Of a stretch of DNA of 63,147 nt, positions 1 to 63,147 are shown in pieces. Below the pieces are notes generated by a model. That model was not told where the DNA came from. It saw nothing but the letters and a program-made list of their open reading frames with translations, and made no database searches. Each line of letters begins with the position of its first letter. Within the stretch, counting starts at the first letter, position 1. A program made the position numbers and the translations under genes. The stretch covers positions 1 to 63,147 of the forward strand of contig CAVVMJ010000008.1 of assembly GCA_963749445.1 (NCBI GenBank), in the 5' to 3' direction. The stretch is from an uncultured bacterium. GTDB taxonomy: Bacteria; Patescibacteriota; Doudnabacteria; UBA920.

Positions 1-385
1 CGGGGTTGTAATTTCATGACAACAATGCAAAATAGGGCGGATAGAGCATATTAAGGTTATCTTGAAATAACTTATCCACAAGTGGCATGGCTAAATTTAT
101 GTTTTGATTTTTTATTTGCGTAGTTTTTTATGGGAATGGCAAGGTACTAAAAGATAGGCAAAAATCTGTGAGGTTATCTTTGTTCGCTCCCGCATAAATG
201 CGGCTCTTGGTAGACCCGTAAGCCAGCGTTGCTTTTAACCGCACAAGGCGGGGTTATTGCACAGTGCTGTTTTAGTCAAAAAGGCTAAAAATACCAAATC
301 TCGCCATTCCTATAATACTATAACAAAATTTTCTGAAAATTAAAATCGCGCCGGGGCTAATGTTATAAAATTTAGATGAATATTA

Positions 386-418
386 AACAGCGCAGGATCC
401 TCCAGGTCCTACGCTGTT
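386..418 (-). terminator. stem-loop 3' of minus-strand ORF 452..919
   Basis: AACAGCG / CGCTGTT outer arms with an inner AGGAyC/GGTCCT pairing. An A/T-rich tract follows on the minus strand. Confidence 0.4.
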
Positions 419-451
419 CATGTTATGCGCAACTTGCGCGTGATTGTAGAT

Positions 452-919
452 TCAGTCGAGCCACCGGTGGCCGTTTTCGGGCCCGCCAGAAGGCGGGAAC
501 TCCAATCCGCCGAACGTGACGGACTTGGCCTGGCCGGCGCCGTTGGTAACAGCGTTCTGGTGCAGCGCTTCAAAGGCCTGCCACGACTCCTCCGAATCCG
601 GACGAGTATCGGGAGAGGCTACTTGTGCCGCGCTGCCGTTACCAATACCGACTTCAAATGCGTCTGGCAGGTGCGGTTGACTCCTCATGGCTCTCCTTCT
701 TTTATGCCATTGCGAGTGGTGTTTAAACCGGTGGCCATACATCGGCGACCGGCCGGTTTGGACTTGAAGCTGAACGGTCTTTAGAACGACTAAACTGTTG
801 TCGTCCGGCACCATCAGCCTCCAGCCCGATTGCGAGCGGTCTCTAACAACTATTTGGTCTTCGGGTACCGGCGGCGGAACCTCAAAGTGGTCCTTGGACA
901 GTTTGAGGCTTATCTGCAC
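452..919 (-). CDS. hypothetical protein (155 aa)
   Basis: Longest ORF in a visibly GC-richer block (~400-1310). No motif recognised. An antisense ORF of similar size exists, so the strand is uncertain. Confidence 0.3.
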   Translation of the reverse strand: MQISLKLSKDHFEVPPPVPEDQIVVRDRSQSGWRLMVPDDNSLVVLKTVQLQVQTGRSPMYGHRFKHHSQWHKRRRAMRSQPHLPDAFEVGIGNGSAAQVASPDTRPDSEESWQAFEALHQNAVTNGAGQAKSVTFGGLEFPPSGGPENGHRWLD

Positions 920-936
920 GACTTGCCTCCTTATGT

Positions 937-1305
937 TTAGTCCACCTCAAAGGATCGGCGGGCCAGTTGGCGTTCGATTATACCGTGAAGGTTGATCGGC
1001 GGTTCATAGTCCTCGGTATTGAACTGGCCGACGCTTTCCACCATCTCGGTGTGATCAAGCAAATCGCGAGCCTGTCCGCGGCTGGTAACCACCAACAGTT
1101 TGACGGGCTGGCCGTTCAGGGTGACGCCTGGGACGGCGACGACTTGGCCGAACAGGCCTCCATTGTCGTAGCTTTGGATCAGCGCGACAGCGCGGCTATC
1201 CTTGGCTTTGTGGGCCGGATTCATGCAATCCGGTTGCCAGTCTTCGGGTAGCAGGCAAGCCCGCTCCGGAATCCTGACGCGTGCTCTTTTGGCTGCATTC
1301 TGCAT
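937..1305 (-). CDS. hypothetical protein (122 aa)
   Basis: Clean ORF with AGGAGG (1318..1323, minus strand) upstream of the ATG. No family recognised. Confidence 0.4.
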   Translation of the reverse strand: MQNAAKRARVRIPERACLLPEDWQPDCMNPAHKAKDSRAVALIQSYDNGGLFGQVVAVPGVTLNGQPVKLLVVTSRGQARDLLDHTEMVESVGQFNTEDYEPPINLHGIIERQLARRSFEVD

Positions 1306-1522
1306 CTACTTTTACTTCCTCCTGCGTGAATGGAATTACATACAGCGAATCGGATACAAAAATCTATGTCCGAGTCGCTGTATGCATTAAGAACAAAATC
1401 AAAATACAAATTATTATAGCCACGGCTATAACAGCCCATTTTACGCTCTTTTTGCGGTTTTGTCCAGCGGTTTGGGTTACAAGTAAATGGTTGTAATCGC
1501 GTTGGTTTTCGGGCATGGAAAA

Positions 1523-1855
1523 TTATTTTTCAGAAGGTATTATTATTGCAACTTCAATCACCGTACTTTTGTTTTTCCCCACGGCCAAACCGGCAGGGAT
1601 TGCAGTCACTTTGGCCTGAACGGTTCCCTGTTCGCTTTCAAGGCTGATGGTTTCGCCAATGCTAAGGGGCTGTCCGTAAAGGTGTTTCTTCAAAGTTCCC
1701 TTGCCGTTATTTTTCCGCAAACTTTCAAGTTCGTTATTGCTTATCAAGATGGCGCGGATTTTCCCGCCCTCGGCAGAAACTTTTAAATGTCTGTCTTCCA
1801 AAGGATTGGAAGAGCCGCCAAAACTGCCGCGTTCAAAACCTTTTGGTCTTGCCAT
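1523..1855 (-). CDS. hypothetical protein (110 aa)
   Basis: Clean ORF directly downstream of a small acidic ORF. No motif recognised. Confidence 0.45.
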   Translation of the reverse strand: MARPKGFERGSFGGSSNPLEDRHLKVSAEGGKIRAILISNNELESLRKNNGKGTLKKHLYGQPLSIGETISLESEQGTVQAKVTAIPAGLAVGKNKSTVIEVAIIIPSEK

Positions 1856-1867
1856 AAAATAATTAAA

Positions 1868-2023
1868 TTACAAATCTAATTCGTTAATATCAATCCCCAA
1901 ATTTTCTATCCGTTCCAAAGCCTCGTCCGCGTCGCCATTGTTAATTTGCTCGGCCAGCTCTTCCTTTAAGCCGTCTTCATCCAACTCCATTCTTATTTCG
2001 TCTTCTAAATCATCAAGCGGCAT
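1868..2023 (-). CDS. small acidic protein (51 aa, MPLDDLEDEIRMELDEDG...)
   Basis: ATG..TAA ORF below the track cutoff, 12 nt upstream of ORF 1523..1855. A possible two-gene pair. Confidence 0.3.
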   Translation of the reverse strand: MPLDDLEDEIRMELDEDGLKEELAEQINNGDADEALERIENLGIDINELDL

Positions 2024-2025
2024 AT

Positions 2026-3506
2026 TTATGCATTAGAGGCAGAAACTTTATTGTCATTTCTACCATCAATCAAAATAATGTTTTCTTTACCAGTTAGTTC
2101 AGTCCTGTTTAAAATATCGGTAACTCTTTTATGCTCTTCTTCCGTAAAATAAATAATTACTTTAAAAGATGATGTTGTTTTATTGGCTTTTTGATAAATC
2201 TCAACTTGCTTCTGTAAATTCTGTTCAAGTTTTTTATTGCTTGCCAACTTAAATTCCACCAATGTTTTATCCGCACTCCCTTTTGAAACCTTGAAATCAA
2301 CTGGCCCTCTACCATTATTAACTTCCCGATTAATATCAAAAGTGCTTGACTCATGGCATACCAAGGCCAAAAAGCAACTGCAAATCTTTCTCGCCTTTTA
2401 TTCTTTCCGCCATTGTGATAAAAAAGCCTGTAGCCATCATTGTTCTCAATATATTCTTTTAAAATTTCAATTTTCTTTTTTGCTTCTTCATTGCTGTTTT
2501 TTGCTGGGGCATAAAAATTTTTATTTTGTAGTCCTGCAACAAACTGTTGAACATTGCTTATATAGAATTTTTGAGAAAAAATGACTTTTTCGGCGCTGAT
2601 GTTTTCCGCAAGATCACCGCTTTCTTCTTTAGATTTAATGTAGTAGTCAATCAATCTGTGGAAATCTCTGGATGGTGGCAAAAGCGGCAAGGGCTTTTTC
2701 TTGTTTTGTCGGTTCTTTTTCTTTCTTCGGGTCTTTTGGAATTTGGCTCAAAAAATAATTGTTTATTTTGAAGCGTAATTCGTCATCAGCTATAGCATTA
2801 GGTATTCTTTCAAAATCTTCAAATAAATCTTTTTTGTTTATCCAAGTTTCGTCTTTTGTTAATAATTCTTTGGGCGTTAAAATAACAAAATCGTTTTTAA
2901 ATTTAGGTAAATCAAAAGTCATTTCTTCCCACGTTTCGGTTTCGTAATTAAATCGAGCCCGGGGAACTCTAAACTTTGTCTCTTAAATTTTCGTTTAATA
3001 TACTTTTGGCAAAAGTTTGGGTGTAATCAAGTAAAAATTCTTTGATGAGATTGGTTGCAAAATCGCTAATGTTATCTTTACCAACACCGTCTTTAATCAG
3101 ACAAAGTTTTTCTAAATGGCTTCCTTTAGTAATCTTTTCCTCTCCAAATTCACTAAAAATTTTGTGTAAATTTTCGTTCAAAGCTCTTCCAAAATCCAAA
3201 CCAAGCGCGCTTCCTTTATTACTAGTGGCAGAAAAGCCCAGCCAGTTTTGTTCAACCTCCTTAAAAATATACCATGCTTTTAGCGCACCCTTATCTATCG
3301 TTTGCGATGTAGATTTCTCTTTCAGAAATACCAGATATTTGATTATGTCATCGTGCAATTGCTTGATATTTTTTCTTTTTGCTATTGAATAATAAAAATG
3401 GGTCAATAAAAAGTGGTAAATCAGCCACTAAAGAAATATTAAAAGCCCCATATGTTTGCAGGTCTGTTTCTCTTACTTTAAAATGGTCCGAAAAATATAA
3501 ATCCAT
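2026..3506 (-). CDS. ~490-aa protein with C-terminal PD-(D/E)xK-like nuclease core; reading frame interrupted about 4 times
   Basis: Minus-strand ORF pieces starting at ATG 3506, then 3406-2969, 2922-2647, 2690-2157 and 2370-2026, read as one protein. The C-terminus has GRGPVDF...VEFKL. Breaks lie at A-rich runs (~3375, ~2965, ~2660, ~2370). Confidence 0.5.
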
Positions 3507-3635
3507 AAAACTCTTACATAATTTATGAATGGTTGCAGGGCTATTTTAGACCAAAGCTCCCTAACTATGATTTAATTATAACACTAAAATATGCTAATGA
3601 AAGGGCCAGAGTAGATAATCTACTCTGGCATCTTT

Positions 3636-3992
3636 TTAATGGAAATCACACCCGTTAACCGGGCATTTCCAATTGGTATTCTTTGGGCAAGCGGGATGAA
3701 CTTTGTTATCTAATAGTCTGTCTTCTCCAAAATCGTGGTAAAGAGTGCATTCCTTTTCGTATGCTTGTTTTGCCGTAGGGTAATATCCCGCTTTAAAGTA
3801 GTCATATTCACCTACCCAATCATGTAGACGCTCGTTCAGATTGTTGTCGGAACGACCCACATACTTAACTATAAAAGTACCATCGGTTTTTAGGCGACCC
3901 AGAGCATATGATCCTGGGCTTATTTTTTTGACACTACTGTCGATGTCGTCATCGGTTAAGCCGATGGCACTACCAAAACCTGTTTTTGGCAT
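3636..3992 (-). CDS. GIY-YIG-like nuclease domain protein (118 aa)
   Basis: The spacing GSYALG-(11 aa)-KYVGRS, NERL, YEKEC, DNK fits the GIY-YIG motif set. A Cys/His cluster sits at the C-terminus. Confidence 0.5.
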   Translation of the reverse strand: MPKTGFGSAIGLTDDDIDSSVKKISPGSYALGRLKTDGTFIVKYVGRSDNNLNERLHDWVGEYDYFKAGYYPTAKQAYEKECTLYHDFGEDRLLDNKVHPACPKNTNWKCPVNGCDFH

Positions 3993-4050
3993 GGACTTCC
4001 TTTCTCAAACTTTTCAGTTTGTTAATTATTAAAAATTTTAGCCTGCACGA

Positions 4051-4353
4051 CTACGCAGATCTTGATTTTTTTATTTCAGTTTTCGGAACCGGCAACTGCG
4101 TTTCAAAATCAACATCACTTCTCTCCCGTCCTTTGGCATTAAAAATTAAACTTTTTATAGCGCAAGCAATATCTTGTGCCTGCTGGTCAAAGAAGCCCGG
4201 TAATCGCAAAGATAGTCTCACGGACATTTCATAAACTGCAATAAGGCCATTTGCCTCAACCTTTTTTTCTCGCTTGCGGAAAAAATAGTCAATAACTCCC
4301 CAAGTTACAAAAACTATGTTGGCTATATAAGAGAACACATCAATTGTAGACAT
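4051..4353 (-). CDS. hypothetical membrane-anchored protein (100 aa)
   Basis: ORF from ATG 4353 with one N-terminal hydrophobic helix (VFSYIANIVFVTWGVIDYFF). Confidence 0.4.
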   Translation of the reverse strand: MSTIDVFSYIANIVFVTWGVIDYFFRKREKKVEANGLIAVYEMSVRLSLRLPGFFDQQAQDIACAIKSLIFNAKGRERSDVDFETQLPVPKTEIKKSRSA

Positions 4354-4502
4354 ATTGTTTATTATTTTGATTTCGGTTTTGCCGAAAAAAATTAGTTGAT
4401 AAAATTTTTTAAATAGTGTAAAATACAAATACAAAAGCACTAATCTGCTTTCAGCAAACGGATCATCTTGACTTTAGCGGGTCGGTGATCTTGTTTTGCT
4501 TT

Positions 4503-4880
4503 TTAGAGTTCTTTTTCTTTGGGGTCAATTACAAATATTTTTCCAAACTTTTCATCTTCAACATCCTTAGCTTTATATTTTCCTGCGTATTTGTCTGCGC
4601 TAATAGTATACCTGTCCATAAAGGATTTCGCGGCCAAATATGCGCCGCCATCCTTTGGTCTTACATTCAGTTTAAAACTGCCTTCCTGCTGTGCTTCTAA
4701 CAGTCTAATGCCTATTGCGCCGCTAACTTGGTCATAGTATAACTTGGCCGCTTTATACTGTTCAAGCTTATACTTGCGGTGAAAACCTGAACTTAACCCG
4801 ATACCGCCGGTTTTTGCAATTGTGATTGTTGGAGAGAACCTAGAACCAACCAAATTAAACTCCTCAAAGTTGTAGGGCAT
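4503..4880 (-). CDS. hypothetical protein (125 aa)
   Basis: Uninterrupted ORF. No motif recognised. Confidence 0.45.
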   Translation of the reverse strand: MPYNFEEFNLVGSRFSPTITIAKTGGIGLSSGFHRKYKLEQYKAAKLYYDQVSGAIGIRLLEAQQEGSFKLNVRPKDGGAYLAAKSFMDRYTISADKYAGKYKAKDVEDEKFGKIFVIDPKEKEL

Positions 4881-4971
4881 ATTGTTTTTCCTTTCTATCT
4901 GATATTAGCTCATTCTAGGTTTTTTGTCAAATTCTGCCACAGCTTTTACTTACTATCAAAAAAGCCTATTT

Positions 4972-7736
4972 TTATAGGCTTTTTTGATTGGCATTCTTAC
5001 TTGGACGTTTATTCAGTTTATCCGGTATGTTTAGTTTGCTATACAGTTCAAACAAAAATTCCAGCCTCTCGGCATCAGAGGCAAAGACTTTTCGGGTATA
5101 AATGGAGTCCACGACGCGATCCAGGCCTTGATGGGCTTTTACCAAGTCCGGCGGCATTGTTAAAGTATCATAAAGGTCAGCCAGGGAACTACTTGGATAC
5201 TTTTTTCGGACATCCAAAACCTCCTGCGCCGCCTGTTCTACGGCCTTGATTTTATCGGCGGCAGGTTTCTCGGGCCAAGGAAAATTATTGTAGACAATGT
5301 CTTTAGAATAACGAAAATCACTTTTTAATCTACCGCAAACCTGTCTTACCCAAGCCATATGCATCTCGCTTTCCAAAACGCCAAAGTGATAAAGGGTTGC
5401 ATCGGGAATGGCGTGGCAACTGTTACTGATAATAAAATCTTTTGGCATAAAGCCCATTGGAATATACTTGCGATTTTCCGATGATGTGCTTGGAATTAGA
5501 ATATAATCCGCATCAGGTTGCGTTCGTTGGGCAAATAAGCCAGAGGTTTTGGCAAAATCGCGGGTAGATTTAGCTTTACTGGCCAAACGAAATTGTTTGA
5601 CTTGTTCAATTCGTTTTATTACTTCCGGCAACTTTTGCAACTCATCCGGCTGCGCATCAACCAGCCACAAACACCAACGCTTCTTGTTGTGCAGAAAATC
5701 CTGCGCTCCAATAAACCGCTTGATAAATTTTTTTGCGTCAGGTTCTATTTTCAAAAATTCTTCTTTCTCTACATCAGTAAACAAGAAATGTCCGCCGTCG
5801 CGTGGCATATTGCCAAAGGAAATTTCTGGCACATCACATATCGCTTTTTGGCGATTGCGGATAACAATATCGTCTGCGTCAACCAAATAAGGGTTAATAT
5901 TCTTTGCCTGGACTTCGTGCGGTTCGCCAGTAATATCAGCGTATTCGTAAATTTTCTTTTTTTCCGCGTCAAAAGCCGCGAAACCGATAATTACGCAATA
6001 AACCGCGGCCTTACCGCGAGCTTCGTTGCTCCATTTAAAAGTTCTATGGGCAAAATGGATTTTTATGTTAAACTTTTGCATCAACAGATTCCACAATATA
6101 CCGGCCTGTTCGCCTTGGGTAATAGAATTGGTGGAAACAAAAGCGCATTTTATTTTGGTACCTTGAATATATTGAGTAGCTTTATAATACCAAGCCGTGA
6201 CGTAATCCAAAAATCCGACTTCCCGGAGTTTGCCAAAAACCGACAGCATATCCTCTTTTTTGATCCGGCTCCATCAGACGGGATCCAACAAACGGCGGAT
6301 TGCCGAGAATGTATGATAAATTCGGTCTCTGAAATTATAGTTTCCCAATCAGACGTTAAAGCATTGCCAATCGTAATGTGTGCCGCCTTGTCCAACGGCA
6401 AGCGGACAAAGTACTGACCCAAAGCTTTCGAGGCGTTTTGATTCATTTGGTGGTCAACCAGCCACATAGCTGTTTCGGCAATACGGCCGGCAAACTCTCC
6501 TATTTCTATTCCGTAGAACTGTTCGGGACTGACGTGCGTTATGGTTTGTATATTGAATTTTAGTATCGTTTTTCCTGGACCATACAGCAATTTTAAAATT
6601 TCCAATTCCAAAAGACGTAATTCACGATAAGCTATAACTAGAAAGTTTCCGCAACCGCAGGCTGGGTCTAAAAATTTTAGGTTAGCGATTTTTTTTTGAA
6701 AAATCTGGAGCTTTTGATTATTGTATTTTACGGTTTCAAACTCTGCCCATAGTTCATCTAAAAATAAAGGCTTGATAAGCTTAAGGATGTTGATTTCCGA
6801 AGTATAATGCGCTCCCAAAGCCCTGCGCTCTTTTTTGTCCATAACGCCCTGGAACATAGAGCCAAAAATAGCAGGAGAAATGCCAGACCAATCAAATTTA
6901 CAACATTCTAACAGTGCCCTGCGCATAGCGCTATTAAAAGAAACTACCGGTAATGTTTCGGCAAATAGGCCGCCGTTAACATAAGGGAATTTAACCAATT
7001 CCTCATCCAAAGTTTTCTGCCGTTTCTCGTCCGGGGTATTTAGCACTTGAAAAAGCATGGACAGAAGCGAACCCATATCCGAGCCGTCCTCTTTAGACTT
7101 CCATTCCACATAATTCCAAAACTGTTCCTTAATAGAAAAAATGCCGGTATCGTCAGCAAACAAACAAAATAAAACGCGCACCAAAAATACTTCCAGTTGA
7201 TGGCCGCTGTAACCAATCATAAAAATGGCATCGTGAAGTTCCGCCATTAACTCCGCGGCCTTGATGTTGGCGGGATCTTGCTCGCGGATTTCCTGTTTTT
7301 GGTAACCTGCTATAAAACCAAACAGCTGAACATGTTTTTGCAAATCTTTAAGCTCAAATTCAGTATGCTTGTCTGTTTCTAAATCATAAAATCTGACTTT
7401 TTCAAAATCCGAAACTAAAATGTACTTGGGCAAGTCGCTTTCCGAAAGCCCGGGAAAATAATCCATAGCCTGGGCGTAAGCCTTTTCCAAATTCTTGCCG
7501 CGGGACTTATGCTCAACGATCAGCACGCCGGGCCAGAACAAATCTATAAATCCGCTGTTGCCGCCGCGCTTTTTAACTTCAAACTCAAAGCTGGCTAACC
7601 GTTTGCGGGTCATGCCAAAGACGTTAAAAAAGCCATCCCAAAAAGTTTTAGCTTCGGCGTCTTCGCTAGTCTCATTTTCCCATTCTTTGGAAAATTCAAC
7701 TGCGCGAGTTTTAATTTCATTCCAAGATAATGCCAT
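4972..7736 (-). CDS. MmeI-family Type IIL restriction-modification enzyme (fused nuclease-methyltransferase-TRD); frame interrupted twice
   Basis: N-terminal IDLFWPGVLIVEHKS (D..EXK). SAM motif LDPACGCGNFL. NPPF at 6290..6301 is readable only in the third frame. 921 codons in total. Breaks at ~6310 and at the T6 run 6256..6261. Confidence 0.8.
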
Positions 7737-7919
7737 AATTTGTCTTTAAAATCTGCCCTAATTTTAGCACTTTTTGTTTTAAAAGCCAACAATTTTAAAA
7801 ACCCTATCAATAAAGACAGGGTTTTTGAGTGGCAGAAATTTTACGCGTGGACTGGTTTATGGAGCTTAAACTCCCGGAATTCTTTTTCCAGTTTTTCCAC
7901 CCGATCCCGGACATTTATA

Positions 7920-8120
7920 TTATGACAATTTTTTAAACCATTCGTCCATCCAGACCCGATGGGATTCAAAAGCCTGGTGGGTGTGATCTTTTAGCTCTTT
8001 AGTTTGGGCATCCAGTTGGGATTTTAAACCGCCCTTTGAGACCATACCCGTTTTAATATTCCCTAACTTTTCCAGAATATTGCCGATGCTCTTATCAAAA
8101 TACTCCTTGGTAACTTTCAT
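7920..8120 (-). CDS. small coiled-coil-like hypothetical protein
   Basis: 66-aa ORF from ATG 8120. Another frame continues NINVRDRVEKLEKEFREFK down to 7841, so a frame break near 7920 may truncate it. Confidence 0.35.
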   Translation of the reverse strand: MKVTKEYFDKSIGNILEKLGNIKTGMVSKGGLKSQLDAQTKELKDHTHQAFESHRVWMDEWFKKLS

Positions 8121-8130
8121 AGAAGAAAAT

Positions 8131-8499
8131 TTAACTAACCCTTTCCAGTGTGACCGCGCGATACTTGCAATCAACAGTAGTTTTATAATTGAATTTGGTT
8201 AACAAACCAATACCAGCCAGCGGCAGGCTGTTAGAAATTTGCACAGTTACTAAATTTGTTTCTCCCTCCATTGCCGCTATTGCTAGAGCTGTTTGCATTT
8301 GAACAGTTTGGCCGTTGGCAATTGTAATTGGGGTAACGGCGGTAACTACTAGTCCAAGTTCCTTTGCTATGTTTGGAGTAACTTGCAAGTCGCCGGTAAA
8401 ACCGGTGTCTAAAATAAAAGCCGGATTTTGAACGGCTTGGTTCCAAGCAATTGTTACGCCAATGAACGGCGTATTTTTTACAAATACTCCTTTTAACAT
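8131..8499 (-). CDS. retropepsin-like (clan AA) aspartic protease
   Basis: ILDTGFTGDL active-site-type motif in a 122-aa protein. Confidence 0.65.
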   Translation of the reverse strand: MLKGVFVKNTPFIGVTIAWNQAVQNPAFILDTGFTGDLQVTPNIAKELGLVVTAVTPITIANGQTVQMQTALAIAAMEGETNLVTVQISNSLPLAGIGLLTKFNYKTTVDCKYRAVTLERVS

Positions 8500-8501
8500 T
8501 T

Positions 8502-8780
8502 TTATCTCGCTTCGGATTGGATAAAAGCTTTGGCCATTGTCTCAACAGTATCAAAGCCGATTTTTACCACATAGAAAACCTTGCCCGGATGAGCCTGTCT
8601 GGCCAGCTCCACGGCCTCCGCGCTGGTACTGCCAAGGTAGGTATTTTGGCTGTCTATGTCGATAGCCAAAAATTTACCGTTTTCCTTGGGTTCAAAATTT
8701 ACCTTGATTTTTTGATAAATTTTTTCACCCTCTGCGGCGATCTTTTGGATATCTGCCTGTTTGAGTAAATCTTGGTCCAT
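8502..8780 (-). CDS. small partner protein of the aspartic protease (92 aa)
   Basis: Its stop at 8502 lies 2 nt from the protease start at 8499, so the two are tightly coupled. Family not certain. Confidence 0.5.
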   Translation of the reverse strand: MDQDLLKQADIQKIAAEGEKIYQKIKVNFEPKENGKFLAIDIDSQNTYLGSTSAEAVELARQAHPGKVFYVVKIGFDTVETMAKAFIQSEAR

Positions 8781-9023
8781 ATGCGTTTTGTTATCTTTTG
8801 GCTTTATATTATAGACCTAAGGCGGGCTATTGTCCACCCTGTGGGCTATTTATTTTGGTTTCTTTGATTTTTAACTCTCTAAATCTATTGTCCCACTTTT
8901 TAAAATTCTAGTCAAAAGTGGATAAAGGTGATAAAATGGTTAAGCTAACACCGGAATAAGGGCGGCAAATTGCCTTATTTCCTGCATTAAAAGGTTGTAA
9001 TTTTGCAAACAGTAGTCCACCAA

Positions 9024-9059
9024 AAATTAAAACCCCATAGTATTGGGGTTTTAATTTTT
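9024..9059. terminator. bidirectional stem-loop
   Basis: ATTAAAACCCCA-tagta-TGGGGTTTTAAT, flanked by an A-run and a T-run. Confidence 0.5.
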
Positions 9060-9179
9060 GCCCTGAGCGAGTCCCGCTTAGCGGGCCGAGTCGAAGGGCA
9101 TGGCAAAGTTAAAATTAGTCAATATTTATAGTGTTAAAAAGGTTCAGTCATCGCCCTGGGCAACCTTTTTTGTCCACAG

Positions 9180-9208
9180 TTGGATTTGCTAAATAAATGT
9201 GGTATAAT
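9180..9208 (+). promoter_or_regulatory. sigma70-like promoter of the pilin gene
   Basis: TTGGAT-17 nt-TATAAT with a TGn extended -10. Confidence 0.5.
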
Positions 9209-9227
9209 TTAATGGCACAATAAAAAT

Positions 9228-9749
9228 ATGTCCCGAAACAAAAATTCATTTAAAAATTTACCGAAAAGTGGCGCTGGGTTTACTTTAATTGAGCTTTTGG
9301 TCGTGGTGGCCATTATTTCCTTGTTGTCTTCGGTGGTTCTGATTGCCGTGCAATCGGCGCGGCAAAAGTCCCGCGACGTCAAGCGTTTGGGCGACATCAC
9401 CCAAATGAATACGGCTTTGGAATTGTACTTTAATACCAACCGCGGCTATCCGCAAGGCACCAAAGGTCAGCCTTTGCCATTGGTGCCGCAATCCGTTATC
9501 CAATTGCCGACGGCCCCGGTACCGGCGGACGGCGCCTGTGACGGATTGTACCATGGCAGCGAAGTCACCGTTGACAACGGCAATGTAGCGGTGCCGGCCA
9601 ATAGTTATTATTATATCGCCGAGGGTTCGCCTTTTGTTGACAGCGGCCTCACGCTTTACCCCAGCTATACTTATTATTTTTGTCTGGGCAACCAGACCGG
9701 TGATTATGGCGCCGGCGAGCGGATTTTGACTCCCGGCGGCGTGAGATAG
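9228..9749 (+). CDS. type IV pilin / pseudopilin-like protein
   Basis: Prepilin N-terminal cleavage/methylation motif GFTLIELLVVVAIISLL after a short basic leader. Confidence 0.85.
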   Translation: MSRNKNSFKNLPKSGAGFTLIELLVVVAIISLLSSVVLIAVQSARQKSRDVKRLGDITQMNTALELYFNTNRGYPQGTKGQPLPLVPQSVIQLPTAPVPADGACDGLYHGSEVTVDNGNVAVPANSYYYIAEGSPFVDSGLTLYPSYTYYFCLGNQTGDYGAGERILTPGGVR

Positions 9750-9762
9750 TTTTTTTGACCCG

Positions 9763-9788
9763 CACCCCGCTGATCGCGGGGTGTTTTT
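9763..9788 (+). terminator. intrinsic terminator after the pilin gene
   Basis: CACCCCGC-tgatc-GCGGGGTG followed by TTTTT. Confidence 0.7.
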
Positions 9789-9806
9789 ATATTTGTAAAA
9801 TCAGGC

Positions 9807-9835
9807 GGGACAAGTTTTTCCCTAACGGCTATAAT
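9807..9835 (+). promoter_or_regulatory. candidate promoter (possibly leaderless mRNA)
   Basis: GGGACA-17 nt-TATAAT. The -10 ends 7 nt before the ATG at 9843. Confidence 0.35.
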
Positions 9836-9842
9836 ATCAGAT

Positions 9843-11312
9843 ATGACCAACACGGAAGCGGTAGGGGAACTAAAAGCCAAGATTTTGGCCAAACGGCCGA
9901 TACTAGCCGGCCTGTTCGAGCGTTATGCCAATACCTCGGTCGGGGAATATAACCGGATTTTGGGGCCTACGGCGGTTGCGGTTGACGCTGTCCGCAAACA
10001 GGATTTTATTGCGGCGATTTCCGCGGAAGTTGCCGGGCATTTTTCCTCCGCGGTTGCGGCCAGCACGGCCAGGCAGCTTAAGGAGGAATACATGGTTTCC
10101 ACGGCTGAACACCACGGCCCTTTGACGCATCCGTTTTTTGTCCACAGCAATCTGCTGGCTGCGTCCCGGCCGCGGAAAAACATTATTGTTCTGGCCGTGG
10201 GCAACGTTTCTTTGAATAATTCTTCTTATCCGCGGGGTTTGATTTTCCATGGCGCGGACGGCGCGGAGCACCGCCTGCCGTTTTTCCCGTGGCGCGAACG
10301 CATGTCAGCCGTCTTTGGCCAAAGGGCTTTTGACAGGCGCGACCTTAACCGGCTGGACGGGGCGCTTAATTATAAAATCCAAAGCCGCGAATTGTCCGCT
10401 CCCGCGGCCGCGGCGGTTCGTGAATTTGTCCATGAGGTTTACGGCCAGCCGGAAATTTTGGAGCAGCCGGACTACAATCATCAAATAGTCAAAACTAACG
10501 ATCGGTTATGGAAACAATTTTTTGTTCGGTCAGCTTTTCAGCCGCCGCGTTTGCTAACGCTACAGCTGGAAGATGTGGTAATTAAGCTTCTTTGCCGGCA
10601 CCACCTTTTTGCCCAAACCGAGATTTACGATTTAATTTTCAGTCCCGAAGTCCACGAGCTTCTCAAACAGCATGCCGATGGTATTCCCGGTAATTTTCAG
10701 CTTAAACAGGGCAAGGGCACGTTTTTATTTTGGCATTATTCAGGCAATGGCCGCCGCCAATTGTGGCTTAAAGGGGGAGATTTGGTTTCCGCGGAAGGCG
10801 ATCGGGTGGAGCTTCGGCCGCAGGCGATTGCCGCCGCCCTGGAGAGCGGGCGGTTAATTCCCGGCACGTTTTTAAGCCTGCTGCTTTTGTCGGAATATTA
10901 CGGAGTCAAGTGTCTGGGCGGCTTTAGCCAGGGTACTTATTTGACCAGAATGCACCAGGCTTACAATTTAATGCGCGGCCGGCCGGCCGAAGATTTCAAT
11001 CGAGAGCACAGCAGCGGCCTGCGTAGTGATTTTGTTTTGGGTTATTTTCAGGACAATTTGGGGCGCTTTCAGGCGGCCAGCGGTTTGGATTTGGCCCTGC
11101 ACAACCACCCAAAATTCTGGGAAATTTTTTCCGAAACTATCGGCAAACTTACATTAGAGCAAGCCATGGCGCCGCTGTTTCCAGAATTGTACCGGGCTCT
11201 TTATTCGGCCGCCGAGCAGCAGCCGGAGTTATCAAAAATTACCGCGGATGATATAATAAATTTTTACAATCTGCCCGATAAAATTATCCCATGCATTAAC
11301 ATAACCTTATGA
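9843..11312 (+). CDS. hypothetical protein (489 aa)
   Basis: Uninterrupted ORF with no motif recognised. Its stop overlaps the next start (ATGA, 11309..11312). Confidence 0.6.
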   Translation: MTNTEAVGELKAKILAKRPILAGLFERYANTSVGEYNRILGPTAVAVDAVRKQDFIAAISAEVAGHFSSAVAASTARQLKEEYMVSTAEHHGPLTHPFFVHSNLLAASRPRKNIIVLAVGNVSLNNSSYPRGLIFHGADGAEHRLPFFPWRERMSAVFGQRAFDRRDLNRLDGALNYKIQSRELSAPAAAAVREFVHEVYGQPEILEQPDYNHQIVKTNDRLWKQFFVRSAFQPPRLLTLQLEDVVIKLLCRHHLFAQTEIYDLIFSPEVHELLKQHADGIPGNFQLKQGKGTFLFWHYSGNGRRQLWLKGGDLVSAEGDRVELRPQAIAAALESGRLIPGTFLSLLLLSEYYGVKCLGGFSQGTYLTRMHQAYNLMRGRPAEDFNREHSSGLRSDFVLGYFQDNLGRFQAASGLDLALHNHPKFWEIFSETIGKLTLEQAMAPLFPELYRALYSAAEQQPELSKITADDIINFYNLPDKIIPCINITL

Positions 11313-12181
11313 CATCGCCGAAAACGCCATTTTTTATTTATTCGCCGGGCGGCAACATAACCGCTTTAATTGAGACTGCCAGGCCTATGGATTTTTCTGC
11401 CGTCGCTGCCCGGGTGATGGAGCAGCGCCCCGAGGTGGAGCAGGTCGGATTTGTTATGCCGCCCAAAAAACCGTTGTGTGATTTCCATGTGGAAATGATG
11501 GGCGGCGAGTTTTGCGGTAACGCGGCCCGCTCGGCGGCTTTGCGTTGGTGTTTATCAGCCAAAAAAAATTCCGCGGTATTCACCGTGTCGGGTTTTGACG
11601 TGCCGCTGACCGCGCACGTGCAGGACAAGACCGTGACGCTGCGGATACCGGGGGAGTTTTTAAAATCAGCCGCCCAAGTGCCCGAAGGCTGGCTGGCGGA
11701 TTTTTACGGCATCCGTTTTTTGGTTATCGATAATGTGACGAACAAGAAAGATATTGAGAAGCTGGTTCACAAGTATCGCGATTCTATGCCGGCCATAGGC
11801 GTGATTGTTTTGCAAGCTTCAGAAAAAGGCCATTCCATTATCCCTTGGGTCTGGGTAGTATCAACCGGCACATTGATAAAAGAAAACGCTTGCGCCTCGG
11901 GCAGTATCGCGGCTGCCCTGGTTGTGCGCAAACAAGGTTTGGACTTGCCATCCTACAGCATTATCCAGCCCAGCGGCTCAGTCTTGTCTGTTGGCCTTGA
12001 GCCGCGATTTTTGGATGTAACTTTATCCGGCATTGTTGAATTTGTGTCCGAAAGGGGTTTTATAGAAATTTTGTTTGATAGGAATATCCTTGTCAGCAGC
12101 ACCGCTGACGATAATAATCGCGGGATGGATAAAGATCAGCCGGCGATCACACTATCACGAAAATTCCCACTAATCTGGTAA
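11309..12181 (+). CDS. DapF-fold (diaminopimelate-epimerase-like) two-cysteine racemase/epimerase family protein
   Basis: PGGNITALIE, GGEFCGNAARSAA and ENACASGSIAAA resemble the two Cys half-site motifs of DapF-type enzymes. Confidence 0.5.
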   Translation: MTSPKTPFFIYSPGGNITALIETARPMDFSAVAARVMEQRPEVEQVGFVMPPKKPLCDFHVEMMGGEFCGNAARSAALRWCLSAKKNSAVFTVSGFDVPLTAHVQDKTVTLRIPGEFLKSAAQVPEGWLADFYGIRFLVIDNVTNKKDIEKLVHKYRDSMPAIGVIVLQASEKGHSIIPWVWVVSTGTLIKENACASGSIAAALVVRKQGLDLPSYSIIQPSGSVLSVGLEPRFLDVTLSGIVEFVSERGFIEILFDRNILVSSTADDNNRGMDKDQPAITLSRKFPLIW

Positions 12182-12185
12182 ATCC

Positions 12186-12214
12186 TTGACCAGTAGTTAA
12201 AAATATGATATGAT
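12186..12214 (+). promoter_or_regulatory. sigma70-like promoter of the exporter operon
   Basis: TTGACC-17 nt-TATGAT. Confidence 0.5.
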
Positions 12215-12276
12215 AAGTATGAAACATCATACTTTGATTTTCGTTATAATCAGTGTCACATTAATCCAAAAATAAG

Positions 12277-12585
12277 ATGAAATCTAACATCCCAGCGAGA
12301 ATCCATAAGCGCATGACTAAGCAGGATAAATTTTACGGACTGACGACTATGGGGGTTCGCGGACAGATAGTGGTGCCCGCTGAAGCCAGGGCTGACCTCA
12401 GGCTAAAGCCCGGCGACCAGTTAGCGGTCATCGGCAAATTCGGCAAAGCCCTGGGCTTAATCAAAGCCGAAGAGTTACAGCAGCTGGCCAAAATCATCAT
12501 GAAAAATTTTGAGAGCACCGGCATGGAGGGACACGTGAAAGATTACATCAAACGGGTATTTGGCAAACATTTTTCTAACACTTAA
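12277..12585 (+). CDS. AbrB/MazE/SpoVT-family DNA-binding protein
   Basis: GQIVVPAEARADLRLKPGDQL looped-hinge-helix motif. Confidence 0.7.
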   Translation: MKSNIPARIHKRMTKQDKFYGLTTMGVRGQIVVPAEARADLRLKPGDQLAVIGKFGKALGLIKAEELQQLAKIIMKNFESTGMEGHVKDYIKRVFGKHFSNT

Positions 12586-12599
12586 TTTTTATTATTGCA

Positions 12600-14125
12600 A
12601 TGACGATCCGAGGATTTTTCACAAAAAAGAAAATTATTTGGGCGGCGATTATTTTGGTTGTGGCCGGTTTGATTGTTTGGAAAATCAAGAGCGGCAATAA
12701 TCCCGCCGGCAACATTTTGACCGATACGGTAAAAAGACAAAATCTCAAACAGACCGTTTTGGCTACCGGCCAGGTGGTGTCCAGCACGGATTTGGACCTG
12801 AGCTTCAAGGTCGGGGGCATTGTGGACAAAGTCAACGTCAAAGAGGGGGACAAAGTCAAGGCCGGCCAGGTCTTGGCTAATTTGGCGCAAGCCGACCAAG
12901 CGGCCGGCTTAACCCAGGCCCAGGGAGCCTTGGCCCAGGCCCAAGCCAACTACAATAAAGTTTTGGCCGGGGCGAGCAACGAAGATATCGCCGTGGCCCA
13001 GGTCGCTTTGGATAACGCCAAAACTTCTTTAGCCAACGCCATCGCCCAACAAAAAGTTTTGGTGGCTAACGCCTACAGCGCTTTGCTCAATTCCACTTTA
13101 ACCGCGGTGCCCAGTCCGACCAACGCCAGCGGGGTGACCATTACGGTCAGCGGCACTTATACCGGCACGGACCAGGGAGTTTACGGCATTTCAATTTACA
13201 GCACCGGTTCCGGCCAGAAGTTTAATGTTACCGGTTTGGAGACGGGCAGCGGTGACGTTAAGGCCGTGCCGATCCCTTTGGGAACCAGAGGGCTATCCAT
13301 CCAATTTTCCTCAATAGGCGTCAATGCCGGCGACAGCTGGACCATAACGGTCCCAAATACCCAAAGTTCAACTTATGTCACTAACTACAATGCTTATCAG
13401 GCCGCCTTGCAGACTCAACTTACCGGCGTGGCTGCGGCCCAGAGCAGCGTTTCCGCAGCCCAGGCCAATTTGGATTTAAAGAAAGCCCAAGCCCGGCCCG
13501 CGGACGTGCAGGCCGCCGAGGCGCAAATTTTAATCGCCCAGGGCCAGGTTCAGGCGGCCCAGGCGGCTTTGGAGAATACGATTATCCGCGCGCCGGCTGA
13601 CGGTACCATCACTTCAGTGGACATTAAAGTCGGGGAACAGGCCACGCCTTCCAAAGAGGCCGTGATTTTGCAGGACGTGGGAAATCTGCACATTGAAGCC
13701 AATGTCAGCGAAGCCAATATCGCTTCCGTGGCGCCCGACCAAACCGTGGACGTGACTTTTGACGCGCTCGGCCCGGACCGGCAATTTATGGCTACGGTGC
13801 GACGGTCAACCCGGCTTCCACGGTCATTTCCGGCGTGGTGGATTATTTGGTCAAGGCCAGTTTGCCCAATGACGTTTCAGAAATCAAACCGGGCATGACC
13901 GCCAATATGACCATTTTGGTCGGCGAAAAGGACAATGTCTTGGCCATCCCGCAGCGCGCGGTCATCAGCGACGGCAAAAAAAACGTACGCGTGATTGACA
14001 ACGACAAAAATAAAACTTATCACGAAGTGGAAGTGCAGACCGGCATGGAAGCCGATGGGGGATTGGTGGAGATTACTTCGGGCCTGAATGAAGGGCAGGA
14101 GATAGTGACGTATATTAAACAGTAG
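12600..14125 (+). CDS. HlyD/MacA-type periplasmic adaptor; one frame break
   Basis: N-terminal TM helix, Ala/Gln-rich coiled coil and C-terminal barrel region. ORFs 12600..13898 and 13835..14125 join at ~13785. Confidence 0.75.
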
Positions 14126-14227
14126 TTGGTTTTAAGTTATAGGAGCCGGTTTAGTAAATGGTCATAGGGTTTTGGTAACTTACAACTTTCGCCTTAAAAC
14201 CATACTGGTTTCCATAACCAATAACAT

Positions 14228-14950
14228 ATGCCTATGCTTCTTATCAAAGTCCAAAATCTCACCAAAGATTACGTCAACGAAGGCGTGGTGACGCCGGTGT
14301 TGCACGGCGACAGCTTTACCATTGACAGCGGGGAGTTTGTGGCCATAATGGGACCTTCAGGCTCCGGCAAATCCACTTTGATGCACATTTTGAGCTTTTT
14401 GGACCGGCCGACTGCCGGCCTGTATGAGTTTGAAGGCAAAAATACCCAAGAATTTCCGGATGATTATTTGGCCGAACTGCGGAACGAACGCGTTGGTTTT
14501 GTGTTCCAGTCGTTCAATCTTTTGGCCCGCACCACGGTGCTGGACAACGTCAAACTGCCCCTTATTTACAGCAAAAAAAAAAATCACGATTATCTGGCCA
14601 AACAGGCGCTGGAAGCGGTCGGGCTGTCGCACCGTCTGGATTATTACACCAACCAGATTTCCGGCGGGGAAAAACAGCGCGTGGCCATTGCCCGGGCTTT
14701 GGTTTGCGACCCGGCCGTAATTTTTGCCGACGAGCCGACGGGCAATTTGGACAGCAAAAGCGGCAACGCGGTTATGGAAATTTTGCAAAATCTGAACAAC
14801 CAGGGACGCACCATTATTTTAGTGACCCACGAAATGGATACGGCCAACCATGCCAAACGGATTATCCGCATCAAGGACGGCCAGCTGGTTGACGACCAGC
14901 CGGTGTTAAAGCGCACCATCGCCACGGCGGAGAGAGAATTGGTTAAGTAG
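14228..14950 (+). CDS. MacB/LolD-type ABC transporter ATP-binding protein
   Basis: Walker [10 protein letters not shown], signature [15 protein letters not shown], Walker [12 protein letters not shown]. Confidence 0.9.
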
Positions 14951-15057
14951 TAATCGCAAATATACAAATTTAGACAAATTTACAAATCCTCAGGTGAAAC
15001 CGTCCGCAGGTTTGTCATTTGTATATTTGTGTTGATTTGTATATTTGGGAACACTAC
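14947..15057. repeat. word-hairpin element, family A copy 1
   Basis: Termini GTAGTAATCGCAAATATACAAAT / ATTTGTATATTTGGGAACACTAC. Arms are built from TACAAAT words. Spans stop 14948-50 to 3 nt before ATG 15060. Confidence 0.8.
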
Positions 15058-15059
15058 CG

Positions 15060-16341
15060 ATGAACTTCTTCAGCACCATCAAACTCGTCATCCGCACCCT
15101 GCTGGCCCGCAAAGGCCGGTCGTTTTTAACCATCCTCGGCATTGTCATCGGCGTGGCCGGAGTGATTATCATTATTGCGCTCGGAGCCGGGCGCACAATC
15201 GCTGGTGTTCGGGCAAGTTACCAAATTGGGCTCGAATTTATTGAGCGTCCAGCCCGGCAAGAGCAATGAAAAAGGGCCGCCGGCGCAATTGTTCGGCATT
15301 GTGGTGACTACGCTGACTACGGACGACGCCAATGCTTTGCGCGACACCGGCCGCGTGCCGCACGCTCTGGCCGTAAACAGCTTAGTGCGCGGCACTGCCA
15401 CCGTCACCTGGGAAAACCAAACGGCGGACACCAATTTTGTCGGCACGGATTACCATTATCCGGGCGTGATTAGTTTTGACATGAAGGAAGGGCAGTTTTT
15501 TGACCAGCCGCAGGAACAGGGAAACGCCAACGTCGTGGTGCTCGGCTCAACGGTGGCCGATGAGTTGTTCGGCGGCCAGAACGTGGATCCGGTCGGCCAG
15601 GTCATTAAAGTCCGGACCGCTTCCCAAAGTTCGCAAAACCAGCCCGGCGGCATTCCCTTGCGCGTCATCGGCGTGGTGGCGCCGCGCGGCACTTCTTTTT
15701 TTCAGGACCAGGATGACCAGATTTTCCTGCCGTTGGCCATTGGCCAGCAGCAGCTTTTGGGCATCCATTACTTGCAGGCCATTAACATTAAAGTTGACTC
15801 TTCGGATACGGTCCAGCAGACCATTAACGATGTAGACGCAGTGATGAGGCAGCAGCATCACATTAAGCAGGATTCGGATCTTGATTACACCATACGCAAC
15901 ATTGCCGATGCCATCAGCATTCTTTCGACCATTACCAACGCGCTGACGCTGTTTTTAACGGCCATGGCTGCGATTGCTTTGTTGGTGGGCGGCATCGGCA
16001 TTTTGAATATTATGATGGTGACTGTGGCCGAGCGCACGCGAGAAATCGGTTTGCGCAAAGCCGTGGGCGCCGGCAATGCAGCCATTCGCAACCAATTTTT
16101 GTTGGAAGCAGGCACTTTAACCAGCCTCGGGGGAGTGGTGGGCATTATCGTGGGCATTATTGTTTCTTATTTTATTTCATTGTTAATGCACGCCTTAGGT
16201 TATGATTGGGCGTTCGTGATTTCCCTTACTTCGGTTGTTTTAGCGGTTGGCGTTTCCGTTTTGACCGGCGTGGTGTTTGGCCTTTATCCGGCGTTTAAGG
16301 CCGCCAAATTAAATCCGATTGAAGCGCTGAGGTATGAGTGA
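15060..16341 (+). CDS. MacB/FtsX-type ABC permease 1; one frame break
   Basis: N-terminal TM helix, large extracytoplasmic domain, FtsX bundle with ERTREIGLRKAVGA. Break at ~15192. Confidence 0.8.
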
Positions 16342-16455
16342 TTACAGATACAAATATACAAATAGTACAAATGCTACAAATCATACAAAATTTTGCTTAG
16401 TAGGTATTAGTATTATTTGTTTCATTTGTATGAATTTGTAGATTAGTATCTAACA
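16342..16455. repeat. word-hairpin (TACAAAT words), family A-like
   Basis: Left arm is ACAAAT-type words x5 and the right arm is ATTTGT words. It fills the whole spacer from stop 16341 to ATG 16459. Confidence 0.7.
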
Positions 16456-16458
16456 TTT

Positions 16459-17712
16459 ATGTTTACCGCTTTCCGCCAATCCATCAAAGCTCTGTTTGCC
16501 AATCCCGCCAGGACGGGACTGACGACTTTGGGTATTGTTATCGGCATTTCCACGGTGATTTTGGTTTTGTCCGCGGGCGCTGGCTTCCGAAGTTTGATTG
16601 ACGACCAGGTGGCCGCGCTTGGCAGCAACACTTTGTTTATTGAAACCCGCGTGCCGCCGACCACCAAGAACCGCGCTGCGAGCCAAAACACCACCAATAC
16701 TTCCGGTTTTTCCGGTGTGACCATTACCAGTTTCAAACAGCGCGATTTGGATAACATTAAGATTTTGGGAAACGTGGTGGATGGTTATGGCGAAGTCATC
16801 GGCCAGGCCGTGGTCAGTTATGGCAACAACGAAAAGAGTGCATTGTATTATGGCGCTTCTGCCGAAAAGTTTAATATAGATAAGCATACTTTAAAAGAAG
16901 GCCGGTTTTACACGCCGGGCGAAGACACCGGCGCGGCCCAGGTGGCGATTTTGGGAAACAGTTTGGCCACGGATTTGTTTGACGGGCAGGACCCTTTGGG
17001 CAGGCTAATCCGCGTCGGCAATTTGAATTTTTTGGTCATTGGCGTATATAATCCTTTGGGTTTGGCCGGCGGGGGCACGGCCGATGACAGTTTGTATCTC
17101 CCGTTGAATACGGCCCAGAAAAAATTGCTCGGCATAGACTACCTGCAAATCGGCGTGGTGCAGGTGCAAAATATCAATTTGGCTGATGCCACGATAGATG
17201 ATATCAAGGACGTTCTGCGCCACAATCATAACATCACCGATCCGGCCAAAGATGATTTTATTGGTGGAAAGCCAGGCGCAGGCACTGGATACTTTTAATA
17301 CGATTTTTAACGGCATCACCATTTTGTTGATTTGCATTGCCGCGATTTCTTTGATTGTGGGCGGCGTGGGCATTATGAATATTATGTACGTGGTGGTGAC
17401 GGAGCGCACGGCGGAAATCGGCCTGAAAAAAGCCTTGGGCGCCAAGAACGCCGACATTTTGATGGGATTTTTAATTGAATCCTTTTGGTTACCGTCATTG
17501 GCGGCGTGGTCGGGATTATTTTTGGCGGATTTTTAGGCTGGGTGGTGGCGTTAATTGCCCACGCGGCCGGGCTGGTTTGGGTGTTCAGTGTGCCGCTGTA
17601 TTCCATTTTTATCGCCGTCGGCGTTTCCGGCGGCATCGGCATTGCTTTTGGCGTGTTACCGGCCCGCGCGGCTTCCAAGCTGGATCCGGTGGAAGCGATG
17701 AGATACGAGTAA
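16459..17712 (+). CDS. MacB/FtsX-type ABC permease 2; two compensating frame breaks
   Basis: ORFs 16459..17298, 17198..17536 and 17485..17712 read as one protein (ERTAEIGLKKALGA). Breaks at ~17285 and ~17480. Confidence 0.8.
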
Positions 17713-17808
17713 TCTCTACTAAATACTAAAATATACTAAAGGTACTAAATACTAAACTGGCAAATAGGAGTTTAGTATTTTTAGCATCCTTTCGTATTTA
17801 GTAGAAGG
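17713..17808. repeat. word-hairpin element, family B copy 1 (ACTAAAT words)
   Basis: About 85% identical over its full length to 54687..54780. Starts right after stop 17710-12. Confidence 0.8.
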
Positions 17809-17852
17809 TTTATGTTATAATAGAATTGAGCAAGTAACACAAGGAAACCAAA

Positions 17853-19082
17853 ATGACCAAAATCATCATTGCCGGAGCGGGGTTTGGGGGGCTGAATTTG
17901 GCTTTGGGGCTGGAAAAGAAATTTCGCCATCAGAAAGACGTTAGCATTACGCTTGTTGACCGGTACGATTACCATTTGTACAGTCCGAACCTGTATGAAG
18001 TGGCGACCGCGGAAGAGGAATTTACCGGCATCAGCCAGCTGAAAAAAAGCATTGCCCTGCCTTTTCGGAAGCTGTTAAAAAACAAACGGGTTAATTTTGT
18101 CCAGGGTGAAGTGGGTTTTATAGACCAAGCGCGCCGCAAAATCAAGGCCGGCATCCGCGAGCTGGATTATGATTTTTTGGTTTTGGCAATGGGTTCCCAA
18201 ACCGAATATTTCGGCATTTCGGGAGCCGAACAATATGCGCTGCCGCTGAAAAGTTTGAAAGACGCTTTTAGGATCCGTAACGCTTTGGAGTTTGCGGTAG
18301 AGGGGCGCAAAAACGACGCCGTCAAACAGTATGTGCGTTTTATTGTGGTTGGCGGCGGCTGCGGCGGCGTGGGACTTTCGGCGGAAATGGCCAAGCTGGC
18401 AAACATTTTGGCCTGGAAAAACAGTTATCCGCGCGAAAAAATTGAGGTGATGATTGTGGAGGCGGCCAATCAACTTATCCCAGGGCTTGACGAAAAAGCC
18501 GGTTTGGACATTCTTTATCGGTTAAAAAATTTGGGGGTGAATATAAAATTATTGAGCCCGGCTGTTAAAGTGGAGCGGCATTTTATTACGCTTCTTTCCG
18601 GAGAGCGCATTTTATACGACGCGCTGGTTTGGGTTGCGGGCGCGCGCGGCCGGGATTATGCGGGTCTCAATTGTGAGCGCAGCTTTCGCGGTAAAGTTGA
18701 AACCGATGAATTTTTAAGGGTAAAAGGTCAGGCCAACATATTTGTTTTGGGGGATGCGGCCGGCGTTTTGGCACCGGATAAATCTTCGGTTTCCGCCAAC
18801 GCGTGGGCCGCGGTGGCAGAGGCCGAATATTTGGCCAAAGCTTTGCCGCTGTTGATGCAAAACAAAAAGCCCGAAGCTTTCATGCCCGGCAAAAATTCGT
18901 TGATTGTGCCCGTGGGCGGCAAATGGGCTTTGTTAAAAACGGATAAATTTTATTTTAAGGGATATTTTCCGTACCTGCTGCGCCTTTATATTATTGCGCG
19001 TTATTTTGCGCGGCTAATCGGTTGGCGCAAAGCCATCAAGTACACGCTGTTTGAGGCCGAGCTTTATGGTAGGAACGATTAG
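17853..19082 (+). CDS. NAD(P)/FAD-dependent oxidoreductase, NDH-2-like
   Basis: Two dinucleotide-binding motifs, GAGFGG and VGGGCGGV. Confidence 0.7.
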   Translation: MTKIIIAGAGFGGLNLALGLEKKFRHQKDVSITLVDRYDYHLYSPNLYEVATAEEEFTGISQLKKSIALPFRKLLKNKRVNFVQGEVGFIDQARRKIKAGIRELDYDFLVLAMGSQTEYFGISGAEQYALPLKSLKDAFRIRNALEFAVEGRKNDAVKQYVRFIVVGGGCGGVGLSAEMAKLANILAWKNSYPREKIEVMIVEAANQLIPGLDEKAGLDILYRLKNLGVNIKLLSPAVKVERHFITLLSGERILYDALVWVAGARGRDYAGLNCERSFRGKVETDEFLRVKGQANIFVLGDAAGVLAPDKSSVSANAWAAVAEAEYLAKALPLLMQNKKPEAFMPGKNSLIVPVGGKWALLKTDKFYFKGYFPYLLRLYIIARYFARLIGWRKAIKYTLFEAELYGRND

Positions 19083-19189
19083 CTACGGATTAATACGAAT
19101 CTACAGAAAACCGCAGAACTTGTAGTATGTCGATTTATCGGCGATGTAGTGGCGGCCATTGGCCGCCCTTTTTGTAGTCTAAATTAGTT

Positions 19190-19223
19190 GTTGATAAAAC
19201 GCGCGGCCGCGCGTTTTATCAAC
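19190..19223. terminator. perfect 34-nt palindrome, bidirectional terminator
   Basis: GTTGATAAAACGCGCGG|CCGCGCGTTTTATCAAC. Confidence 0.6.
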
Positions 19224-19236
19224 AAAGGATATTAGC

Positions 19237-19265
19237 TTGACACTCGCAGAGAGAGAGTATTATAA
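19237..19265 (+). promoter_or_regulatory. sigma70-like promoter
   Basis: TTGACA-15/17 nt-TATTAT/TTATAA. The spacer contains GAGAGAGAG. Confidence 0.5.
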
Positions 19266-19332
19266 GGGCAAGATTTCCGTCAGAGGCGGATCCGCCTATG
19301 GCGGAAAGATTAATAATTTTGAAAGGAAAAAT

Positions 19333-19743
19333 ATGCCTTCAAGAAAAGTAGTTCCTGGATTCCAAGATCCCAGTTTTACGGAGGGCGAGGCAGCTTTTGT
19401 AGCAGAAAAACGTGCCAGCAAGACAGGCCAGGACTTAGAGGAGAGTGTTGCTCAGGAATCGTTGCGCAGAGACACAATGGATACAAAAGGAATGAAAACT
19501 TGGAGAGGAAGGATACAAAAATTGTATCAAGATACGGCGGAAATATACGGATCATTTAAAGCTTTTGTTACTAATGGAATTCCTCCCCCTGAAGGCCATG
19601 CGGCATCTTTGATTCAACAAGAGCTTATTTATAAGGATGGCACAAAAACGGGTGGCTATGGGCTTAGGCCATGGCAACTGAGAGACCAGATTGCAACAGA
19701 ACTCCAAGCCGGAGCGTTTGAAAACAGGGACACAGGTACTTGA
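19333..19743 (+). CDS. hypothetical protein (136 aa)
   Basis: ATG 19333 preceded by GAAAGGAAAAAT. The track ORF starts at the TTG of the -35 box, which is unlikely to be the true start. Confidence 0.5.
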   Translation: MPSRKVVPGFQDPSFTEGEAAFVAEKRASKTGQDLEESVAQESLRRDTMDTKGMKTWRGRIQKLYQDTAEIYGSFKAFVTNGIPPPEGHAASLIQQELIYKDGTKTGGYGLRPWQLRDQIATELQAGAFENRDTGT

Positions 19744-19763
19744 GGAGTTTTTTAGATAAGAAT

Positions 19764-19789
19764 AAAACCGAGTAGCTACTCGGTTTTTT
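19764..19789 (+). terminator. intrinsic terminator
   Basis: AAAACCGAGTAG|CTACTCGGTTTT followed by a T-run. Confidence 0.7.
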
Positions 19790-19826
19790 CTTGGCTTAAT
19801 GTTTTTTTGCGTTGTGTTTTGTAATT

Positions 19827-19909
19827 AGCCGATTTATCGGCTGTTGATATCAGACAGCCCATAAATGGGCTAACTACGCTTGGAAACTATCGATCGCCGA
19901 TAAATCGGC
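19827..19909. repeat. cluster of 14-16-nt perfect mini-palindromes
   Basis: AGCCGATTTATCGGCT, AGCCCATAAATGGGCT and GCCGATAAATCGGC. Related copies lie at ~19129..19143 and ~215..232. Confidence 0.6.
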
Positions 19910-19912
19910 ACG

Positions 19913-22277
19913 CTACGCTTTTTTCTTATAAGATTTTTTTTGTTTCGGAGGGTTTTCTTTCCAATTTTTATAGGCTTCGTCAAGCTGTACTTGGGATTCG
20001 GGTTTTATATTCATAACGAACGTGCAATCCGGAAAACGGGTGCAGGCAAAAAAGGGTTTACCTCTGCCGCGGGATTTTTTTTCTACTATGTCGCCAATCA
20101 GCTTTGCTGATTGTCCCGAGCGAACTTCGGCGTCAGCCGAAGGAGTCGAGGGGCGGGTTTCATCGATAGGGGTTCGGCTTCGCTCACCCTCTTGCTTCGC
20201 AAAACACGCGGGGCACTTGTAGCCCGTCTTGTTCCAAATTTTGCTGATGCCTTTGCATTTGGGATAATCGGAGCAGCCCAGGAAAAACCCAAACCGCCCG
20301 CGGCGCACGGACATCGGGCCGCCGCAGATTGGGCATTTTTCGCCCTTGGTTTTTTCCGTCAGCTCCGCAATCTTAGCCGCTTCTTCGGGCATGGGCAAAG
20401 TGACTTTGCTGCCTTCTTCCGGGCAGGCCAAAAATTTGCCCATGCGTCCGTATTTAATCAGCATCGGTTTGCCGCAGTGCGGGCAGGGCGTGGTGGAAAT
20501 TTCCACCTGTTTTTCCACGCTGGCTTCTTTTTCCGTTAAATGTTTTTTAAATGGTCCGTAAAATTCGCGCATTACCTCCACCCACTTGATTTTGCCTTCG
20601 GCAATGTCATCAAATTCTTCCTCAATGTGGGAGGTAAAGTTAATGTCCACAATTTCCGGAAAATTTTCCACAAGCATGTCGTTGACCAAAAAACCTTCGT
20701 CTGTCGGGGAATATTTTTTATCAATTTTATTTACATAACCCCGGTCCTGGATGGTGGACAGAGTGGGTGCGTAAGTGGACGGGCGACCGACTCCGGCGGC
20801 TTCCAGGGTTTTGATTAACGTGGCGTCCGTAAAGCGCGGCGGCGGCTCGGTAAAATGCTGGAGTGGATTTAGTTCATGTAGTTTCAATTTTTCAGCAACC
20901 GATAATTCCGGAAGTACGCCTTCGATTTCGTCTTCGGCTTTTTCATCCTGTCCCTCGGTGTAGGCGCGAATGAAGCCGTCGAATTTGATTACTTGGCCGT
21001 TGGCTCTAAAGAGGGCTAAGGGTTTAGGGCTAAGGGCTAAGATGTCCACTGCTGTCTGCTCCAAAACCGCCTGTGCCATTTGGCAGGCCACGGTGCGTTT
21101 CCAGATTAAATCATAAATTTTAAACTGGCCGCGGTCCAAAAATTGTTTAACGTCATCGGGCCTGCGCGCAACATCGGTCGGCCGAATGGCTTCGTGCGCT
21201 TCCTGCGCGCCTTTGGATTTATTGGCGTAAAATCTGGGCGCGTCCAAAATGTAGTCTTTGCCGAATTCCGAAGTTATGACATCGCGGATGGTTGTCAAAG
21301 CGGATTGCGCCAAATTCAAACTGTCGGTTCTCATATAGGTAATCAGACCGGTGGAGCCTTGCTCGCCAATGTCCACGCCTTCGTAAAGCTGCTGGGCAAT
21401 GACCATGGTTTGCTTGGCGGACATGCCGAATTTGCGCGCCGCTTCCTGCTGGAGGGTGGAGGTGGTAAACGGCGGAGCGGGCGTGCGCTTGACTTCTTTT
21501 TGGTTGATATCGGTCACTTTATATTCCGCGCCGTTTAAATCGGCCACGATTTTTTTGGCATCCGCTTCGGCCTTAATGTCCATTTTGCCGACGGTCTTTC
21601 CGTCTATCGCGTGCAGTTTCGCGATGAAAGTTTTCGCGTCTGTTCCCATTCGCGATAACTTCGCTTCTATGCTCCAGTACTCATCAGTCTTGAATTTTTG
21701 GATTTCGCGCTCGCGCTCCACCACCAGGCGCACGGCCACGGACTGCACGCGCCCGGCGGAAAGCCCGTATCTAATTTTCCGCCATAAAAACGGCGACAAT
21801 TCATAGCCCACTAATCTGTCCAAAACCCGCCGAGCCTGCTGGGCATCCACCAAATTCAGGTCAATGTCGCGCGGATTCTTCATGGCCTCGTCTATGGCCG
21901 ATTTGGTAATTTCGTGGAAAACTATGCGTTTTATGCGCTTATCTTCCTTGCCTTTGGCAATCTGCGCCTCATCCCCCAAACCCAAAGCCTGCACCAAATG
22001 CCAGGAAATAGCCTCGCCTTCGCGGTCCTCGTCAGTCGCCAATATAATAGAGGAGGCGTCTTGCGGAAAGTTTTTTTAACTCGGCCACGGTTTCCTTGGC
22101 CTTGGGCGGAATAATATAGACAGGTTCAAAGTCGTGCTTCACATCAATGGATAATTTGCTCTTGGGCAAATCCCGCACATGCCCCATACTGGCTTTAACT
22201 ATATATTCGCCATCCAAAAAACGCGAAATAGTTTTCGCTTTGGTGGGGGATTCGACGATGATCAACGGTTTGGACAT
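19913..22277 (-). CDS. topA: DNA topoisomerase I; one frame break
   Basis: Toprim [27 protein letters not shown], active-site YMRTDS, C-terminal Cys4 ribbons. Break at ~22045. Confidence 0.9.
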
Positions 22278-22334
22278 GAAAAGATTTAAGATTCAGGATT
22301 TAAGATTTTAGAATTTCGTGCAGATACAATTGTG

Positions 22335-22363
22335 AGTTTAACCATAAAAAAAATATTTGTCAA
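22335..22363 (-). promoter_or_regulatory. sigma70-like promoter of topA
   Basis: On the minus strand, TTGACA-17 nt-TAAACT. Confidence 0.5.
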
Positions 22364-22432
22364 ACGGAGTTATCCTTATTCCGCTGATAAGTCGCTGATT
22401 GGTACGCTGAAATAACGCCGAACCTAAGTGGT

Positions 22433-22496
22433 GTCATCCCGGAATTTTTCACGTTTGAGCATTATCGGAAGCCGTGAAAAATATCCGGGATCCAGT
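22433..22496. repeat. GTCATCCCGG-type palindromic element, family D copy
   Basis: CCCGGAATTTTTCACG ... CGTGAAAAATATCCGGG. The same core occurs at 44277.. and 47702.. Confidence 0.7.
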
Positions 22497-22581
22497 CACA
22501 GGCTGTTTGATTTTTTTGAAGAGAGAGAGAGTATGCTATGTGCAAACAAAATTTGGTCGGAAAGGAAAGGAGGTTGATAGG

Positions 22582-22809
22582 ATGGAAGAAGAATTTGCTG
22601 AGGGCTGTTTGGTTACGCCTTCTGAAGGAATGAGCCTAAAGGGGCTCCGAGATGTCCTGGTGGAACTTGAAATAGCGGAGTTCCAAATCGTGGAAGTCGA
22701 AGGCGCTTATCAAGTTGACCTGACTGAATCCCAGCGTGCCGCTTTGGAAGCGGCTGGGGTTTTAGTGGAAAGCCTTCCCTCCCACACGTTTTCAGAAGAT
22801 GATCTCTAG
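22582..22809 (+). CDS. hypothetical acidic protein (75 aa)
   Basis: ATG 22582 preceded by GGAAAGGAGG. Confidence 0.45.
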   Translation: MEEEFAEGCLVTPSEGMSLKGLRDVLVELEIAEFQIVEVEGAYQVDLTESQRAALEAAGVLVESLPSHTFSEDDL

Positions 22810-22840
22810 GTAGGCCATTTTGGCTTGGCGAACGATCAGG

Positions 22841-22870
22841 AGGGTGCCGCTGGTCACCCTTCTTTTTTTA
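22841..22870 (+). terminator. intrinsic terminator
   Basis: AGGGTG-8 nt-CACCCT followed by TCTTTTTTT. Confidence 0.55.
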
Positions 22871-24049
22871 TGGCGTTATTATATTTTGAGTTTGTCCAAT
22901 TTTATCTAAAATCTTTTTACTTTCATCCGCCGTGGCTGGGCGGGGCTGGGAGTTTTGGATGATGACGGGGATAAGTTTAATTGAATCTAGTTTGGCCGGG
23001 ATGCGGGAACCTTGCAAATCATCGGTGCACCCTCTCTGTCCGCCTCCGGCGGACATCTCCCCCAGAGGGGGAGAAGGGGGGCAGCCGCCGTTTTTTGACA
23101 CTGTGATTTTTAACGCCAACCCTTCTTTGGTATCCTGGCTCCACATTTGGTCAAAAATAAAGTTGCCTAAGGAATAAAAGATGTATTTTCCCTCATATTT
23201 TTCTACGGCCTGTACCCAGTGCGGATGGCTGCCAATTACCATGTCCGCGCCGTCGTCAATCGCCGCGTGGGCGAATTTTATTTGCGCGTCGTTCGGCGTG
23301 CGCGTGTATTCCGTGCCGGCGTGCATGGTGACGACTACGAAATCCGATTTAGATTTAAGATTTAAGATTGCGGATTTCAGATTGTCTAAGTCCTCAATGC
23401 GGGCAACGTAATTATTTGTCGTTTTGCCGCCGTCGTTTACGGAAGCATAGGACGCTCCCACAAATCCGATTTTTATTCCATTTGTTTCAATTATTGCCGG
23501 TTGCCAGGCCTCATTTAAATTATCTGCCGGCGCCTGTATGTTTTAGGCCAAAGCGGTCCAATTGGGAAACGGTAAAATTTAAGCCGTCCGGACCGCCGTC
23601 AAGCGCGTGATTGTTGGCGAGGTTGAGAATAAAAAAATTGTTGTCCAATAACCCGTCTAGGCTGGAACTGGGCGCGCCAAATATTAACGAGTGCCCGCCA
23701 ATGACAGGGTTTTTTGAAAACGGGGATTCCAAATTGCCAAAATTAAAATTTACGGAATGCAAAATGTCCTGCATGCCTAAAAAAGGATACAGCGGATTGC
23801 CCGCCGCTTTTGCCGCCGCGGCCACGTTTCTGGAAAGGTTAATGTCGCCCACGGCCAAAAATGTTGCGGTGGTAGTGGTTGGGATGTTTGCTGGGCCAGT
23901 TTTGGGCTTTGCCGGTAAAAATCGCTTAGGCTTTTGTCGGCGGCGGCTGTGGTAACGGATAGTAGGGTTTTTGGGAGCCGAGAATTATGCGGCCATAAAA
24001 AAATACCCAGCGCTACGAAGAGTATGGCAAAGAGAAGCGGATGATGATT
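22868..24049 (-). CDS. CapA/PGA_cap-family metallophosphatase-like protein; at least 2 frame breaks, N-terminus uncertain
   Basis: GNLESP, ANNHALDGG, MHAGTEY, GSHPHWVQ. ORFs 22868..23461 and 23520..23858 plus an N-terminal TM segment. Breaks at ~23490 and ~23870. Confidence 0.7.
23040..23090. repeat. double-hairpin element (family E) inside the capA reading frame
   Basis: GTCCGCC-tcc-GGCGGAC plus TCTCCCCC-aga-GGGGGAGA. Translated in frame as ...PPSPPLGEMSAGGGQRG... Confidence 0.7.
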
Positions 24050-24079
24050 TTACTATTTTATGTCCATAGAATTGATATC

Positions 24080-24190
24080 GGGTTATAAGTTCGTAACTTC
24101 GGTGCAAGTTGTATGTCTTAGGTTGTATTAGTCGCCTATAACCTTGTTACTTATAACCGTACTGGTCGCCATACCCTACAACTTATTACC
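24080..24190. repeat. GGTTATAAG/GGCCAGTA hairpin element, family C (inverted copy)
   Basis: Shares termini with 25413.. and 39213.. It overlaps the last ~12 codons and the stop of dprA. Confidence 0.65.
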
Positions 24191-25287
24191 TTGCTTAAAA
24201 TATACTGCTGCGCGCCTAAGTTCCTGACCTTGCCTTTCATCTCCAAAAAGGTCAAAGCCGAGGCGACTTCGCCGGCTTCCAGCTTTGACTGTTTGACAAT
24301 CTCGTCAACGTGCACCGGTTCATAGGCGATAAAGCGCAAGACCTCGCTTTCCGCCGGGCTGTCGCCGAAAATTTGGGTCGCTTGCTGTTCCTCGGGCAGA
24401 TATTTTAAATTCAAATCTTCCAAAATATCCCTGCCTTCGGTAACCAGCTTGGCGCCCATTTTGATGAGGTTGTTGGGCCCCTGGCTTTGGGGGCTGTAAA
24501 CCGGCCCGGGCACGGCATAAACCGTGCGGTTTTGCTCCAGCGCGTATTTGGCGGTAATTAAGGATCCGCTTTTTAAATCGCATTCCACAACCAGAGTGGC
24601 CACGCACATGCCGGAAATAATGCGGTTGCGTGCCACGAAATTTTGTTTAAAGTTCGCCGTGCCCGGAGGATATTCGGAAAGTAAAGCGCCGCCGTTGTCC
24701 AGAATCTGCTGGGCCAAAAGCGAATGAGCCTTGGGATATAAACTTTTGTCGTCCAGGCCGCCGCCCAATATCGCGACGGTGCGTTTATGTTTGTTAATCG
24801 CGACGGTGTGCGCCGCAGAGTCCACGCCAAAGGCCATGCCCGAAACAACCGTGGCGCCGGCGTCCACCAACGGCTCCACCAGCTTGGGCGTGGCCATCCG
24901 GCCGTAATTGGTAATCATGCGCGTGCCGACCACGGCCAAACATAATTCTTCGGGATCGTTCATTTGGCCGCGGACGTAAAGCAGGGGAGGATATTTTGGG
25001 ATTTCCAAAAGCAGTTTAGGATAAACATCATCGGTAAACGTCAGCAGGCTAATGCCATGGCTGGCTAAATTTTTTTGTTCATCATCCAGATTTAAATTTT
25101 GCCGGTGCTTGGCGAACAGCTTAGCTAGTTCCGGCTCTATTCCCGCTTCGGATATTTCCGCTGCCGATGATTCAAAAGCCTGCTGCCAATTTTCAAAATA
25201 GCGGTAAAGGCGCATCAGCCTGGCCGGCCCGAATTGGGGGAGTAGGTTAAAGGCGTGAATATATAGAGTGGGGGGCAGGTCAGGCAT
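24151..25287 (-). CDS. dprA: DNA processing protein DprA
   Basis: GMAFGVDSAAH Rossmann-like core with a C-terminal winged-helix-like region. Confidence 0.85.
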   Translation of the reverse strand: MPDLPPTLYIHAFNLLPQFGPARLMRLYRYFENWQQAFESSAAEISEAGIEPELAKLFAKHRQNLNLDDEQKNLASHGISLLTFTDDVYPKLLLEIPKYPPLLYVRGQMNDPEELCLAVVGTRMITNYGRMATPKLVEPLVDAGATVVSGMAFGVDSAAHTVAINKHKRTVAILGGGLDDKSLYPKAHSLLAQQILDNGGALLSEYPPGTANFKQNFVARNRIISGMCVATLVVECDLKSGSLITAKYALEQNRTVYAVPGPVYSPQSQGPNNLIKMGAKLVTEGRDILEDLNLKYLPEEQQATQIFGDSPAESEVLRFIAYEPVHVDEIVKQSKLEAGEVASALTFLEMKGKVRNLGAQQYILSKVISCRVWRPVRL

Positions 25288-25321
25288 AGATTTTTCGCAT
25301 AATTAAAGGCAGGTTTAGGGA

Positions 25322-25350
25322 TTGACAAAATGCTAAAAAAGGAGTATAAT
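25322..25350 (+). promoter_or_regulatory. consensus sigma70 promoter with no downstream ORF
   Basis: TTGACA-17 nt-TATAAT, exact. Confidence 0.6.
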
Positions 25351-25356
25351 TGTATA

Positions 25357-25766
25357 TCAGACAAACAAAAAATTGAAAAGGAAATAGGGAGGTTTTTATT
25401 TACCCCAGAAACGGTTTAGGTTGTAAGGTGTAGCGGCCAGTACAGAAATAAGTAGTAAGGTATAAGGTGTGGCGTCCGGTGCGGTCGTAAGGAATGGGTT
25501 TTAGGTAACATATACCTTAAAACCTACCACTGCACCGGCCGCCAAGGCCAATACCCTATCACCATTTCTCGTACCGGCGGCCACGCCTTATAACTTATTA
25601 CCACCTTGTATCCAGTATCCTATTTGCAAGTCGCGAAAGCAGGTATCATCCCTCCTATTACTTGCTCTTAGCACCAAGCAAAGGTTCGTTGGCGTTTGTC
25701 AGCAGCTTTTCACTTGCAGGTAGGGTCTTGGGTGCAATTATTAAATCCGCTAGCGCGGATTTTTTG
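25357..25766 (+). ncRNA. candidate ~410-nt structured RNA of unknown class
   Basis: Bounded by the consensus promoter and by AATCCGC-tagc-GCGGATT+TTTT. It has no ORF. A closing helix pairs AAUAGGGAGG (25383..) with CCCUCCUAUU (25650..). It contains the family C hairpin. Confidence 0.3.
25413..25612. repeat. family C hairpin element (long copy)
   Basis: GGTTTAGGTTGTAAGGTGTAGCGGCCAGTA ... CGGCGGCCACGCCTTATAACTTATTACC. Confidence 0.7.
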
Positions 25767-26160
25767 ATTGCGAATTTCGGATTGCGGATTGGTTTTTCTT
25801 GAAGTTTTCTAAATAAACGATTAAACCCCCTATCTCGCCCGCAAGCTTTTCCATTTTTAGATTTATAGCTTCAAATTCGCTTTGGCTGATATATCCTATT
25901 GATAGGGCAATATAAAGTTGGTTCCTGACCTCGCCGACAGAACCTTTTGCCATTCTTAAAAATCTGACGAATTCATTGTTGTTATTCTTTTCAAATCCTT
26001 CAACTATTGTTGAGCTTACCGATACTATTGCCCTTCTAATCTGATCCTTTAAACCAAAATCTTTGCTCCATTTAGCATTGGCGCTTAAGTCGTAAATAAT
26101 TTTAGTTGCTTCTAGGGAACGTTGCCAAACAGGCAATTCCTCAAATTTTCTGTAATTCAT
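25750..26160 (-). CDS. four-helix-bundle protein (23S rRNA intervening-sequence protein family)
   Basis: RRAIVSVSSTIVEGF...FLRMAKGSVGEVRNQL pattern typical of this family. Confidence 0.7.
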   Translation of the reverse strand: MNYRKFEELPVWQRSLEATKIIYDLSANAKWSKDFGLKDQIRRAIVSVSSTIVEGFEKNNNNEFVRFLRMAKGSVGEVRNQLYIALSIGYISQSEFEAINLKMEKLAGEIGGLIVYLENFKKNQSAIRNSQSKNPR

Positions 26161-26191
26161 TGAATACGTAATTCGTAATACGTAATTGGTT

Positions 26192-26755
26192 TCAATTTTT
26201 ATTTAAGAAATTTTCTACTGCCGCTTTTACTTTTGGAAGAATGTCATTTTGAAGCTTTGACAGTTCATCATCGGAAAAATTTTGCAGGACAAAGGCGTCG
26301 GTCGGAATATCATCGCGGGTAGTCCGGGTCTCTACGCCGATTCGGATGCGATGGAAATCCTGTGTGCCCAGGTTGTCAATAATATTCTGCACGCCGTTGT
26401 GGCCGGCCGACGACGAAGAGTCAGTGGCGCGGATGGCGCCAAAAGGCAAATCGGAATCGTCATGAATGACCAAAAGGTCTTTGGCCAAGTCCATTTTATA
26501 AAAATTGCAAATAATCTCAAGCGCCTGGCCGCTGTCGTTCATAAATGTCTGTGGTTTTAAGAAGATAACTTTTTTTCCGTCCTGCTGCCAGGTAAACATC
26601 TCGGACTTGAATTCGCGGCTCGGCCGGGTGGTCATAAACCCGTCGCCTTCTTTTAGAATAAAATCCAGCGCCAAAAACCCCGCGTTGTGGCGGGTATGCT
26701 TGTATTGTTCTCCGGGGTTTCCCAAACCGACAATGAGTTTCACCCAGTATATCAA
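26192..26755 (-). CDS. pth: peptidyl-tRNA hydrolase
   Basis: LIVGLGNPGEQYKHTRHNAGF N-terminal motif. Confidence 0.9.
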   Translation of the reverse strand: MIYWVKLIVGLGNPGEQYKHTRHNAGFLALDFILKEGDGFMTTRPSREFKSEMFTWQQDGKKVIFLKPQTFMNDSGQALEIICNFYKMDLAKDLLVIHDDSDLPFGAIRATDSSSSAGHNGVQNIIDNLGTQDFHRIRIGVETRTTRDDIPTDAFVLQNFSDDELSKLQNDILPKVKAAVENFLNKN

Positions 26756-27009
26756 CCTCCCATAGCAAATGCCGATTTACGGCAGTTGTTATAATCAGCG
26801 TTAATGTTAAATAGTCTGATATCTTTTATATAATTTTACTTTCGGCATTTGCTATGCCGTGGTCGCGATAAAGTAAATTATATCCATATTACCAAAAAAG
26901 TAAATAAGAAAAAAGTTTGGTGTAACTACTGGCACGGCATATGGGAGGTTGTATTACTGGGTTTCATAAATTAATTCTAGCACCAAAAACTCAAAATCTA
27001 AAATTTGAT

Positions 27010-28551
27010 TTAAGTTTTGTCTTTGCCTTTTAGGCGCAAGATTATCGGAGTTCCATAAAAGTCCAGGTATTTGGTAATTGAATTTTCCAGGAATTTTCGG
27101 AATTGGTTGGAGATGGCCGCGGGGTGGTTGACTTTGAGCTGGAAGGCCGGCGGATTAACGTCAACCTGATGCAAGCTGAAGACTTTGGGTTTTTTTTGGT
27201 CGCGCAAAAGCTTGGGCGGATTTTTTTGCATTATTTTGTACAGAAAATCTTTTAAAGTTTCCTCGTCAATCATTTTATGGCGGCGATCCCAAATCGGTTT
27301 TATCGCGTCTACGGCTTCCTTTAATCCTTCGCCTGTCAGGCCGGAGACAAAAAACAGCGGACACATCCACAAAAACGGGAAGTGGTGGGAAATGTAGTCG
27401 CGGATATTTTGATATTTATCATCACTGGATTTATCAAGCCCTCGACCTCTCTGCCCCTTCGGGGCATCTCCCCTCGCCAGGGGAGAAGGGACCAAATCGC
27501 ACTTGGTGGCCAAAATAATGCAGGCTTTTTCCAAAGCAAAAATTTCCTGGGCCACGCGCTGGTCCTGCTTGGTAATTTCGGCGCTCGCGTCAATCACCAA
27601 AAAACAAATGTCGGACCGGCGTATGGATTTAAAGGTTTGGAAGCCGGAAAAAACATCCGGCTGCTCCTGGCGGTATTCTTTTTTCTTTAATCCCGCGGTA
27701 TCTATGAACGTGTAATTTACATCGCCGATTTTTATATCGCTGTCTATCGCGGTGCGGGTCGTGCCCGGGATCGGGGAGACGACGACGCGTTCTTCATCCA
27801 GAATTTTATTGAAGATGCTGGATTTGCCCACATTGGGTTTGCCGACGATGGATACCGCGATGGAATTTTTATTTCCGGGATAAATATCATCGCTTGGGTT
27901 TTTATCAGCGGTTCGACCTCTCTGCCCCTTCGGGGCATCTCCCCTCAAAAGGGTAGAAGGGAACAGTGTTGCTATTGCATCCAGCATATCCCCAATCCCA
28001 ACCCCCGAGAGCGCGGATACGCCGAATATTTTTTTAATTCCTAAAGCCAGGAAGCCCGCCAGTTTTTCTTCGCGGTTTTTTATGCTTTCCAGTTTGTTGA
28101 CCGCGAGCAAAACCGGCTTGTCAATTTTGCGGAATTTTTGCTTGAGCGATTGGGGAATTGAGCTAAGCGGTTCTTTGCCGTCAACCACCCAGACCAACAT
28201 ATCGGCTTCCTTTAAAGCCACGTCAATTTGCCGGCTGACATTTTGCTCCAGTTCCTGGTTTATTTGGCCGGTTTGGGTGTGACTGTGGGTTTTGTTGTCT
28301 CCGCTGACGGACAAGCCCGCCGTATCCAGCAAAGTAAAATCCACGCCGTTCCAGGAGGTGTCCAAATATTGCCGGTCGCGGGTGGTGCCGGCTATATCGG
28401 AAGTCACGGCCAGCCTGCCGCCGGCAATTTTATTGAGCAGGCTGGATTTGCCCACATTGGGCTGGCCGACCAGGGCCACAATCGGTAAAATTTTATTTGA
28501 GGATGTCATAATTTGAATAATTGACATGGGTTTTATGACATAATTTAACAA
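27010..28551 (-). CDS. der: ribosome-associated GTPase Der/EngA with two in-frame repeat insertions
   Basis: Two G domains (GQPNVGKSS/DTAG/NKLE and GKPNVGKSS/DTAGL/TKCD) and a KH-like C-terminus. The true start may be the internal Met near 28509. Confidence 0.9.
   Translation of the reverse strand: MLNYVIKPMSIIQIMTSSNKILPIVALVGQPNVGKSSLLNKIAGGRLAVTSDIAGTTRDRQYLDTSWNGVDFTLLDTAGLSVSGDNKTHSHTQTGQINQELEQNVSRQIDVALKEADMLVWVVDGKEPLSSIPQSLKQKFRKIDKPVLLAVNKLESIKNREEKLAGFLALGIKKIFGVSALSGVGIGDMLDAIATLFPSTLLRGDAPKGQRGRTADKNPSDDIYPGNKNSIAVSIVGKPNVGKSSIFNKILDEERVVVSPIPGTTRTAIDSDIKIGDVNYTFIDTAGLKKKEYRQEQPDVFSGFQTFKSIRRSDICFLVIDASAEITKQDQRVAQEIFALEKACIILATKCDLVPSPLARGDAPKGQRGRGLDKSSDDKYQNIRDYISHHFPFLWMCPLFFVSGLTGEGLKEAVDAIKPIWDRRHKMIDEETLKDFLYKIMQKNPPKLLRDQKKPKVFSLHQVDVNPPAFQLKVNHPAAISNQFRKFLENSITKYLDFYGTPIILRLKGKDKT
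27440..27490. repeat. family E double-hairpin inside der (G domain 2)
   Basis: The 33-nt core CGACCTCTCTGCCCCTTCGGGGCATCTCCCCTC is identical to 27914..27946. It encodes PSPLARGDAPKGQRGRG. Confidence 0.85.
27911..27961. repeat. family E double-hairpin inside der (inter-domain linker)
   Basis: Same 33-nt core. It encodes TLLRGDAPKGQRGRT. Confidence 0.85.
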
Positions 28552-28664
28552 TTTAAATAATTGACATAATTTATGGATCCAACAATATGTTCAGATTGTT
28601 GTCAATTGTGTCATATTAGTCGGTTCTCTTATGTGTTCTGGCGCGGCAGGCCTGCCTAGAATTA

Positions 28665-30067
28665 TTACCACATCAACTTTGCCGGATCAAGCTTAAGATT
28701 GGGCGGCGGCAGGGTGACTTCGGCGCTGTTTAGGGAATTTTTTAGGAATTCGGCCGCGGCGGGTTTTGGGTTGACCTCGTAAAAAATGTTTTGGCTTAAC
28801 GGCTGGCCGGCATAATTAAATTCCCAGACGGTCAGGCCGGCTTCGTTAAAGTCCGGCTGGCGTTTTCATAATCCACACTGTTATGATTGCTGGAGGCCAT
28901 CCAGACCATGGCTTTTTCCTGGGCGAGCTTGCCGATGGCAAAAGCGTTTTTAAAAAAATTATGGATGTCGGCATCGGTTTTGCCCGGGCAGTTTATTAGG
29001 ACGTAGGCGCCGGTATCGGTTTGGATTTGCGGACAGATTAAATTGGTGGACGGATCCAGACTCAGCGACAGAATGTTATTAAAGCTGTTTTGTTTTGACA
29101 GCGAATAAATCCGGAACATTTCGCCCGGGGAGAGGTTGGTATGAAAGTGGTCGGCAAAAGTGTCCAGCAGGCTGTTGAGTTTGCCGGCGTCGGTGATCAA
29201 ATTTAAGTTAAGGATTTTGTCTTTAAACGCGTTGATGACTTTTTGCTGGCGCGCCGATCGGGCAAAATCCGAACCTTCCGGTCCTTCGGCGTGGCGCGAG
29301 CGGGCGAAAATCAGCGCGCGCGCGCCGTCCATGTGCTCCCAGCCGGCGGTAAAGGTTTGCGGGGGCAGGTAGCCGGTGCCGCTGTCGGGATATTGGTGAT
29401 CGGTGAAAGTGCGGTCAATTTTAATATCAAGCCCGCCGATTTGGTTAACGGCTTTTTCAAAGCCGGAAAAATCCACCACCGCAAAATAGGGGATGCTCAG
29501 GCCGGAAACGTCCTGGGCGGCGCTGATGGCCCATTGCCCGGCTTCGTTATAATCGTGGTGTTTAAGGTAGCCGTCGGAAAAAGTTTGGTTGATTTTGGCT
29601 TGTCCGCAATTGTTGCGGCATATTGGCCCACAGGTCGCGTGGGATTGAAGTGAGCACCACTTCGCCGTCTGCCGGCCGGATTTGGGCGACAATCATCGTA
29701 TCGGTCAAATACGGGCCGTCGTGGCCTTCGCCGCCGATACCCAAAAGCAGAATATTGATCTGTCCAGATATCTTCTCCCGACCAATCGGGTTTGGCCGCT
29801 TGTGCCCTGCAGGACCGAGACGATTTTTTGGAGAAAGGACAATTTGCGGCCCACGAAAATTTTATCGGAAAGGTTCATGGCACGAAATACCACTATGCTG
29901 CCGAGCACAACAATGACTAAAGTGATTAAAGCTGCGATCGTTTTGAGTATTTTCTTTCGGTTTTTTTGGCTTATTGCCGCGACCCAGCAGGTTGATTTTG
30001 GGGGGATTGGCAACTGGCTGTCCTGACTTCCGGACGTTTGAGGCTGCGCGGAGTCAATGTTCTTCAT
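28665..30067 (-). CDS. LytR-CpsA-Psr (LCP) family protein; at least 3 frame breaks
   Basis: N-terminal TM helix, LLLGIGGEGHDGPYLTDTMIV, then FARSRH... Four ORF pieces with breaks at ~29750, ~29690 and ~28850. The C-terminal piece ends at TAA 28665-67. Confidence 0.75.
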
Positions 30068-30210
30068 AGTTTGGAGGTAAAGACTTTATCCAGCACCACT
30101 TTTCAAGTCGATTTAGTTGGTTTGAAGCCCCGATTGGCGCGACAATTTACCGCCTTCCAACTGGTGGTATATTAGTTACAAGTATTGCAGATATTTATGG
30201 TTATTTTGAT

Positions 30211-30286
30211 CGCGTAAACTTAGATTGGTTAGAGCCATTCGATTCACATTGCGAAAGGTCACAGGTTGCGAATCCTGCCCGCCACT
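30211..30286 (+). pseudogene. degenerate tRNA-like fragment (Val-CAC-like 3' portion)
   Basis: D-loop-like AGATTGGTTAGAGC, TTCACAT loop, AAGGTC-ACAGG-TTGCGAAT-CCTGC-CCGCCAC. No complementary 5' acceptor strand, and an extra G in two TTCGAA motifs. Confidence 0.35.
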
Positions 30287-30330
30287 GATAGTAATTATTA
30301 TCAAAAGCACCAAAATGGTTAATAATCATT

Positions 30331-31047
30331 TTGCTTAAGATCCGCCAAGATTTACCGGAAATACTTGAGGATAATTTAGTAGCAATTTATTTATATGGGT
30401 CTCTTACATATAATGCTTTTAACGAGTTAAAGAGCGATGTTGATTGCGAAGTGGTTACGAAAAGAAATTTAAGCGATGAAGAATTCAAAGTTTTGAAGAA
30501 TTGGTACAAGCAAGTATCAAAAACAAATTTTTGGGTAAAGCGGCTAGAAATGTATTACAGCACGAAACAGAGTGTAAAGAGACTTGGCCATAAGTCAGAA
30601 GGCGCTGTTTATCATAATAGTAAGTTTCAAAAAATTGCCCGGTCATATTGGCCCAATCCTATAACTTGGTTTAATATACGCAAAAGCGGTAAAGTATTAT
30701 ATGGGGCTGATCCAAAACTATTTATTCCAGATGTGGGCAGGGGGCAGTTGCTTAAAGCGCTGAAAATGGAGGTAGAGTATTTAGAAAAGAGAAATCCAAA
30801 ATGTACCAGAGCGCCACGGGACCAAGCTTATGCTGTTTTAACGCTCTGCCGGATATTGTATACACTCAATCAAAACACCATTACTTCAAAAACCAAGGCG
30901 GCCCAATGGTGTATCAAGACGATGCCGGAATGGAGCGAGCTTATTCGTCTTGCGTTAAAATATAGGTACAGCAACAGTAAGAAGCCAAATTTCAGATTAC
31001 AGCAGCTTTTGCCGGGCTATTTAGAATTAGTTCAAAGCAGAACTTGA
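30331..31047 (+). CDS. nucleotidyltransferase, AadA/ANT-like (NTase domain plus DUF4111-like C-terminus)
   Basis: LVAIYLYGSL...SDVD motif. TTG start as in the ORF track. AT-richer than its neighbours. Confidence 0.6.
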   Translation: MLKIRQDLPEILEDNLVAIYLYGSLTYNAFNELKSDVDCEVVTKRNLSDEEFKVLKNWYKQVSKTNFWVKRLEMYYSTKQSVKRLGHKSEGAVYHNSKFQKIARSYWPNPITWFNIRKSGKVLYGADPKLFIPDVGRGQLLKALKMEVEYLEKRNPKCTRAPRDQAYAVLTLCRILYTLNQNTITSKTKAAQWCIKTMPEWSELIRLALKYRYSNSKKPNFRLQQLLPGYLELVQSRT

Positions 31048-31124
31048 TTTAGTTGAATTAATTAGGAAGAAACACCCTTGACCTGTTCGCAATTATCAGT
31101 AGAATAACCTTACATCAACATCTT

Positions 31125-31734
31125 ATGGATTTAAACCAAAACCAAAATCCAGTGCCGGAACAGGGCGGAAGCGGTTTTAAAACCGTGGGCCTGTTTTTTT
31201 GGGATTTGCTGAAAATTTTTATTGTGGCCCTGGTGATTATTGTTCCTTTCCGGATGTTTGTGGCTGAGCCGTTCGTGGTCAGCGGGTCTTCCATGGTGCC
31301 GACATTCCACAACGGCGATTATTTGGTTGTGGACCGGCTGTCTTACCGTTTTTCCCCGCCGAAACGCGGCGACGTGATTGTGCTTAAGTTTCCCAAAGAC
31401 ACCTCGCAGTTTTTTATTAAGCGGATAATCGGCTTGCCCGGGGACACGGTTAAATTTTCGCAGGGACACGTGGTGATAGTTAACAGCCAATATCCCGAAG
31501 GCCTGGTTTTAAACGAGCCTTACCTGTCCAGCCCAACCGAAACTCTGGGCCAGTCAATGGCAACTCCGCTCGGCAGCAACGAGTACTTTGTGCTGGGCGA
31601 TAACCGCACGGCCAGCTCGGATTCCCGCGTTTGGGGCATTTTGCCGGCCAGATGACATTGTCGGCCGCGTGTGGGTGCGGGTGTTTCCGCTGGGCGAATG
31701 GCCGCGTTTAAAACGCCGAGGTATCAGTGAGTAA
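31125..31734 (+). CDS. lepB: signal peptidase I; one frame break
   Basis: GSSMVPT, KRIIGLPGD, GDNRTASSDSR. The C-terminal DDIVGRVWVRVFP is recovered after a break at ~31650. Confidence 0.85.
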
Positions 31735-31738
31735 AAAT

Positions 31739-31880
31739 AACCTCTAAACCTCTAAAAATTAAACAAAATCCAAACCACGAACTATAACAATATAAACGGA
31801 ATAAAGATTTTGGTTTATAATTTGAAATTTTAGATTTTGTGATTTGTTTAGATTTTCGAAAGTTTAGTATTTAGACTTTG
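31739..31880. repeat. word-hairpin (CTCTAAA / TTTAGA words)
   Basis: Fills the spacer from the lepB stop (31732-34) to the hisS ATG (31889). Confidence 0.6.
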
Positions 31881-31888
31881 ATAAAGCC

Positions 31889-33186
31889 ATGGGACGACAT
31901 AAAAAAACCGTTTCGGGGTCGGCATATTTGCCCAAAAAAATCCATGGTCTGGAGGGAGCTGCGGATATTATTGCCGAAAACGACATCCTTTGGGAAGCGG
32001 TGCTCAAGAGGCTGAACCGCGATTAGCCGGACTTACGGTTTTAGCCGGATTGAAACGCCGCTTTTGGAAGACGTCCATTTGTACGAAAGTTTTTACCAAA
32101 ATCACCAGGCGGAAAGCGCCGGGCTTTTGCGCACCGAGGTTTCCGGCCGGCCGGCGGCTTTGCGGCCCAGCCTTTTGCCCTCGGTGTTGCGCTGTTACTA
32201 TCAGTATAAAATTTTTGAAAAACAGCCTTTGAGCAAGTGGTATTACGCCGGTTGGACCAACCGGCAGGGCGTGCGCGGCGCGCTTACGAGCAACTATGAA
32301 TATGGATTTGAAGTCCTGGGCAGTTTCGGTCATTTGGCCGAAGCCCAGCTCATTGGCGCCGTCTGGGAATTGCTGAAATCTTTGGGACTGTCTACAGTTG
32401 CCCTGGAAATTAATAATATTGGGCAGGAAGCTTGCCAAATAGCTTATCAGGACAGTTTAAAAGATTATTTGCTCGGCAAAAAATATCAGCTGTGCGATTC
32501 CTGCAACGAAGCTTTGACCATTAGGCCCCTGAATGTTTTCCGCTGCGGGAATTTGGACTGCCAGGCGCTGCTTTCCGAAGCGCCGACTGTGCTGGATTTT
32601 CTGGATGTAGACAGCCGCAAACATTTTACCGGAATTTTGGAAGCTTTGGATGAACTGGGCGTGCCTTATCAGTTAAACCCGCTTTATGCCGGCACGGATG
32701 GCCACAGCCAGACTAATTTTGTCATAAAGTATAAAGACAAAAACGGCAGCAAAGTCCTGGGCGAGGGCGGCAGTCACGAAGGTTACATGCAGCATCTTTG
32801 CGGCAAGAACCACCGCAGCTTTGGTTTTACAGGCAGCGCCAGCCGCTTGCGGGAACTGTTGGAGCAGTCTAAGACCCAAGTCTACAGGGAGCAAAAGAGC
32901 GATGTATTTTTGGTGCCGTTGGGCGAACTGGCTTCCAAAAGAAGCCTGCGGCTTGTTCCGCGACTTGACTGCCGAACAGGTTGCGGTTTATGATCACTTT
33001 GGCGACAGCGGCGTCAAAAACCAGCTTAAGCAGGCGCAAACTTTCAACGCGCCCATAGCTCTGATTATGGGCCAAAAGGAAGCCATGGACGAGCTGGTAA
33101 TTCTGCGTGACGTCAAAAGCGGGATGCAGGAAATCATTTCTTATGATAAAATAGTGGCAGAGGTGAAGAAGCGCTTAGGCCGCTGA
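31889..33186 (+). CDS. hisS: histidyl-tRNA synthetase-like protein; several frame breaks
   Basis: LRPSLLPSVLR and a C-terminal anticodon-binding-like domain. Breaks at ~32025 and ~32940. A motif-2-like RLDQPAGRARR is readable only in another frame at ~32245..32300. Confidence 0.65.
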
Positions 33187-33426
33187 TTAGTCGCTGACCC
33201 ATTCGGTTATACTCAGGGTCACCCCGAGCAAAGTCGAGGGGTGATACGTACGCTGAATTGACGCTAAATTTAAGCATTGAAGTTTTAGGGGATGTTAAGG
33301 ATTGCCAAGGGTTTTTTATTAATTTTTCATTAACCAAATTTATTATTAAATGCTGGTAAGCGATAGCGCTAGAAGTAAAACTTCAGCGACCGATCAGCGT
33401 ACTAATCAGCGTTAATTCAGCGGCAT

Positions 33427-33762
33427 ATGAACGACTGCGTATTTTGCAACATCATCAACCGCACCATTGAGGCTAAAATTCTTTTGGAAACGGAAGACTT
33501 AATCGTCATTGACGACATTTTGCCCAAAGCCCCGGTTCATATGCTGGTTATCCCCAAAAAACATATTTTATCCATAAACCATTTGGATAACCAGGATGCG
33601 GCCCTGGCCGGCAAAATGATTGAGGCGGCCCAGCAAATGGCCAAGCGCAGTGGCATTGCCGATAAAGGTTATCGTCTGGTGTTTAATGTGGGCAAAGACG
33701 GGGGGCAGGTTATTCCGCATTTGCATTTGCATTTGCTAGGCGGCAAAAAGTTTAGCGATTAA
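33427..33762 (+). CDS. HIT-family (histidine triad) protein
   Basis: C-terminal HLHLHLLGG. Confidence 0.9.
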   Translation: MNDCVFCNIINRTIEAKILLETEDLIVIDDILPKAPVHMLVIPKKHILSINHLDNQDAALAGKMIEAAQQMAKRSGIADKGYRLVFNVGKDGGQVIPHLHLHLLGGKKFSD

Positions 33763-33864
33763 CCCGCCAAAATTTTAATCCTGTTGGTTGGCCGCCAATA
33801 TTTGTTGAATTATTTCGTCGTTCCACAAGCCGTTAATAATCAGAATTAAAATTTAGGCGGGTAA
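33759..33864. mobile_element. 107-bp-class MITE-like element, family G copy 1
   Basis: TIR TTAACCCGCCAAAATTTTA / TAAAATTTAGGCGGGTAAA. The left end overlaps the HIT stop codon. Confidence 0.55.
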
Positions 33865-33965
33865 AGTTAACAATAAGAATAACCATAACGAGAACTTTTG
33901 ACGGAGTTGTTATGGCTTTTTTGTTGTTATTGTTGCGACAGTGTTTTATTAAAATAGCACGGTGT

Positions 33966-33994
33966 TTGACCAAACAGGGAAAATTTGATATAAT
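33966..33994 (+). promoter_or_regulatory. sigma70-like promoter of rpsU
   Basis: TTGACC-17 nt-TATAAT, followed by a ~120-nt leader. Confidence 0.55.
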
Positions 33995-34115
33995 TTAACC
34001 ATCGTAAATCCGGCGCCGGTCAAAAGTTTGTCCTGCGAAATCAAATATGTGGGCAAAAGACTAACGCATAAATCCCGTCGCGCGGATAGATTCTGGGAAG
34101 GGGTGACATTATTTA

Positions 34116-34355
34116 ATGGTAGAAGTCAAGAAAAAAGACAACGAATCGTTTGATTCCCTGCTCCGCCGTTTTAACCGGAAAATCCAGCAAAGCGGCGTGT
34201 TAATCCGCGCCCGCAAAACCCGTTTTTTTGAACCCCCCAAAAGCCGCAACCTGCAAAAGGTGGCTGCCCGGCGCCGGACCCAGATCCGCGCCCAAAAAGA
34301 AGAACTCAAAAAGCTCGGCAAGCCGGTACCCACAAGACGCTATGGCCGCAGATAG
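34116..34355 (+). CDS. rpsU: 30S ribosomal protein S21
   Basis: SLLRRFNRKIQQSGVLIRARKTRFFE, a basic 79-aa protein. Confidence 0.85.
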   Translation: MVEVKKKDNESFDSLLRRFNRKIQQSGVLIRARKTRFFEPPKSRNLQKVAARRRTQIRAQKEELKKLGKPVPTRRYGRR

Positions 34356-34431
34356 GAGCCGTTAGGTCACCTTGAGCGAAGCCGAAAGGTGCCGGTCAGA
34401 CGCTACGGCCGCCGCTAGGGTGGCGAGTAAA

Positions 34432-34505
34432 AAGTATAAAGTTATCAAGTTATAAAGTAATTCAGGCAAAACAACTTTATAATTTCAATTTATAACTTTA
34501 TAACT
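34432..34505. repeat. word-hairpin (TATAAAG / CTTTATA words)
   Basis: The right arm ends at the nucleotide before ATG 34506. Confidence 0.6.
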
Positions 34506-34968
34506 ATGTTATCCCTTTCCCAAATCGAATCCGACCTTAAGAATGCTCTCAAAGCGCGCGACAGCCTGCGCGCCGACACTTTGCGCGGCCTTAAAACCCG
34601 CGTGCAAAACGCGCAGACGGCCGCGGGCCGTCCCAACCCCGAATTAAGCGAGCCGGAGATAATCGCTCTTATCAGGTCGGAACTTAAGAGCCGCAAGGAA
34701 GCCGCGGAAAGCTACAAAACCGGCGGCCGTTCCGGAGCTGGCTGAAAAAGAATTAAAAGAGGCGGAGATTTTGCAAAAGTATTTGCCCGCACAAATGAGC
34801 GAGCGGCAATTGGCCGCGATTGTGGAAAAGGCTGTGGCCGACATGGAAGCTACTGCCGCGGATTTTGGCAAAGTCATGGGCAAGCTAAAAGCCCAGCTCG
34901 GCGACCAGGCTGACGGCGCCACGCTGGCGCGAGTGTTGAAAGAAAAATTAAATAATAAGCAAATTTAA
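34506..34968 (+). CDS. GatB/YqeY domain protein; one frame break
   Basis: ORFs 34506..34745 and 34771..34968 join at ~34735. Confidence 0.75.
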
Positions 34969-35062
34969 CAATTAAGCAGTTAGCCAATGGCAACTGACTA
35001 GAAGTGAGCTGAAACGAATCTTCAACGTTATTCGCTAGATTCCGCGTACATTCTAGACGATA

Positions 35063-36317
35063 ATGACGCAAAGAACATACATTGTCGGTCTGGATGTCGG
35101 CACCGCCAACATCCGTGCGGTGCAGGCTAAGCTTGACCAGGACAAGCAAGAGTTTTCAGCGTCATCGGCGCCAGCGAAGTGCCGAGCCAGCGGCATCCGC
35201 CGCGGCGTAATTATTGACATTGAGGAAGCGGTCTCCAGCATCTCCGTGGCTTTGGAAAAAGTGGAGCGCATGACCGGCGTGCCCGTGGAGTCGGCTAACG
35301 TGTCCATCGGCGGCAGCCATATTTCTTCGCAGGCCAGCCACGGCGTCATTGCGGTTTCGCGCGCCGACGGCGAAATTATGGAAAATGACATTGTCCGCGC
35401 CGTGGACGCCTCGCAGGTCATTTCCATTCCGCAAAACAAGGAAGTTCTGCACGTTTTTCCAAAAAGTTTTATTTTGGACGGCCAGACCGGCATTAAGGAT
35501 CCGTTGGGTATGAGCGGCATTCGGCTGGAAGTGGACACGATTATCGTTCAGGCCGGGCTGCCGTTTGTCAAAAATTTGACCAAGGCCATTATGCAGGCCG
35601 GTATGGAGATTGATGATTTGGTTTTGGCGCCCTGCGCCGCGGCCGAGGCGGTTTTGAGCAAGCGGCAAAAAGATTTGGGCGTGGCTGTGGTGGATTTGGG
35701 CGCGGGCACCACGTCTTTGGCCGTATTTGAGGAAGGGGATTTGCTGCACACGGCGGTGATCCCTATTGGCCAGATGCACGTGACCAACGACGTGGCTATT
35801 GGTTTAAGATGTTCCATTGACACGGCGGAAAAAGTCAAACTGATGTTCGGGCACTGCGACCCAAAAGCCGTGGCCAAGGACGAAGAAATTGATTTGTCCA
35901 AAATTGACTCTACGGAAACCGAAACCACTTTGCGCGGCTTATGTGGTGGAAATTATTGAAGCCAGAATGGAAGAAATTTTTGATCACGTTAACGCGGAGC
36001 TCAAAAAAATCAGCCGCGACGGCAAATTGCCTTCCGGCGTGGTGCTTACCGGCGGCGGCAGCAAACTGCCGGGCGTGGTGGATTTTGCCAAAAAACATTT
36101 GCGCCTGCCGGCTTCGGTGGGCAAGCCGCAAAACATCAACACCATAATTGACCGCGTGGACGACCCGGCCTTTGCCACGGCCGTTGGCCTGGTGTTCTGG
36201 GGCGGCCGGTTCTCCACTTCCGCCGGCAAAAATCAGTTCGGCGGCCTGGTGAAAAATTGGTTGCAAAACCCGAACGTAGCTAAATTTCGCAAGTGGATGA
36301 AGTCGTTCTTACCTTAG
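35063..36317 (+). CDS. ftsA: cell division protein FtsA; one frame break
   Basis: IVGLDVGTANIR, DLGAGTTSLAVF, VLTGGGSKLPG. Break at ~35930. Confidence 0.9.
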
Positions 36318-36330
36318 GATGTCTTTGATA

Positions 36331-36357
36331 AGACGGCCGCTTTTAGCGGTCTTTTTT
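36331..36357 (+). terminator. stem-loop plus T-run after ftsA
   Basis: AGACGGCCGC-tttt-AGCGGTCT followed by TTTTT. Confidence 0.45.
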
Positions 36358-36439
36358 ATTCAAGACAGATAAAAGCACCCCTATCCGAAATTACGGGGTT
36401 TGGCATGGCGGATAAGTTATAAATCAAAGTTTGCCATTT

Positions 36440-36467
36440 TTGCCTAATTTGGCCAATGTGCTATAAT
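36440..36467 (+). promoter_or_regulatory. extended -10 promoter of ftsZ
   Basis: TTGCCT-16 nt-TGcTATAAT. Confidence 0.45.
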
Positions 36468-36628
36468 CAAACAAACAAAAACTTTCGCGGATACGCGGAT
36501 TGCGCGGGTGCCGCCGATGGCACAGCCATCAACCTCCAAAAACCAAAAACCAAGCCCAAAAAAGCGCAAAATTTAAGGCTTGATTTTTATTTATATATCC
36601 ATTATTGTGAACTTAAGAACTTTATAAC

Positions 36629-37846
36629 ATGTCCAAAAAAATGGAAGTCAAACCAAAAATTGAAACTTTCGCCCGGATTAAGGTTTTGGGCATTGGCGGC
36701 TCCGGCACCTCGGCCGTTAACCGTATGAGCCAGCTGGGCATTAAGGGCGTGGAATTTATCAGCATCAACACCGACGCCCAGGCGCTTCATAACAACCAGG
36801 CTGACCGCAAGGTGCACATTGGCAAGGGCATTACCAAGGGCCTCGGCAGCGGCATGAACCCGGAACTTGGGCGCCAGGCGGCCGAAGAAAGCGTGGAAGA
36901 GCTGGAAGAAGTGGTGGATAACGCCGACATGGTGTTTATTACCTGCGGCCTGGGCGGCGGTACCGGCACGGGCGCGGCGCCGATTTTGGCCGAGCTGGCC
37001 AAAAACAAAGGCGTGCTCACCGTGGCCGTGGTCACCAAGCCGTTTACCTTTGAAGGCAGCAAGCGCAAGGAAGTGGCCGAAACCGGTTACGAAAACCTAA
37101 AGGACAAAGTGGACGCCATAATTTCCATCCACAACGACCGCATTTTGCAAATTATAGATAAAAAAACCTCACTCATTGAGGCGTTTAAAACCGTGGACGA
37201 AGTGCTGCGCCAGGGCATTGCCGGCATCTAGGATTTGATTACCACGCACGGTTTGGTCAATGCCGACTTTGCGGACGTGCGCAGCATTATGCAGGACGCG
37301 GGCACGGCGCTAATGGGCATTGGCAGGGCCTCAGGCGAAAAGCGCGCCCAGGACGCGGCGCGTATGGCCATTAATTCGCCGCTGCTGGAAATGACCATAG
37401 ACGGCGCCAAAGGCGTGCTGTTTAACATTACCGGCGGGCCAGAATTTGGGCATGTTTGAAATTGACGAAGCCGCCAAAGTCATTACCAAGAGCATAGATC
37501 CGGACGCCAAGGTCAAGTTCGGCGCGGTTATAGACGAAAGCATGGGCGATGAAATCCGCATTACCGTAATTGCCACGGGTTTTGACGAAGGCAACCGCCG
37601 TCCCATGCCGGTGCAACTGCCGGTCAGGGAAGAGCCCAAAAAGCCCTTACTGGATCCGCGCGGTCAAGCTCCGGCCCAGCCGCCTATGGAAGCCAGGAAG
37701 CCCTTGTTCCTCCCCAGCCGGCTCAGCCGTTCCATTTGCCGCCGCCGCAATCCATTCAGCCGATCACCCGGCCCACGCCCGAAGACCCCGCGGCTTCGGA
37801 TGACGAACTAGACATTCCTGCGTTCATCCGTAAAAAAATGAAGTAG
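36629..37846 (+). CDS. ftsZ: cell division protein FtsZ; in-frame TAG plus two frame breaks
   Basis: [18 protein letters not shown]-terminal [14 protein letters not shown] at 37229..37231 sits at the conserved GI(S/A)DLI position. Breaks at ~37445 and ~37715. Confidence 0.9.
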
Positions 37847-37861
37847 AACTTAAGAAGCATA

Positions 37862-37888
37862 AAAATTCCGCCCCTTGCGGAATTTTTA
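37862..37888 (+). terminator. intrinsic terminator after ftsZ
   Basis: ATTCCGC-ccctt-GCGGAAT followed by TTTTT. Confidence 0.7.
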
Positions 37889-38052
37889 AATATGTGCTAT
37901 AATATATATGTAAGGTTTTTAAAGGTCGGGCCGCTATCCTAAAGGAGGTGGAGCGGACAAAACCATTACTTATAGAAACAAAAAATAAGCCAAGCCAAAA
38001 CACAAATCAACCAAGATTCCTTAGTTATCGGCTCTTTCAATTGGAGAGCGGA

Positions 38053-38159
38053 TTAACCCGCCAAAATTTTGCCATTTTTTATTGGGAGGATTTAGTTTTT
38101 AGTTGATTAAACAAATTATTTAATCTTCTTAAATCCTTTCGCAAAGTTTAGGCGGGTAA
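38053..38159. mobile_element. 107-bp MITE-like element, family G copy 2
   Basis: TTAACCCGCCAAAATTTTGCC ... GCAAAGTTTAGGCGGGTAAA. Same length and ends as 50490..50596. Confidence 0.6.
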
Positions 38160-38189
38160 ATTGGAGTTTTGGAAAATAAAATAAATTTT

Positions 38190-38683
38190 ATGATGACCGA
38201 AGAAACCCCCGCAAAGGTGATGGGACTCTTGGGCGTTCCCTGTTCTCGCTGGCGTTTTTGTTTGCCGTCAGCCTGACCAATGCCAGCTTCCGGGGAACGG
38301 AAACGCAGTTGCCAAGCCCGTTCAGTCCCGATAAAGTTGTGGCCCTTTTAAACCACGATCCGTTCGGCCCCGAGCACGTAATGCCCGGGCTGGACAAGGT
38401 GGCAAGCAGCTACAGCAACTTTGTCCACCAGAACGTAACCGGCCCGGCCCAGGAAAGTTTTGCTTTTATGGATTACAGCTTCCAGCAAAATTACGCCTGG
38501 GTTATGGATAACAGCGATACGCAGATTGTCGCCCTGGCCGGCTTGCAGAGCTTGGTTACCCAGCCGCCGACGCCTATGGCCCATCCGGCCCCCGGCTCGG
38601 TTGCCCATTCGACAGCGCTCAGGACAACCCTGAGCGGAGACGAACGGGTTGCCGGAGCGTACACGATGCGCTTTAGCCCTTAA
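38190..38683 (+). CDS. hypothetical secreted protein; one frame break
   Basis: ATG 38190 and a signal-like segment, joined to ORF 38258..38683 at ~38235. Confidence 0.45.
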
Positions 38684-38764
38684 GAATTGAAAGATTGAAA
38701 ATTTAATGATTGAAAGATTCCTAATCTTTCAATATTTCAATCTTTTAATCATTCAATAATCTTA
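38684..38764. repeat. word-hairpin (GATTGAAA / TTTCAATC words)
   Basis: Starts right after stop 38681-83. Confidence 0.65.
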
Positions 38765-38765
38765 A

Positions 38766-38799
38766 AACTCCCCGGTTGTGCCCCCGGGGAGTTTTTTTG
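38766..38799 (+). terminator. intrinsic terminator
   Basis: ACTCCCCGG-ttgtgcc-CCGGGGAGT followed by TTTTTTT. Confidence 0.75.
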
Positions 38800-38855
38800 T
38801 AATTTTTTGTGGATATCCTGTCCGGAAATAAGCAAAATAAGGAAATCCTCGGGTT

Positions 38856-38884
38856 TTGACAAAAACTATATGTAGTATTATCAT
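38856..38884 (+). promoter_or_regulatory. promoter of the nrdR-nrdJ region
   Basis: TTGACA-17 nt-TATCAT. Confidence 0.55.
38865..38876. promoter_or_regulatory. NrdR-box-like palindrome 1
   Basis: ACTATA|TGTAGT (5 of 6 pairs) in the promoter spacer. Confidence 0.5.
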
Positions 38885-38895
38885 ATAAGGGTAGT

Positions 38896-38911
38896 CCACT
38901 ATATCTTGTGG
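38896..38911. promoter_or_regulatory. NrdR-box-like palindrome 2
   Basis: CCACTATATCTTGTGG compared with the consensus acaCwAtATaTwGtgt. Its centre is 33 bp from box 1. Confidence 0.6.
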
Positions 38912-38979
38912 AAATAAAGAAACAGCGAAATTCAAATAAAAGCTAATATTTCAATACAAAGCGCCATAAAAAGCCTTAT

Positions 38980-39012
38980 ACCCGCCAAAATTTTTAGGAA
39001 ATTTTGGCGGGG
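38980..39012. repeat. solo hairpin made of the two family G termini
   Basis: ACCCGCCAAAATTT-ttagga-AATTTTGGCGGGG. Confidence 0.6.
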
Positions 39013-39013
39013 A

Positions 39014-39135
39014 AATACCTTTCGTTTGGGGAAGCCCTGTATCAGTCGCGCTTCGCGCTCCAGTACAGGGCTGAAAGGGTGAAACAGACCGGTAAACACT
39101 GACGCGGCAGCATTTTCGCCAAACAGGGGTTTTTA
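39014..39135 (+). ncRNA. structured leader segment, possible riboswitch of unassigned class
   Basis: 9-bp stem AGCCCTGTA/TACAGGGCT with an inner GCGC hairpin, GAAAGGGTGAAAC...CCGGTAAAC..CTGACGCGGCAGC, and closing GTTTGG/CCAAAC. Confidence 0.25.
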
Positions 39136-39212
39136 TTATCCCAAAAAAATTATTGAATTATTCTTTATAGCATCCGTCCGTGGAGATTTAAAAGTAAATT
39201 TCAGATAAGATG

Positions 39213-39350
39213 TTTTAGGTTATAAGGTATAGCGGCCAGTATGATTGTAGTGCAGGCCGTGGCCTGCCGTACAAGCAGGGCAGAGGCCCTGCACTTACAT
39301 CCCTAAGACCTGCAACTACACCGGCCGCCATGCCATATAACTTATAACCA
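39213..39350. repeat. family C hairpin element
   Basis: TTTTAGGTTATAAGGTATAGCGGCCAGTA ... CCGGCCGCCATGCCATATAACTTATAACC. It ends 8 nt before the nrdR ATG. Confidence 0.7.
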
Positions 39351-39358
39351 TTTAAACT

Positions 39359-39806
39359 ATGCGTTGTCCCAATTGTGAAAATGAAGATACCAAGGTCTTA
39401 GACAGCCGACCGGTGGACGATGGCGGACGCTATCCGTCGCCGGAGGGAATGCGATAAGTGTGAGTTCCGTTTTAGCACTTATGAGGAAATAGAAATTCTG
39501 GATTTATCAGTCTTAAAGAAAGACGGCCGCAAACAGCCGTTTTCCAAGGAAAAGCTGGAGCGGGCCATCCGCCTGCCAATGGACAAGCGGCCGCATACCG
39601 ACGAAACTTTGCGTAAATTGTTATCAGGGATTGAAATAGAAGTCCAGCGCAAGGCTAAGGACGGGGAGATTAAAAGTTCGGACATAGGCGAGATCGTGAT
39701 GAAAAAGCTGAAAAAAGTGGACAAGGTCGCTTACATCCGCTTTGCCGCCGTTTACCGCCAGTTTGAGGATGTGGAGGAGTTTAAGGAAGAACTTAAGAAG
39801 CTATAG
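39359..39806 (+). CDS. nrdR: transcriptional repressor NrdR; one frame break
   Basis: Zinc ribbon MRCPNCENEDTKVLDSRPVDDG, then AIRRRRECDKC and an ATP-cone. 1-nt break at ~39427. Confidence 0.85.
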
Positions 39807-39910
39807 CTTCTCCTACGAACTTACGAACGGAGCGAACTACGAACTGCCGGTAAAATCCAAAGTAATTATGAGTTCGTAGTTCGATAAAGTTCGTACGTTC
39901 GTAGGGAAGG
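39807..39910. repeat. word-hairpin (TACGAAC / GTTCGTA words)
   Basis: Starts at the nucleotide after the nrdR stop (39804-06). Confidence 0.75.
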
Positions 39911-39949
39911 ACATCAGTTAAAAATTTAGGAATTAACGAGTAACATACT

Positions 39950-42677
39950 ATGCCTACCCAAATCAAAGAAAACCTGCAAACCCGCAAAATCAACGCATTG
40001 TCCGAATTGGGAGAAAAAATTTTTTTGGACCGCTATGCGGTTAAAGATATGAAGCGTGAAACTTTGGCAATTGGCGATACCGTGGTGGTTTTGGTAAATC
40101 CCAAAACCGGCCAGCGCGAGATCGGCGTCGTTGAGACTTTGGATTTGGCCAAGCGCGAAGTCCGGTGCGCATGAGAGACGGCGACTTGGAAAGCGCGCCA
40201 TTGATCACGTGGACAAACCGTTGGAGACCGTGCCGGAGCAGATGTTTGAACGCGTCGCCCACCACATTGCCAGCGTGGAAAAAACCGCGGAAAACAGCAA
40301 GAATGGGAAGTAAAATTCCGCGAAATGATGGACGACTGGAAGTACGTGCCGGCCGGCCGGATTTTTACCGGCGCCGGTACCGGCCAAAATTTGACTTTTT
40401 ATAACTGTTACGTTCTGCCCTGCCCGAAAGATCCCGCGGCGGTATTTTTAAGGCCTTGGCCGATATGGCGGAAATTATTTCCCGCGGCGGCGGCGACGGG
40501 CATGAATGTTTCTACCTTGCGTCCCAAGTACTCTTATGTCAAGGGAGTCAACGGCAGAAGCAGCGGTGCGGTATCCTGGGCATCGCTCTATAGTTTTGTC
40601 ACCGGCTTGATTGAGCAGGGCGGTAGCCGCAGGGGGGCCTTAATGCTGATTTTAAATGTTTGGCATCCGGATATTATTGATTTTATCAATTCCAAAAAAG
40701 AAGCGGGGAAAATTGAAAACGCCAATATTTCCGTCGGCATTACCGATGATTTTATGGAAGCGGTCAAAAACGACCGGCCCTGGGATTTGGTTTTTCCCGA
40801 CACTTCCGATCCGCTTTACGACAGCCGTTGGCAGGATTGCCAGGGCGACATTCGCAAGTGGCAGAAGTTAGGCGGCAAAGTTGTTAAGCATAAGACCGTA
40901 AGGGCCCAGGATATTTGGACTAGCATTATTGAATCGGCCCACGCCAGCGCTGAGCCGGGCATGTATTTTATTGACCGCGCCAACTATTATTCCAATTCGC
41001 ATTATTATGCCAGCTTGCCTTGCACTAACCCCTGCGGCGAGCAGCCCTTGCCGGCCTGGGGCGTGTGCAATTTGGGCCATGTGAATTTGGCCAAACACGT
41101 CAATAAAGATACCAAGGAAGTTTTGTGGAATGATTTAAAAACTACGGTACAGCAGGCCGTGCGTTTTCAGGATAATGTGATTGACGCGACCCCGTATTTT
41201 TTTGAGGAAAATAAAAACCAGCAAATGTCCGAGCGGCGCGTTGGGATGGGCACCATTGGTTTGGCGGAAATGCTGATTCATTTGGGTTTGCGCTACGGTA
41301 GCCCCGAGGGCGTGGAATTTATAGATAAACTCTACCAGTTTATTGCCATGACGGCTTACGAAACCTCCGTGGAATTGGCGCGCGAAAAAGGCGCATTCCC
41401 GAAGTTTGAAGCCGAAAAGTTTTTGGAGAGCGGCTACATGAAAAATATGCCGGCTTACATCCGCGATTTGGTGGCGCAGTATGGCATCCGCAACGTGACC
41501 ATTCTGACCCAGGCGCCGACCGGCACCGTGGGCACCATGGTCGGTACGTCCACGGGTATTGAGCCGTTTTTTTCCTGGACGTATTTCCGCAAATCCCGTT
41601 TGGGTGTGCACGAGGAAAAAATCAAACTCGCGGCCGACTGGCAGGAAAAGCATCCCGGGGCCAGAGTTGCCCGATTATTTTGCCACGGCTATGGACTTAA
41701 GCCCGGAAGAGCACGTGCGCGTGCAGGCCGCGGTCCAGCGCTGGACCGACAGCGCTATAAGCAAAACCGTGAACGCCCCGGCCGACTACTCCGTGGAGCA
41801 GACCAAGCAGCTATATACTTTAATGTATGATTTGGGCTGCAAGGGCGGCACGATTTACCGCGATGGTTCGCGTGACGAGCAAATACTCGCGACCGATCAC
41901 AAAAAATTGGGCAAGGACGCTTCTGACCAGGTGGAAGATAAAATGGCGAAAGACGCTTCGGATCAGGCCGCGGTCAAGATAGAGCAGCCAAAGGAAGTAA
42001 TGTCGGTTATGGGCGACAACGTGCAAATAAAATTTGCGCCGCGCACCCGGCCGGATATGATGCAGGGCATTACTTACAAAATGAACACGGCGTACGGTAA
42101 TTTGTACGTTACGGTTAACGAAGACGAGCAGGGGCCGTTTGAGGTCTTTGCGGCCATGGGCAAGGCCGGCGGTTTCTTTAGCGCGCAGACAGAGGCGATT
42201 ACCCGGATGATTTCTTTGGCACTTCGGTCCAACATGGCCATACAGGAAGTTATTGCGCAATTAAAAGGCATCCGCGGGCCGGACGTGTCGTTCTCGGAGG
42301 ACGGCATGGTTTTTAGCCTGCCGGATGCCATTGCCAAAGTTTTGGAAAAACATATTAAGCGCGGCGAAAAGCAGTTGGCGCTGGATCTTCCGACAACTGA
42401 TGTGGGGGCCGCGCTTGCGCGCCCGTCATCGGAAACGGGCGGCCAAGGCCAACCCCTACAAAGCGAAACAGTGATGAAAATGGAAGAACAAATTACCGAA
42501 CAAGTCACGGTGGAAGAAAAAATCAAGACCAACGGGCATATGACCTACAAAACTACGCAAAAAGTTTCCATTGCCAATTTGGGTAACGCGCCGGTCTGCC
42601 CGGCCTGCGCCAATATGCTGGTCATGGCAGAAGGATGCATGAAATGTGAGTTTTGCGGGTACAGCAAGTGCGGGTAA
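39950..42677 (+). CDS. nrdJ: class II (adenosylcobalamin-dependent) ribonucleotide reductase; at least 6 frame breaks
   Basis: YVPAGRIFTGAG, NCYVLP, GGSRRGALM, TNPCGEQPL, QAPTGT, C-terminal CPACANMLVMAEGCMKCEFCGYSKCG. Breaks at ~40165, ~40191, ~40305, ~40432, ~40493 and ~41655. Confidence 0.85.
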
Positions 42678-42693
42678 TACCGCTGAACCGTGG

Positions 42694-42745
42694 AGCTTCC
42701 CCTCCTTGCTGAGGAGGGGTGGACGCCGGAGGCGGACGGGGTGGT
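42694..42745. repeat. family E-like double hairpin
   Basis: CCCCTCC-ttgctg-AGGAGGGG plus GACGCC-gga-GGCGGAC. Confidence 0.55.
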
Positions 42746-42847
42746 TGGAGTATCTTGCGCCGATTAAAATGTATATATCCGTGTATATACTAAAGTATAT
42801 ACTTTTAAACAAGGCGGCCGGCTGTCCCAGCCGGCCGCCTGAAAAAT

Positions 42848-43474
42848 ATGTCCAAGATAAAAATCACGGAACAAAATCCGCCAATCGGCGGAGAAAACAA
42901 AGGCTTGGTCATTTGTTATATCGGCGCGGGCAAGGGGAAGACCACGGCGGCGATGGGGTTGGCCGTAAGGGCGAGCGGGGCGGGGATGGATGTGTTTATT
43001 TTGCAGTTTGTAAAGGCGCGAAAATCGTCGGAAGACAAAACCGCGGAAGGGGAGTGGCCGCTTAGCTGCGAGATTGATTTTTTTAACAACGTAAGTTTTA
43101 CATCGCGCGTCGGCAAAATTGAAACCGAACAGGCCGGAATTGGCTTTGTCGGAATTTTGGGGGACCGCAAGCAAAAAGACATCCACATCCGCGAAGCTCT
43201 TAAGGGCTTGGAGCGGGCGCGGGAAATCATCACGTCAAAAAAATACCAAGTCGTCATTCTTGATGAAATTATTTCCGCGCTGGAGTTAAAATTAATTGAG
43301 GAGCGGGATATTATCGATTTAATAAATAATAAGCCGGCGGATGTCCATTTGGTTTTAACCGGCCACAATAAATTCCCTCAAATTTTAAAACAGTGCGATT
43401 TGGTCACGGAAATGAAAATGGTCAAGCACCCATATTATAAAGGTATATTGGCGCAGCGGGGGATAGACTATTAG
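42848..43474 (+). CDS. cobO: ATP:cob(I)alamin adenosyltransferase, CobA/CobO/BtuR type
   Basis: GAGKGKTTAAMG P-loop, VVILDEI, LTGHN, VKHPYYKGILAQRGIDY. Confidence 0.85.
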   Translation: MSKIKITEQNPPIGGENKGLVICYIGAGKGKTTAAMGLAVRASGAGMDVFILQFVKARKSSEDKTAEGEWPLSCEIDFFNNVSFTSRVGKIETEQAGIGFVGILGDRKQKDIHIREALKGLERAREIITSKKYQVVILDEIISALELKLIEERDIIDLINNKPADVHLVLTGHNKFPQILKQCDLVTEMKMVKHPYYKGILAQRGIDY

Positions 43475-43479
43475 CAAAA

Positions 43480-43600
43480 CCGCGGAGCCCCTTCTCCTTT
43501 TGAGGAGAAGGTGGCCGAAGGCCGGATGAGGTTGCAGTCATCACAAAAGGAAACAACCTCTCCCTAACCCTCCCCTCAAGAGGGGAGGGAAGCTCCGCGA
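43480..43600. repeat. composite family E element
   Basis: Outer CGCGGAGC/GCTCCGCG, with inner CCTTCTCC..GGAGAAGG, GGCC-gaa-GGCC and CCCTCCCCT-caag-AGGGGAGGG. Confidence 0.6.
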
Positions 43601-43613
43601 AAAGACCCCGCGA

Positions 43614-43642
43614 TTGACAATCTGTGTTTTACAACTTAAAAT
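43614..43642 (+). promoter_or_regulatory. sigma70-like promoter
   Basis: TTGACA-17 nt-TAAAAT. Confidence 0.5.
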
Positions 43643-43650
43643 CATCAAGT

Positions 43651-44262
43651 ATGAAAAAGTTTTTTATATTATCAGCCACAATACTTTTGCTTGCCGTGGC
43701 ATGCAATAAAACCCAGCCGCAGGCTGGTAATCAGCCGACCAGTTATGATGAATGTACATCGATGGGCGGCCAACTGAACAGGAACCCAGGATATCCTCAA
43801 TGTTCTTATAACGGCAAAGTTTTTGCCGGGCCGCCTCAATCAGGAGTATCGGAAAATCCAAATCAGGGGACAACTACCGCAGGCCAAGTTTCCGCACCAA
43901 AAGGTCAAACCACGACCCGCGATAATCCCAATGGGCCGGATTACTTCCCGGGCGGCCAAAAACCGGCAGGCCAAGTAAGCGAGGTAGTGTTCGGGTCGGA
44001 TTTACTCGAGCCACCCTATGATATTATCAGCGGCCAGACAGCTTTGGATTTACTAAAGATTAAGCATAAGGTTGTAGCAAAAACCTATTCCGGTATTGGC
44101 GAGTTTGTGGAGTCAATTGACGGCATGAAGCCGGACAGCCAGCACTTTTGGGCGTTTTACGTTAACGGCAAATCCAGTAACGTCGGCGCGTCGTCGTACG
44201 TTTTAAAGAGCGGCGATAAGATTGAGTGGAAGTTGGAAGCGATAAGTTCATCGGGAGAATAA
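43651..44262 (+). CDS. lipoprotein with transcobalamin-like (DUF4430-type) C-terminal domain
   Basis: Lipobox LLAVAC. C-terminal pattern GEFVESIDG..WAFYVNG..GASSYVLKSGDKIEWK. Confidence 0.6.
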   Translation: MKKFFILSATILLLAVACNKTQPQAGNQPTSYDECTSMGGQLNRNPGYPQCSYNGKVFAGPPQSGVSENPNQGTTTAGQVSAPKGQTTTRDNPNGPDYFPGGQKPAGQVSEVVFGSDLLEPPYDIISGQTALDLLKIKHKVVAKTYSGIGEFVESIDGMKPDSQHFWAFYVNGKSSNVGASSYVLKSGDKIEWKLEAISSSGE

Positions 44263-44276
44263 AATAACAAACAAGT

Positions 44277-44362
44277 GTCCATCCCGGAATTTTTTGCGCT
44301 GATGACTGTCGCGAGCCGCAAAAAACCTGTCCTGAGCGAAGTCGAAGGATATCTGGGATCCA
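44277..44362. repeat. family D element copy
   Basis: TCCATCCCGGAATTTTTTGCG ... GATATCTGGGATCCAG with an internal CCTGAGCGAAGTCGAAGG motif. Confidence 0.6.
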
Positions 44363-44377
44363 GAACAAAGTAAATAT

Positions 44378-45024
44378 ATGGTCGTATATTTTATTATCAT
44401 CTTGGCGATTATTACACGTTTTATCCCGCACATGCCAAACTTTGCGCCGATTACGGCGTTGGCGATTTTTTCTGCTGCCAATTTGGGCTGGAAAAATCCG
44501 TGGCTTTGACTTTGGCCGTAAGGTTCGCCAGCGATATTTTTTTGGGTTTCTTTGCGTGGCCGCTGATGCTGGCGGTTTACGCCTCTCATTTGGCCGGCGT
44601 GCTGTTTGGGGTTTGGATTGCACGATCCTCCAGAGTCGTCATTCCGAGCGACCCTTCACTTTCTTTCGCATTAGAAAGTGTAGGGGAGCCGAGGAATCCC
44701 TTATCGACGAATGTTAAGGGATCCCTCCGCTCCTCGGCTGCACTCGTCGGTCGGGATGACACAGCTAAGAAATGGCTTAAAATCTTTGGTTCGTCTTTGG
44801 CGGCCTCAATCATCTTTTTCCTTGTCACCAACTTCGCGTTTCTTTACGGAACCTATCCGCATAACATCACAGGCATTATTGCGGCTTATACAAACGGCCT
44901 GCCATTTTTCCGCGGCACTTTGTTTGGCGATTTGGCTTATACAGTTGCTTTGTTTGGCAGTTATGAATTCGCGCGATATTTGGCGCAGCGGCCAAAAAGG
45001 CAACATTTAAAAAATCTCGCTTAA
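44378..45024 (+). CDS. polytopic membrane protein (possible vitamin-transporter S-component-like); one frame break and a 41-codon repeat insertion
   Basis: N-terminal RFIPHMPNFAPITALAIF. Break at the A5 run ~44490. Hydrophobic helices lie on both sides of the insertion. Confidence 0.55.
44638..44760. repeat. 123-nt palindromic element (family D-like) in frame inside CDS
   Basis: Termini GTCATTCCGAGCGA ... TCGGTCGGGATGAC. 123 nt = 41 codons (VVIPSDPSLSF...LVGRDD). Confidence 0.75.
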
Positions 45025-45051
45025 AGCGGGATTTTTTTGTATAATCAAGTT

Positions 45052-45275
45052 ATGACAAAAATAACCGTAATCGCGCATCCCAATTCCAAACGCCCAGGAT
45101 AGACAAAGACCTGCTCGGCACTTTGAACGTTTACGTCAGCGAGCCGCCTCTGGAAGGGCGGGCTAATGAAGCTGTGATAAAAGCGCTGGCCGGTTATTTT
45201 AACATCAGAAAATCCCAAATTCAATTAATCAGAGGCCACAAGTCCAGAATAAAATTTTTTGACATTAATCTCTAA
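45052..45275 (+). CDS. DUF167/YggU-like protein; one frame break
   Basis: LEGRANEAVIKALAGYF. Break at ~45100. Confidence 0.55.
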
Positions 45276-46737
45276 AAGTAAAATTTTTATCTGCTTGGCT
45301 ATAAATTTTGCCGCGGGTGTGTGGCTGGCGTCGCGGTTTTTTATTGCGGAAATTTATCCGCTGCTCGCAATGGCCGCGTCGGCCGTGGCGTTCGCTTTAA
45401 CTTATCAGCAAAAAAATAAGTTCGCGTGCCTGGCAGCGCTGATGCTGTTTTTTTGCGGCTTGGGCGCGCTGCGCCAAAATTTTTCCGTGGCGCCAAACCA
45501 ATACCAAAAGTTATTTGACACCAAGCAGCAACTGGAAGGCTATATCGTAGAGGATATTGATATGCGGCAGGCCAACCAATTTTTAACTATCCAGCCCAAA
45601 GGTTTTGGCCAAAGAATCTTGGTGAGCGCGCCGACTACGGCCGATTATTTTTACGGCGACTGGGTGGTAGCAAGCGGCAAAATCCAGCAGCCGCAGAATT
45701 TTGACGATTTTGACTATCAAAAATATCTGGAGCGCTACAATGTTTACGCCACAATGAGCTATCCGAAAATTTTGGTGCTTAAGGGTCATCAACAAAATTT
45801 TGTCAAAGAGTGGCTGTTGGACATTAAATGGGCGTTTACGCGCCGCGTGGACAAGCTTTTGCCCGAACCGCAAAGCAGCTTGCTTATGGGAATTTTAATC
45901 GGCGCGCGTAAGACTTTGCCGCCCGATGTGGTGAATAATTTTAATGCCACGGGCGTGTCGCACGTGATTGCCATTTCCGGTTATAACATCACTATTATAG
46001 TTTCCGCTTTGGGTTACGCGCTGTATTTTTTGGGTCGGCGCTCCAGGTTTTGGCTGACTTTGGGGGTTATCGTGGGATTTGTCATTTTATCCGGCGCGTC
46101 GGCTTCGGTAATCCGCGCCGCGATTATGGGCGGGCTGGTTTTGCTATCGGCTATCATCGGCCGCCAATATAGTGTCGGGCCGTCCCTGTTTTTTGCCGCG
46201 CTGATTATGCTCCTGCTCAATCCGAGAATTTTATTTTGGGACGCCAGTTTTCAGTTGTCGTTTTTGGCGACCTTGGGCATTGTTTATTTTTTGCCTCTGC
46301 TGGAACGTTTGACGGATAGATGGGATAACGTTTTGAACATCAAAAGCATCTTGCTTACGACTTTATCCGCGATTTTATTTACCCTGCCGCTAATTTTGTT
46401 CACGTTCGGCCGGCTGAGCGTGGTGGCGCCTTTAGTCAACATTTTGATTTTGCCGATTGTGCCGCTGACCATGCTGCTCGGATTTTTAACCGTCCTACCG
46501 GTGGTCGGGGCGGGCTGCGCTTTTGCGGTCAGTTTGTTTTTAAGATATATGTTAAGCGTTACCGCGGCGTTCGCGCACGTGCCTTACGGGAGTTTGGCAA
46601 TGAAAATTTCGCAATATGATTTTTTGGCGCTGGGGCTGGGCGTGTTGTTTTTATATGTTTGGCTGAAGCGGATGGTTGTTAAGAGATTGAATCATAATGA
46701 TACAGTACAGGTTACCGGCCCGTTTATGTCCTCGTAG
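45259..46737 (+). CDS. comEC: ComEC/Rec2-family competence channel protein
   Basis: Polytopic protein with NATGVSHVIAISGYNITI, a ComEC core motif. TTG start as in the ORF track. Confidence 0.8.
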   Translation: MTLISKSKIFICLAINFAAGVWLASRFFIAEIYPLLAMAASAVAFALTYQQKNKFACLAALMLFFCGLGALRQNFSVAPNQYQKLFDTKQQLEGYIVEDIDMRQANQFLTIQPKGFGQRILVSAPTTADYFYGDWVVASGKIQQPQNFDDFDYQKYLERYNVYATMSYPKILVLKGHQQNFVKEWLLDIKWAFTRRVDKLLPEPQSSLLMGILIGARKTLPPDVVNNFNATGVSHVIAISGYNITIIVSALGYALYFLGRRSRFWLTLGVIVGFVILSGASASVIRAAIMGGLVLLSAIIGRQYSVGPSLFFAALIMLLLNPRILFWDASFQLSFLATLGIVYFLPLLERLTDRWDNVLNIKSILLTTLSAILFTLPLILFTFGRLSVVAPLVNILILPIVPLTMLLGFLTVLPVVGAGCAFAVSLFLRYMLSVTAAFAHVPYGSLAMKISQYDFLALGLGVLFLYVWLKRMVVKRLNHNDTVQVTGPFMSS

Positions 46738-46791
46738 GGGAGGGTTTCCACCTACGCCAGGCTTCGGCGGACAAGTAAAACCCTCCCCTAC
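46734..46791. repeat. hairpin with 14-nt arms over the comEC stop codon
   Basis: GTAGGGGAGGGTTT ... AAACCCTCCCCTAC. The loop carries CCTACGCCAGGCTTCGGCGGACAAG, also seen at ~52125. Confidence 0.65.
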
Positions 46792-46889
46792 AATGCAGGG
46801 CATACATCAGCGGACGATGAATGCCAGATCTGTTGCCCGATTGCCGATTTCCTGATAAAATAATCAAAGGTTGATTAAAAAAAGAATTT

Positions 46890-47675
46890 ATGTCTAACAG
46901 AGCCCTTATTATTAGCATCATTGCGATTGTGGTCGTGTTTGCCGGCGTGGTAGCAATTGTCCGCTACCAGAATAACAAACAGATTAGCGGCACGCAGGAA
47001 AACCAGTCGGCAGAGCAGCTGGCTAATCAGAACCCTCCCAATCAAGCGCCGGCCAGTCCCGCGGAAACCGCGCCCAGTTCCACGCCACCCACGGCGATGT
47101 CCACCGCGGCCAACGAAACCTGCCAGCGGGATTTTAACGCCGGCAAGTTGGCAAAAAATTCCAGTCTCAGTTTGGCCAATCGTGAAGTGACAATTAACGT
47201 TAAAGATTTTGGCGATATTACTTTGCAGTTTTACGATAAAGACGCGCCCAAGGCTGTGGAGAATTTTTTGCGGCTCGCCGACAGCGGCTATTATGATTGT
47301 TTGACTTTCCACCGCGTGGCCAAAGGTTTTGTTATCCAGGGCGGCGACCCGAACGGCGACGGCAGCGGGGGGCAATCGGCTTTCGGCGCTCCGTTTGCCG
47401 ACGAATTAAATCCGGATACTCCATCGTATAAGGCGGGTTACGTAAAAGGCGTGCTGGCCATGGCCAACAGCGGCCCCAACACCAACGGCAGCCAGTTCTT
47501 TATTATGCTGGGCGACGTGCCGCTTGATCATAAGTACACGATTTTCGGCAAAGTTACCGTTGGGCAGGATGTGGTGGATAAAATCGGTCAGGTTGATATT
47601 ACGCCGGTTATGGGCCCTACTGATGGGTCGCCGAAAACGCCGGTGGTAATGCAATCGGTTAAGATCATTAAATGA
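46890..47675 (+). CDS. cyclophilin-type peptidyl-prolyl isomerase with N-terminal membrane anchor
   Basis: FHRVAKGFVIQGGDPNGDGSGG, GSQFFI. Confidence 0.9.
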   Translation: MSNRALIISIIAIVVVFAGVVAIVRYQNNKQISGTQENQSAEQLANQNPPNQAPASPAETAPSSTPPTAMSTAANETCQRDFNAGKLAKNSSLSLANREVTINVKDFGDITLQFYDKDAPKAVENFLRLADSGYYDCLTFHRVAKGFVIQGGDPNGDGSGGQSAFGAPFADELNPDTPSYKAGYVKGVLAMANSGPNTNGSQFFIMLGDVPLDHKYTIFGKVTVGQDVVDKIGQVDITPVMGPTDGSPKTPVVMQSVKIIK

Positions 47676-47701
47676 CAATCATTAATTAAATTTATAATAG
47701 T

Positions 47702-47815
47702 TGTCATCCCGGAATTTTTTACGCTGATGGTTATCGTAAGCCGTAAAAAATATCCGGGATCCAGTCAGGCCTGGTTCTGGATCCCGGTTCTCGGCTGCTA
47801 CTGCCCGGGATGACA
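47702..47815. repeat. family D element (full copy)
   Basis: GTCATCCCGG ... CCCGGGATGAC outer arms with inner AATTTTTTACG/CGTAAAAAATAT. Confidence 0.75.
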
Positions 47816-47826
47816 GGGAAAAAAAT

Positions 47827-48426
47827 ATGGACATAAACGAAAAAATCAAACAGGAAAAAACTTTGGTGCTGGTTAAGCCCGACGGCGTCAAAAGGGGACT
47901 TATTGGCGAAGTCGTTTCGCGCATTGAGCGGCGCGGCCTAAAAGTCATTGCCATGAAAATGGTGCAGGTCGGCGACGAGCACATTAAAAATCATCTTCCC
48001 AAGAGCGACGAATGGATGGAGCGTTTGGGCAACAAGACGTTGAAGACTTTCGCGGAATACGGCATTGACGCGATGGAAGCGCAGGGCACGACCGACCCCA
48101 AAGAAATCGGCAAAATGGTCAAGCACGCGCTGGTGGAATATTTAACCGGCGGGCCGGTGGTGGCCATGGTGGTGCAGGGCATCCACGCCATTGATATGGT
48201 GCGCAAGCTGGCGGGTAACACTTTGCCGGTGTTCGCGGAAATGGGTACCATCCGCGGCGATTATTCCGTTGACTCGCCGTCAGTGGCCAACGTAGAACGT
48301 CGCGCCATCCATAACATTATGCATGCCAGCGAAACCATTGAAGAGGCCAACAATGAAATCAGTTTGTGGTTTACCCCGTCAGAAATTCACGCTTACAAGA
48401 GAGCAGAAGAGGATATAATGTTTTAA
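47827..48426 (+). CDS. ndk: nucleoside-diphosphate kinase (long form)
   Basis: EKTLVLVKPDGVKRGLIGEV and NIMHASE (active-site His region). Confidence 0.85.
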   Translation: MDINEKIKQEKTLVLVKPDGVKRGLIGEVVSRIERRGLKVIAMKMVQVGDEHIKNHLPKSDEWMERLGNKTLKTFAEYGIDAMEAQGTTDPKEIGKMVKHALVEYLTGGPVVAMVVQGIHAIDMVRKLAGNTLPVFAEMGTIRGDYSVDSPSVANVERRAIHNIMHASETIEEANNEISLWFTPSEIHAYKRAEEDIMF

Positions 48427-48434
48427 GCACGAAT

Positions 48435-48728
48435 ATGAATATCCATTTAAAAATTTGGATTCCTGGTTTACTGTCGTTTTTTACCTTTTTGATTTACAAA
48501 GGTTTACAATTGCATCCAGGCCCAAGAATCGAAGTTCAACCCACGTTTTGGTTCTTTGTAACGCTCATACTGCAGCTACTTGCAGCTTGGTATGCTTATA
48601 AACTGCTAAAGATTAAAAATCGTTCCGGTACCTGGATCGGCCTGGTAGTTGTCATAGGCTTATTGGGTATTATTATAGTTGAATTGCTGCCTGCCAAGAA
48701 AATTATCCCTCCGCCTGTTTCGGTTTAA
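48435..48728 (+). CDS. small membrane protein (97 aa)
   Basis: ATG 48435 and three hydrophobic helices. Confidence 0.5.
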   Translation: MNIHLKIWIPGLLSFFTFLIYKGLQLHPGPRIEVQPTFWFFVTLILQLLAAWYAYKLLKIKNRSGTWIGLVVVIGLLGIIIVELLPAKKIIPPPVSV

Positions 48729-48738
48729 TATCAATTTA

Positions 48739-48774
48739 AAAAGGACTGTCCTTGCTGCAAGGGCAGTCCTTTTG
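48739..48774 (+). terminator. intrinsic terminator
   Basis: AAGGACTGTCCTT-gctgc-AAGGGCAGTCCTT followed by TTT. Confidence 0.65.
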
Positions 48775-48937
48775 CATTCAGCGACCCATCAGCATACATA
48801 TCAGCATCAATTCAGCGGAAAGAGATCCTTTGGCCGGCCTGTGATAATCATCATGCGGCCTCAGATGACGCCGCTATTTTTAATTGTAGAGGTGGCGTCA
48901 CTTTTTTGCGAAAAAATCTCGGTAGTTTTAAAAATTC

Positions 48938-48970
48938 TTCCCTTTTTTCACATATGTGAAAAAAAGGAAA
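48938..48970. repeat. CACATATGTG-core palindrome, family F copy 1
   Basis: CCCTTTTTTCACAT|ATGTGAAAAAAAGG. It lies 3' of rel. Confidence 0.7.
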
Positions 48971-48980
48971 CAAAGTTATA

Positions 48981-50490
48981 TTACTTTTTTCGGAAGAAGC
49001 GGGGCAGGCTCAAGTCTTGCAGTTTTAATTCGCGGACGCGTTGGATAATGCCTTTGTCGTGTTCGGACAGATAATGGCGGATGCGGTTGCGCGCGTTGGA
49101 AGTTTTGGCGGCCTTGAGCCAGTCCCGCGAAATTACCGCGGGCTTTTTGGTTTTAATGATTTCCACGCTGTCCTCATTGTCCAGCTCGTCAAAGATGCTG
49201 GCCATTTTGCCGTTGATTTTGGCGCCCATCATATGGTAACCCAAATCGGTGTGCACCGCGAAGGCAAAATCAATCACGCTGGCTCCCTGCGGCAAGTCTT
49301 TAATGTCGCCTTTGGGCGTAAAGACAAAAATCCGGTCGTGAAAAAAATCCAGTTTTAAATTTTCCAAATACTCTTCGGGGTTGCCGGCCAGTTCCTCCCA
49401 GGCTGGACAGCTCCTTAATCCAGGGCGCCTGCGGGCGCACGGCCCCGTCGATTTTGCCTTCTTCCTCGTAAAACCAGTGTGCCGCCACGCCGCGTTCGGC
49501 CTCTTCGTGCATCAGGTCGGTGCGGATTTGGATTTCCACGGTTTTCCCGTCGCGGTCAAAGACCGTGGTGTGGATGCTTTGGTAGCCGTTGGGCTTGGGC
49601 GTGGCGATGTAATCTTTAATGCGCCCGGGCACGGGCTGGAAGTATTTGTGGATGACGCCCAAGGCGCCGTAGCAGTCGCCCGTGGTTTTGGCGATGATGC
49701 GGAAGGCGACAATATCGTAAATTTTGGTAATATCGCCTTTGTAGCGTTCCAGTTTGCGGAAAAAGGAGTAAAGCCTTTTTACGCGGCCGCCCACTTCCAA
49801 AAATTTGATGCCTTCGGTGCGCAGCATATGCTCCAGACGCTTTTGGGTTTCTTTAATGTTGGTGCCGCGGCGGAGCAATTCCTCGTCCAGGAGTTTTTTA
49901 GTTTTTTCGTAATCGGCCGGGTAAACGACCTTAAAAGCCAGGTCTTCCAGTTCGTCCTTCCAAGAGCTGATGCCCAGGCGGCTGGCGATGGGCGCGTACA
50001 TTTCCAGAGTTTCGGTGGCGACCTTGATTTGTTTTTGCGGCGGAATGAATTCCAGCGTGCGCATGTTGTGCAGCCGGTCGGCCAGTTTAATTAAAATGAC
50101 GCGGATGTCTTTGCTGGTGGCCAAAAACAGCTTGCGCAGATTTTCAATGTAAAATTTGTCCGAACTGGAGCGCAGGCGAACCTGGCCCAGCTTGGTGACC
50201 CCGTCTATCATTTCGGCGACTTCTTTGCCGAATTCTTGTTTGATATCCTCCAGCGTGACTTCGGTGTCTTCGGTCGTGTCGTGCAGCAGCGCCGCGGCCA
50301 GGGCCTTGGTGTCGGGAAAAATTTTGCCCAAAATTACCGCCGCCCTTTCCGGGTGGGTAAAGTAATCTTCCCCGCTTTTGCGCTTTTGCCCCCGGTGGGC
50401 GCGCTTGGCAAATTCAAAAGCGCGAATCAGGAATTTTTCCTCATCGGCGCTGAATTTATGGGGGATGGAATTAAGGAAGCTTTTGGGCAT
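48981..50490 (-). CDS. rel: RelA/SpoT-family (p)ppGpp synthetase/hydrolase; one frame break
   Basis: HD motif LHDTTEDT, synthetase PNGYQSIHTTV, C-terminal TGS (FVFTPKGDIKDLPQGAS). Break at ~49395. Confidence 0.85.
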
Positions 50491-50596
50491 TAACCCGCCT
50501 AAACTTTGCCCATTTTATTGGGCAGGCTTAATTATCAACGATATATGATTATAGTAAAAGCTTTTGTAGTTTTCCCGCAAAGTTTTGGCGGGTAAA
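50490..50596. mobile_element. 107-bp MITE-like element, family G copy 3
   Basis: TTAACCCGCCTAAACTTTGCCC ... GCAAAGTTTTGGCGGGTAAA. It abuts the rel start codon. Confidence 0.6.
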
Positions 50597-50640
50597 GGTA
50601 TTATACCAGTAGTAAGGGGGATAGGGGAATGGTATAATTG

Positions 50641-50730
50641 GATTGACAAGATTGACATGATTGAGCAAGATTGACAAGATTAAGGACGCAGCAAAAAATC
50701 ATGTCAATCTTTTAAATCTTGTTCAATCAT
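50641..50730. repeat. word-hairpin (GATTGACAA / TTGTCAATC-type words)
   Basis: Lies between a TGgTATAAT box (50630..50638) and the mutM ATG (50734). Confidence 0.7.
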
Positions 50731-50733
50731 CCA

Positions 50734-51712
50734 ATGCCCGAATTGCCCGAAGTCCAAACTATTGCCGCTGAGTTAAACCGGAAATTAAAAAATCGGATAA
50801 TTAAATCCGTTACTGCTAACGCGCCTAAAATGGTCGCCGTGGGGCCGGCCGTTTTGCCGCCAAAACGGCAAGTTAAAAGTTATAAAGTTATAAAGTTTGT
50901 AAAGTTGCTTAAGGGGCAAAAAATTGTTTCAGTAAAGCGGCGAGCGAAATTGCTTATTATCAACCTCTCCCGCCCCTTTCGGGGCACCCTCCCCACATCT
51001 TGGGGAGGGGAAAGAAGGGAGAGCTTCGCTCTCGCTTTTGGTGCATTTAAAGATGACCGGGCAGTTTATTTTTGAGGATAAAAAATTGCGGGAAAAAACA
51101 GGGGGGGAATACCGTTTACTCAATAAACTATCGGCGCCTTTGGAGCAATTGCCCGGCAAGCATACGCACGTGATTTTTGAATTTACGGATGGCAGCCGGT
51201 TGTATTTTAACGACATCCGCAAATTCGGCTATTTAAAATTGGTGCGCGATGATGAAATCAATCAAGTGCGCGAGCTTCAGGAATACGGCCCCGAGCCGTT
51301 ATCTAAAAATTTTACAATGACTGCTTTATTGACGGCCGTCAAAAAAGCAGTCACAAAGAAAATTAAGCAAGTCTTAATGGACCCAAAGGTTGTGGCAGGG
51401 ATCGGGAATATCTATTCCGATGAAATCCTGTTCCATGCCGGCGTGCGGCCGAAGCGTGCCGTGAAATCATTATCTGATAAAGAATTATCAGCCATCCATA
51501 AGTGGATTAAGCCGGTGCTCATTAAGGCCATAAAAGCCAAAGGCTCCTCGGTCGGGGATTTTGTGAGAACGGACGGTAGCTGGGGGCAAATGGGCAAATA
51601 TCATTTTGTCTACGGCCGCAAAGGGCAAAAATGCAAGAAATGTGGCTCCATTATCGAGGCAGTAAAAATTGGCGGGCGGACTGGGTCGTTTTGTCCAAGA
51701 TGCCAGAAGTAA
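50734..51712 (+). CDS. mutM: formamidopyrimidine-DNA glycosylase; repeat insertion plus frame break
   Basis: MPELPEV N-terminus, VKRRAK, HLKMTGQ, C-terminal CKKCG...CPRCQ zinc finger. Break within 50936..51040. Confidence 0.85.
50962..51022. repeat. family E double hairpin inside mutM
   Basis: GCCCC-tttc-GGGGC plus CCCTCCCCA-catct-TGGGGAGGG. Confidence 0.7.
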
Positions 51713-51772
51713 CAATTAACGATTGACAATTAACGATTAACAGGGGACAATGAAAATAGAAAGGAAAATAAG

Positions 51773-52066
51773 ATGAAGAAGAAAATATTATTTGTTTTAA
51801 TAATCATTATAGTCATTGTTGTCTTCGCGGCTTGGTTTTTTTGGATTCAAATGCATTTAGTCACTGACCAAAGGATACCAGCAGGCACGCCACAAAATTA
51901 CCAAGAATGCATTAAGGCCGGCGGCAAAGTCATGTCCCAATTAAGCAGTCCTTACCCGCCTCAGTGTATTTACGGAAAATATCATTATTTTCTTGGAACG
52001 CCAGGAGTATATTTAGAAGGACAATTTCCGGATAGAAAATTATTTGACCCAAATTTTAAAAATTAA
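51773..52066 (+). CDS. hypothetical membrane-anchored protein (97 aa)
   Basis: N-terminal helix ILFVLIIIIVIVVFAAWFFWI. Confidence 0.5.
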   Translation: MKKKILFVLIIIIVIVVFAAWFFWIQMHLVTDQRIPAGTPQNYQECIKAGGKVMSQLSSPYPPQCIYGKYHYFLGTPGVYLEGQFPDRKLFDPNFKN

Positions 52067-52073
52067 AAAATAT

Positions 52074-52364
52074 ATGCAAGACGCTAATCAAAATGAATTA
52101 AATCAGCCGATGCAAACATCGGGGCCCTCCTACGCCGAGGCTTCGGAGGACAAGCAAATCAGAAAGCCAACCACCGATGAAATGCTGTTGGCGATATACA
52201 ATAATACGCGCAAGACCATGAACTATATGAAGTGGTCGCTGTATATTACCATTGTGCTCGTTGTTCTGCCGCTGCTTGCGATGATCGTCCTGTTGCCGTT
52301 GGTGTTGAAGTCGCTGGGCACGCTTGGCGGAATTTATGGGGCAGGGGGGGTACTGTCGCAGTAG
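52074..52364 (+). CDS. hypothetical membrane protein (96 aa)
   Basis: ATG 52074 and a C-terminal double helix. The N-terminal PSYAEASEDK is encoded by a CCTACGCCGAGGCTTCGGAGGACAAG repeat motif. Confidence 0.5.
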   Translation: MQDANQNELNQPMQTSGPSYAEASEDKQIRKPTTDEMLLAIYNNTRKTMNYMKWSLYITIVLVVLPLLAMIVLLPLVLKSLGTLGGIYGAGGVLSQ

Positions 52365-52485
52365 TAATCGCAAATATACAAATCAATACAAATATACAAA
52401 TAGCTGCACAGTGGGTTGAAGTTTTAATCAAGCGTTTACAGGGGATTTGTATATTTGTTAAAATTTGTATATTTGCGAACACTAC
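52361..52485. repeat. word-hairpin element, family A copy 2
   Basis: Same 23-nt termini as 14947..15057. Spans stop 52362-64 to 1 nt before ATG 52487. Confidence 0.8.
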
Positions 52486-52486
52486 T

Positions 52487-52834
52487 ATGACTGACGAAAA
52501 ATGGCAACAATTGGTGGAGACGGCGCAAAAGAATTTTAAGGGCGCAAAATTATATGCCGAAGATTTGATTTTGGAAACGTCGGATGGGCCGCAAAAAAAG
52601 GGCACGCAGGACGTGCTGGAATTTGGTTTGCCGCAGGGCGGGAAATATAAGTTGGTTCGTGAGAATAAGCCCATCGTCCTGGAAAAAAAGGAATTGTATT
52701 CCCACCGCGCCGGGCAGAGCGCGCAAACCCAGTATAAATTTTCGGAGACGGAGTTTTCCCATCGGCTACGCGTCTACAAAGAGGTGGATTTTGACGATTG
52801 GGAGGAAGTAACGTTGGATACTTTAGGTTTGTAG
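52487..52834 (+). CDS. hypothetical protein (115 aa)
   Basis: ATG 52487. The track ORF extension upstream runs through the repeat and is unlikely to be real. Confidence 0.5.
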   Translation: MTDEKWQQLVETAQKNFKGAKLYAEDLILETSDGPQKKGTQDVLEFGLPQGGKYKLVRENKPIVLEKKELYSHRAGQSAQTQYKFSETEFSHRLRVYKEVDFDDWEEVTLDTLGL

Positions 52835-52878
52835 TAGTCTAAAATTAAACGGCCGCTTAATTTTAGACAAATTGATTT

Positions 52879-53787
52879 ATGCTAAGAGATCGAATTCTGT
52901 CAACTTTGCGTTTTTTTGATTTGCAGGATTATCCGCTAACGCTTTTGGAATTGCACAAATTTTTGCTGGCTGATGTGGAAGGATTGAAGCAACATATCAA
53001 TACGCAGTGGGAATTAATCGGGGATTATCAGTCCGGCCAAGTTGGCGTTGACCAGATTATCCAATGTCTAAAAACTGAGTGCCGAAACGAAATCGTCCAG
53101 CAAAACGGATTTTTTTGCCTGGCCGGGCGGCAGGAAATTATTAGACGGAGGCAGCAAAGTTATTTTTACGGCATTAAGCGCCAGCGCTTAATCCGCAGGT
53201 TTGCCAAAGGCCTGCGCCATTTGCCTTTTGTGAGAGGAGTGGCCTTGGCCGGCAGTCAGGCCTTGGGCGCGCAAAAGGCGGATTCGGACATTGATTTGCT
53301 GATTATCGTAGATCCAAAATTTTTGTGGCTGGCGCGCACGGCCGTGACCGCCTATTTCCAAGTTTTAGGGCGGCGCCGGCACGGACAAAAAATCGCCGAC
53401 CGGTTTTGCCTAAACCATTATTTGGCCGGCGTTAAAACCATCGCCGAGTTGCGCAATTTGTACACGGCTTGCGAATATGCAAAACTTTTATCCTTGGTTT
53501 ATCCGCAAGTCATTACTGAATTCCAACAAAAAAACCGCGGTTGGATCGCGGCGTTTTTGCCAAATTTTGAACCGATGCTGGCCGGAGAAGGCCAGCCGTC
53601 ATCGGCGCAAAAATTTTTAGAGCGAATGCTTGGCGGCAAGTTCGGCCAATGGCTGGAGCGCCGGTTAAAAAATTGGCAATTGCCCAAAATCCGGCAGGAA
53701 CAGTTTATTTTGGTGCGCGATGACGAGCTGTCGTTCCATCCGCAAAGCAAACAAAGGAAGTTGTTACAAAGGTTTTTTATCGGATAG
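52879..53787 (+). CDS. nucleotidyltransferase-domain protein (Pol-beta superfamily)
   Basis: GVALAGSQALGAQKADSDIDLLIIVD. Confidence 0.65.
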   Translation: MLRDRILSTLRFFDLQDYPLTLLELHKFLLADVEGLKQHINTQWELIGDYQSGQVGVDQIIQCLKTECRNEIVQQNGFFCLAGRQEIIRRRQQSYFYGIKRQRLIRRFAKGLRHLPFVRGVALAGSQALGAQKADSDIDLLIIVDPKFLWLARTAVTAYFQVLGRRRHGQKIADRFCLNHYLAGVKTIAELRNLYTACEYAKLLSLVYPQVITEFQQKNRGWIAAFLPNFEPMLAGEGQPSSAQKFLERMLGGKFGQWLERRLKNWQLPKIRQEQFILVRDDELSFHPQSKQRKLLQRFFIG

Positions 53788-53854
53788 AGATCTTTCGTCC
53801 CAACTTGTCGGAACTCAGGATGATGCCGCTATGTTCGGTAAATTCATAGAGGCG

Positions 53855-54589
53855 TCATTTTTTGAATTCCATCATCAGTATTAGCGGAAAACGGAACAAT
53901 TGGTAATTTAGGTCAAACCTCGGGCTGTCGGTTTGGCTTTTTAGTTCCTTGATTTTTTCCGCACAAAGACCGGCTGATGCGGCGGCTGACGAATAATCAT
54001 CCAAAGTATAAAAATTGGAAGCGATTTTTTGCCCGTTAAATTCGCGGACGATTGTTTGCTTGCCAAAGTATTGATCATTGATTTTTAAATGCGGTTTTCG
54101 CATCATCAGGATGTCAGAAATTGAGCGCTTCCAAACCGCGGCCGGAAAGCTGTAGTAAGGATTAGGCACGGTCATAATTAGTTTGCCGCCGGGCTTTATT
54201 TTGCCGGTCAGATTTTTTATCGCAACACCCAAATTCGAAATATCCGGCCCGGCCATATTCAAAACTACGGCGTCAAAAAATCCGGCCGGGTAAGGCAACT
54301 TTTTCAGCAGGTCGGCATGGGAAAATTCCACGGCCGGATAACTGCTTTTGCCGATGGCGATTAACGTGCTCGAGCTGTCACAGGCATAAGTTTTCGGATA
54401 GCGGGGCTTGAGATTGTTAGCCAGCCAGCCGGTGCCGCAGGCGGCATCCAAAATCACGCTTTCCTTTGAATCCGGCAGGGCGGACAAAACCGCTTCTTCT
54501 AAAATTTTTTGCTGGATTTGGCCGTTTGGCGAAGCCAGGAAGTCAACGTAAATTTGGGCGGCTTTAAGCTCTTGATAAGCGCTTTCCAT
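53855..54589 (-). CDS. class I SAM-dependent methyltransferase
   Basis: Motif I VILDAACGTG. ATG at 54589; an alternative GTG at 54634 would overlap the groES operator. Confidence 0.7.
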   Translation of the reverse strand: MESAYQELKAAQIYVDFLASPNGQIQQKILEEAVLSALPDSKESVILDAACGTGWLANNLKPRYPKTYACDSSSTLIAIGKSSYPAVEFSHADLLKKLPYPAGFFDAVVLNMAGPDISNLGVAIKNLTGKIKPGGKLIMTVPNPYYSFPAAVWKRSISDILMMRKPHLKINDQYFGKQTIVREFNGQKIASNFYTLDDYSSAAASAGLCAEKIKELKSQTDSPRFDLNYQLFRFPLILMMEFKK

Positions 54590-54627
54590 AATGCTATTAT
54601 AACACAGCGTTGGTGATAAGTTGTTAA

Positions 54628-54654
54628 TTATCACTCCCCTTGACAGAGTGATAA
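54628..54654. promoter_or_regulatory. CIRCE-like (HrcA operator-type) inverted repeat
   Basis: TTATCACTC-N9-GAGTGATAA compared with the consensus TTAGCACTC-N9-GAGTGCTAA. The spacer holds the -35 box. Confidence 0.65.
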
Positions 54655-54667
54655 ATTAAGCTATAAT
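54640..54667 (+). promoter_or_regulatory. sigma70-like promoter of groES-groEL
   Basis: TTGACA-16 nt-TATAAT. Confidence 0.6.
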
Positions 54668-54686
54668 TGTTCTAGTAATTAATTTT

Positions 54687-54780
54687 TCTACTAAATACTA
54701 AATTATACTAAAGGTACGAAATACGAAACTGGTATTCATCAGTTTAGTATATTTAGTACTCTTTCGTATTTAGTAGAAGT
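54687..54780. repeat. word-hairpin element, family B copy 2
   Basis: About 85% identical to 17713..17808. It lies in the groES 5' leader. Confidence 0.8.
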
Positions 54781-54793
54781 TTCGGAGAAACCT

Positions 54794-55099
54794 ATGAAAG
54801 TAAAACCTTTAGGCAACCGGGTGCTGGTAAAGCAGGACAGCCAGGAAGAGGTGACCAAGAGCGGCATTGTTTTGCCGGACACTGCGGATAAGGAAAAAAA
54901 GGCCGTTGGCCGGATTGTGGAATTGGGCAGCGGGCCGGAAATCAAAACTTTGGGGCTTAAGGTCGGCGACAAAGTCGTGTTCGGCAAATACGCGGGCGAC
55001 GAGGTGGAGCTGGACGAAGACGGCAAGAAAGTGGAATACAAAATTTTATCCGTCGGGAAAGAGAAGGACGAGAGCGACATTTTAGCAATTGTTGAATAA
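54794..55099 (+). CDS. groES: co-chaperonin GroES
   Basis: MKVKPLGNRVLVK...SGIVLPDTA...GDKVVFGKYAG. Confidence 0.95.
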   Translation: MKVKPLGNRVLVKQDSQEEVTKSGIVLPDTADKEKKAVGRIVELGSGPEIKTLGLKVGDKVVFGKYAGDEVELDEDGKKVEYKILSVGKEKDESDILAIVE

Positions 55100-55193
55100 T
55101 ATTACTAGCTTTACTAACTACTAATCTTTACTAATATACTAATGTGTCATATCAAGAATTAGTATATTAGTAACCAATTCGTAGTTAGTAAAG
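55100..55193. repeat. word-hairpin (TTACTAA / TTAGTAA words)
   Basis: Starts at the nucleotide after the groES stop and ends 16 nt before the groEL ATG. Confidence 0.7.
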
Positions 55194-55209
55194 ACAGGAG
55201 AATTTAAAA

Positions 55210-56886
55210 ATGAGCAAGATAATAAAATACGGTTTTGACGCCAAAAAGGCCATTAAGGCCGGCGTGGACGCCGCGGTCAACGCGGTTAAGGTTACTTTGG
55301 GCCCCACGGGCAAGGGCGTAATTTTAGATAAGGGTTTTGGCAGCCCTACCATTACGGACGACGGCGTGACTGTGGCCAAAGACATTGAGCTGGACGACAA
55401 ATTTGAAAACGTGGGGGCGTCTTTAATTCAGGAAGTCGCCAATAAGACCAATGAGGCGGCCGGCGACGGCACTACCACGGCCGTGGTTTTGGCGCAAAAA
55501 ATGATAGAGACCGCTTTTGAGGCCGCGGCTCTGGCATCCACCCAGGCTAACGAAATAAAAAAAGGCATGGACAAGGCCGTGGCGTTTGTGGTGGAAGAAC
55601 TCAGGAAGGTTAAGAAAGACGTCAAAAACAAGGAAGAAATCCAGCAGGTGGCCACCATTGCTTCTTTGGACGAGGAAGTCGGGAAACTGATTGCTGAAGC
55701 CATGGAAGAGGTTGGCCATGACGGCGTCATTACTGTGGAAGAAGGCCAGACCACGGGACTGGAAAAAGAAGTTGTCAAAGGCATGCGTTTTGACAAGGGT
55801 TTCGTGAATCCTTACATGGTGACCAATGCCGAAAGAATGGAAGCTATTTGGGAAGATACCTATATTTTAATTACCGACAAAAAAGTTTCCTCGGTTCAGG
55901 AAGTTTTGCCGGTCTTGGAAAAAGTCGCGCAAAGCGGCAAAAAAGATTTGGTGATAATCGCCGACGAAGTGGAAGGCGAGGCTTTGGCTACGTTTGTGCT
56001 CAACAAACTCAAGGGCACGTTTAACGTTTTGGCGGTAAAAGCCCCGGGTTTTGGCGACAGGCGCAAAGAGATGCTACAGGACATTGCCGTACTTACTGGT
56101 GGCGCGGTAATTACCGAAGATATGGGCTTAAAGTTGGAAAAAACCGAAATCAACCAGCTTGGCCAGGCGCGCAAAGTGATTGCCACCAAAGAATATACCA
56201 CCATAGTCGGCGGCGCGGGCGACAAGAAAAAAATTGAGGATCGCGTTAACCAGATTAAGGCCGAATACAAAGACTCTACATCGGATTATGACAAGGAAAA
56301 GTTGCAGGAAAGAATGGCTCGTTTGGCCGGCGGCGTGGGCGTCATTAAAGTCGGCGCCTTTACGGAAACGGAAATGAAGACCAAAAAATTCAAGATAGAA
56401 GACGCGCTCAATGCCACCAAAGCAGCCGTGGAAGAGGGGATTGTGGCCGGCGGCGGCGCGGCTTTGGTAAAAATTGTTCCGTTACTCGATAAGGAAATGG
56501 ACAAGGTCAGCGGCGCCCATCGTATGGGTTATAAAATCGTCCGCGCCGCGCTGGAAGCTCCCTTGCGGCAGATTGCCCAAAACAGCGGCGTGGAGCCAAC
56601 GGGCATCATCACATTCATCCAAACCAAAGGCAGCCACGCGGGTTATGATTTTACCAAATACAACGGGGCGGACTGGCAGACCGGGGTGGTGGAAGATATG
56701 ATGAAGGCCGGCATTGTCGACCCTTTGAAAGTCACTCGCCTGGCGCTTGAAAACGCGGTATCCATCGCTTCAACCTTAGTTACCACCGAAGCCATTGTCG
56801 TGGACAAACCTGAGCCCAAAGGCCCGCCGGCCATGCCGGGCGGCATGGGCGGGGGAATGGGCGGGATGGGTGGAGATATGTACTAG
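55210..56886 (+). CDS. groEL: chaperonin GroEL
   Basis: AAGDGTTTA, and a C-terminal GGM repeat ([16 protein letters not shown]). Confidence 0.97.
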
Positions 56887-56941
56887 GGAGACGAATTAGC
56901 GCGAATCAGGGCAGACGAATTTTCACGAAAACACGAACGTA

Positions 56942-56970
56942 GGGGCGGGTTTACAACCCGCCCTTTATTG
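56942..56970 (+). terminator. terminator after groEL
   Basis: GGGGCGGGTT-tac-AACCCGCCCT followed by TTATT. Confidence 0.6.
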
Positions 56971-57017
56971 CGCCCGGGGTTTTTGATATACTTTAATTGA
57001 TATTTAGGGAATTTTTT

Positions 57018-57668
57018 ATGGACGAACGCGAACCGGATTTAAAAGCCATCCCCGAGGTTGCCATTGCTTCTATTTTGCAAGAAGAACAAGATCCGGAGCA
57101 AAAACGCCAACTGATGGTTTTGTATAGCCTCGTTTTAAGGATCGCCCGGGAATCGGCCGAGCACAAAGTTATGGGTATGGATGCAAAACGCATGGCCCAC
57201 ACCGTTTTAAAAAGTGAACATGATCAATTTACCGTCGCATGTCTTATGGTTAAAAATCAAACTGCGATTGGGCGGCTTTTAGATGTTTTAGCCGCGAACT
57301 TTCCTGAGTTGGATTTTAGAGGTTTTAAAGAGAGATATAAACATTCTCAGAGACAGAGAGAAAAACATACAGTCAGCCCTTTGGAGGAACTGGAAGATCT
57401 TATAGCTATGGAGCAAGACCCAACCTTGCGCGGCCAGCTTGAAGAGTTTGCCGAGGAAGCCCTTAAGCTTGCCCAGTTATATGCTAAACGGGGTGAAGGA
57501 AAAGGGTTTGGCCATAAAAAAAGTACAAAAAGAGACATAGCTGCCCTAAAAGCAGCTTATGTGAATTCTGTGAGAAAGCCCGCAGATTTGAAAAGGATTT
57601 TAGAATTATTGGCAGTAGCCCACAGAAATTTGGATTTTAAAACTATAATCAGACTTTTTGAGAAGTAG
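57018..57668 (+). CDS. hypothetical protein (216 aa)
   Basis: ATG 57018. Helical and charged, with no motif recognised. Confidence 0.5.
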   Translation: MDEREPDLKAIPEVAIASILQEEQDPEQKRQLMVLYSLVLRIARESAEHKVMGMDAKRMAHTVLKSEHDQFTVACLMVKNQTAIGRLLDVLAANFPELDFRGFKERYKHSQRQREKHTVSPLEELEDLIAMEQDPTLRGQLEEFAEEALKLAQLYAKRGEGKGFGHKKSTKRDIAALKAAYVNSVRKPADLKRILELLAVAHRNLDFKTIIRLFEK

Positions 57669-57725
57669 TATTATATTTTTTTGCCTATAAATAAGCCAAA
57701 AATTTAAATTCATCACCCAAAACCC

Positions 57726-57754
57726 TTGACAAAAGGGCGAAATAGGCGTATAGT
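57726..57754 (+). promoter_or_regulatory. sigma70-like promoter of an orphan unit
   Basis: TTGACA-17 nt-TATAGT. Confidence 0.55.
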
Positions 57755-57759
57755 AAGAG

Positions 57760-58057
57760 GTTATTATCGTAACGGTAATGACCTTCTTTTAAAACTTAAT
57801 AAATATCCGTTCGTTTTTACAGGAGACAAATGGGTATACAGGCAAGTCCCTACGCCAATCTTCACCAGGTTAGTATATTGAATAAAATTTCCCAACAGAT
57901 TAAGAGATTCATTTATCTTTAGAACAGCTTTGATGGAGATTGGCGTGGGGGCACGTGCTGCTGATTTCGATAAAACGGATCGGCGGCGCTATAAAGCCGT
58001 ATACTGCATACAAGAATAATTCTATTGATTCTCCTGTATTGAAGTATACGGTTTTTT
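57760..58057 (+). ncRNA. candidate ~300-nt RNA (or 30-aa small-protein mRNA)
   Basis: A 17-bp helix pairs 57847..57863 with 57935..57951 and needs 3 G-U pairs on the plus strand. Terminator CCGTATAC...GTATACGG+TTTTTT. A 30-codon ORF lies at 57830..57922 after AGGAG. Confidence 0.3.
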
Positions 58058-58064
58058 GTTAAGT

Positions 58065-58162
58065 AATCGAATCTACGAATGGAACGAATCAACGAATCCC
58101 TACGAAGTACGAATTCGTTGTTCGTAGAGATTCGCAGATTCGTCTAATTCGTTGATTCGATT
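58065..58162. repeat. word-hairpin (ACGAATC / GATTCGT words)
   Basis: Centred on the CGAATTCG palindrome at ~58113. Related direct words lie at ~56890 and ~58270. Confidence 0.7.
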
Positions 58163-58654
58163 CATTTATTTACACCACCGTGGGCCTAACAGGAAGGCAT
58201 ATCTTATGGAGGTCGCCTTAGACCTTTTGGCCTCATCTCTTTAGACCCACAATTGTGTGAGCAAAACGAATTTTCACGAATACTGCAGACGAATCGGCAC
58301 GAAAAAATCGCGGGAAGCGGCTCGGCGGGGTATCGGTTATCTAATACGCCGCCCTTCGACAATACTCAGGGCGACCCTGAGTTAGACCGAATGGGTCGCC
58401 GAATTATTTTCGTTATATAAAAAGGGGGCTCTAGGTGCTCTTTTTTTTGTGCCAAAATTGCAGGTTGAAAAAATAGTTTAAGAAGAATACAATAAGGCTA
58501 ATTTGGACTAGTCCTTTTAGGAGCGCAGATTTTCAAAAATGGAAACTTGCGCTCCTTGGGGGATCGGGAGAATCTCCAAGGGGAGCGCGGGACATTGTTC
58601 CCGCAAAATCGCAACGCGCTGCGAGGCGCCACAACAACGCGCCGAGAGGCGCGA

Positions 58655-58924
58655 ATGGGGGGACTTATGTCCTTGTCGTATTTGTTGATGAAGTGCGCCA
58701 CCTTGGCGGGTGGCAAGATGAGACCGGTCGTGGCATCGGGGGCGGGAAGGAATCTTGCCCCGCAAGATGACATCCGGGCACAGAGGGCTAATTTGAAGTT
58801 AGCGCTCCTCCTGGCGGCGGCAGTGCTTTCTATCGGCCCGATTGCCGTAGGGTGGCCGTTGAAAGCCACTGGTTACATTCAGGCAGCTTGGCACTGGTTC
58901 CGCTGCCTGGTGTGGGGATGTTAG
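58655..58924 (+). CDS. small membrane protein (89 aa)
   Basis: One TM helix (LKLALLLAAAVLSIGPIAVGW). GC-rich, with an overlapping antisense ORF, so the call is uncertain. Confidence 0.3.
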   Translation: MGGLMSLSYLLMKCATLAGGKMRPVVASGAGRNLAPQDDIRAQRANLKLALLLAAAVLSIGPIAVGWPLKATGYIQAAWHWFRCLVWGC

Positions 58925-59071
58925 CTTTTGAAGGAGGGGTTTTTGAGGGGATTTTCATAAGGGGGCGGCGCAATTATAATCAGTATATTTTTGCATTTAT
59001 CCGCCCCTAGTAGTTTTTCTTCCAAATTTGTCCATCTGCCTAAGGCAGGCGGGTAGGTTTGGGAGGAGATC

Positions 59072-59260
59072 ATGAGCTTTTTGGATATGTTGCAGCAGTT
59101 TTGGGCGGCGTTCTGGCCGCTGATTGTTGGAGTGCTGTTGGCAGCCGTTGCCATCGGCACGGTCGTCGTCAGGTCAATTAAGGTTGACATGGAAAGCGAC
59201 GAAGTGAAACCGGAAGGCGCTGGTAAGCAAGGCAATTCGGCGCTGTGGTATCATTTCTGA
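59072..59260 (+). CDS. small membrane protein (62 aa)
   Basis: GGGAGGAG 4 nt before the ATG. One TM helix. Confidence 0.5.
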   Translation: MSFLDMLQQFWAAFWPLIVGVLLAAVAIGTVVVRSIKVDMESDEVKPEGAGKQGNSALWYHF

Positions 59261-59268
59261 AAGGAGGG

Positions 59269-59454
59269 ATGATGGACTACAGAGTCCATATATTTGTCAT
59301 AATCGCCATTGTCATATTGGCGATCTTTGTCCCTTCGATTTGGTTTCTTGTGAGGTTTTTGTTTCAGTTCGTCATAGGCTGTTTTTTAAAGCCTATACTT
59401 TACAAGGGACAAACTTACGAAGAGTGGCATACGCGGCATGAGCGGGGAGAGTGA
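59269..59454 (+). CDS. small membrane protein (61 aa)
   Basis: AAGGAGGG before ATGATG. Two TM helices. Confidence 0.5.
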   Translation: MMDYRVHIFVIIAIVILAIFVPSIWFLVRFLFQFVIGCFLKPILYKGQTYEEWHTRHERGE

Positions 59455-59692
59455 CTGTTATGTTTTACTCAACCCGCTCCGCACCCCTTAAAATAAAACC
59501 CTCACCCTAACCCTCTCCCAGAGGGAGAGGGGAATAATATTTTCTTTTTTGCAATCCGTCGGTGATGTGTTGGTCGTGATAGTTATCGTAAGATAAACAT
59601 CAGGGACAACATCCTGTCATCATCGGCGGGTTGGAGGATGGAAAGCAAACAATTAACAATTGACGATTAACGATTAACGCTGGTGGTCAAAG

Positions 59693-59721
59693 TTGACGAA
59701 AAGCCTTTGTTTAGCTATAAT
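59693..59721 (+). promoter_or_regulatory. sigma70-like promoter of rpmF
   Basis: TTGACG-17 nt-TATAAT. Confidence 0.55.
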
Positions 59722-59816
59722 TTGTTTAATTCATCAGCTAATCAAGAAATTCACCTTTCGACTCGGTTCACAGGCGAACCTCGCTCAAGGTAAATTTTTT
59801 ATCGGATAAAAAATTT

Positions 59817-59987
59817 ATGGGAGTTCCAAAAAAACATAAAACCAGAAGCGGACGCGACCAGCGCAGGAGCCATGACGCGTTAAGCAAAATTTCGTTCGCC
59901 GTTTGCAAAAACTGCGGCGGCTCAACCATGCCGCACTTGCCGTGCAAAAATTGCGGATTTTATAAGGGCCGTAAAATTACAAAATAA
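59817..59987 (+). CDS. rpmF: 50S ribosomal protein L32
   Basis: MGVPKKHKTRSGRDQRRSH plus CxxC...CxxC. 56 aa, so below the track cutoff. Confidence 0.85.
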   Translation: MGVPKKHKTRSGRDQRRSHDALSKISFAVCKNCGGSTMPHLPCKNCGFYKGRKITK

Positions 59988-60002
59988 ATTTTGTAATTTT
60001 AT

Positions 60003-60126
60003 AAACTCTAAACTCTAAACTCTAAATTATAAACAAATCATAAACGTTATAAATTTTAAAGTTTAAACCGTTTGTGATTTGAAATTTAGTGTTTGTTTAG
60101 TTTTTAGAGGTTTAGAATTTAGATTT
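60003..60126. repeat. word-hairpin (CTCTAAA / TTTAGAG words)
   Basis: Lies between the rpmF stop and the nusB ATG (60138). Words are shared with 31739..31880. Confidence 0.65.
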
Positions 60127-60137
60127 TATTTACATTT

Positions 60138-60596
60138 ATGGCAAATAGGCATCTATCCAGAACCATTGCCATGCAATCGCTGTTTGAATGGGATTTTAAG
60201 GGTAGGCAGGAACCGCTGGACGGCATTGTCAAAAACAACCTTTCCGAGTTCGGGCATAATTTGGATGATGCCGGTTTTGTCAAACAGCTGGCCGGAGGCG
60301 TGGCCGAGCATCTGGACGAAATAGACCAAATTATTGCCAAGACCGCGCCGGAATGGCCGATTGAGCAGATTGACGGCGTGGACCGCGCCGTGCTACGCTT
60401 GGGCATTTACGAGCTGATGTTTTTAAGGGATGTGCCGCCCAAAGTGGCCATTAACGAAGCCGTGGAGCTGGCTAAAACTTTCGGCGGAGAATCATCTGGA
60501 AAATTTTTAAACGGCGTGCTCGGTACGCTGTTTAAGCAGATGTTCCCCGATGCCGGAGCCGGCGAAGCCATCCCCGCGGCAAACGAAGAGAAATAA
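60138..60596 (+). CDS. nusB: transcription antitermination factor NusB
   Basis: [13 protein letters not shown] and INEAVELAK motifs. Confidence 0.85.
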
Positions 60597-60599
60597 AAT

Positions 60600-60631
60600 T
60601 TCCTTTTTATCACATATGTGATAAAAAGGAA
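60600..60631. repeat. perfect 32-bp palindrome, family F copy 2
   Basis: TTCCTTTTTATCACAT|ATGTGATAAAAAGGAA. Confidence 0.85.
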
Positions 60632-60651
60632 GAATTTAAGGCAAAACGCAA

Positions 60652-61317
60652 ATGAAATACCAAAAAATTGCGGGATTAATCCGCGAAGCCAACCCGCGCA
60701 AAGGAAAATTTGAAATTAGCAGTAACCAGCTGGAGTCCTTGCGTACCGCCGCAGATATGGCTTTGGCAATAATCGCGGTAGCGGGGATTATTACCGTATC
60801 GGCGGTTGTCCCCAACCTTTTGGCGGCTTTGGGAAAATTGTTTACGCAAAAAAATCCCGGCCGGCGTTATTTGCGCCGGGAGAAAGAACAAAAAGCCGCG
60901 CGAGCTTTTTATTATTTGCGCAAGAAAAATTACATCGCCTTCAAAAAAGACGGCCCGGACTTTAAGGTTTTTTTGACCGCTTTGGGCCGGAAAAAATCCG
61001 ACAGCTTGGCTTTTAAAATCCTGCAGCCGTCCAAAAGCCCGAAATGGGACGGCAGGTGGTGGCAGGTAGCGGCCGATATTCCCACAAAGGAGTACCGCTG
61101 GGCCGCGGATTTATTCCGCAACAAGCTCAAGGATATGAAATTTTACCCCCTGCAAAGGACGCTGTGGTTTTATCCCTTTGATCCGCGCGCGGAAATAGAA
61201 TTTATTGTCGGGCATTACGGTATCTCCCGGTTTGTCACGGTGATGGAGATAATTGGTTTGGATAGGGAAGACGAGCAAAAGATGAAAGAACATTTTGTCC
61301 TCGCCGGCGTTTTATAA
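60652..61317 (+). CDS. membrane-anchored PaaX-like / Cas2-fold-like domain protein
   Basis: A TM helix, then a wHTH-like segment, then WDGRWWQVAADIP..R..LFRNKLKDMKFYPLQRTLWFYPFD. Confidence 0.5.
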   Translation: MKYQKIAGLIREANPRKGKFEISSNQLESLRTAADMALAIIAVAGIITVSAVVPNLLAALGKLFTQKNPGRRYLRREKEQKAARAFYYLRKKNYIAFKKDGPDFKVFLTALGRKKSDSLAFKILQPSKSPKWDGRWWQVAADIPTKEYRWAADLFRNKLKDMKFYPLQRTLWFYPFDPRAEIEFIVGHYGISRFVTVMEIIGLDREDEQKMKEHFVLAGVL

Positions 61318-61326
61318 GCAGATTAA

Positions 61327-61368
61327 ATTTTATTCCTTTTTTTCACATATGTGAAAAAAAGGAATAAA
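61327..61368. repeat. perfect 42-bp palindrome, family F copy 3
   Basis: TTTTATTCCTTTTTTTCACAT|ATGTGAAAAAAAGGAATAAAA. Confidence 0.85.
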
Positions 61369-61430
61369 ATTATTTGTAAACTGTCGGAGTTTATAAGAGT
61401 TTATAAGAGTTTATAAAAAATGCTTTGTTG

Positions 61431-61460
61431 TTGACAGATTTTTAAAAGCTTTGCTATAGT
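61431..61460 (+). promoter_or_regulatory. sigma70-like promoter
   Basis: TTGACA-18 nt-TATAGT. Confidence 0.5.
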
Positions 61461-61483
61461 AAGGGTGAAATTAAAATACCCTT

Positions 61484-63147
61484 ATGAAAATAAACATAAG
61501 ATTGATGGCGTTAGTCTTTTGCGCGGCTTTAGTGTCGGGCTTTTTTGTTATCGGGTTTTTTAGCATTGCCCGCGCCGACGCGAACCATCTGGTCATTAGC
61601 CAGGTGCAGATTGCCGGAGCGAGCGTGGATGATGAGTTTGTCGAACTGTACAACCCGACCGGATTAGATATTGACTTAAACGCTTTGCCGCTGCATTTGC
61701 ATATTTTAAACAGTAATCATACCGATAAAGACAAGACTCTGAATTTTGCGCATAATATCATATCAAGCAGGGGATATTTTCTTATTGGTCTTGCCGAGGG
61801 CTATACCGGTGCGGTAAGTTTGGATGCTACTTATGCCACATCCTCTTCTTCCACCAATAAATTGGTATCTGACGGCGGAGTGTACATTTCGGCCAGCCCA
61901 GTTTTGGACGCAACATCAAGCATTGATAAGCTGGGTTGGGGAAACCAGTCGGCCGGAGGCTTTGCCTATTCAACGACCACCAATCCGAGTTCAGGAAAGT
62001 CTTTAGCCAGAAAGTTTACTAATGGCGAAATTTTGGACGATGGCGTTTTTGCGGATGATTTTGTTTTAATTGCATCTAACCCACATAATTCGAGTGTTAC
62101 ATCGGCCGCAGATTTAAATATACCAGACATTGTTCCAGGATCGCCTTCGACGACAACGACACCGCCGGCAGCCAGCACCACTTATCCGGCCACAATTACC
62201 ATCAGCGAAATTTTGGCCAATCCGGTTGGAACGGATGAAGGGAATGAGGCGGTGGAGTTGTTTAACAGCGGCACCAGCACGGTGGATTTGTCGGGATGGT
62301 TTTTAAGCGATAACCACGGCGTAGCTTCGGCTTACCAGCTGCCGACGTCCACGCAAATATCCGCGGGTGGATTTCTGGCGGTTGTGATCCCGACAGGGAA
62401 TTTTTCATTGACCAACAGCGGCGATACCGCGAATTTGTATTATCCCGACCAGACTTTGGCGGACTCCGTCACTTACACGGACAATGCGCCGGAAGGCTGG
62501 GGCTGGCAAAATGTCGGCGGGAGTTGGATGTGGGCGCCACAAACTTTGGGCTTGCCCAATGCCGCGCCGCCGCCGGCTCAGCAATCATCGGGAGGCGGCG
62601 GCGCGCCTGCCGAAAGCTACAATAATTCATCAGGCAACTATTTTTTTAACGGCAGCTATGCCACCAGTGTTATCATCTCGGAGTTTTTAGTTAACCCGAC
62701 CGGTGATAACTCGGGCAAACAATGGGTGGAATTGTACAACACGACTAATGCCACGACCAGCGTGGCCGGCTGGAAACTGGATGATCAGGGCAGTAATAAT
62801 TTGCCCGGATCCACGGCTTACGTTTTGCCGAGCAGCGCGCAAATCGGGCCTTTGGGTTTTTTGCAAATTGCGATTCCGGCCGGTAAGTTTTTATTAAACA
62901 CTACCGGCGACACTTTAAGGTTTTTTCGGCCGGATAACAGTCTGGCGCAAAGCGTAAGTTTTAAGAACGCGCCGGAAGGGCAGAGCTACAGTATGGGCAG
63001 CAAAGACCAATGGTCGTTTGGCGCGCCGACGCCCGGGGAAATTAACGCCCAAGACCGGCCGCTGTCCGAGGTTTTCATCAGCGAGCTTTTGCCCAATCCC
63101 GCGGGCGACGACGAGGAATTCGTGGAACTTTATAATCCCGCTAAAAA
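61484..63147 (+). CDS. secreted multi-lamin-tail-domain (LTD) surface protein, 3'-truncated by the window end
   Basis: Signal/anchor MKINIRLMALVFCAALVSGFFVIGFF. Four repeats of the LTD-type start IS(Q/E)..(N)P.G.D..(E/Q).VEL(Y/F)N. Open to the last base, and not in the track because it has no stop. Confidence 0.75.
   Translation, partial: MKINIRLMALVFCAALVSGFFVIGFFSIARADANHLVISQVQIAGASVDDEFVELYNPTGLDIDLNALPLHLHILNSNHTDKDKTLNFAHNIISSRGYFLIGLAEGYTGAVSLDATYATSSSSTNKLVSDGGVYISASPVLDATSSIDKLGWGNQSAGGFAYSTTTNPSSGKSLARKFTNGEILDDGVFADDFVLIASNPHNSSVTSAADLNIPDIVPGSPSTTTTPPAASTTYPATITISEILANPVGTDEGNEAVELFNSGTSTVDLSGWFLSDNHGVASAYQLPTSTQISAGGFLAVVIPTGNFSLTNSGDTANLYYPDQTLADSVTYTDNAPEGWGWQNVGGSWMWAPQTLGLPNAAPPPAQQSSGGGGAPAESYNNSSGNYFFNGSYATSVIISEFLVNPTGDNSGKQWVELYNTTNATTSVAGWKLDDQGSNNLPGSTAYVLPSSAQIGPLGFLQIAIPAGKFLLNTTGDTLRFFRPDNSLAQSVSFKNAPEGQSYSMGSKDQWSFGAPTPGEINAQDRPLSEVFISELLPNPAGDDEEFVELYNPAK

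Follow-up and report, generated by a model that had tools for sequence, protein, structure and literature searches.

Two gene junctions in the window – the whole 63,147-nt stretch of contig CAVVMJ010000008.1 (assembly GCA_963749445.1), from an uncultured bacterium of the Doudnabacteria – are bridged from stop codon to start codon by similar hairpins, and the question that these raise is whether they are mobile DNA or part of the way in which the host translates the second gene. An initial annotation, made without database searches, had offered both answers: either an intergenic cassette that is mobile and brings its stop/start context with it, or a structure-dependent device for translational coupling or re-initiation. 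It knew of no described element with this geometry. The features concerned are listed in Table 1.

Exact matches to the 23-mer GTAGTAATCGCAAATATACAAAT are found at 14947 and 52361 of the forward strand in a scan of the window, and the reverse complement of the 23-mer is present at 15035–15057 with 3 mismatches and at 52463–52485 with 2, so both copies are as had been described. Matches to the terminus number 4 in the window and 0 in 100 dinucleotide shuffles. A 13-mer, CAAATATACAAAT, occurs twice per arm at a distance of 18 nt (9 matches in the window, versus 0.2 expected); equivalently, each arm can be described as four RCRAAT hexamers at 0, 8, 18 and 26 nt. The arms of the two copies are 41–47 nt long with a complementarity of 83%, and both loci fold far better as RNA than their shuffled controls: copy 1 at −39.0 kcal/mol (z = −4.7) and copy 2 at −53.2 kcal/mol (z = −9.3), with none of 200 shuffles equalling either value. 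The interiors do differ in sequence; the 60–80 nt first assigned to them, however, takes in each arm's inner word, and the unique parts are the shorter segments given in Table 1. Neither element has an Rfam match at the gathering threshold (below it there are only spurious microRNA-like ones), and no rRNA match is present in the window. A third, related but distinct hairpin in the window occupies a TGA-to-ATG junction separating two permease genes.

Table 1. Positions of the hairpin elements, their flanking genes and related features in the window.
Feature	Position	Strand	Description
Copy 1 upstream gene	14228..14950	+	MacB-type ABC transporter ATPase ORF; homologues 82–89% identical
ATPase stop	14948..14953	+	TAG (14948–14950) then in-frame TAA, both within left terminus
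Copy 1 left arm	14947..14987	no strand	End GTAGTAATCGC plus two 13-mers, CAAATATACAAAT / CAAATTTACAAAT; RCRAAT at 0, 8, 18, 26
Copy 1 unique interior (loop)	14988..15016	no strand	29 nt; unrelated to copy 2 interior
Copy 1 right arm	15017..15057	no strand	Two ATTTGTATATTTG 13-mers plus end GGGAACACTAC
Copy 1 downstream gene	15060..16341	+	MacB-type permease; ATG 2 nt past element; orthologous starts MNFF...
Related but distinct hairpin	16342..16458	no strand	Same ACAAAT hexamers; without GTAGTAATC ends
IVS-protein family (PF05635) gene	25750..26160		
Copy 2 upstream gene	52044..52364	+	Small membrane protein ending ...GGVLSQ*; stop is TAG 52362–52364, inside element
Copy 2 left arm	52361..52401	no strand	GTAGTAATCGC plus two CAAATATACAAAT words; TAG 52362–52364, TAA 52365–52367
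Copy 2 unique interior	52402..52444	no strand	43 nt
Copy 2 right arm	52445..52485	no strand	Two ATTTGTATATTTG words plus GCGAACACTAC
Copy 2 downstream gene	52487..52834	+	Conserved 115-aa protein; ATG 1 nt past element; orthologous start MTDEKW...

The codons at either side of the two elements are genuine. The TAG stops placed by the initial annotation inside the left termini are real ones, that of the ATPase following a C-terminus (...ELVK) common to all sampled homologues, and the two downstream ATGs are the starts used by the orthologous proteins. In this assembly the permease gene has a frameshift near 15190. A Shine-Dalgarno tract is missing before both downstream ATGs, as had been observed, yet this carries no weight: a Shine-Dalgarno core precedes only ~14% of ordinary starts across these genomes, and its absence at the elements is therefore not distinctive. 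The window is syntenic with Doudnabacteria MAGs at 70–80% nucleotide identity, which places it among them.

The terminus, GTAGTNNTCNCAAATATACAAAT, was scanned against 185,579 species genomes, with one genome per species. This gave 35 loci, nearly all of them in Patescibacteria MAGs and 13 in a single one, the Candidatus Doudnabacteria MAG nzgw383, which has at least 16 copies of the element; three matches in other phyla look like chance. The element is thus a dispersed inverted-repeat family of Patescibacteria and not a local oddity. Phage carriage was considered and rejected, with no match in viral contigs or to PADLOC and no meaningful PHROG match.

Every terminus with ≤5 mismatches was then scored for geometry, considering the neighbouring long ORF, and the distances to the flanking codons prove to be fixed across genomes, the termini not lying at arbitrary positions relative to genes. 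Where a terminus faces a gene end, the upstream stop is the TAG at terminus positions 2–4 in 23 of 29 cases (p = 5e-7 against the one frame in three), the remaining stops lie 2–3 nt before the terminus, and none of the 29 reads into the element. At ~30 termini facing a gene start the downstream ATG is found 0–7 nt past CTAC; the start codon is not carried by the element, which ends those 0–7 nt before the ATG of the host. Of the stop/start context attributed to the cassette, then, the stop is its own and the start is not. Each of the 23 complete elements has one terminus of either kind, and so is flanked by co-directional genes, versus a background of 71% (p = 4e-4). ATGA is enriched at the downstream start (21 of 29 cases), but against a background that is uncertain at 38–50%.

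Short forms – those without a gene, as in the window – are 63–125 nt in total, with 41-nt arms, loops of 15–45 nt and no conserved ORF. Three in nzgw383 (L021, L018 and L007) are 97 nt each and are 90–94% identical, including the 15-nt loop, with flanks that are unrelated to one another; L016 has two further copies with a common interior. Identity at this level, interior included, at unrelated junctions indicates that short forms are copied whole. Short forms also share several traits of MITEs: they are small, end in inverted repeats, code for nothing and recur almost unchanged at unrelated places in a single genome, and an orthologous junction is known in both filled and empty states. Two 5-nt inter-word spacers are non-complementary and give the element a polarity, and its orientations relative to the operon are divided 10 to 7. 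Given identical copies at unrelated loci and in both orientations, in-place deletion of long forms was rejected as the only route by which short forms arise. Many of the occupied junctions are orthologous between genomes (that upstream of ftsE, the ATPase/permease junction and the copy 2 site), which indicates that much of the distribution is vertical and that true transposition events are perhaps rare. The ends are not flanked by a direct repeat, GTAG...CTAC being itself inverted, and the boundary is ambiguous through the shared TA; target-site duplications of TA, TAR or GTAC were tried, and no model fits both ends.

Five loci (L011, L012, L013, L020 and L023) have the same termini 452–471 nt apart, enclosing a gene of 125–130 aa, and long forms with the ORF in the loop of the stem are also present in L036 and L037. 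The ORF matches PF13366 (PDDEXK_3; E = 1e-21, 77.9 bits with a cut-off of 22) and TIGR04256 (NCBIfam GxxExxY; 77.4 bits, cut-off 35). L024 is a decayed remnant of 263 nt and L109 another remnant or decayed copy; within the window there is no PDDEXK_3 gene. The long-form ORFs are all co-directional with the operon, with an ATG after the inner end of one arm and a stop 2–5 nt before the other arm, and each single long-form arm accordingly bridges a stop and a start. The long form of L023 occupies the ATPase/permease junction that is filled by the short form in the window (copy 1), L014 and L034, and many lineages have long forms settled upstream of ftsE.

A metagenome search with the nuclease protein alignment yielded 80 loci, 59 of which were examined. 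In ~50 of the 59, the PDDEXK_3 gene has 35–50-nt inverted arms of the same design, that is, an outer end (G/A)(G/T)AGTAATCGC and then two words, which are variants of RCRAAT-N2/3-RCRAAT (CAAATATACAAAT, GAATATACGAAT, GAATAATGCGAAT and others), with the ATG of the next gene 0–4 nt beyond the arms. Among 156 non-redundant termini of this superfamily, a stop codon in the terminus, TAA (25) or TAG (18), is the upstream stop in 43, and there are ~9 read-ins; the ATG is 1–5 nt away in 50 of 64. The superfamily head is mostly GGAG or AGAG, not GTAG, which makes the GTAG of the window family a family-specific extra stop and not a general REP-like head.

Residues D70, E80 and K82 of the nuclease, together with the glycine and glutamate of GxxExxY, are invariant in 29 sequences. 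An AlphaFold (AF2) model (pLDDT 89.7) has a minimal PD-(D/E)XK core, most like Cas4 and lambda-exonuclease folds with modest TM-scores; among solved structures there is no sequence match to the protein. Between long forms, the nuclease has a pN of 0.08–0.17 with synonymous sites saturated (pS 0.72–0.98), and despite that saturation the arms are 80–95% identical. Arm conservation is confined to end positions 1–4, 8–9 and 11 and to the words; end positions 5–7 and 10 and the spacers are free, and the inter-word spacers are unpaired. Judged by these substitution patterns, both the nuclease and the hexamer words are under strong purifying selection, and words that are conserved between spacers that are free form the pattern of sequence-specific recognition sites, not of a mere pairing helix. 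Co-variation of word type with protein clade is weak (identity 0.60 versus 0.53).

The ATPase-to-permease junction was compared across 12 genomes with ATPases that are 82–89% identical. Stop and start overlap as TAATG in L118 (which reads GTTAAGTAATGAAT), abut as TAA and ATG in L120, and are separated by a 19-nt spacer in L122. The short form of the focal family is present in the window, L014 and L034, and the long form in L023; four unrelated word hairpins of 51–89 nt, running from stop to ATG, are found in L117, L121, L119 and L123, and a 450-nt insert in L116. The ATPase stop is TAG in all four genomes with the focal family and TAA in the empty L118 and L120 and in the L122 spacer state. 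Alignment of the filled window site, in which GTTAAGTA is followed by GTAATCGC...CACTACCG and then ATGAA, with the empty one, in which GTTAAGTA is joined directly to ATGAA, gives no evident duplication. At the copy 2 junction, members of the superfamily are present in L031 and L126/L127. The closest relative, L124, has a 99-nt hairpin of another word family at that junction, with a downstream gene matching that of the window at 89% nucleotide and 96% amino-acid identity, and L125 has yet another hairpin. Different hairpins at the same junctions of close relatives indicate that junction hairpins are exchanged quickly.

We consider it probable, if not assured, that the window hairpins are ORF-less members of a MITE-like, junction-specific cassette superfamily of Patescibacteria in which the stop codon is supplied by the element. 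Dispersal, near-identical copies, an empty site and the existence of a long form all agree with the mobile cassette first proposed. The cassette has two ~41-nt inverted arms; in each, a conserved outer end, (G)[T/G]AGTAATC[G/C]C, precedes the four RCRAAT hexamers (0, 8, 18 and 26 nt), and the arms surround the nuclease gene in full-length members and only the loop in short ones. It is confined to co-directional junctions, filling the overlapping or abutting stop/start (TAATG) of an uninvaded relative, where its own end provides the upstream stop (TAG and/or TAA) and its other end falls 0–7 nt before the ATG. The nuclease may bind the hexamer words and so mobilise long and short forms alike. 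Insertion would be tolerated since pairing of the arms in the mRNA returns stop and start to one stem base, and either of two routes might follow. By coupling, a ribosome halting at the stem base would open the last 10–15 pairs beside the ATG, and termination-linked re-initiation would persist; by processing, RNase III would cut the stem as in rRNA intervening sequences, and the downstream cistron would keep a short A/U-rich leader.

Several observations count against the cassette reading. Word hairpins of unrelated families occupy these junctions too and fit them equally well from stop to start, which could mean that the host requires a hairpin there. To account for the in-frame bias of the terminal stop, either selection or TA(R)-directed integration has to be assumed. 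PDDEXK_3, listed as 'function unknown' (PMC3424549), is without demonstrated transposase or homing activity, and the window has no such gene. The orthology of many occupied junctions, the failure of every target-site duplication model and the missing G.U excess in the arms (below) weigh on the same side.

The first of these observations leads to an alternative that we regard as unlikely, namely that the hairpins are selected by the host for translational coupling: the stem places stop and start together, a downstream gene lacking a Shine-Dalgarno tract depends on upstream termination, through unmasking or re-initiation, and mobility is incidental. A stop in the stem and an ATG 0–7 nt away, in more than 100 termini, is the geometry that this would produce, and unrelated hairpin families do occupy the same junctions alike; unoccupied junctions, with TAATG or abutting TAA and ATG, are already coupled, and the tandem TAG-TAA end is preferred on the stop side (17/22 versus 9/22, p = 0.03). 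However, L118, L120 and L122 have no hairpin despite their closely similar ATPases, both element orientations occur, the elements are associated with a nuclease gene, and one unpaired arm is all that lies between stop and start in long forms. Selection has also kept the sequence of the words, whereas the spacers between them are unpaired and free. Selection on RNA pairing, sought as an excess of G.U over A.C among arm mismatches on the sense strand, is not visible (33 versus 43, p = 0.3). The structure-dependent coupling of the initial annotation is still a plausible consequence of insertion, as the unoccupied junction is a TAATG overlap and the hairpin brings stop and start together again; none of the comparisons made points to selection on the pairing itself.

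It is similarly improbable, in our estimate, that the element is primarily an mRNA intervening sequence, neutral because RNase III or its own nuclease cleaves the stem, splits the cistrons and discards the loop. The stem spans ~40 positions, a sufficient length for RNase III. The 23S rRNA intervening sequences (IVS) of Leptospira and Coxiella are long stems whose loop carries a small ORF, and in Coxiella RNase III excises them (PMC4990558); the architecture here is identical to that of these ORF-bearing IVS: both are transcribed insertions, with a stem, an optional ORF and ORF-less versions, and in the IVS it is the stem base that rejoins the flanks. The ORF family of the IVS, PF05635, also occurs in the present genomes, in word-arm cassettes at operon junctions of L119 and L125 and as a gene in the window (Table 1), and this makes the analogy stronger. 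The Correia elements of Neisseria (CREE/NEMIS) provide a second parallel, forming mRNA hairpins that are RNase III substrates and having insertion polymorphism between strains (PMC2649163). The focal elements, by contrast, lie between protein-coding cistrons and not in rRNA helices, and their ORF is GxxExxY/PDDEXK_3; their stems are A/U-rich with internal loops, and the nuclease motif is that of a metal-dependent D-ExK DNA nuclease and not an RNase signature. The resemblance to CREE – ~70–160-bp elements that end in long inverted repeats, are numerous in a genome and are co-transcribed with their neighbours (PMC2649163) – is likewise partial. The TA target duplication, IHF sites, outward promoters and variable gene distance of CREE were not found here. 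Unlike CREE, the focal element occurs only from stop to start and gives the stop codon, nearly all of it is palindrome, hexamers are repeated just inside its ends, and its long form encodes a PD-(D/E)XK protein, not a known transposase.

The conserved words could also be read as operators of a regulon, PDDEXK_3 having been domesticated to bind DNA sequence-specifically and to control the downstream genes through the four-plus-four hexamers. Words, but not spacers, are conserved far beyond synonymous sites, as operators would be, and long forms are stably present upstream of ftsE in many lineages. We nevertheless think this very unlikely: the nuclease keeps its catalytic D, E and K without exception, the sites are stop-to-start junctions within operons and not promoters, close relatives have different junctions occupied, and some copies are remnants or decayed (L024 and L109).

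GTAG is the head typical of REPs, and both ends of the window elements begin with it. Two inverted REPs mobilised by a RAYT (Y1 HUH) transposase would constitute a REPIN, and the doublet here does give a hairpin of ~100 nt, as in REPINs (PMC3116915). Palindromes inside operons and inverted copies flanking an enclosed gene are further likenesses to REP/BIME and REPIN-RAYT systems. That origin is nonetheless scarcely credible, and REP/RAYT was rejected, since the head varies in the superfamily (GGAG or AGAG), the single arms are direct-repeat words and not palindromic hairpins, and the enclosed gene is PF13366 and not a Y1 transposase.

An intrinsic terminator, a promoter module or a chance low-complexity palindrome, which an A/T-rich hairpin at a gene end might suggest, is most implausible, as scans of the element found no terminator, the stem has no U-tract, properly spaced hexamers of sigma-70 type are absent, the ATG follows the stem directly, zero chance matches are expected, and the sequence is conserved across genomes. 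An outward promoter for leaderless mRNAs was rejected for want of the same spaced hexamer pair, the apparent 'divergent' cases being minus-strand operons.

Returning to the cassette, the literature agrees with the initial view that no element of this geometry has been described, apart from the partial analogues MIRU, Correia, REP and 23S IVS; searches on PDDEXK_3/GxxExxY, on MITEs of the Candidate Phyla Radiation and on repeats bridging stop and start, incomplete in their coverage, found no description. Integron attC sites are imperfect inverted repeats of 57–141 nt between cassette ORFs, variable in sequence and conserved in structure; the focal elements, unlike these, have no RYYYAAC/GTTRRRY cores (the ends are GTAGTAATC...GATTACTAC), form no arrays and are isolated in housekeeping operons. 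The nearest precedent for the stop/start geometry is MIRU (mycobacterial interspersed repetitive units), 40–100-bp operon repeats with ends overlapping the adjacent genes (PMC3184786, citing Supply 1997). MIRU are G+C-rich direct or tandem units with small ORFs, whereas the present elements are A/T-rich hairpins in single copies with no conserved mini-ORF. A MIRU-like mini-ORF ending at the ATGA overlap was looked for and rejected, no consistent open frame running through the elements. The element is of a known kind, that of inverted-repeat mobile elements or intervening sequences, and within it is unusual in its niche, its partner gene and its stop-codon-bearing end.

A broader proposal, which we put forward only tentatively and hold to be possible but doubtful, is that operon-junction cassettes of Patescibacteria are an unrecognised class, integrating exactly at overlapping stop/start codons, bringing their own stop and being neutralised by re-initiation or excision, with GxxExxY/PDDEXK_3 and the four-helix-bundle IVS proteins driving them or riding on them and RCRAAT words as recognition sites. 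If this is true, the intergenic DNA of streamlined genomes would vary rapidly, and in large part, through the exchange of junction hairpins between close relatives. The comparisons show that the intergenic DNA of these ultra-small genomes consists largely of junction-specific hairpins with fast turnover between close relatives. The elements could affect the assembly of CPR genomes and strain typing, and are likely to affect gene calling, as stop codons fall inside the repeats. The widespread GxxExxY/PDDEXK_3 family, so far of 'function unknown', is given a definite place in the genome and a role that can be tested. The junctions also offer a natural system for asking how an insertion of 100–480 nt between translationally coupled genes leaves an operon unbroken, whether through re-initiation or through processing.

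A third ACAAAT-hexamer hairpin is present in the window at 16342-16458, within the MacB-type operon. It is built from the hexamers of the focal element (the junction-filling inverted-repeat hairpin with copies at 14947-15057 and 52361-52485), with five per arm spaced 8–9 nt, lacks GTAGTAATC ends, and fills the junction between permease 1 and permease 2 exactly, from TGA to ATG. The orthologous junction in another of the compared loci, L014, has 13 tandem copies of CTTGTCAATCT in place of the hairpin, and in L116 the permease 1-to-permease 2 junction is occupied by a family of TACTAAA-word hairpins. Two copies of this family, 85% identical, are found in the window, at 17706-17810 and 54687-54782. 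The first starts with cGAGTAATCTC, in which the TAA is the permease 2 stop codon, and is followed downstream by TGTTATAAT and an SD; an arm of the second is entered by the reading frame of the upstream minus-strand ORF. All three membrane components of the operon (12600-17712) are frameshifted relative to their orthologues (see table) and the ATPase reading frame is intact; either the operon is in decay or the assembly contains erroneous indels here.

Genes, cassettes and further word hairpins or arrays (window positions unless a locus is named).
Feature	Position	Strand	Remarks
Membrane-fusion protein gene	12600-14125		Frameshifted relative to orthologues
Permease 1 gene	15060-16341		Frameshift near 15190 relative to orthologues
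Permease 2 gene	16459-17712		Frameshifted twice relative to orthologues
Four-helix-bundle '23S rRNA IVS protein' gene (PF05635/TIGR02436)	25750-26160	-	
IVS-protein gene in relative	L125 1417-1809		Enclosed by inverted GAAATA / TATTTC word arms
IVS-protein gene in relative	L119 3634-		Upstream word spacer visible
Word hairpin/array	39807-39925		Hexamer ACGAAC; after nrdR
Word hairpin/array	50640-50718		Word AGATTGACAAG
Word hairpin/array	55081-55209		Word TACTAAT
Word hairpin/array	56887-56940		Hexamer ACGAAT

Four further word hairpins or arrays are listed in the table; at the junction orthologous to that of the TACTAAT words, L031 carries a different hairpin, built from AAGAACCAAG words. Three other repeat families are each represented three times in the window. 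One is an inverted-repeat element of ~105 nt, distinct from the focal element (33758-33869, 38052-38164 and 50489-50600), whose copies have G+C-rich ends, ATTAACCCGCC[A/T]AAA...TTT[A/T]GGCGGGTAAA, and mutually unrelated interiors. Another is the perfect palindrome TTCCTTTTTTTCACATATGTGAAAAAAAGGAA, each copy of which (48935-48970, 60600-60634 and 61330-61364) lies 3' of a gene end. The last, GTCATCCCGGAATTTTTT...GCCGTAAAAAATATCCGGGATCCAGTCA, occurs at 22462-22498, 44280-44325 and 47701-47816, the final copy being a junction-filling 116-nt hairpin (-54 kcal/mol).

The IVS-protein gene of the window has a ATTACGTATTACGAATTACGTATTC word spacer ahead of it, and in relatives members of this family are located at operon junctions (L119 and L125). 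The next ATG follows immediately 3' of the word arm of the L125 cassette; only the upstream spacer is seen in L119, because that locus stops within the gene. Single-arm tandem duplications at L040 1910-1999 (left arm twice, 49 nt apart) and L084 2390-2540 (right arm three times, 58 nt apart) adjoin PDDEXK_3 genes, of the type enclosed by the long form of the focal element, and each duplicated arm takes along the initial bases of the downstream gene.

The junction 5' of ftsA contains a 140-nt filler (34923-35062), and at the orthologous site in L015 the focal element is intact. Comparison of the two sites (CAAATTTAACAAT vs CAAATTTTAACAAAT; ...GCGTACATTCTAGAC vs ...GCGAATACTAC) raises the possibility, an uncertain one, that the filler derives from a copy of this element that has since decayed.

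At 9826-9845, TATAAT is positioned 7 nt upstream of the ATG at 9843 without an SD. This arrangement suggests a leaderless transcript and agrees with the low usage of SD sequences in these genomes.

Follow-up and report, generated by a model that had tools for sequence, protein, structure and literature searches.

Here, we describe a short, structured DNA repeat, two copies of which lie in frame inside der, the essential gene for a ribosome-assembly GTPase, in a member of the Doudnabacteria with a tiny genome; the analysis covered a contig of 63,147 nucleotides (the window). With a probability of about 70%, the two der segments are copies of a selfish, dispersed, structure-conserved repeat of triplex type, tolerated in permissive loops and behaving much as Rickettsia palindromic elements (RPEs) do. 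Judged by its design, the element appears to be a variant of the BoxC/PIT/TMECO intrastrand-triplex repeats in which a hairpin replaces the usual 3-nt second loop. Copies would spread, or be refreshed, by a copying or gene-conversion process acting on folded DNA, and selection would purge those in essential genes unless their length is a multiple of three (51 nt here), their frame is free of stops and the site is tolerant. Survivors would be translated as disordered loops of about 16 residues, rich in Pro, Gly and Arg and without a role of their own in the protein, and the post-G4 loop of Der domain 2 and the inter-domain linker would be permissive sites, repeatedly occupied by different variants across the Doudnabacteria. 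From the distribution alone we infer that the element is mobile; translation of the segments, their selfish nature, the way in which copies are made and a possible part played by DUF559 are likewise deductions from sequence.

Element copies in der and the surrounding window

The initial annotation had reported an identical 33-nt core at two places in der, and this core occurs exactly twice in the window (27443-27475 and 27914-27946; 0 expected from 100 shuffles). The two copies (A and B, Table 1) have 34 nt of identity and differ in the loop of their second hairpin (GCCA against AAAA), with a single base different in the next 12 nt. As had been claimed, both are in frame within one intact, stop-free ORF, one in G domain 2 and the other in the inter-domain linker, and the G motifs are preserved in both domains; the copy in G domain 2 follows the G4 motif. 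G1 and G3 have the canonical form in each domain. G4 is NKLE in domain 1 and TKCD in domain 2, and in the orthologue alignment it shows nothing beyond conservative substitutions. With all 513 codons open, the ORF can be aligned with orthologues over its whole length, and all six reading frames of the der copy are open. On the plus strand, copy A comprises the complement of a third block (27445-27452), a small hairpin (27452-27466) and a pyrimidine/purine hairpin (27467-27486); in copy B the pyrimidine/purine stem is weakened by one mismatch (TCTACCCT / AGGGGAGA).

Comparison with orthologues supported a reading of these segments as loop insertions or replacements, since many orthologues in Patescibacteria lack them, as does the Der of B. 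subtilis, E. coli and T. maritima, with a 16-residue gap in B. subtilis Der opposite the copy A peptide. The expectation that they would map to surface loops was also supported: alignment to PDB Der chains leaves gaps in the solved structures opposite both segments, and in an AlphaFold model the coil with pLDDT<50 at residues 200-227 (513-aa numbering) includes most of the copy B peptide, while that at residues 363-377 overlaps the C-terminal half of the copy A peptide. The G domains flanking both low-pLDDT segments are confidently modeled. Der is very probably functional, with the two element segments as passengers. In small GTPases of the Rho family, an insert region between beta5 (G4, TKxD) and alpha4 forms a conserved functional helix. 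We take the post-G4 loop of Der domain 2 to be the same topological position, where copy A likewise forms an extra surface segment; the Rho insert indicates that this loop of the GTPase fold tolerates insertions, but it differs from copy A in being of protein origin, with no DNA repeat behind it.

A covariance model and a hairpin scan, run on the 63-kb contig and the retrieved related loci, detected eight copies of the family in the window (Table 1), four of them inside ORFs (two in der and one each in capA and mutM). Copies that the initial annotation had listed in capA, mutM and intergenic DNA were all found at the places it gave. Its description of the mutM copy as in frame had to be corrected: in the assembly a 1-nt frame break falls inside the element's small hairpin, so that the upstream flank shares its frame with 50719..51075 and the downstream flank with 51038..51712. 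A separate extra base is present in capA near 23510, away from the element copy, and lytR is split across three frames; because the assembly carries these indels, small details of the copies may be unreliable. ORFs beside the intergenic copies encode ribonucleotide reductase, a CobA-type adenosyltransferase and a DUF4430 protein. A further candidate at 58752-58790 (model E=1.4) proved on reading of its sequence to be a non-member, and nowhere in the window did an Rfam family score as high as its gathering threshold.

Table 1. Positions of the der gene and of the element copies detected in the 63,147-nt window.
Feature	Position	Strand	Evidence
der (EngA) ORF, 513 aa	27010..28551	-	TIGR03594, 396 bits; full-length alignment to 2hjg and 4dcs; orthologue alignment
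der copy A, 51 nt, PSPLARGDAPKGQRGR, residues 355-370, directly after G4 TKCD, GTPase domain 2	27442..27492	-	covariance model, E=2e-17
der copy B, 51 nt, PSTLLRGDAPKGQRGR, residues 198-213, linker joining GTPase domains 1 and 2	27913..27963	-	covariance model, E=4e-17
capA-like (PGA_cap) copy, PPSPPLGEMSAGGGQRG, Cys-flanked variable loop, in frame with flanks	23027..23078	-	covariance model, E=5e-18
mutM/fpg copy, antisense to gene, beta-hairpin turn NLS(G)P|LS(M)LVHL	50960..51018	-	covariance model, E=8e-5
Intergenic copy directly downstream of ribonucleotide-reductase ORF	42696..42748	+	hairpin scan only
Inverted pair of copies, spacer about 18 nt, flanks cgcggagc/gctccgcg	43478..43602	.	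covariance model and hairpin scan
Inverted-pair member 1	43489-43535	+	covariance model, E=0.23
Inverted-pair member 2	43553-43591	-	covariance model, E=4e-5
Intergenic copy without small hairpin, CCCTCTCCC-tct-GGGAGAGGG-tta-GGGTGAGGG	59496..59534	-	covariance model, E=0.38

Triplex-type architecture and comparison with known repeats

On the der sense strand, the element runs from a pyrimidine arm (TCTCCCCT) through a short loop to the complementary purine arm (AGGGGAGA), followed by a small GC hairpin of freely varying stem and then by a G/T-rich block (AGAGAGGT) in which the purine arm is mirrored. The earlier description as two hairpins only is incomplete, as this third, mirror-symmetric block is also present. 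Hairpins of at least 7 bp with the pyrimidine arm first are found in all eight window copies and in 12 copies of related loci; 22 were counted in 141.6 kb (window plus related loci) against a shuffle mean of 3.45 strand-hits, which corresponds to about 1.7 hairpins expected by chance because each hairpin is scored on both strands. That structure is kept while sequence varies, as the initial annotation proposed, agrees with the cross-phylum copies: the small hairpin, left unconstrained in this count, pairs in 67 of 83 unique copies versus about 2 of 83 when shuffled. In alignment it is 100% paired with compensatory changes in three of five pairs, a score reached by 0 of 500 shuffles.

Secondary-structure prediction returns the two hairpins only. 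For the third block, triads permitted in the purine motif (G*G-C, A*A-T, T*A-T) occupy 95% of positions when each copy's own tail is used, 79% with the tails of other copies and 77% with a direct-repeat template; the fit was equalled by 0 of 5000 permutations. In the der copies, copy A among them, the third block is imperfect (7/8 triads), and the intergenic copy at 42696-42748, laid out as CCCCTCCT-tgctg-AGGAGGGG with small hairpin ACGCC-gga-GGCGG and mirror block GGGGTGGT, has 8/8. A closing helix between the 5' leader and the G-rich tail, giving the three-way junction that RNAfold draws for some copies, was considered and rejected as not general (best helix 4.8 bp on average vs 4.7 bp shuffled); the mirror, triplex-type relation is preferred. 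Among unique copies, 58 of 126 are stop-free in all six frames compared with 45 +/- 4 when the variable parts are shuffled, which gives only modest support to the idea that the element may be 'designed' to be stop-free.

In BoxC/PIT/TMECO repeats, a C-rich arm is followed, after a loop, by its G-rich complement and then by a mirroring second G/T-rich block (Holder et al. 2015, PMC4666352, where Hoyne and Maher and Bachellier are cited for earlier studies). These repeats have been known since the 1990s, with no function, partner protein or manner of spreading established for them. The published TMECO pattern is CCCTCNCCC-N3-6-GGGNGAGGG-N3-GGGNGAGGG (PMC4666352), which window positions 59499-59531, alone among the window copies, match exactly (0 expected). 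The der-type variant shares with these repeats the three-block design, GC-richness, multiple copies, presence in many bacteria, frequent inverted pairs and variable loci. It differs in having a covarying hairpin of 14-24 nt in place of the 3-nt loop of TMECO: the second loop is 3 nt in the published motif and 1-6 nt in the ITxF search (PMC4666352), whereas the der, capA and mutM copies carry a hairpin of 14-19 nt there, the 14 nt of der being outside the published motif definition. The arms of der-type copies are TCTCCCC(C/T)/GGGGAGA, not CCCTCNCCC.

Location and host range also differ. TMECO copies are reported to be always intergenic in E. coli (PMC4666352), and the literature searched describes BoxC/PIT/TMECO repeats as intergenic, whereas the present variant is found in an essential GTPase and other core genes of several phyla: inside der, capA and mutM here and, in relatives and other phyla, in frame in DnaX, MiaA (three copies), TsaD, transketolase, ThrA and MutS2. 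In published work the repeats come mainly from Proteobacteria and Cyanobacteria (PMC4666352), and the der-type variant extends to Patescibacteria, Bacteroidota, Chloroflexota, Clostridia and others. Holder et al. report no stable triplex in vivo (PMC4666352).

RPEs (Ogata et al., as summarised in PMC10969869) are repeats of about 150 bp reported from Rickettsia genomes, fall into ten identified families with a conserved peptide for each, and in many cases lie in frame in unrelated housekeeping genes, where they are read through as peptides judged compatible with the fold. The resemblance to RPEs suggested by the initial annotation stands for behaviour, as both are palindromic repeats with many copies in one small genome, in frame in unrelated protein genes. 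It does not extend to architecture: der-type copies are far shorter (48-51 nt), cross phyla, use several frames and both orientations, and carry the triplex-type third block, a feature by which the element groups with the BoxC/PIT/TMECO repeats and not with the RPE sequence families. Peptides encoded by the der-type variant vary with frame and orientation (RGD..., GEM..., or antisense PSLS...).

REP/BIME and REPIN-RAYT repeats are extragenic palindromes tagged with GTAG/CGTC (PMC3733652). Der-type copies resemble REP and REPIN in being short, GC-rich palindromes of high copy number, in forming inverted doublets (43478-43602 in the window and in capA of relative L001) and, possibly, in having a dedicated nuclease or transposase gene flanked by repeats. 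On direct reading, the GTAG/CGTC tag is missing from the ends of der-type copies, and half of the copies are genic. The candidate partner is a DUF559 protein (Vsr-like, PD-(D/E)xK) and not a Y1 HUH transposase, and no RAYT (Y1 transposase) gene was present among the window ORFs checked. True GTAG...CTAC palindromes are found in frame in the Der linker of other Doudnabacteria as a separate family. MITEs are transposase-dependent miniature elements with terminal inverted repeats and a target-site duplication. The present element differs from them in that content is replaced, not inserted, and in that no target-site duplication was found at the Der G4 loop or at capA site 1, which is filled in L001 and L005 but empty in the window, L002 and L007.

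Distribution in relatives and competing explanations

Relatives among the Doudnabacteria carry different elements, or none, at the same loops of Der, CapA and Fpg. The capA copy at 23027..23078 is also present in L001, with another hairpin family in L002 and L007 and unrelated sequence in L005, and capA site 1 has two inverted copies in L001 and a single copy in L005, the window, L002 and L007 being without any there. About eight variant states occur at the Fpg site, where two orthologues (P0135 and P0142) have a homologous element peptide in frame and most (308 aa) are without it. The Der G4 loop holds an element in at least six scattered lineages, and one Der lacking it there (P0005) is nested inside an element-bearing clade (support 98/84). 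At this loop the element takes the place of a segment of similar length, KxKAAGxLGKN, that is conserved in close relatives. The segments, all termed insertions in the initial annotation, are loop insertions or replacements, and the G4-loop case is a replacement and not an addition to an empty site; no clean empty-versus-filled site was found at capA site 1 or the Der G4 loop. Likeness within genomes was also observed: the two der copies of the window have a short hairpin in common, and the linker copy of L001 has the same long-loop form as L001:94, a non-syntenic locus. A decayed element was sought behind the AT-type loop of L002, with no convincing similarity. Beyond the Doudnabacteria, the der-type variant is present in at least 117 genome stretches from at least 10 phyla, contrary to a reading as a peculiarity of one lineage, and the DnaX element occupies an identical site in three Patescibacteria-type (CPR) lineages. 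A literature search for in-frame repeats in CPR, Saccharibacteria or Patescibacteria found no description of such elements.

The selfish-repeat reading has to be weighed first against a structure that serves the host, such as an element of the mRNA or DNA that holds ribosomes back where domains meet, determines how stable the mRNA is or how it is processed, or flags places for recombination, replication or repair, with the protein loop as a by-product. Hairpins are intact, with compensatory changes, at orthologous Der sites in proteins 64-81% identical and at DnaX and Fpg sites across deep divergence, which could equally reflect host-level selection for structure; one der copy sits exactly at the inter-domain linker, and intergenic copies lie directly after stop codons. 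Across the element region the window and L001 agree at 51/52 positions, compared with 81% identity for the whole der gene, but the element is not a clear conservation outlier because flanking der segments are about 96% conserved too (nearby coding windows reach 96%, z about 2.2, suggestive and not decisive). We regard a host-serving structure as unlikely: close relatives lack the element or have unrelated variants at the same loop, genic copies are found in both orientations (antisense in mutM and DnaX), which argues against a single RNA-level role, and PIT motifs have no promoter or terminator activity in E. coli (PMC4666352).

Repeated local origin, in which slippage or template switching acts on the loop-coding DNA of GC-poor genomes and convergence takes the place of a mobile or copied element, would fit the lack of target-site duplications, the replacement of segments without clean insertion and the nested additions by which hairpin loops enlarge (long forms in L002 and L005). 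It is nonetheless quite improbable given a motif of 23 specified bases with a hairpin at a fixed place in those 117 or more stretches and at least 10 phyla, for which a rough, uniform-base estimate of chance occurrence is about 1, and given the two identical 34-nt stretches in one gene, the two-copy cassette ends common to a Saccharibacteria genome and the window (84% identity) and the covariation of the mirror block with the purine arm. An artefact, either misassembly of a repeat into der or decay of der as a pseudogene in an indel-rich genome, is more doubtful still; the frame breaks in mutM, capA and lytR and the many split genes of L001 point in that direction, but der is open and aligned over its full length with its G1 and G3 motifs canonical and only conservative changes in G4, and independent assemblies (ENA, JGI and Logan) have these elements at matching sites. 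Removal of the segments after transcription or translation (intron-, intervening-sequence- or intein-like), leaving a mature Der without them, is scarcely credible: nothing direct speaks for it beyond a gene for a 23S-intervening-sequence-type protein 850 bp away and the rRNA gene insertions for which CPR bacteria are known, while the copies are exactly 51 nt, in frame and stop-free, which would be needless if they were removed, no Rfam intron or ribozyme reaches its gathering score in the window, 16 residues are too few for an intein, and bacterial mRNA is not rejoined after RNase cleavage.

Wider meaning and the association with DUF559 genes

As selfish repeats tolerated in loops, the der segments would carry the idea of 'selfish DNA in protein-coding genes' beyond Rickettsia, to repeats shared across phyla and to the candidate phyla radiation. 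They would also show concretely where conserved proteins can acquire lineage-specific loop insertions, which matter for annotation, alignment, phylogeny and the reading of 'expansion segments' in CPR (Patescibacteria) proteins; for the single der locus the practical message is modest.

A more far-reaching and tentative reading, which we hold to be possible but on the unlikely side, is that the der, fpg and capA loops are recurrent landing pads for an undescribed cross-phylum mobile DNA, consisting of a DUF559 (Vsr-like) gene framed by inverted triplex-motif repeats together with miniature forms of 40-60 nt. The miniatures would be copied to new sites or over decayed copies by machinery that recognises DNA structure and not sequence and, with little intergenic space in tiny CPR genomes, would survive mainly as stop-free, in-frame loops of essential genes. 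If so, the orphan BoxC/PIT/TMECO repeats would gain a partner enzyme and would be a general source of loop insertions in conserved proteins. A crude motif scan of the window and of the loci syntenic with der detected no DUF559 gene, the window ORFs checked included no identified transposase or nuclease, and a literature search found no description of DUF559 with repeats.

Among 117 loci chosen by the repeat pattern alone, seven contain DUF559 genes (PF04480, E 1e-26 to 1e-41), six of them within 605 nt of a repeat. Repeat copies lie on both sides of the DUF559 gene in four loci (L028, L059, L064 and L107) and are inverted in the last three. The inverted pair at 43478-43602 appears, from its alignment with one of these loci, to be a gene-less counterpart of a DUF559 cassette, and with this association it offers a candidate pairing of enzyme and repeat that can be tested. 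Over 101 aligned columns, the window pair is 84% identical to the L064 (Saccharibacteria) cassette with its ends joined, and both have the same loops, TTTTG and CAAG.

Two in-frame copies in der

Exactly two occurrences of a 33-nt string are present in the window (27443-27475 and 27914-27946; 0 expected by chance), and both lie, as the initial annotation had stated, in a single open frame (27010..28551, minus strand) encoding full-length Der/EngA (TIGR03594, 396 bits). By the names of Der homologues the contig, whose full 63,147 bp make up the window, belongs to Candidatus Doudnabacteria (Patescibacteria). Over 34 nt the two units, each 51 nt (17 codons), are identical; beyond this the 4-nt loops of their second hairpins are unlike, and the next 12 nt match at 11 positions. 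Copy A encodes PSPLARGDAPKGQRGR (residues 355-370) and copy B PSTLLRGDAPKGQRGR (residues 198-213). Alignment to B. subtilis Der (2hjg, 4dcs) bears out the proposed placement of one copy in G domain 2 and one between domains: copy A is opposite a 16-residue gap immediately after G4 of GTPase domain 2, and copy B is in the linker joining the two G domains. The 51-nt unit lacks stops in all six frames, which across the family is only modestly commoner than chance. An AlphaFold model of Der (505-aa gene call; alignment input of 22 orthologues; mean pLDDT 73) is confident over the KH-like domain and the two G domains, and shows linker 192-219 and loop 355-369 (200-227 and 363-377 of the 513-aa ORF) as coil with pLDDT <50, spanning most of the copy B peptide and the C-terminal half of the copy A peptide. 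We regard the two segments as most likely selfish or neutral passengers (probability about 0.7), which would persist because they are in frame, stop-free and in permissive loops, and whose renewal would come from copying of repeats elsewhere in the genome.

In the orthologue alignment both domains have canonical G1 and G3 motifs. G4 departs from the usual NKxD, with NKLE in domain 1 (common to the closest relatives) and TKCD in domain 2. Domain 1 also has a 13-residue extra segment, DNKTHSHTQTGQIN (28237-28317, minus strand), common only to L001 and L002 (loci of relatives); it is A/C-rich, lacks a hairpin, scores below 50 in pLDDT and falls outside the repeat family. The der copies at 27443 and 27914 are direct repeats spaced exactly 471 bp (157 codons), and recombination between them would remove domain 2 motifs G1-G4 in frame, a built-in hazard given the reported instability around TMECO sites.

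Triplex-type architecture and structural conservation

All copies were oriented pyrimidine arm first before comparison. Each consists of a pyrimidine arm, loop, purine arm, spacer (TTA-like or a small GC hairpin) and G/T-rich block, the last mirroring the purine arm, often with T in place of A (arm / block: AGGAGGGG / GGGGTGGT, AGGAGAAGG / GGATGAGGT, GGAGAAGGGG / GGGGATGAGG, GGGAGAGGG / GGGTGAGGG). Under purine-motif triad rules, 15 copies found without reference to the tail fit their own tails at 95% of positions, versus 79% for other copies' tails and 77% for a direct-repeat template; 0 of 5000 permutations equalled the own-tail fit, and der copy A scored 7/8. On the plus strand, a conserved CTCTCT leader is complementary to the third block. 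Tail pairing with the 5' leader was rejected as not general across copies.

The BoxC/PIT/TMECO intrastrand triplex motif has the same three-block design (Holder et al. 2015, PMC4666352), and window positions 59499-59531 match the published TMECO pattern exactly (PMC4666352). The element is a new variant within these repeats, rather than within Rickettsia palindromic elements (RPEs), and differs in carrying a hairpin where they normally have a 3-nt second loop. The suggested RPE likeness holds for behaviour (in-frame residence) but not for family membership; the two adjacent stem-loops first described are hairpins, but the description was incomplete, as the "first stem-loop" is the hairpin in second-loop position and a third, mirror block is present.

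A scan of one genome per species (GTDB set) with CTCCCC-N3-6-GGGGAGATG-N9-24-CAGAGAGG placed the der-type pattern in at least 117 genome stretches. Among the matches listed are Doudnabacteria, Saccharibacteria, Moraniibacteriota, Clostridia, Dehalococcoidia, Anaerolineae, Bacteroidaceae/Prevotellaceae, Acidimicrobiia, Mesorhizobium, Agrobacterium, other Rhizobiales, Synergistaceae and Bdellovibrionales. With the N9-24 part left free by the pattern, 67 of 83 unique versions among the matches listed form at least three more Watson-Crick pairs from the ends inward (about 2 of 83 when shuffled), the pairing versions having small-hairpin stems of 27 different sequences. The small helix is paired throughout (100%) in an alignment of 36 sequences, with both-side changes in 3 of 5 pairs (24 cells) and a covariation score reached by 0 of 500 shuffles, which supports the proposed selection on structure. 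The constraint may act on DNA rather than RNA; in favour of DNA are the two orientations of genic copies and the reported inability of RNA to form purine-motif triplexes (PMC4666352). The main rival to passenger status is a role of the structure for the host, which appears improbable.

Residence, turnover and frame breaks

A pyrimidine-arm-first hairpin scan and a covariance model together gave 8 copies in the window. Host genes of loci picked by repeat pattern were confirmed with Pfam, and genic der-type copies at these loci use several frames.

Element copies in the window and in genes of pattern-selected loci
Feature	Location	Strand	Remark
der copy A	27442..27492	-	in frame
der copy B	27913..27963	-	in frame
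capA copy	23027-23078	-	in frame with both flanks
mutM copy	50960-51018	-	frame switch inside small hairpin
element copy	42696-42748	+	hairpin scan
inverted pair, first copy	43489-43535	+
inverted pair, second copy	43553-43591	-
element copy	59496-59534	-	triplex-motif match at 59499-59531
transketolase	L113		in-frame der-type copy
MiaA (IPP transferase)	L111:1862-3088		three in-frame der-type copies in one ORF
DnaX	L058:6217-7878, L060:4484-6160, L063:2953-4719	antisense	one common site, in frame
ThrA	L027 (Bacteroidales)		in frame
MutS2	L030 (Bacteroidales)		in frame
TsaD	L054		in frame
SAM-dependent methyltransferase	L036		in frame

The DnaX site is between "AKAVNC" and the CxxC zinc motif in three different CPR (Patescibacteria-type) lineages. 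In-frame residence of the der-type variant is general, and the window der locus is a further clear instance, not a unique case. Neither Holder et al. nor the literature searches yielded a description of such repeats in Patescibacteria or at genic positions.

Seven Der orthologues were compared at the DNA level. The G4 loop has the short-hairpin form of the window in L001 and L006, a long-loop form in L004, a doubly nested form in L005 (~90 nt more loop DNA than the window), a plain triplex-motif form in L007 and no element in L002, which has SAKKASGKLGKNAAS instead; at this loop the element substitutes for a segment of similar length. The linker has four different forms among the four closest relatives. 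In a tree built from 55 Der sequences after masking of the two loops, protein P0005 (from L002), without the G4-loop element, is nested in an element-bearing clade (support 98/84), and element-like loops occur in at least six scattered lineages. The tight clade P0016/P0020/P0021 has three different states, with a canonical TMECO-type motif in frame in P0016. At capA site 1, L001 has an inverted pair and L005 a single copy, and the window, L002 and L007 have none; the Fpg beta-hairpin turn shows about eight states among orthologues. No target-site duplication was visible at the compared capA and Der G4 sites.

One hairpin form is common to both window der copies, and the L001 linker copy shares its form with a non-syntenic L001 copy, differing from the window's der form. 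Such similarity suggests that each genome copies or gene-converts its own elements. A local de novo origin of the hairpins, an artefact or pseudogene, and post-transcriptional removal of the segments are all unlikely.

Der linkers of other Doudnabacteria (L125:1001-2398, L127:1001-2533, L006:5155-6633) carry perfect in-frame GTAG...CTAC palindromes, such as GTAGGGGAGGGTTTGAAACCCTCCCCTAC (VGEGLKPSPT) and GTAGGGAATGGTCGCGACCATTCCCTAC (VGNGRDHSLP), a second, REP-like repeat family on the same landing pad. A reverse-transcriptase (RVT_1) gene abuts the der 3' end at L125:2395-3398. CapA Cys-flanked loop 2, which has a triplex-type copy in the window, has a different hairpin family in L002:6546-7832 and L007:15465-16700 (peptides HPELVSGSR...DSGSEAGMT).

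Related copies had also been reported in frame in capA and mutM; both copies exist and that in capA is in frame, but in mutM as assembled the N-terminal flank KLLIINLSRP and C-terminal flank SLSLLVHLKMTGQ are in different frames, the hairpin loop shifting the frame by 1 nt (50972-50985; TTTC versus TTC of the der copies). Most Fpg orthologues (308 aa) have no insert at this turn. P0135 and P0142 carry a homologous peptide there in frame (NLSRPS...LGAPSPSL...ASLSLLVHL), so the break is specific to the window sequence. An additional A near 23510, unrelated to the element, separates GGC from GAT in capA; lytR (28832-30085) is spread over three frames, and split genes are numerous in the close relative L001 too. 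Because of the capA and lytR breaks and these split genes, assembly indels are a likely cause of all three frame breaks, which may instead reflect real gene decay.

DUF559 genes near the repeat

Among the matches listed, 7 of 117 loci, picked by repeat pattern alone, have a DUF559 nuclease gene (PF04480, E 1e-26 to 1e-41), in 6 of the 7 at most 605 nt from the repeat. Repeat copies flank the gene on both sides in L028, L059, L064 and L107, and are inverted in the last three. In L028 (Phyllobacteriaceae, about 1700-3257) the gene is between two nearly identical ~120-nt direct copies of an inverted dimer, an arrangement of direct repeats of REPIN-like dimers of the der-type repeat. DUF559 is, by association only, a candidate partner of the repeat. 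No DUF559 gene was found in the window, where the inverted pair (43478-43602) is 84% identical to the joined ends of the cassette in L064 (Saccharibacteria), with the same hairpin loops and an 18-nt spacer in place of the 360-nt gene.

In the window (25319-25733 and 25750-26160), a PF05635 gene (23S-rRNA-intervening-sequence-type four-helix bundle) is between pth and dprA, adjoining a repeat that has three partial copies in L001, one of them inverted.

What the first reader, a model, noticed from the sequence alone, without database searches (positions are those of the whole stretch)
39807..39910. General architecture: intergenic hairpins whose arms are tandem 7-10-nt words, with a different word at each locus
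At at least 12 loci the spacer between co-directional genes is occupied by a 75-140-nt hairpin. The left arm is 3-5 degenerate tandem copies of a short word and the right arm is the reverse-complement word. The words and loci are:
- TACGAAC (39807-39910)
- ACGAATC (58065-58162)
- TACAAAT (14947, 16342, 52361)
- ACTAAAT (17713, 54687)
- TTACTAA (55100-55193)
- CTCTAAA (31739-31880, 60003-60126)
- GATTGAAA (38684-38764)
- GATTGACAA (50641-50730)
- TATAAAG (34432-34505)
Most start within 0-3 nt of the upstream stop codon, and several end within 0-10 nt of the next ATG. They lack the G+C-rich stem and U-tract of the classical terminators, which are also present in this window (for example 38766-38799). 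A conserved architecture combined with non-conserved sequence implies either a generative mechanism (slippage plus inverted duplication) or selection on structure alone.
Basis: partly seen in the sequence, partly recalled or inferred. Interest (0 to 1): 0.7.

Follow-up and report, generated by a model that had tools for sequence, protein, structure and literature searches.

The report
Word-built hairpin repeats between genes
The gaps between genes in this tiny uncultured bacterium (Candidatus Doudnabacteria) hold about 100-base hairpins built from repeated 7-9-letter words; these prove to be many multi-copy repeat families that fill operon junctions, even between ribosomal-protein genes, and whose words are kept by selection.

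Summary
All 13 listed loci, plus one more at 33868-33935, are imperfect palindromes whose arms are tandem 7-9-nt words. Twelve of 14 hairpins tested fold far better than shuffles (z -3.8 to -9.5). A word-based detector finds 11 in the window and none in shuffles.

The window is from a Candidatus Doudnabacteria (CPR) genome. The interpretation needs correcting. The words are not locus-specific. Each belongs to a dispersed multi-copy family shared across related genomes, often at non-orthologous junctions. One family gave more than 120 metagenome matches.

Copies fill the spacer from the stop codon (median 4 nt) to the next ATG (median 17 nt), or start just after a promoter. In one related contig they occupy all 12 junctions scored between S10 and L5.

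Occupancy of a junction is conserved across species while the family is swapped. Retained arms are 91% identical, against 72% at third codon positions and 57% in loops. There is no covariation, and the central word position is usually mismatched.

Best reading: REP/MITE-like foldback modules, co-transcribed and under selection. Their RNA-level role (processing, stability or translational coupling) is inferred, not shown. This is a new variant of a known kind.

The parts
39807..39910 (.). Focal hairpin, word TACGAAC (4 per arm). It starts right after the nrdR stop codon (TAG 39804-39806) and ends 40 nt before the nrdJ ATG (39950).
   Evidence: z -8.5
14947..15057 (.). TACAAAT-family hairpin (GTAGTAATCGCAAAT...GAACACTAC). 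Its own TAG (14948-14950) ends the macB ATPase gene. The permease ATG follows 2 nt after the stem.
   Evidence: z -6.5; paralogue of 52355-52491; similar copy in L081
16342..16450 (.). TACAAAT-word hairpin between the two MacB-type permease genes (stop 16339-16341, next ATG 16459).
   Evidence: z -6.3
17713..17807 (.). Family 1 (TCTACTAAATACTAAA...GTATTTAGTAGA) hairpin right after the permease stop (TAA 17710-17712). It lies upstream of the NADH-dehydrogenase-like gene (ATG 17853).
   Evidence: z -6.1; orthologous copy in L133
31739..31880 (.). Composite hairpin with CTCTAAA outer words between lepB and the hisS fragment. It is the weakest of the listed loci.
   Evidence: z -2.3
33868..33935 (.).
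34432..34505 (.). TATAAAG / AAAGTT-word hairpin. The same word family occurs in L092 and L147.
   Evidence: z -4.9
38684..38764 (.). GATTGAAA-word hairpin that overlaps the stop codon of the 38258-38683 gene. A classical terminator (38764-38795) follows directly.
   Evidence: z -4.6
50641..50730 (.). GATTGACAA-word hairpin in the fpg leader. It begins 3 nt after a TATAAT box (50633-50638) and ends 3 nt before the fpg ATG (50734).
   Evidence: z -3.8; hairpin at the same position in about 10 relatives
52355..52491 (.). TACAAAT-family hairpin, paralogue of 14947. Its TAG (52362-52364) ends the upstream ORF, and an ATG follows the stem directly.
   Evidence: z -9.5
54686..54779 (.). Family 1 hairpin in the groES 5' leader. 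It lies about 19 nt after the -10 box of a consensus promoter (54640-54667) and 15 nt before the groES ATG (54794).
   Evidence: z -6.1; same family at this position in L127, and fam-1 copies aligned from L112 and L117
55098..55204 (.). Family 2 hairpin (CTTTACTAACTACTAAT...) that fills the groES|groEL spacer (stop 55097-55099, groEL ATG 55210).
   Evidence: z -7.2
58065..58162 (.). ACGAATC-word hairpin about 1.2 kb downstream of groEL.
   Evidence: z -8.4; related copy about 1 kb downstream of groEL in L012; 93.9% identical copy in L147
60003..60126 (.). Composite hairpin (outer CTCTAAA, inner TAAACAAA words) that ends 11 nt before the nusB ATG (60138).
   Evidence: z -6.3
22281..22312 (-). 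Single-arm tandem array (AAGATTT on +, AAATCTT in the gene's sense) that ends 4 nt before a minus-strand ATG. It has no inverted partner and may be a related half-form.

Best explanation
**What they are (shown).** The hairpins are copies of many dispersed foldback-repeat families. These families are typical of a subclade of Candidatus Doudnabacteria (CPR/Patescibacteria).
- Each copy is an imperfect palindrome of 70-140 nt.
- Each arm holds 3-5 copies of a family-specific 7-9-nt word. Words are separated by unconserved spacers of 0-5 nt.
- The central loop is unconstrained.
- Copies fill the whole gap between a stop codon and the next start codon, or sit just downstream of a promoter's -10 box.
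- The words are under purifying selection.
- A given junction stays occupied across species, while the family occupying it is exchanged.

**How they work (inferred).**
- They must be transcribed as part of the mRNA, where they can fold into long, regularly interrupted stem-loops.
- I infer that they act after transcription as interchangeable stem-loop modules in intercistronic spacers and leaders.
- Possible roles are barriers or processing sites that set the stability of mRNA segments, and stems that hide the next gene's initiation region. A ribosome finishing the upstream gene would melt the stem base and expose that region.
- They spread by a DNA-level copying route that leaves no target-site duplication.
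- The tandem words reflect unit slippage, or repeated recognition units for an unidentified word-reading factor, or both.
For: **Real and non-random.**

**Lineage.** GroEL is 73-91% identical to Doudnabacteria/Patescibacteria MAGs. The detector is 8-fold enriched in relatives over other phyla.

**Families.**
- Paralogues exist within the window.
- Family 2 sits at four different junctions in three genomes.
- Family 1 gave more than 120 metagenome stretches: 95 copies, 89 of them unique, with up to 3 per 9 kb.
- The metagenome loci hold 81 further hairpins of many word families, including most window word families.

**Placement.**
- 64 of 81 family-1 copies lie between co-directional genes.
- The median distance from stop codon to element is 4 nt, and from element to ATG 17 nt.
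- Window promoters lie immediately upstream of two copies.
- All 12 junctions scored from S10 to L5 in L145 are occupied.

**Occupancy conserved, family swapped.**
- The groES|groEL spacer is occupied in 13 genomes by roughly 9 different words.
- At L22|S3 there is a clean replacement: GCGGAA family in L145, family 1 in L146.
- Other ribosomal-protein junctions show the same pattern.

**Selection.**
- Between L145 and L146, retained arms are 136/149 identical. Third codon positions are 466/642 identical (p 3.5e-7) and loops 30/53.
- Inner family-1 words are 87% exact TAC[G/T]AAA. Spacers show 51 variants among 168, and loops 78 variants among 79.
Against: - No expression or processing data exist. 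The RNA-level role rests only on position.
- There is no covariation.
- G.U and A.C mismatches are equally common (8 against 7). Nothing therefore marks the sense RNA as the selected form.
- The central word position is usually mismatched and restricted to G/T opposite A/C. This looks more like word recognition than selection for pairing.
- No transposase or other mobilising gene was found. The one IS200-type TnpA, in L108, has its own different hairpins.
- Tight stop/start geometry is also what any insertion into a 20-30-nt spacer would give.
- The genome is poor in Shine-Dalgarno motifs everywhere, so their absence after hairpins says nothing.
- The ribosomal-operon loci were fetched because they hold family-1 copies. 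That is an ascertainment bias.
Confidence: 0.5

Rival explanations
1. Purely selfish non-autonomous mobile DNA (MITE/REPIN-like) with no host function. Arms are conserved because mobility needs them. Junctions stay occupied because few sites tolerate an insertion and old copies are overwritten by new ones.
For: - Multi-copy, dispersed families are shared at non-orthologous sites.
- One family is cleanly replaced by another at a single junction.
- A hairpin copy is 93.9% identical between contigs, while the coding DNA of other related contigs is 67-79% identical to the window.
- Copies occur in both orientations (33:13).
- Some copies overrun stop codons and add C-terminal tails to L4, S3 and L5.
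Against: - Orthologously retained copies keep their arms at 91% identity against 72% at third codon positions. Selection at the element level does not explain this for resident copies.
- The groES|groEL junction is occupied in all 13 close relatives (window plus L001-L012), and every scored ribosomal-protein junction in L145 is occupied. That is hard to get from tolerated junk in a genome of roughly 1 Mb.
- No target-site duplication and no transposase were found.
- Paralogous copies share identical arms but have strongly diverged loops, unlike a recent copy-and-paste burst.
Confidence: 0.22
2. DNA-level arrays of binding sites. Each word is a duplex site for a small DNA-binding protein. Heptad arrays in direct and inverted orientation are bound this way by omega/ParG-type ribbon-helix-helix proteins, and IHF/HU binding was guessed for similar paired repeats in Geobacter metallireducens. 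Arm complementarity would then be only a by-product of inverted site orientation.
For: - Words are conserved while spacers and loops are free.
- The central position is restricted to G/T (K) and is not compensated on the other arm. K degeneracy is typical of protein read-out (my own knowledge).
- There is no covariation.
- Both orientations occur.
- The Geobacter precedent is in PMC2700814.
Against: - A 63-kb window holds at least 9 word families and the related contigs many more. This would need many cognate proteins in a very small genome.
- Sites lie inside highly expressed operons at every junction, where bound proteins would block RNA polymerase.
- Irregular word spacing is mirrored between the arms. 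A hairpin register needs this; independent sites do not.
- No candidate binding protein was seen in the window.
Confidence: 0.13
3. De novo generation at each locus. Slippage makes a tandem array, an inverted duplication (template switch) mirrors it, and selection keeps only the fold. No dispersal is involved.
For: - The same architecture appears with unrelated, even G+C-rich, words in distant phyla.
- Word number varies between copies, and one arm is expanded to 16 perfect units in L087.
- Both arms share the same irregular spacing and the same truncated word.
- Heptamers are the commonest long simple-sequence-repeat unit in prokaryotes, as cited in PMC4679880.
Against: - Most window families recur elsewhere, and for families 1 and 2, the TACAAAT family and the ACGAATC family the matches extend to the termini and the internal pattern of mismatches. 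This means common descent and spread, not independent birth.
- Spacers are not homogenised as slippage of word-plus-spacer units would predict.
- Pairing is not what is conserved.
Confidence: 0.07
4. Unconventional transcription terminators or attenuators: A-rich 5' arm, U-rich 3' arm.
For: - The 5' arm is A-rich in 105 of 113 skewed cases. The 3' arm is therefore U-rich in RNA read from either strand.
- One copy sits at an operon end (38684).
Against: - They lie between groES and groEL, at every scored junction of a ribosomal-protein operon, and in 5' leaders. Termination there would be harmful.
- The copy at 38684 is followed directly by a classical terminator.
- They do not match the terminator scan.
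Confidence: 0.05

Closest known systems
REP / BIME / REPIN elements of Proteobacteria
   Same: They are short imperfect palindromes in high copy number. They lie in intergenic DNA within or at the ends of operons, often within a few nt of stop codons. Families are lineage-specific, stems are conserved and loops variable, and there is no target-site duplication. They are known to act in mRNA as stabilisers (my own knowledge; PMC3116915 and PMC3733652 were listed).
   Different: REPs are single 20-40-nt palindromes with a GTAG or CGTC head, tied to a RAYT transposase. Here the arms are 30-50 nt of tandem 7-9-nt words with unpaired spacers. Many families coexist in one small genome. Only some carry CTAC...GTAG ends, and no RAYT was found.
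Paired tandem-repeat sites of Geobacter metallireducens (Aklujkar et al. 2009, PMC2700814)
   Same: The architecture is the same: 3-5 tandem 7-9-nt repeats (GTTGCTYN, TCTCCGTS[Y], MTYCTGA) paired with an inverted set on the other strand at a variable distance. There are 8-24 pairs per class, in intergenic sites including one inside an operon (proB-proA).
   Different: The words are unrelated and the phylum is different. They were described only in supplementary figures and guessed to be IHF/HU sites. No analysis of turnover, selection or junction occupancy was made.
Correia (NEMIS) and ERIC elements, and pneumococcal BOX elements
   Same: They are MITE-like palindromic repeats of 100-150 nt that are co-transcribed into mRNAs. 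There they fold and are cut or bound by RNases, changing the stability of the flanking cistrons. BOX is modular, with a variable number of tandem boxB units (my own knowledge).
   Different: Correia has 26-bp terminal inverted repeats and a TA duplication. None of these elements has arms made of tandem heptamers. None is known to occupy nearly every junction of a ribosomal-protein operon.
MIRU (mycobacterial interspersed repetitive units)
   Same: They are repeats placed in intercistronic spacers of operons and built so that the stop and start signals of the flanking genes are preserved (my own knowledge).
   Different: MIRUs are direct tandem repeats of 46-101 bp that encode short peptides. 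They are not hairpins.
Foldback (FB) transposons of Drosophila and other eukaryotes
   Same: Their inverted arms are themselves arrays of short tandem repeats. This is the nearest match in shape (my own knowledge; PMC3169594 was listed).
   Different: FB arms are of kilobase scale, the elements are eukaryotic, and some carry transposase genes. No relationship is implied.
TAACTGA and STRR heptamer direct repeats (Beggiatoaceae, cyanobacteria; PMC4679880)
   Same: They are intergenic tandem heptamers that often end 1 nt before a start codon. The window's single-arm arrays at 22281 and 23346 resemble these.
   Different: They are almost always direct repeats (1 inverted set out of 170) and use one word per genome, not many.

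Membership tests
Intrinsic (Rho-independent) terminator | Short G+C-rich stem followed directly by a U-tract | tested here: not met
   Hairpin G+C is 19-44%. None is reported by the terminator scan, whereas 38764-38795 is.
Intrinsic (Rho-independent) terminator | Placed at ends of transcription units | tested here: not met
   They lie between groES and groEL, at every scored junction of a ribosomal-protein operon, and in 5' leaders.
MITE | Terminal inverted repeats, small size, many dispersed copies | tested here: met
   Family 1 has 95 copies with fixed termini. Families are shared across genomes.
MITE | Target-site duplication flanking each copy | tested here: not met
   The flanks of 95 copies show only YY...RR extending the stem, with no direct repeat.
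MITE | Cognate autonomous element with the same ends | tested here: inconclusive
   None is present in the roughly 2 Mb held. The IS200-type TnpA in L108 has different hairpins. Whole genomes were not available.
REP / REPIN | 20-40-nt palindrome with a conserved GTAG or CGTC head | tested here: not met
   Arms are 30-50 nt of tandem words. CTAC/GTAG ends occur in some families (family 1, 14947, 39807) but not in GCGGAA, CACAGAT, ATCAGC and others.
REP / REPIN | Associated RAYT (Y1 transposase) gene in the genome | not testable with these tools
   Only fragments of the genomes are held. No RAYT is present among the window ORFs.
Transcribed palindromic repeats processed in mRNA (Correia/ERIC type) | Located inside transcription units | tested here: met
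   They lie downstream of consensus promoters and between cistrons. This rests on position only.
Transcribed palindromic repeats processed in mRNA (Correia/ERIC type) | Cleavage or stabilisation of the transcript at the repeat | not testable with these tools
   No transcript data are available.
Conserved structured RNA (Rfam-type family) | Base pairs supported by compensatory changes | tested here: not met
   RNAalifold on 29 family-1 copies gave 25 pairs with 0 compensatory changes and a covariation term of 0.06. Rfam gave no hit at gathering score and only generic hairpin hits below it.
Geobacter-type paired tandem-repeat sites | 3-5 tandem 7-9-nt repeats with an inverted set nearby, multi-copy, intergenic | tested here: met
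   The architecture matches the description in PMC2700814. The sequences are unrelated.
TIGR arrays (TIGR-Tas) | Long arrays of about 36-nt units (edge repeat, spacer A, loop repeat, spacer B) next to a Nop-domain Tas gene | tested here: not met
   The hairpins are single and dispersed. It is the words, not the spacers, that repeat. The Pfam scans returned only the families listed, none of them a Nop domain. The TIGR description was read.
Heptad operator / centromere arrays (omega, ParG type) | Contiguous 7-8-bp repeats in direct and inverted orientation in promoter or partition regions, with a cognate ribbon-helix-helix gene | tested here: inconclusive
   The repeat geometry is similar. However, the sites lie inside operons and no cognate gene was seen. 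Binding cannot be tested here.

The most novel reading that the evidence does not exclude
The hairpins form an operon 'punctuation' system. In this reading, a CPR lineage poor in Shine-Dalgarno motifs needs an exchangeable stem-loop cassette at most cistron junctions to mature or translate its polycistronic mRNAs. Each cassette supplies a stop codon, a hairpin and a leader. The cassettes would be read by a multimeric factor that recognises the heptamer words in register, with a G/T-tolerant centre. They would spread by a copying mechanism that leaves no target duplication and uses no recognisable transposase.
Probability: 0.18. Interest if true: 0.85.

Novelty: new variant of a known kind. Interest (0 to 1): 0.62.

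Why it matters
CPR bacteria have genomes of roughly 1 Mb and are thought to carry little spare DNA. Yet about 2.3% of this window is word-built hairpins. In a related contig they sit at every scored junction of the S10-to-L5 ribosomal-protein operon.

Three things would follow if the hairpins are functional.
- They would be a lineage-wide layer of post-transcriptional control in organisms that cannot yet be grown alone.
- They offer a natural case where the position of an element is kept while its sequence family is swapped.
- They give a defined, searchable signature for annotating these genomes, and they explain long 'empty' spacers in them.

If they are mobile, their spread without target duplications or a visible transposase points to an undescribed copying route.

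The restriction of the central word position to G/T, usually mismatched, is a concrete handle for finding a binding factor.

Tried and rejected
1. **RNAfold sliding-window scan for long stem-loops.** It was far too permissive (235 hits), so I replaced it with a word-based detector.
2. **Exact GroEL look-up for the source contig.** Not on record.
3. **G.U against A.C mismatch count and sense against antisense folding energy, as a test for RNA-level selection.** 8 against 7, and mixed energies. No signal.
4. **Nested insertion into older hairpins.** Flank complementarity of family-1 copies is no higher than in mismatched controls. Rejected for family 1, although a few composite hairpins exist (60003, L012 groES|groEL).
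5. **Target-site duplications.** None.
6. **Link to an IS200/IS605 transposase.** A query sequence recalled from memory found one TnpA, in L108. It has its own different hairpins and lies 1.4 kb from a family-1 copy. I treat this as coincidence.
7. **TIGR-Tas arrays.** The unit structure does not fit and no Nop-domain gene is present.
8. **Phage carriage.** Family 1 gave no match in viral contigs. The family-2 pattern had too short a gap range, so that negative is uninformative.
9. **Missing Shine-Dalgarno motifs after hairpins as support for translational coupling.** The whole genome is poor in these motifs, so this is not informative.
10. **Assembly artefact.** Rejected because the same families occur in many independently assembled contigs.
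Full report
**Observation.** The focal locus 39807-39910 begins right after the nrdR stop codon. It reads CTTCTCC-TACGAAC-T-TACGAAC-GGAG-CGAAC-TACGAAC, then a loop, then GTTCGTA-GTTCG-ATAAA-GTTCGTA-C-GTTCGTA-GGGAAG. When the left arm is aligned to the reverse complement of the right arm, the words match exactly. So does a truncated third word. The spacers between the words do not match. All the other listed loci have the same build.

- Twelve of 14 hairpins fold far better than 200 dinucleotide shuffles (z -3.8 to -9.5). 31739 is weaker (z -2.3). An extra candidate at 28536 is not significant.
- I wrote a detector for a run of at least 3 copies of a 5-mer, spaced 6-16 nt, followed within 90 nt by a run of its reverse complement.
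- It finds 11 loci in the window. It finds none in 30 block-shuffled windows, and one each when the partner is only complemented or only reversed.
- Together the hairpins make up 2.3% of the window.

**Source and context.** GroEL is 73-91% identical to that of Candidatus Doudnabacteria and other Patescibacteria MAGs.

- The genes are ordinary housekeeping genes: macAB, topA, dprA, pth, der, lepB, hisS, ftsA, ftsZ, nrdR, nrdJ, comEC, ndk, relA, fpg, groES, groEL and nusB.
- Many of them are split by frameshifts. This suggests errors from a long-read assembly.
- The hairpins are nevertheless not artefacts. The same families occur in many independently assembled contigs.
- Rfam gives no hit at gathering score, and only generic miRNA-precursor-like hairpin hits below it.

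**Families, not locus-specific words.** Within the window, 14947~52361, 17713~54687 and 31739~60003 are paralogous pairs.

- The groES|groEL hairpin of the window (family 2, CTTTACTAACTACTAAT...) recurs at three other junctions in L003 and L011. The arms are conserved and the loops unrelated.
- Family 1 is TCTACTAAATACTAAA...GTATTTAGTAGA. The window copies are at 17713 and 54687. In L001, L003 and L005 it occupies the groES|groEL spacer.
These gave 95 copies, 89 of them unique, with up to three per 9 kb.
- The 533 kb fetched in this way holds 128 detector hits, against 7 and 2 in the two controls. Of these, 81 are not family 1, so they were not selected for.
- These hits cover many word families, including most of the window's: CAAAT, CGAATC, TACTAAC, ATTGACA, AAAGTT and CTAAA/TAAAC.
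- A copy in L147 is 93.9% identical to window 58059-58172. Other contigs that are syntenic with the window share only 66-79% nucleotide identity with it in coding DNA.
- Density in relatives L001-L015 is 8-fold that in 64 loci from other phyla.
- Clear examples do exist elsewhere: Magasanikbacteria, Endomicrobium, Thiohalobacter and an Elusimicrobia MAG.

**Placement.** Of 81 family-1 copies with both flanks scored, 64 lie between co-directional genes. Seven lie between convergent genes and 10 between divergent genes.

- In 71 copies with a clear junction, the element starts a median of 4 nt after the stop codon (mode 2). It ends a median of 17 nt before the next ATG.
- Some families supply the stop codon themselves. 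The TAG within GTAGTAATCG does so at 14948 and at 52362.
- In L145, the GCGGAA family adds short tails to L4, S3 and L5.
- In the window, the groES copy starts about 19 nt after the -10 box of a perfect TTGACA-16-TATAAT promoter.
- The fpg copy starts 3 nt after a TATAAT box and ends 3 nt before the fpg ATG.
- The hairpins must therefore be transcribed as part of mRNAs. This follows from position only.
- L145 is the ribosomal-protein operon from S10 to L5. All 12 junctions scored there hold such a hairpin, although two are weak.
- These loci were fetched because they carry family 1, so occupancy there may be overestimated.

**Position kept, family swapped.** Gene order from window 45000 to 60600 is conserved in the relatives.

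- The groES|groEL spacer holds a word hairpin in the window and in L001-L012, with roughly nine different words. The more distant L013-L015 have short spacers without one.
- The fpg leader holds one in about 10 relatives. Some words drift (GATTGACAA, AATTGACAA, AAATGACAA). Others are unrelated.
- Within one genome, the same family sits in several spacers. Examples are L004 (TTATCC), L012 (TAGCGTT) and L003 (family 2).
- Between L145 and L146 (81% identical over the aligned 2.3 kb), the L22|S3 spacer carries the GCGGAA family in one and family 1 in the other. The replacement is clean, running from the stop codon to about 10 nt before the ATG.
- Other ribosomal-protein junctions show the same pattern across L106, L126, L140 and L147.

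**What selection acts on.** Two hairpins are retained in both L145 and L146.

| Site class (L145 vs L146) | Identical / total | Identity |
|---|---|---|
| Hairpin arms | 136/149 | 91% |
| Codon positions 1+2 | not tabulated | 94% |
| Codon position 3 | 466/642 | 72% |
| Hairpin loops | 30/53 | 57% |

Arms differ from third positions with p 3.5e-7, and from loops with p 1.2e-7.

- In family 1, the inner words were not fixed by the search pattern. On the left arm they are TACGAAA (90) or TACTAAA (57). On the right arm they are TTTAGTA (106) or TTTCGTA (26).
- Spacers show 51 variants among 168. Loops show 78 variants among 79.
- Fourteen different loci share nearly identical arms but have strongly diverged loops.
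- Pairing itself is not what is kept. RNAalifold finds 25 pairs, none with a compensatory change.
- The central word position is G.A in 72 cases, U-A in 20, U.C in 16 and G-C in 1. Independence would predict about 11 G-C.
- These copies are related by descent, so the p-value for that contrast overstates the case.
- The same position flips between T and G in orthologous copies, while the other six positions stay fixed.
- G.U and A.C mismatches are equally common.
- Arms carry equal numbers of words in 60 of 89 copies.
- The 5' arm is A-rich in 105 cases and T-rich in 8. For a palindrome this holds on both strands, and it is unexplained.

**Mobility.** There are no target-site duplications. The flanks only extend the stem by YY...RR.

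- Family-1 copies are not nested in older hairpins.
- No transposase is encoded in the window.
- The one IS200-type TnpA, in L108, has its own hairpins.
- Family 1 is absent from viral contigs.
- Relative to the flanking genes, the search-pattern strand was opposite the gene strand in 33 copies and the same in 13 (p 0.0045).

**Interpretation.** These points are shown:
- The hairpins are dispersed repeat families.
- They lie in transcribed spacers.
- Their words are under purifying selection.
- Junction occupancy is conserved while families turn over.

These points are inferred:
- They act in the mRNA as interchangeable stem-loop modules.
- One possible role is as barriers or cleavage sites that set segment stability, as is known for REP, ERIC and Correia elements.
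- Another is as stems whose base is melted by the ribosome terminating upstream, which would free the next initiation region.

The stop/start geometry fits that second idea. It is also what any insertion into a short spacer would give. The general lack of Shine-Dalgarno motifs removes one possible argument for it. The conserved, uncompensated G/T centre of the words points to a factor that reads words rather than helices. That keeps a DNA-level or protein-binding reading alive. Slippage probably changes word number, but it cannot explain the shared families.

**Comparison with the literature.**
- The nearest published description of the shape is in the Geobacter metallireducens genome paper. 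It reports paired sets of 3-5 tandem 7-9-nt repeats on opposite strands, in 8-24 pairs per class, one of them between proB and proA. They were guessed to be IHF/HU sites.
- The TAACTGA heptamers of Beggiatoaceae are direct repeats.
- TIGR arrays, which are common in CPR, have a different unit structure.
- Searches of the held library found no description of these elements in CPR bacteria.
- I therefore file them as a new variant of the REP/MITE-like class. They are not members of any named family, because the defining features of MITEs (target duplication), REPs (short palindrome with a GTAG head) and terminators were tested and not met.

Noticed in passing
window 50719-51712; 36629-37811; 35063-36317; 40325-42677; 4972-7736; 16459-17712; 32064-32993: Many housekeeping genes are split into two or three ORFs by frameshifts, or start late. 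Affected genes are fpg, ftsZ, ftsA, nrdJ, the MmeI-type enzyme, the second MacB permease and hisS. The likely cause is indel errors from a long-read assembly rather than real pseudogenes.
   Followed up: partly
window 4972-7736 (-), within the low-G+C stretch 2000-9000: An MmeI-family restriction-modification enzyme (N-terminal, helicase-spacer, methyltransferase, TRD and C-terminal domains) lies in a region of 35-44% G+C. The neighbouring small ORFs have no family match, and the region holds no word hairpins. It may be a foreign island.
   Followed up: partly
window 54631-54657; also L002-L005, L007, L008, L010-L012 upstream of groES: A CIRCE-like inverted repeat, TTATCACTC-N9-GAGTGATAA, encloses the -35 TTGACA of the groES promoter. 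It is a variant of the canonical TTAGCACTC-N9-GAGTGCTAA, which is seen in L013 and partly in L001.
   Followed up: partly
window 19828-19909; L001 about 9480-9600: A different repeat family made of two small palindromes (GCCGATTTATCGGC and GCCCATAAATGGGC, followed by ACGCTAC). It is shared between the window and L001 at non-orthologous places.
   Followed up: no
window 48937-48970, 60600-60631, 61327-61370: Three copies of a near-perfect palindrome, TTCCTTTTTTTCACATATGTGAAAAAAAGGAA. They are flagged as terminator-like on both strands. They could be bidirectional terminators or an operator.
   Followed up: no
window 22281-22312, 23346-23369, 51710-51742, 59648-59679, 61387-61416: Single-arm tandem word arrays with no inverted partner: AAGATTT, GATTTAA, TAACAAT, AACGATT and GAGTTTATAA. 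Two of them end just upstream of minus-strand start codons. They resemble the TAACTGA-type direct repeats of Beggiatoaceae.
   Followed up: partly
window 25287-25750 and 25750-26160 (-): A 462-nt non-coding stretch with a 32-nt inverted repeat (25433-25542) lies next to a gene of the 23S-rRNA-intervening-sequence protein family. No Rfam match and no reverse transcriptase were seen nearby.
   Followed up: no
window 57726-58055: A near-consensus promoter (TTGACA-17-TATAGT, 57726-57754) is followed by about 300 nt that end in a hairpin plus T-run at about 58000-58052. This lies just before the 58065 hairpin. It contains a short ORF with a Shine-Dalgarno motif and is partly conserved in L001 and L006.
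   Followed up: partly
window 58497-58700: A G+C-rich, strongly folding stretch with no Rfam match.
   Followed up: no
L087 2011-2178: A hairpin whose right arm is expanded to 16 perfect copies of CCCTATTT, against 4 GGAAATA-type words in the left arm. It lies at a contig end. It is either direct evidence of unit slippage or an assembly break at a repeat.
   Followed up: no
L145 2839-2859, 6165-6207, 8903-8923: Ribosomal proteins L4, S3 and L5 read into the left arm of GCGGAA-family hairpins. This gives them similar C-terminal tails (...NAEKRGN / ...KRGI), and the stop codon lies inside the repeat.
   Followed up: partly
L108 142-597 (-): An IS200/IS605-type TnpA, 42% identical to an IS200 sequence recalled from memory, flanked by its own hairpins. 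It lies 1.4 kb from a family-1 copy.
   Followed up: yes
window-wide, e.g. 9228, 9843, 12600, 31125, 35063: Most genes lack a Shine-Dalgarno motif. Some have a TATAAT box only 7-20 nt before the ATG, which suggests leaderless or very short-leader mRNAs.
   Followed up: partly
window 50870-50906: An AAGTTATA-like tandem array (4.6 copies) lies in frame inside the fpg coding region (QVKSYKVIKFVKLLKG). It resembles the AAAGTT word family of the hairpin at 34432.
   Followed up: partly
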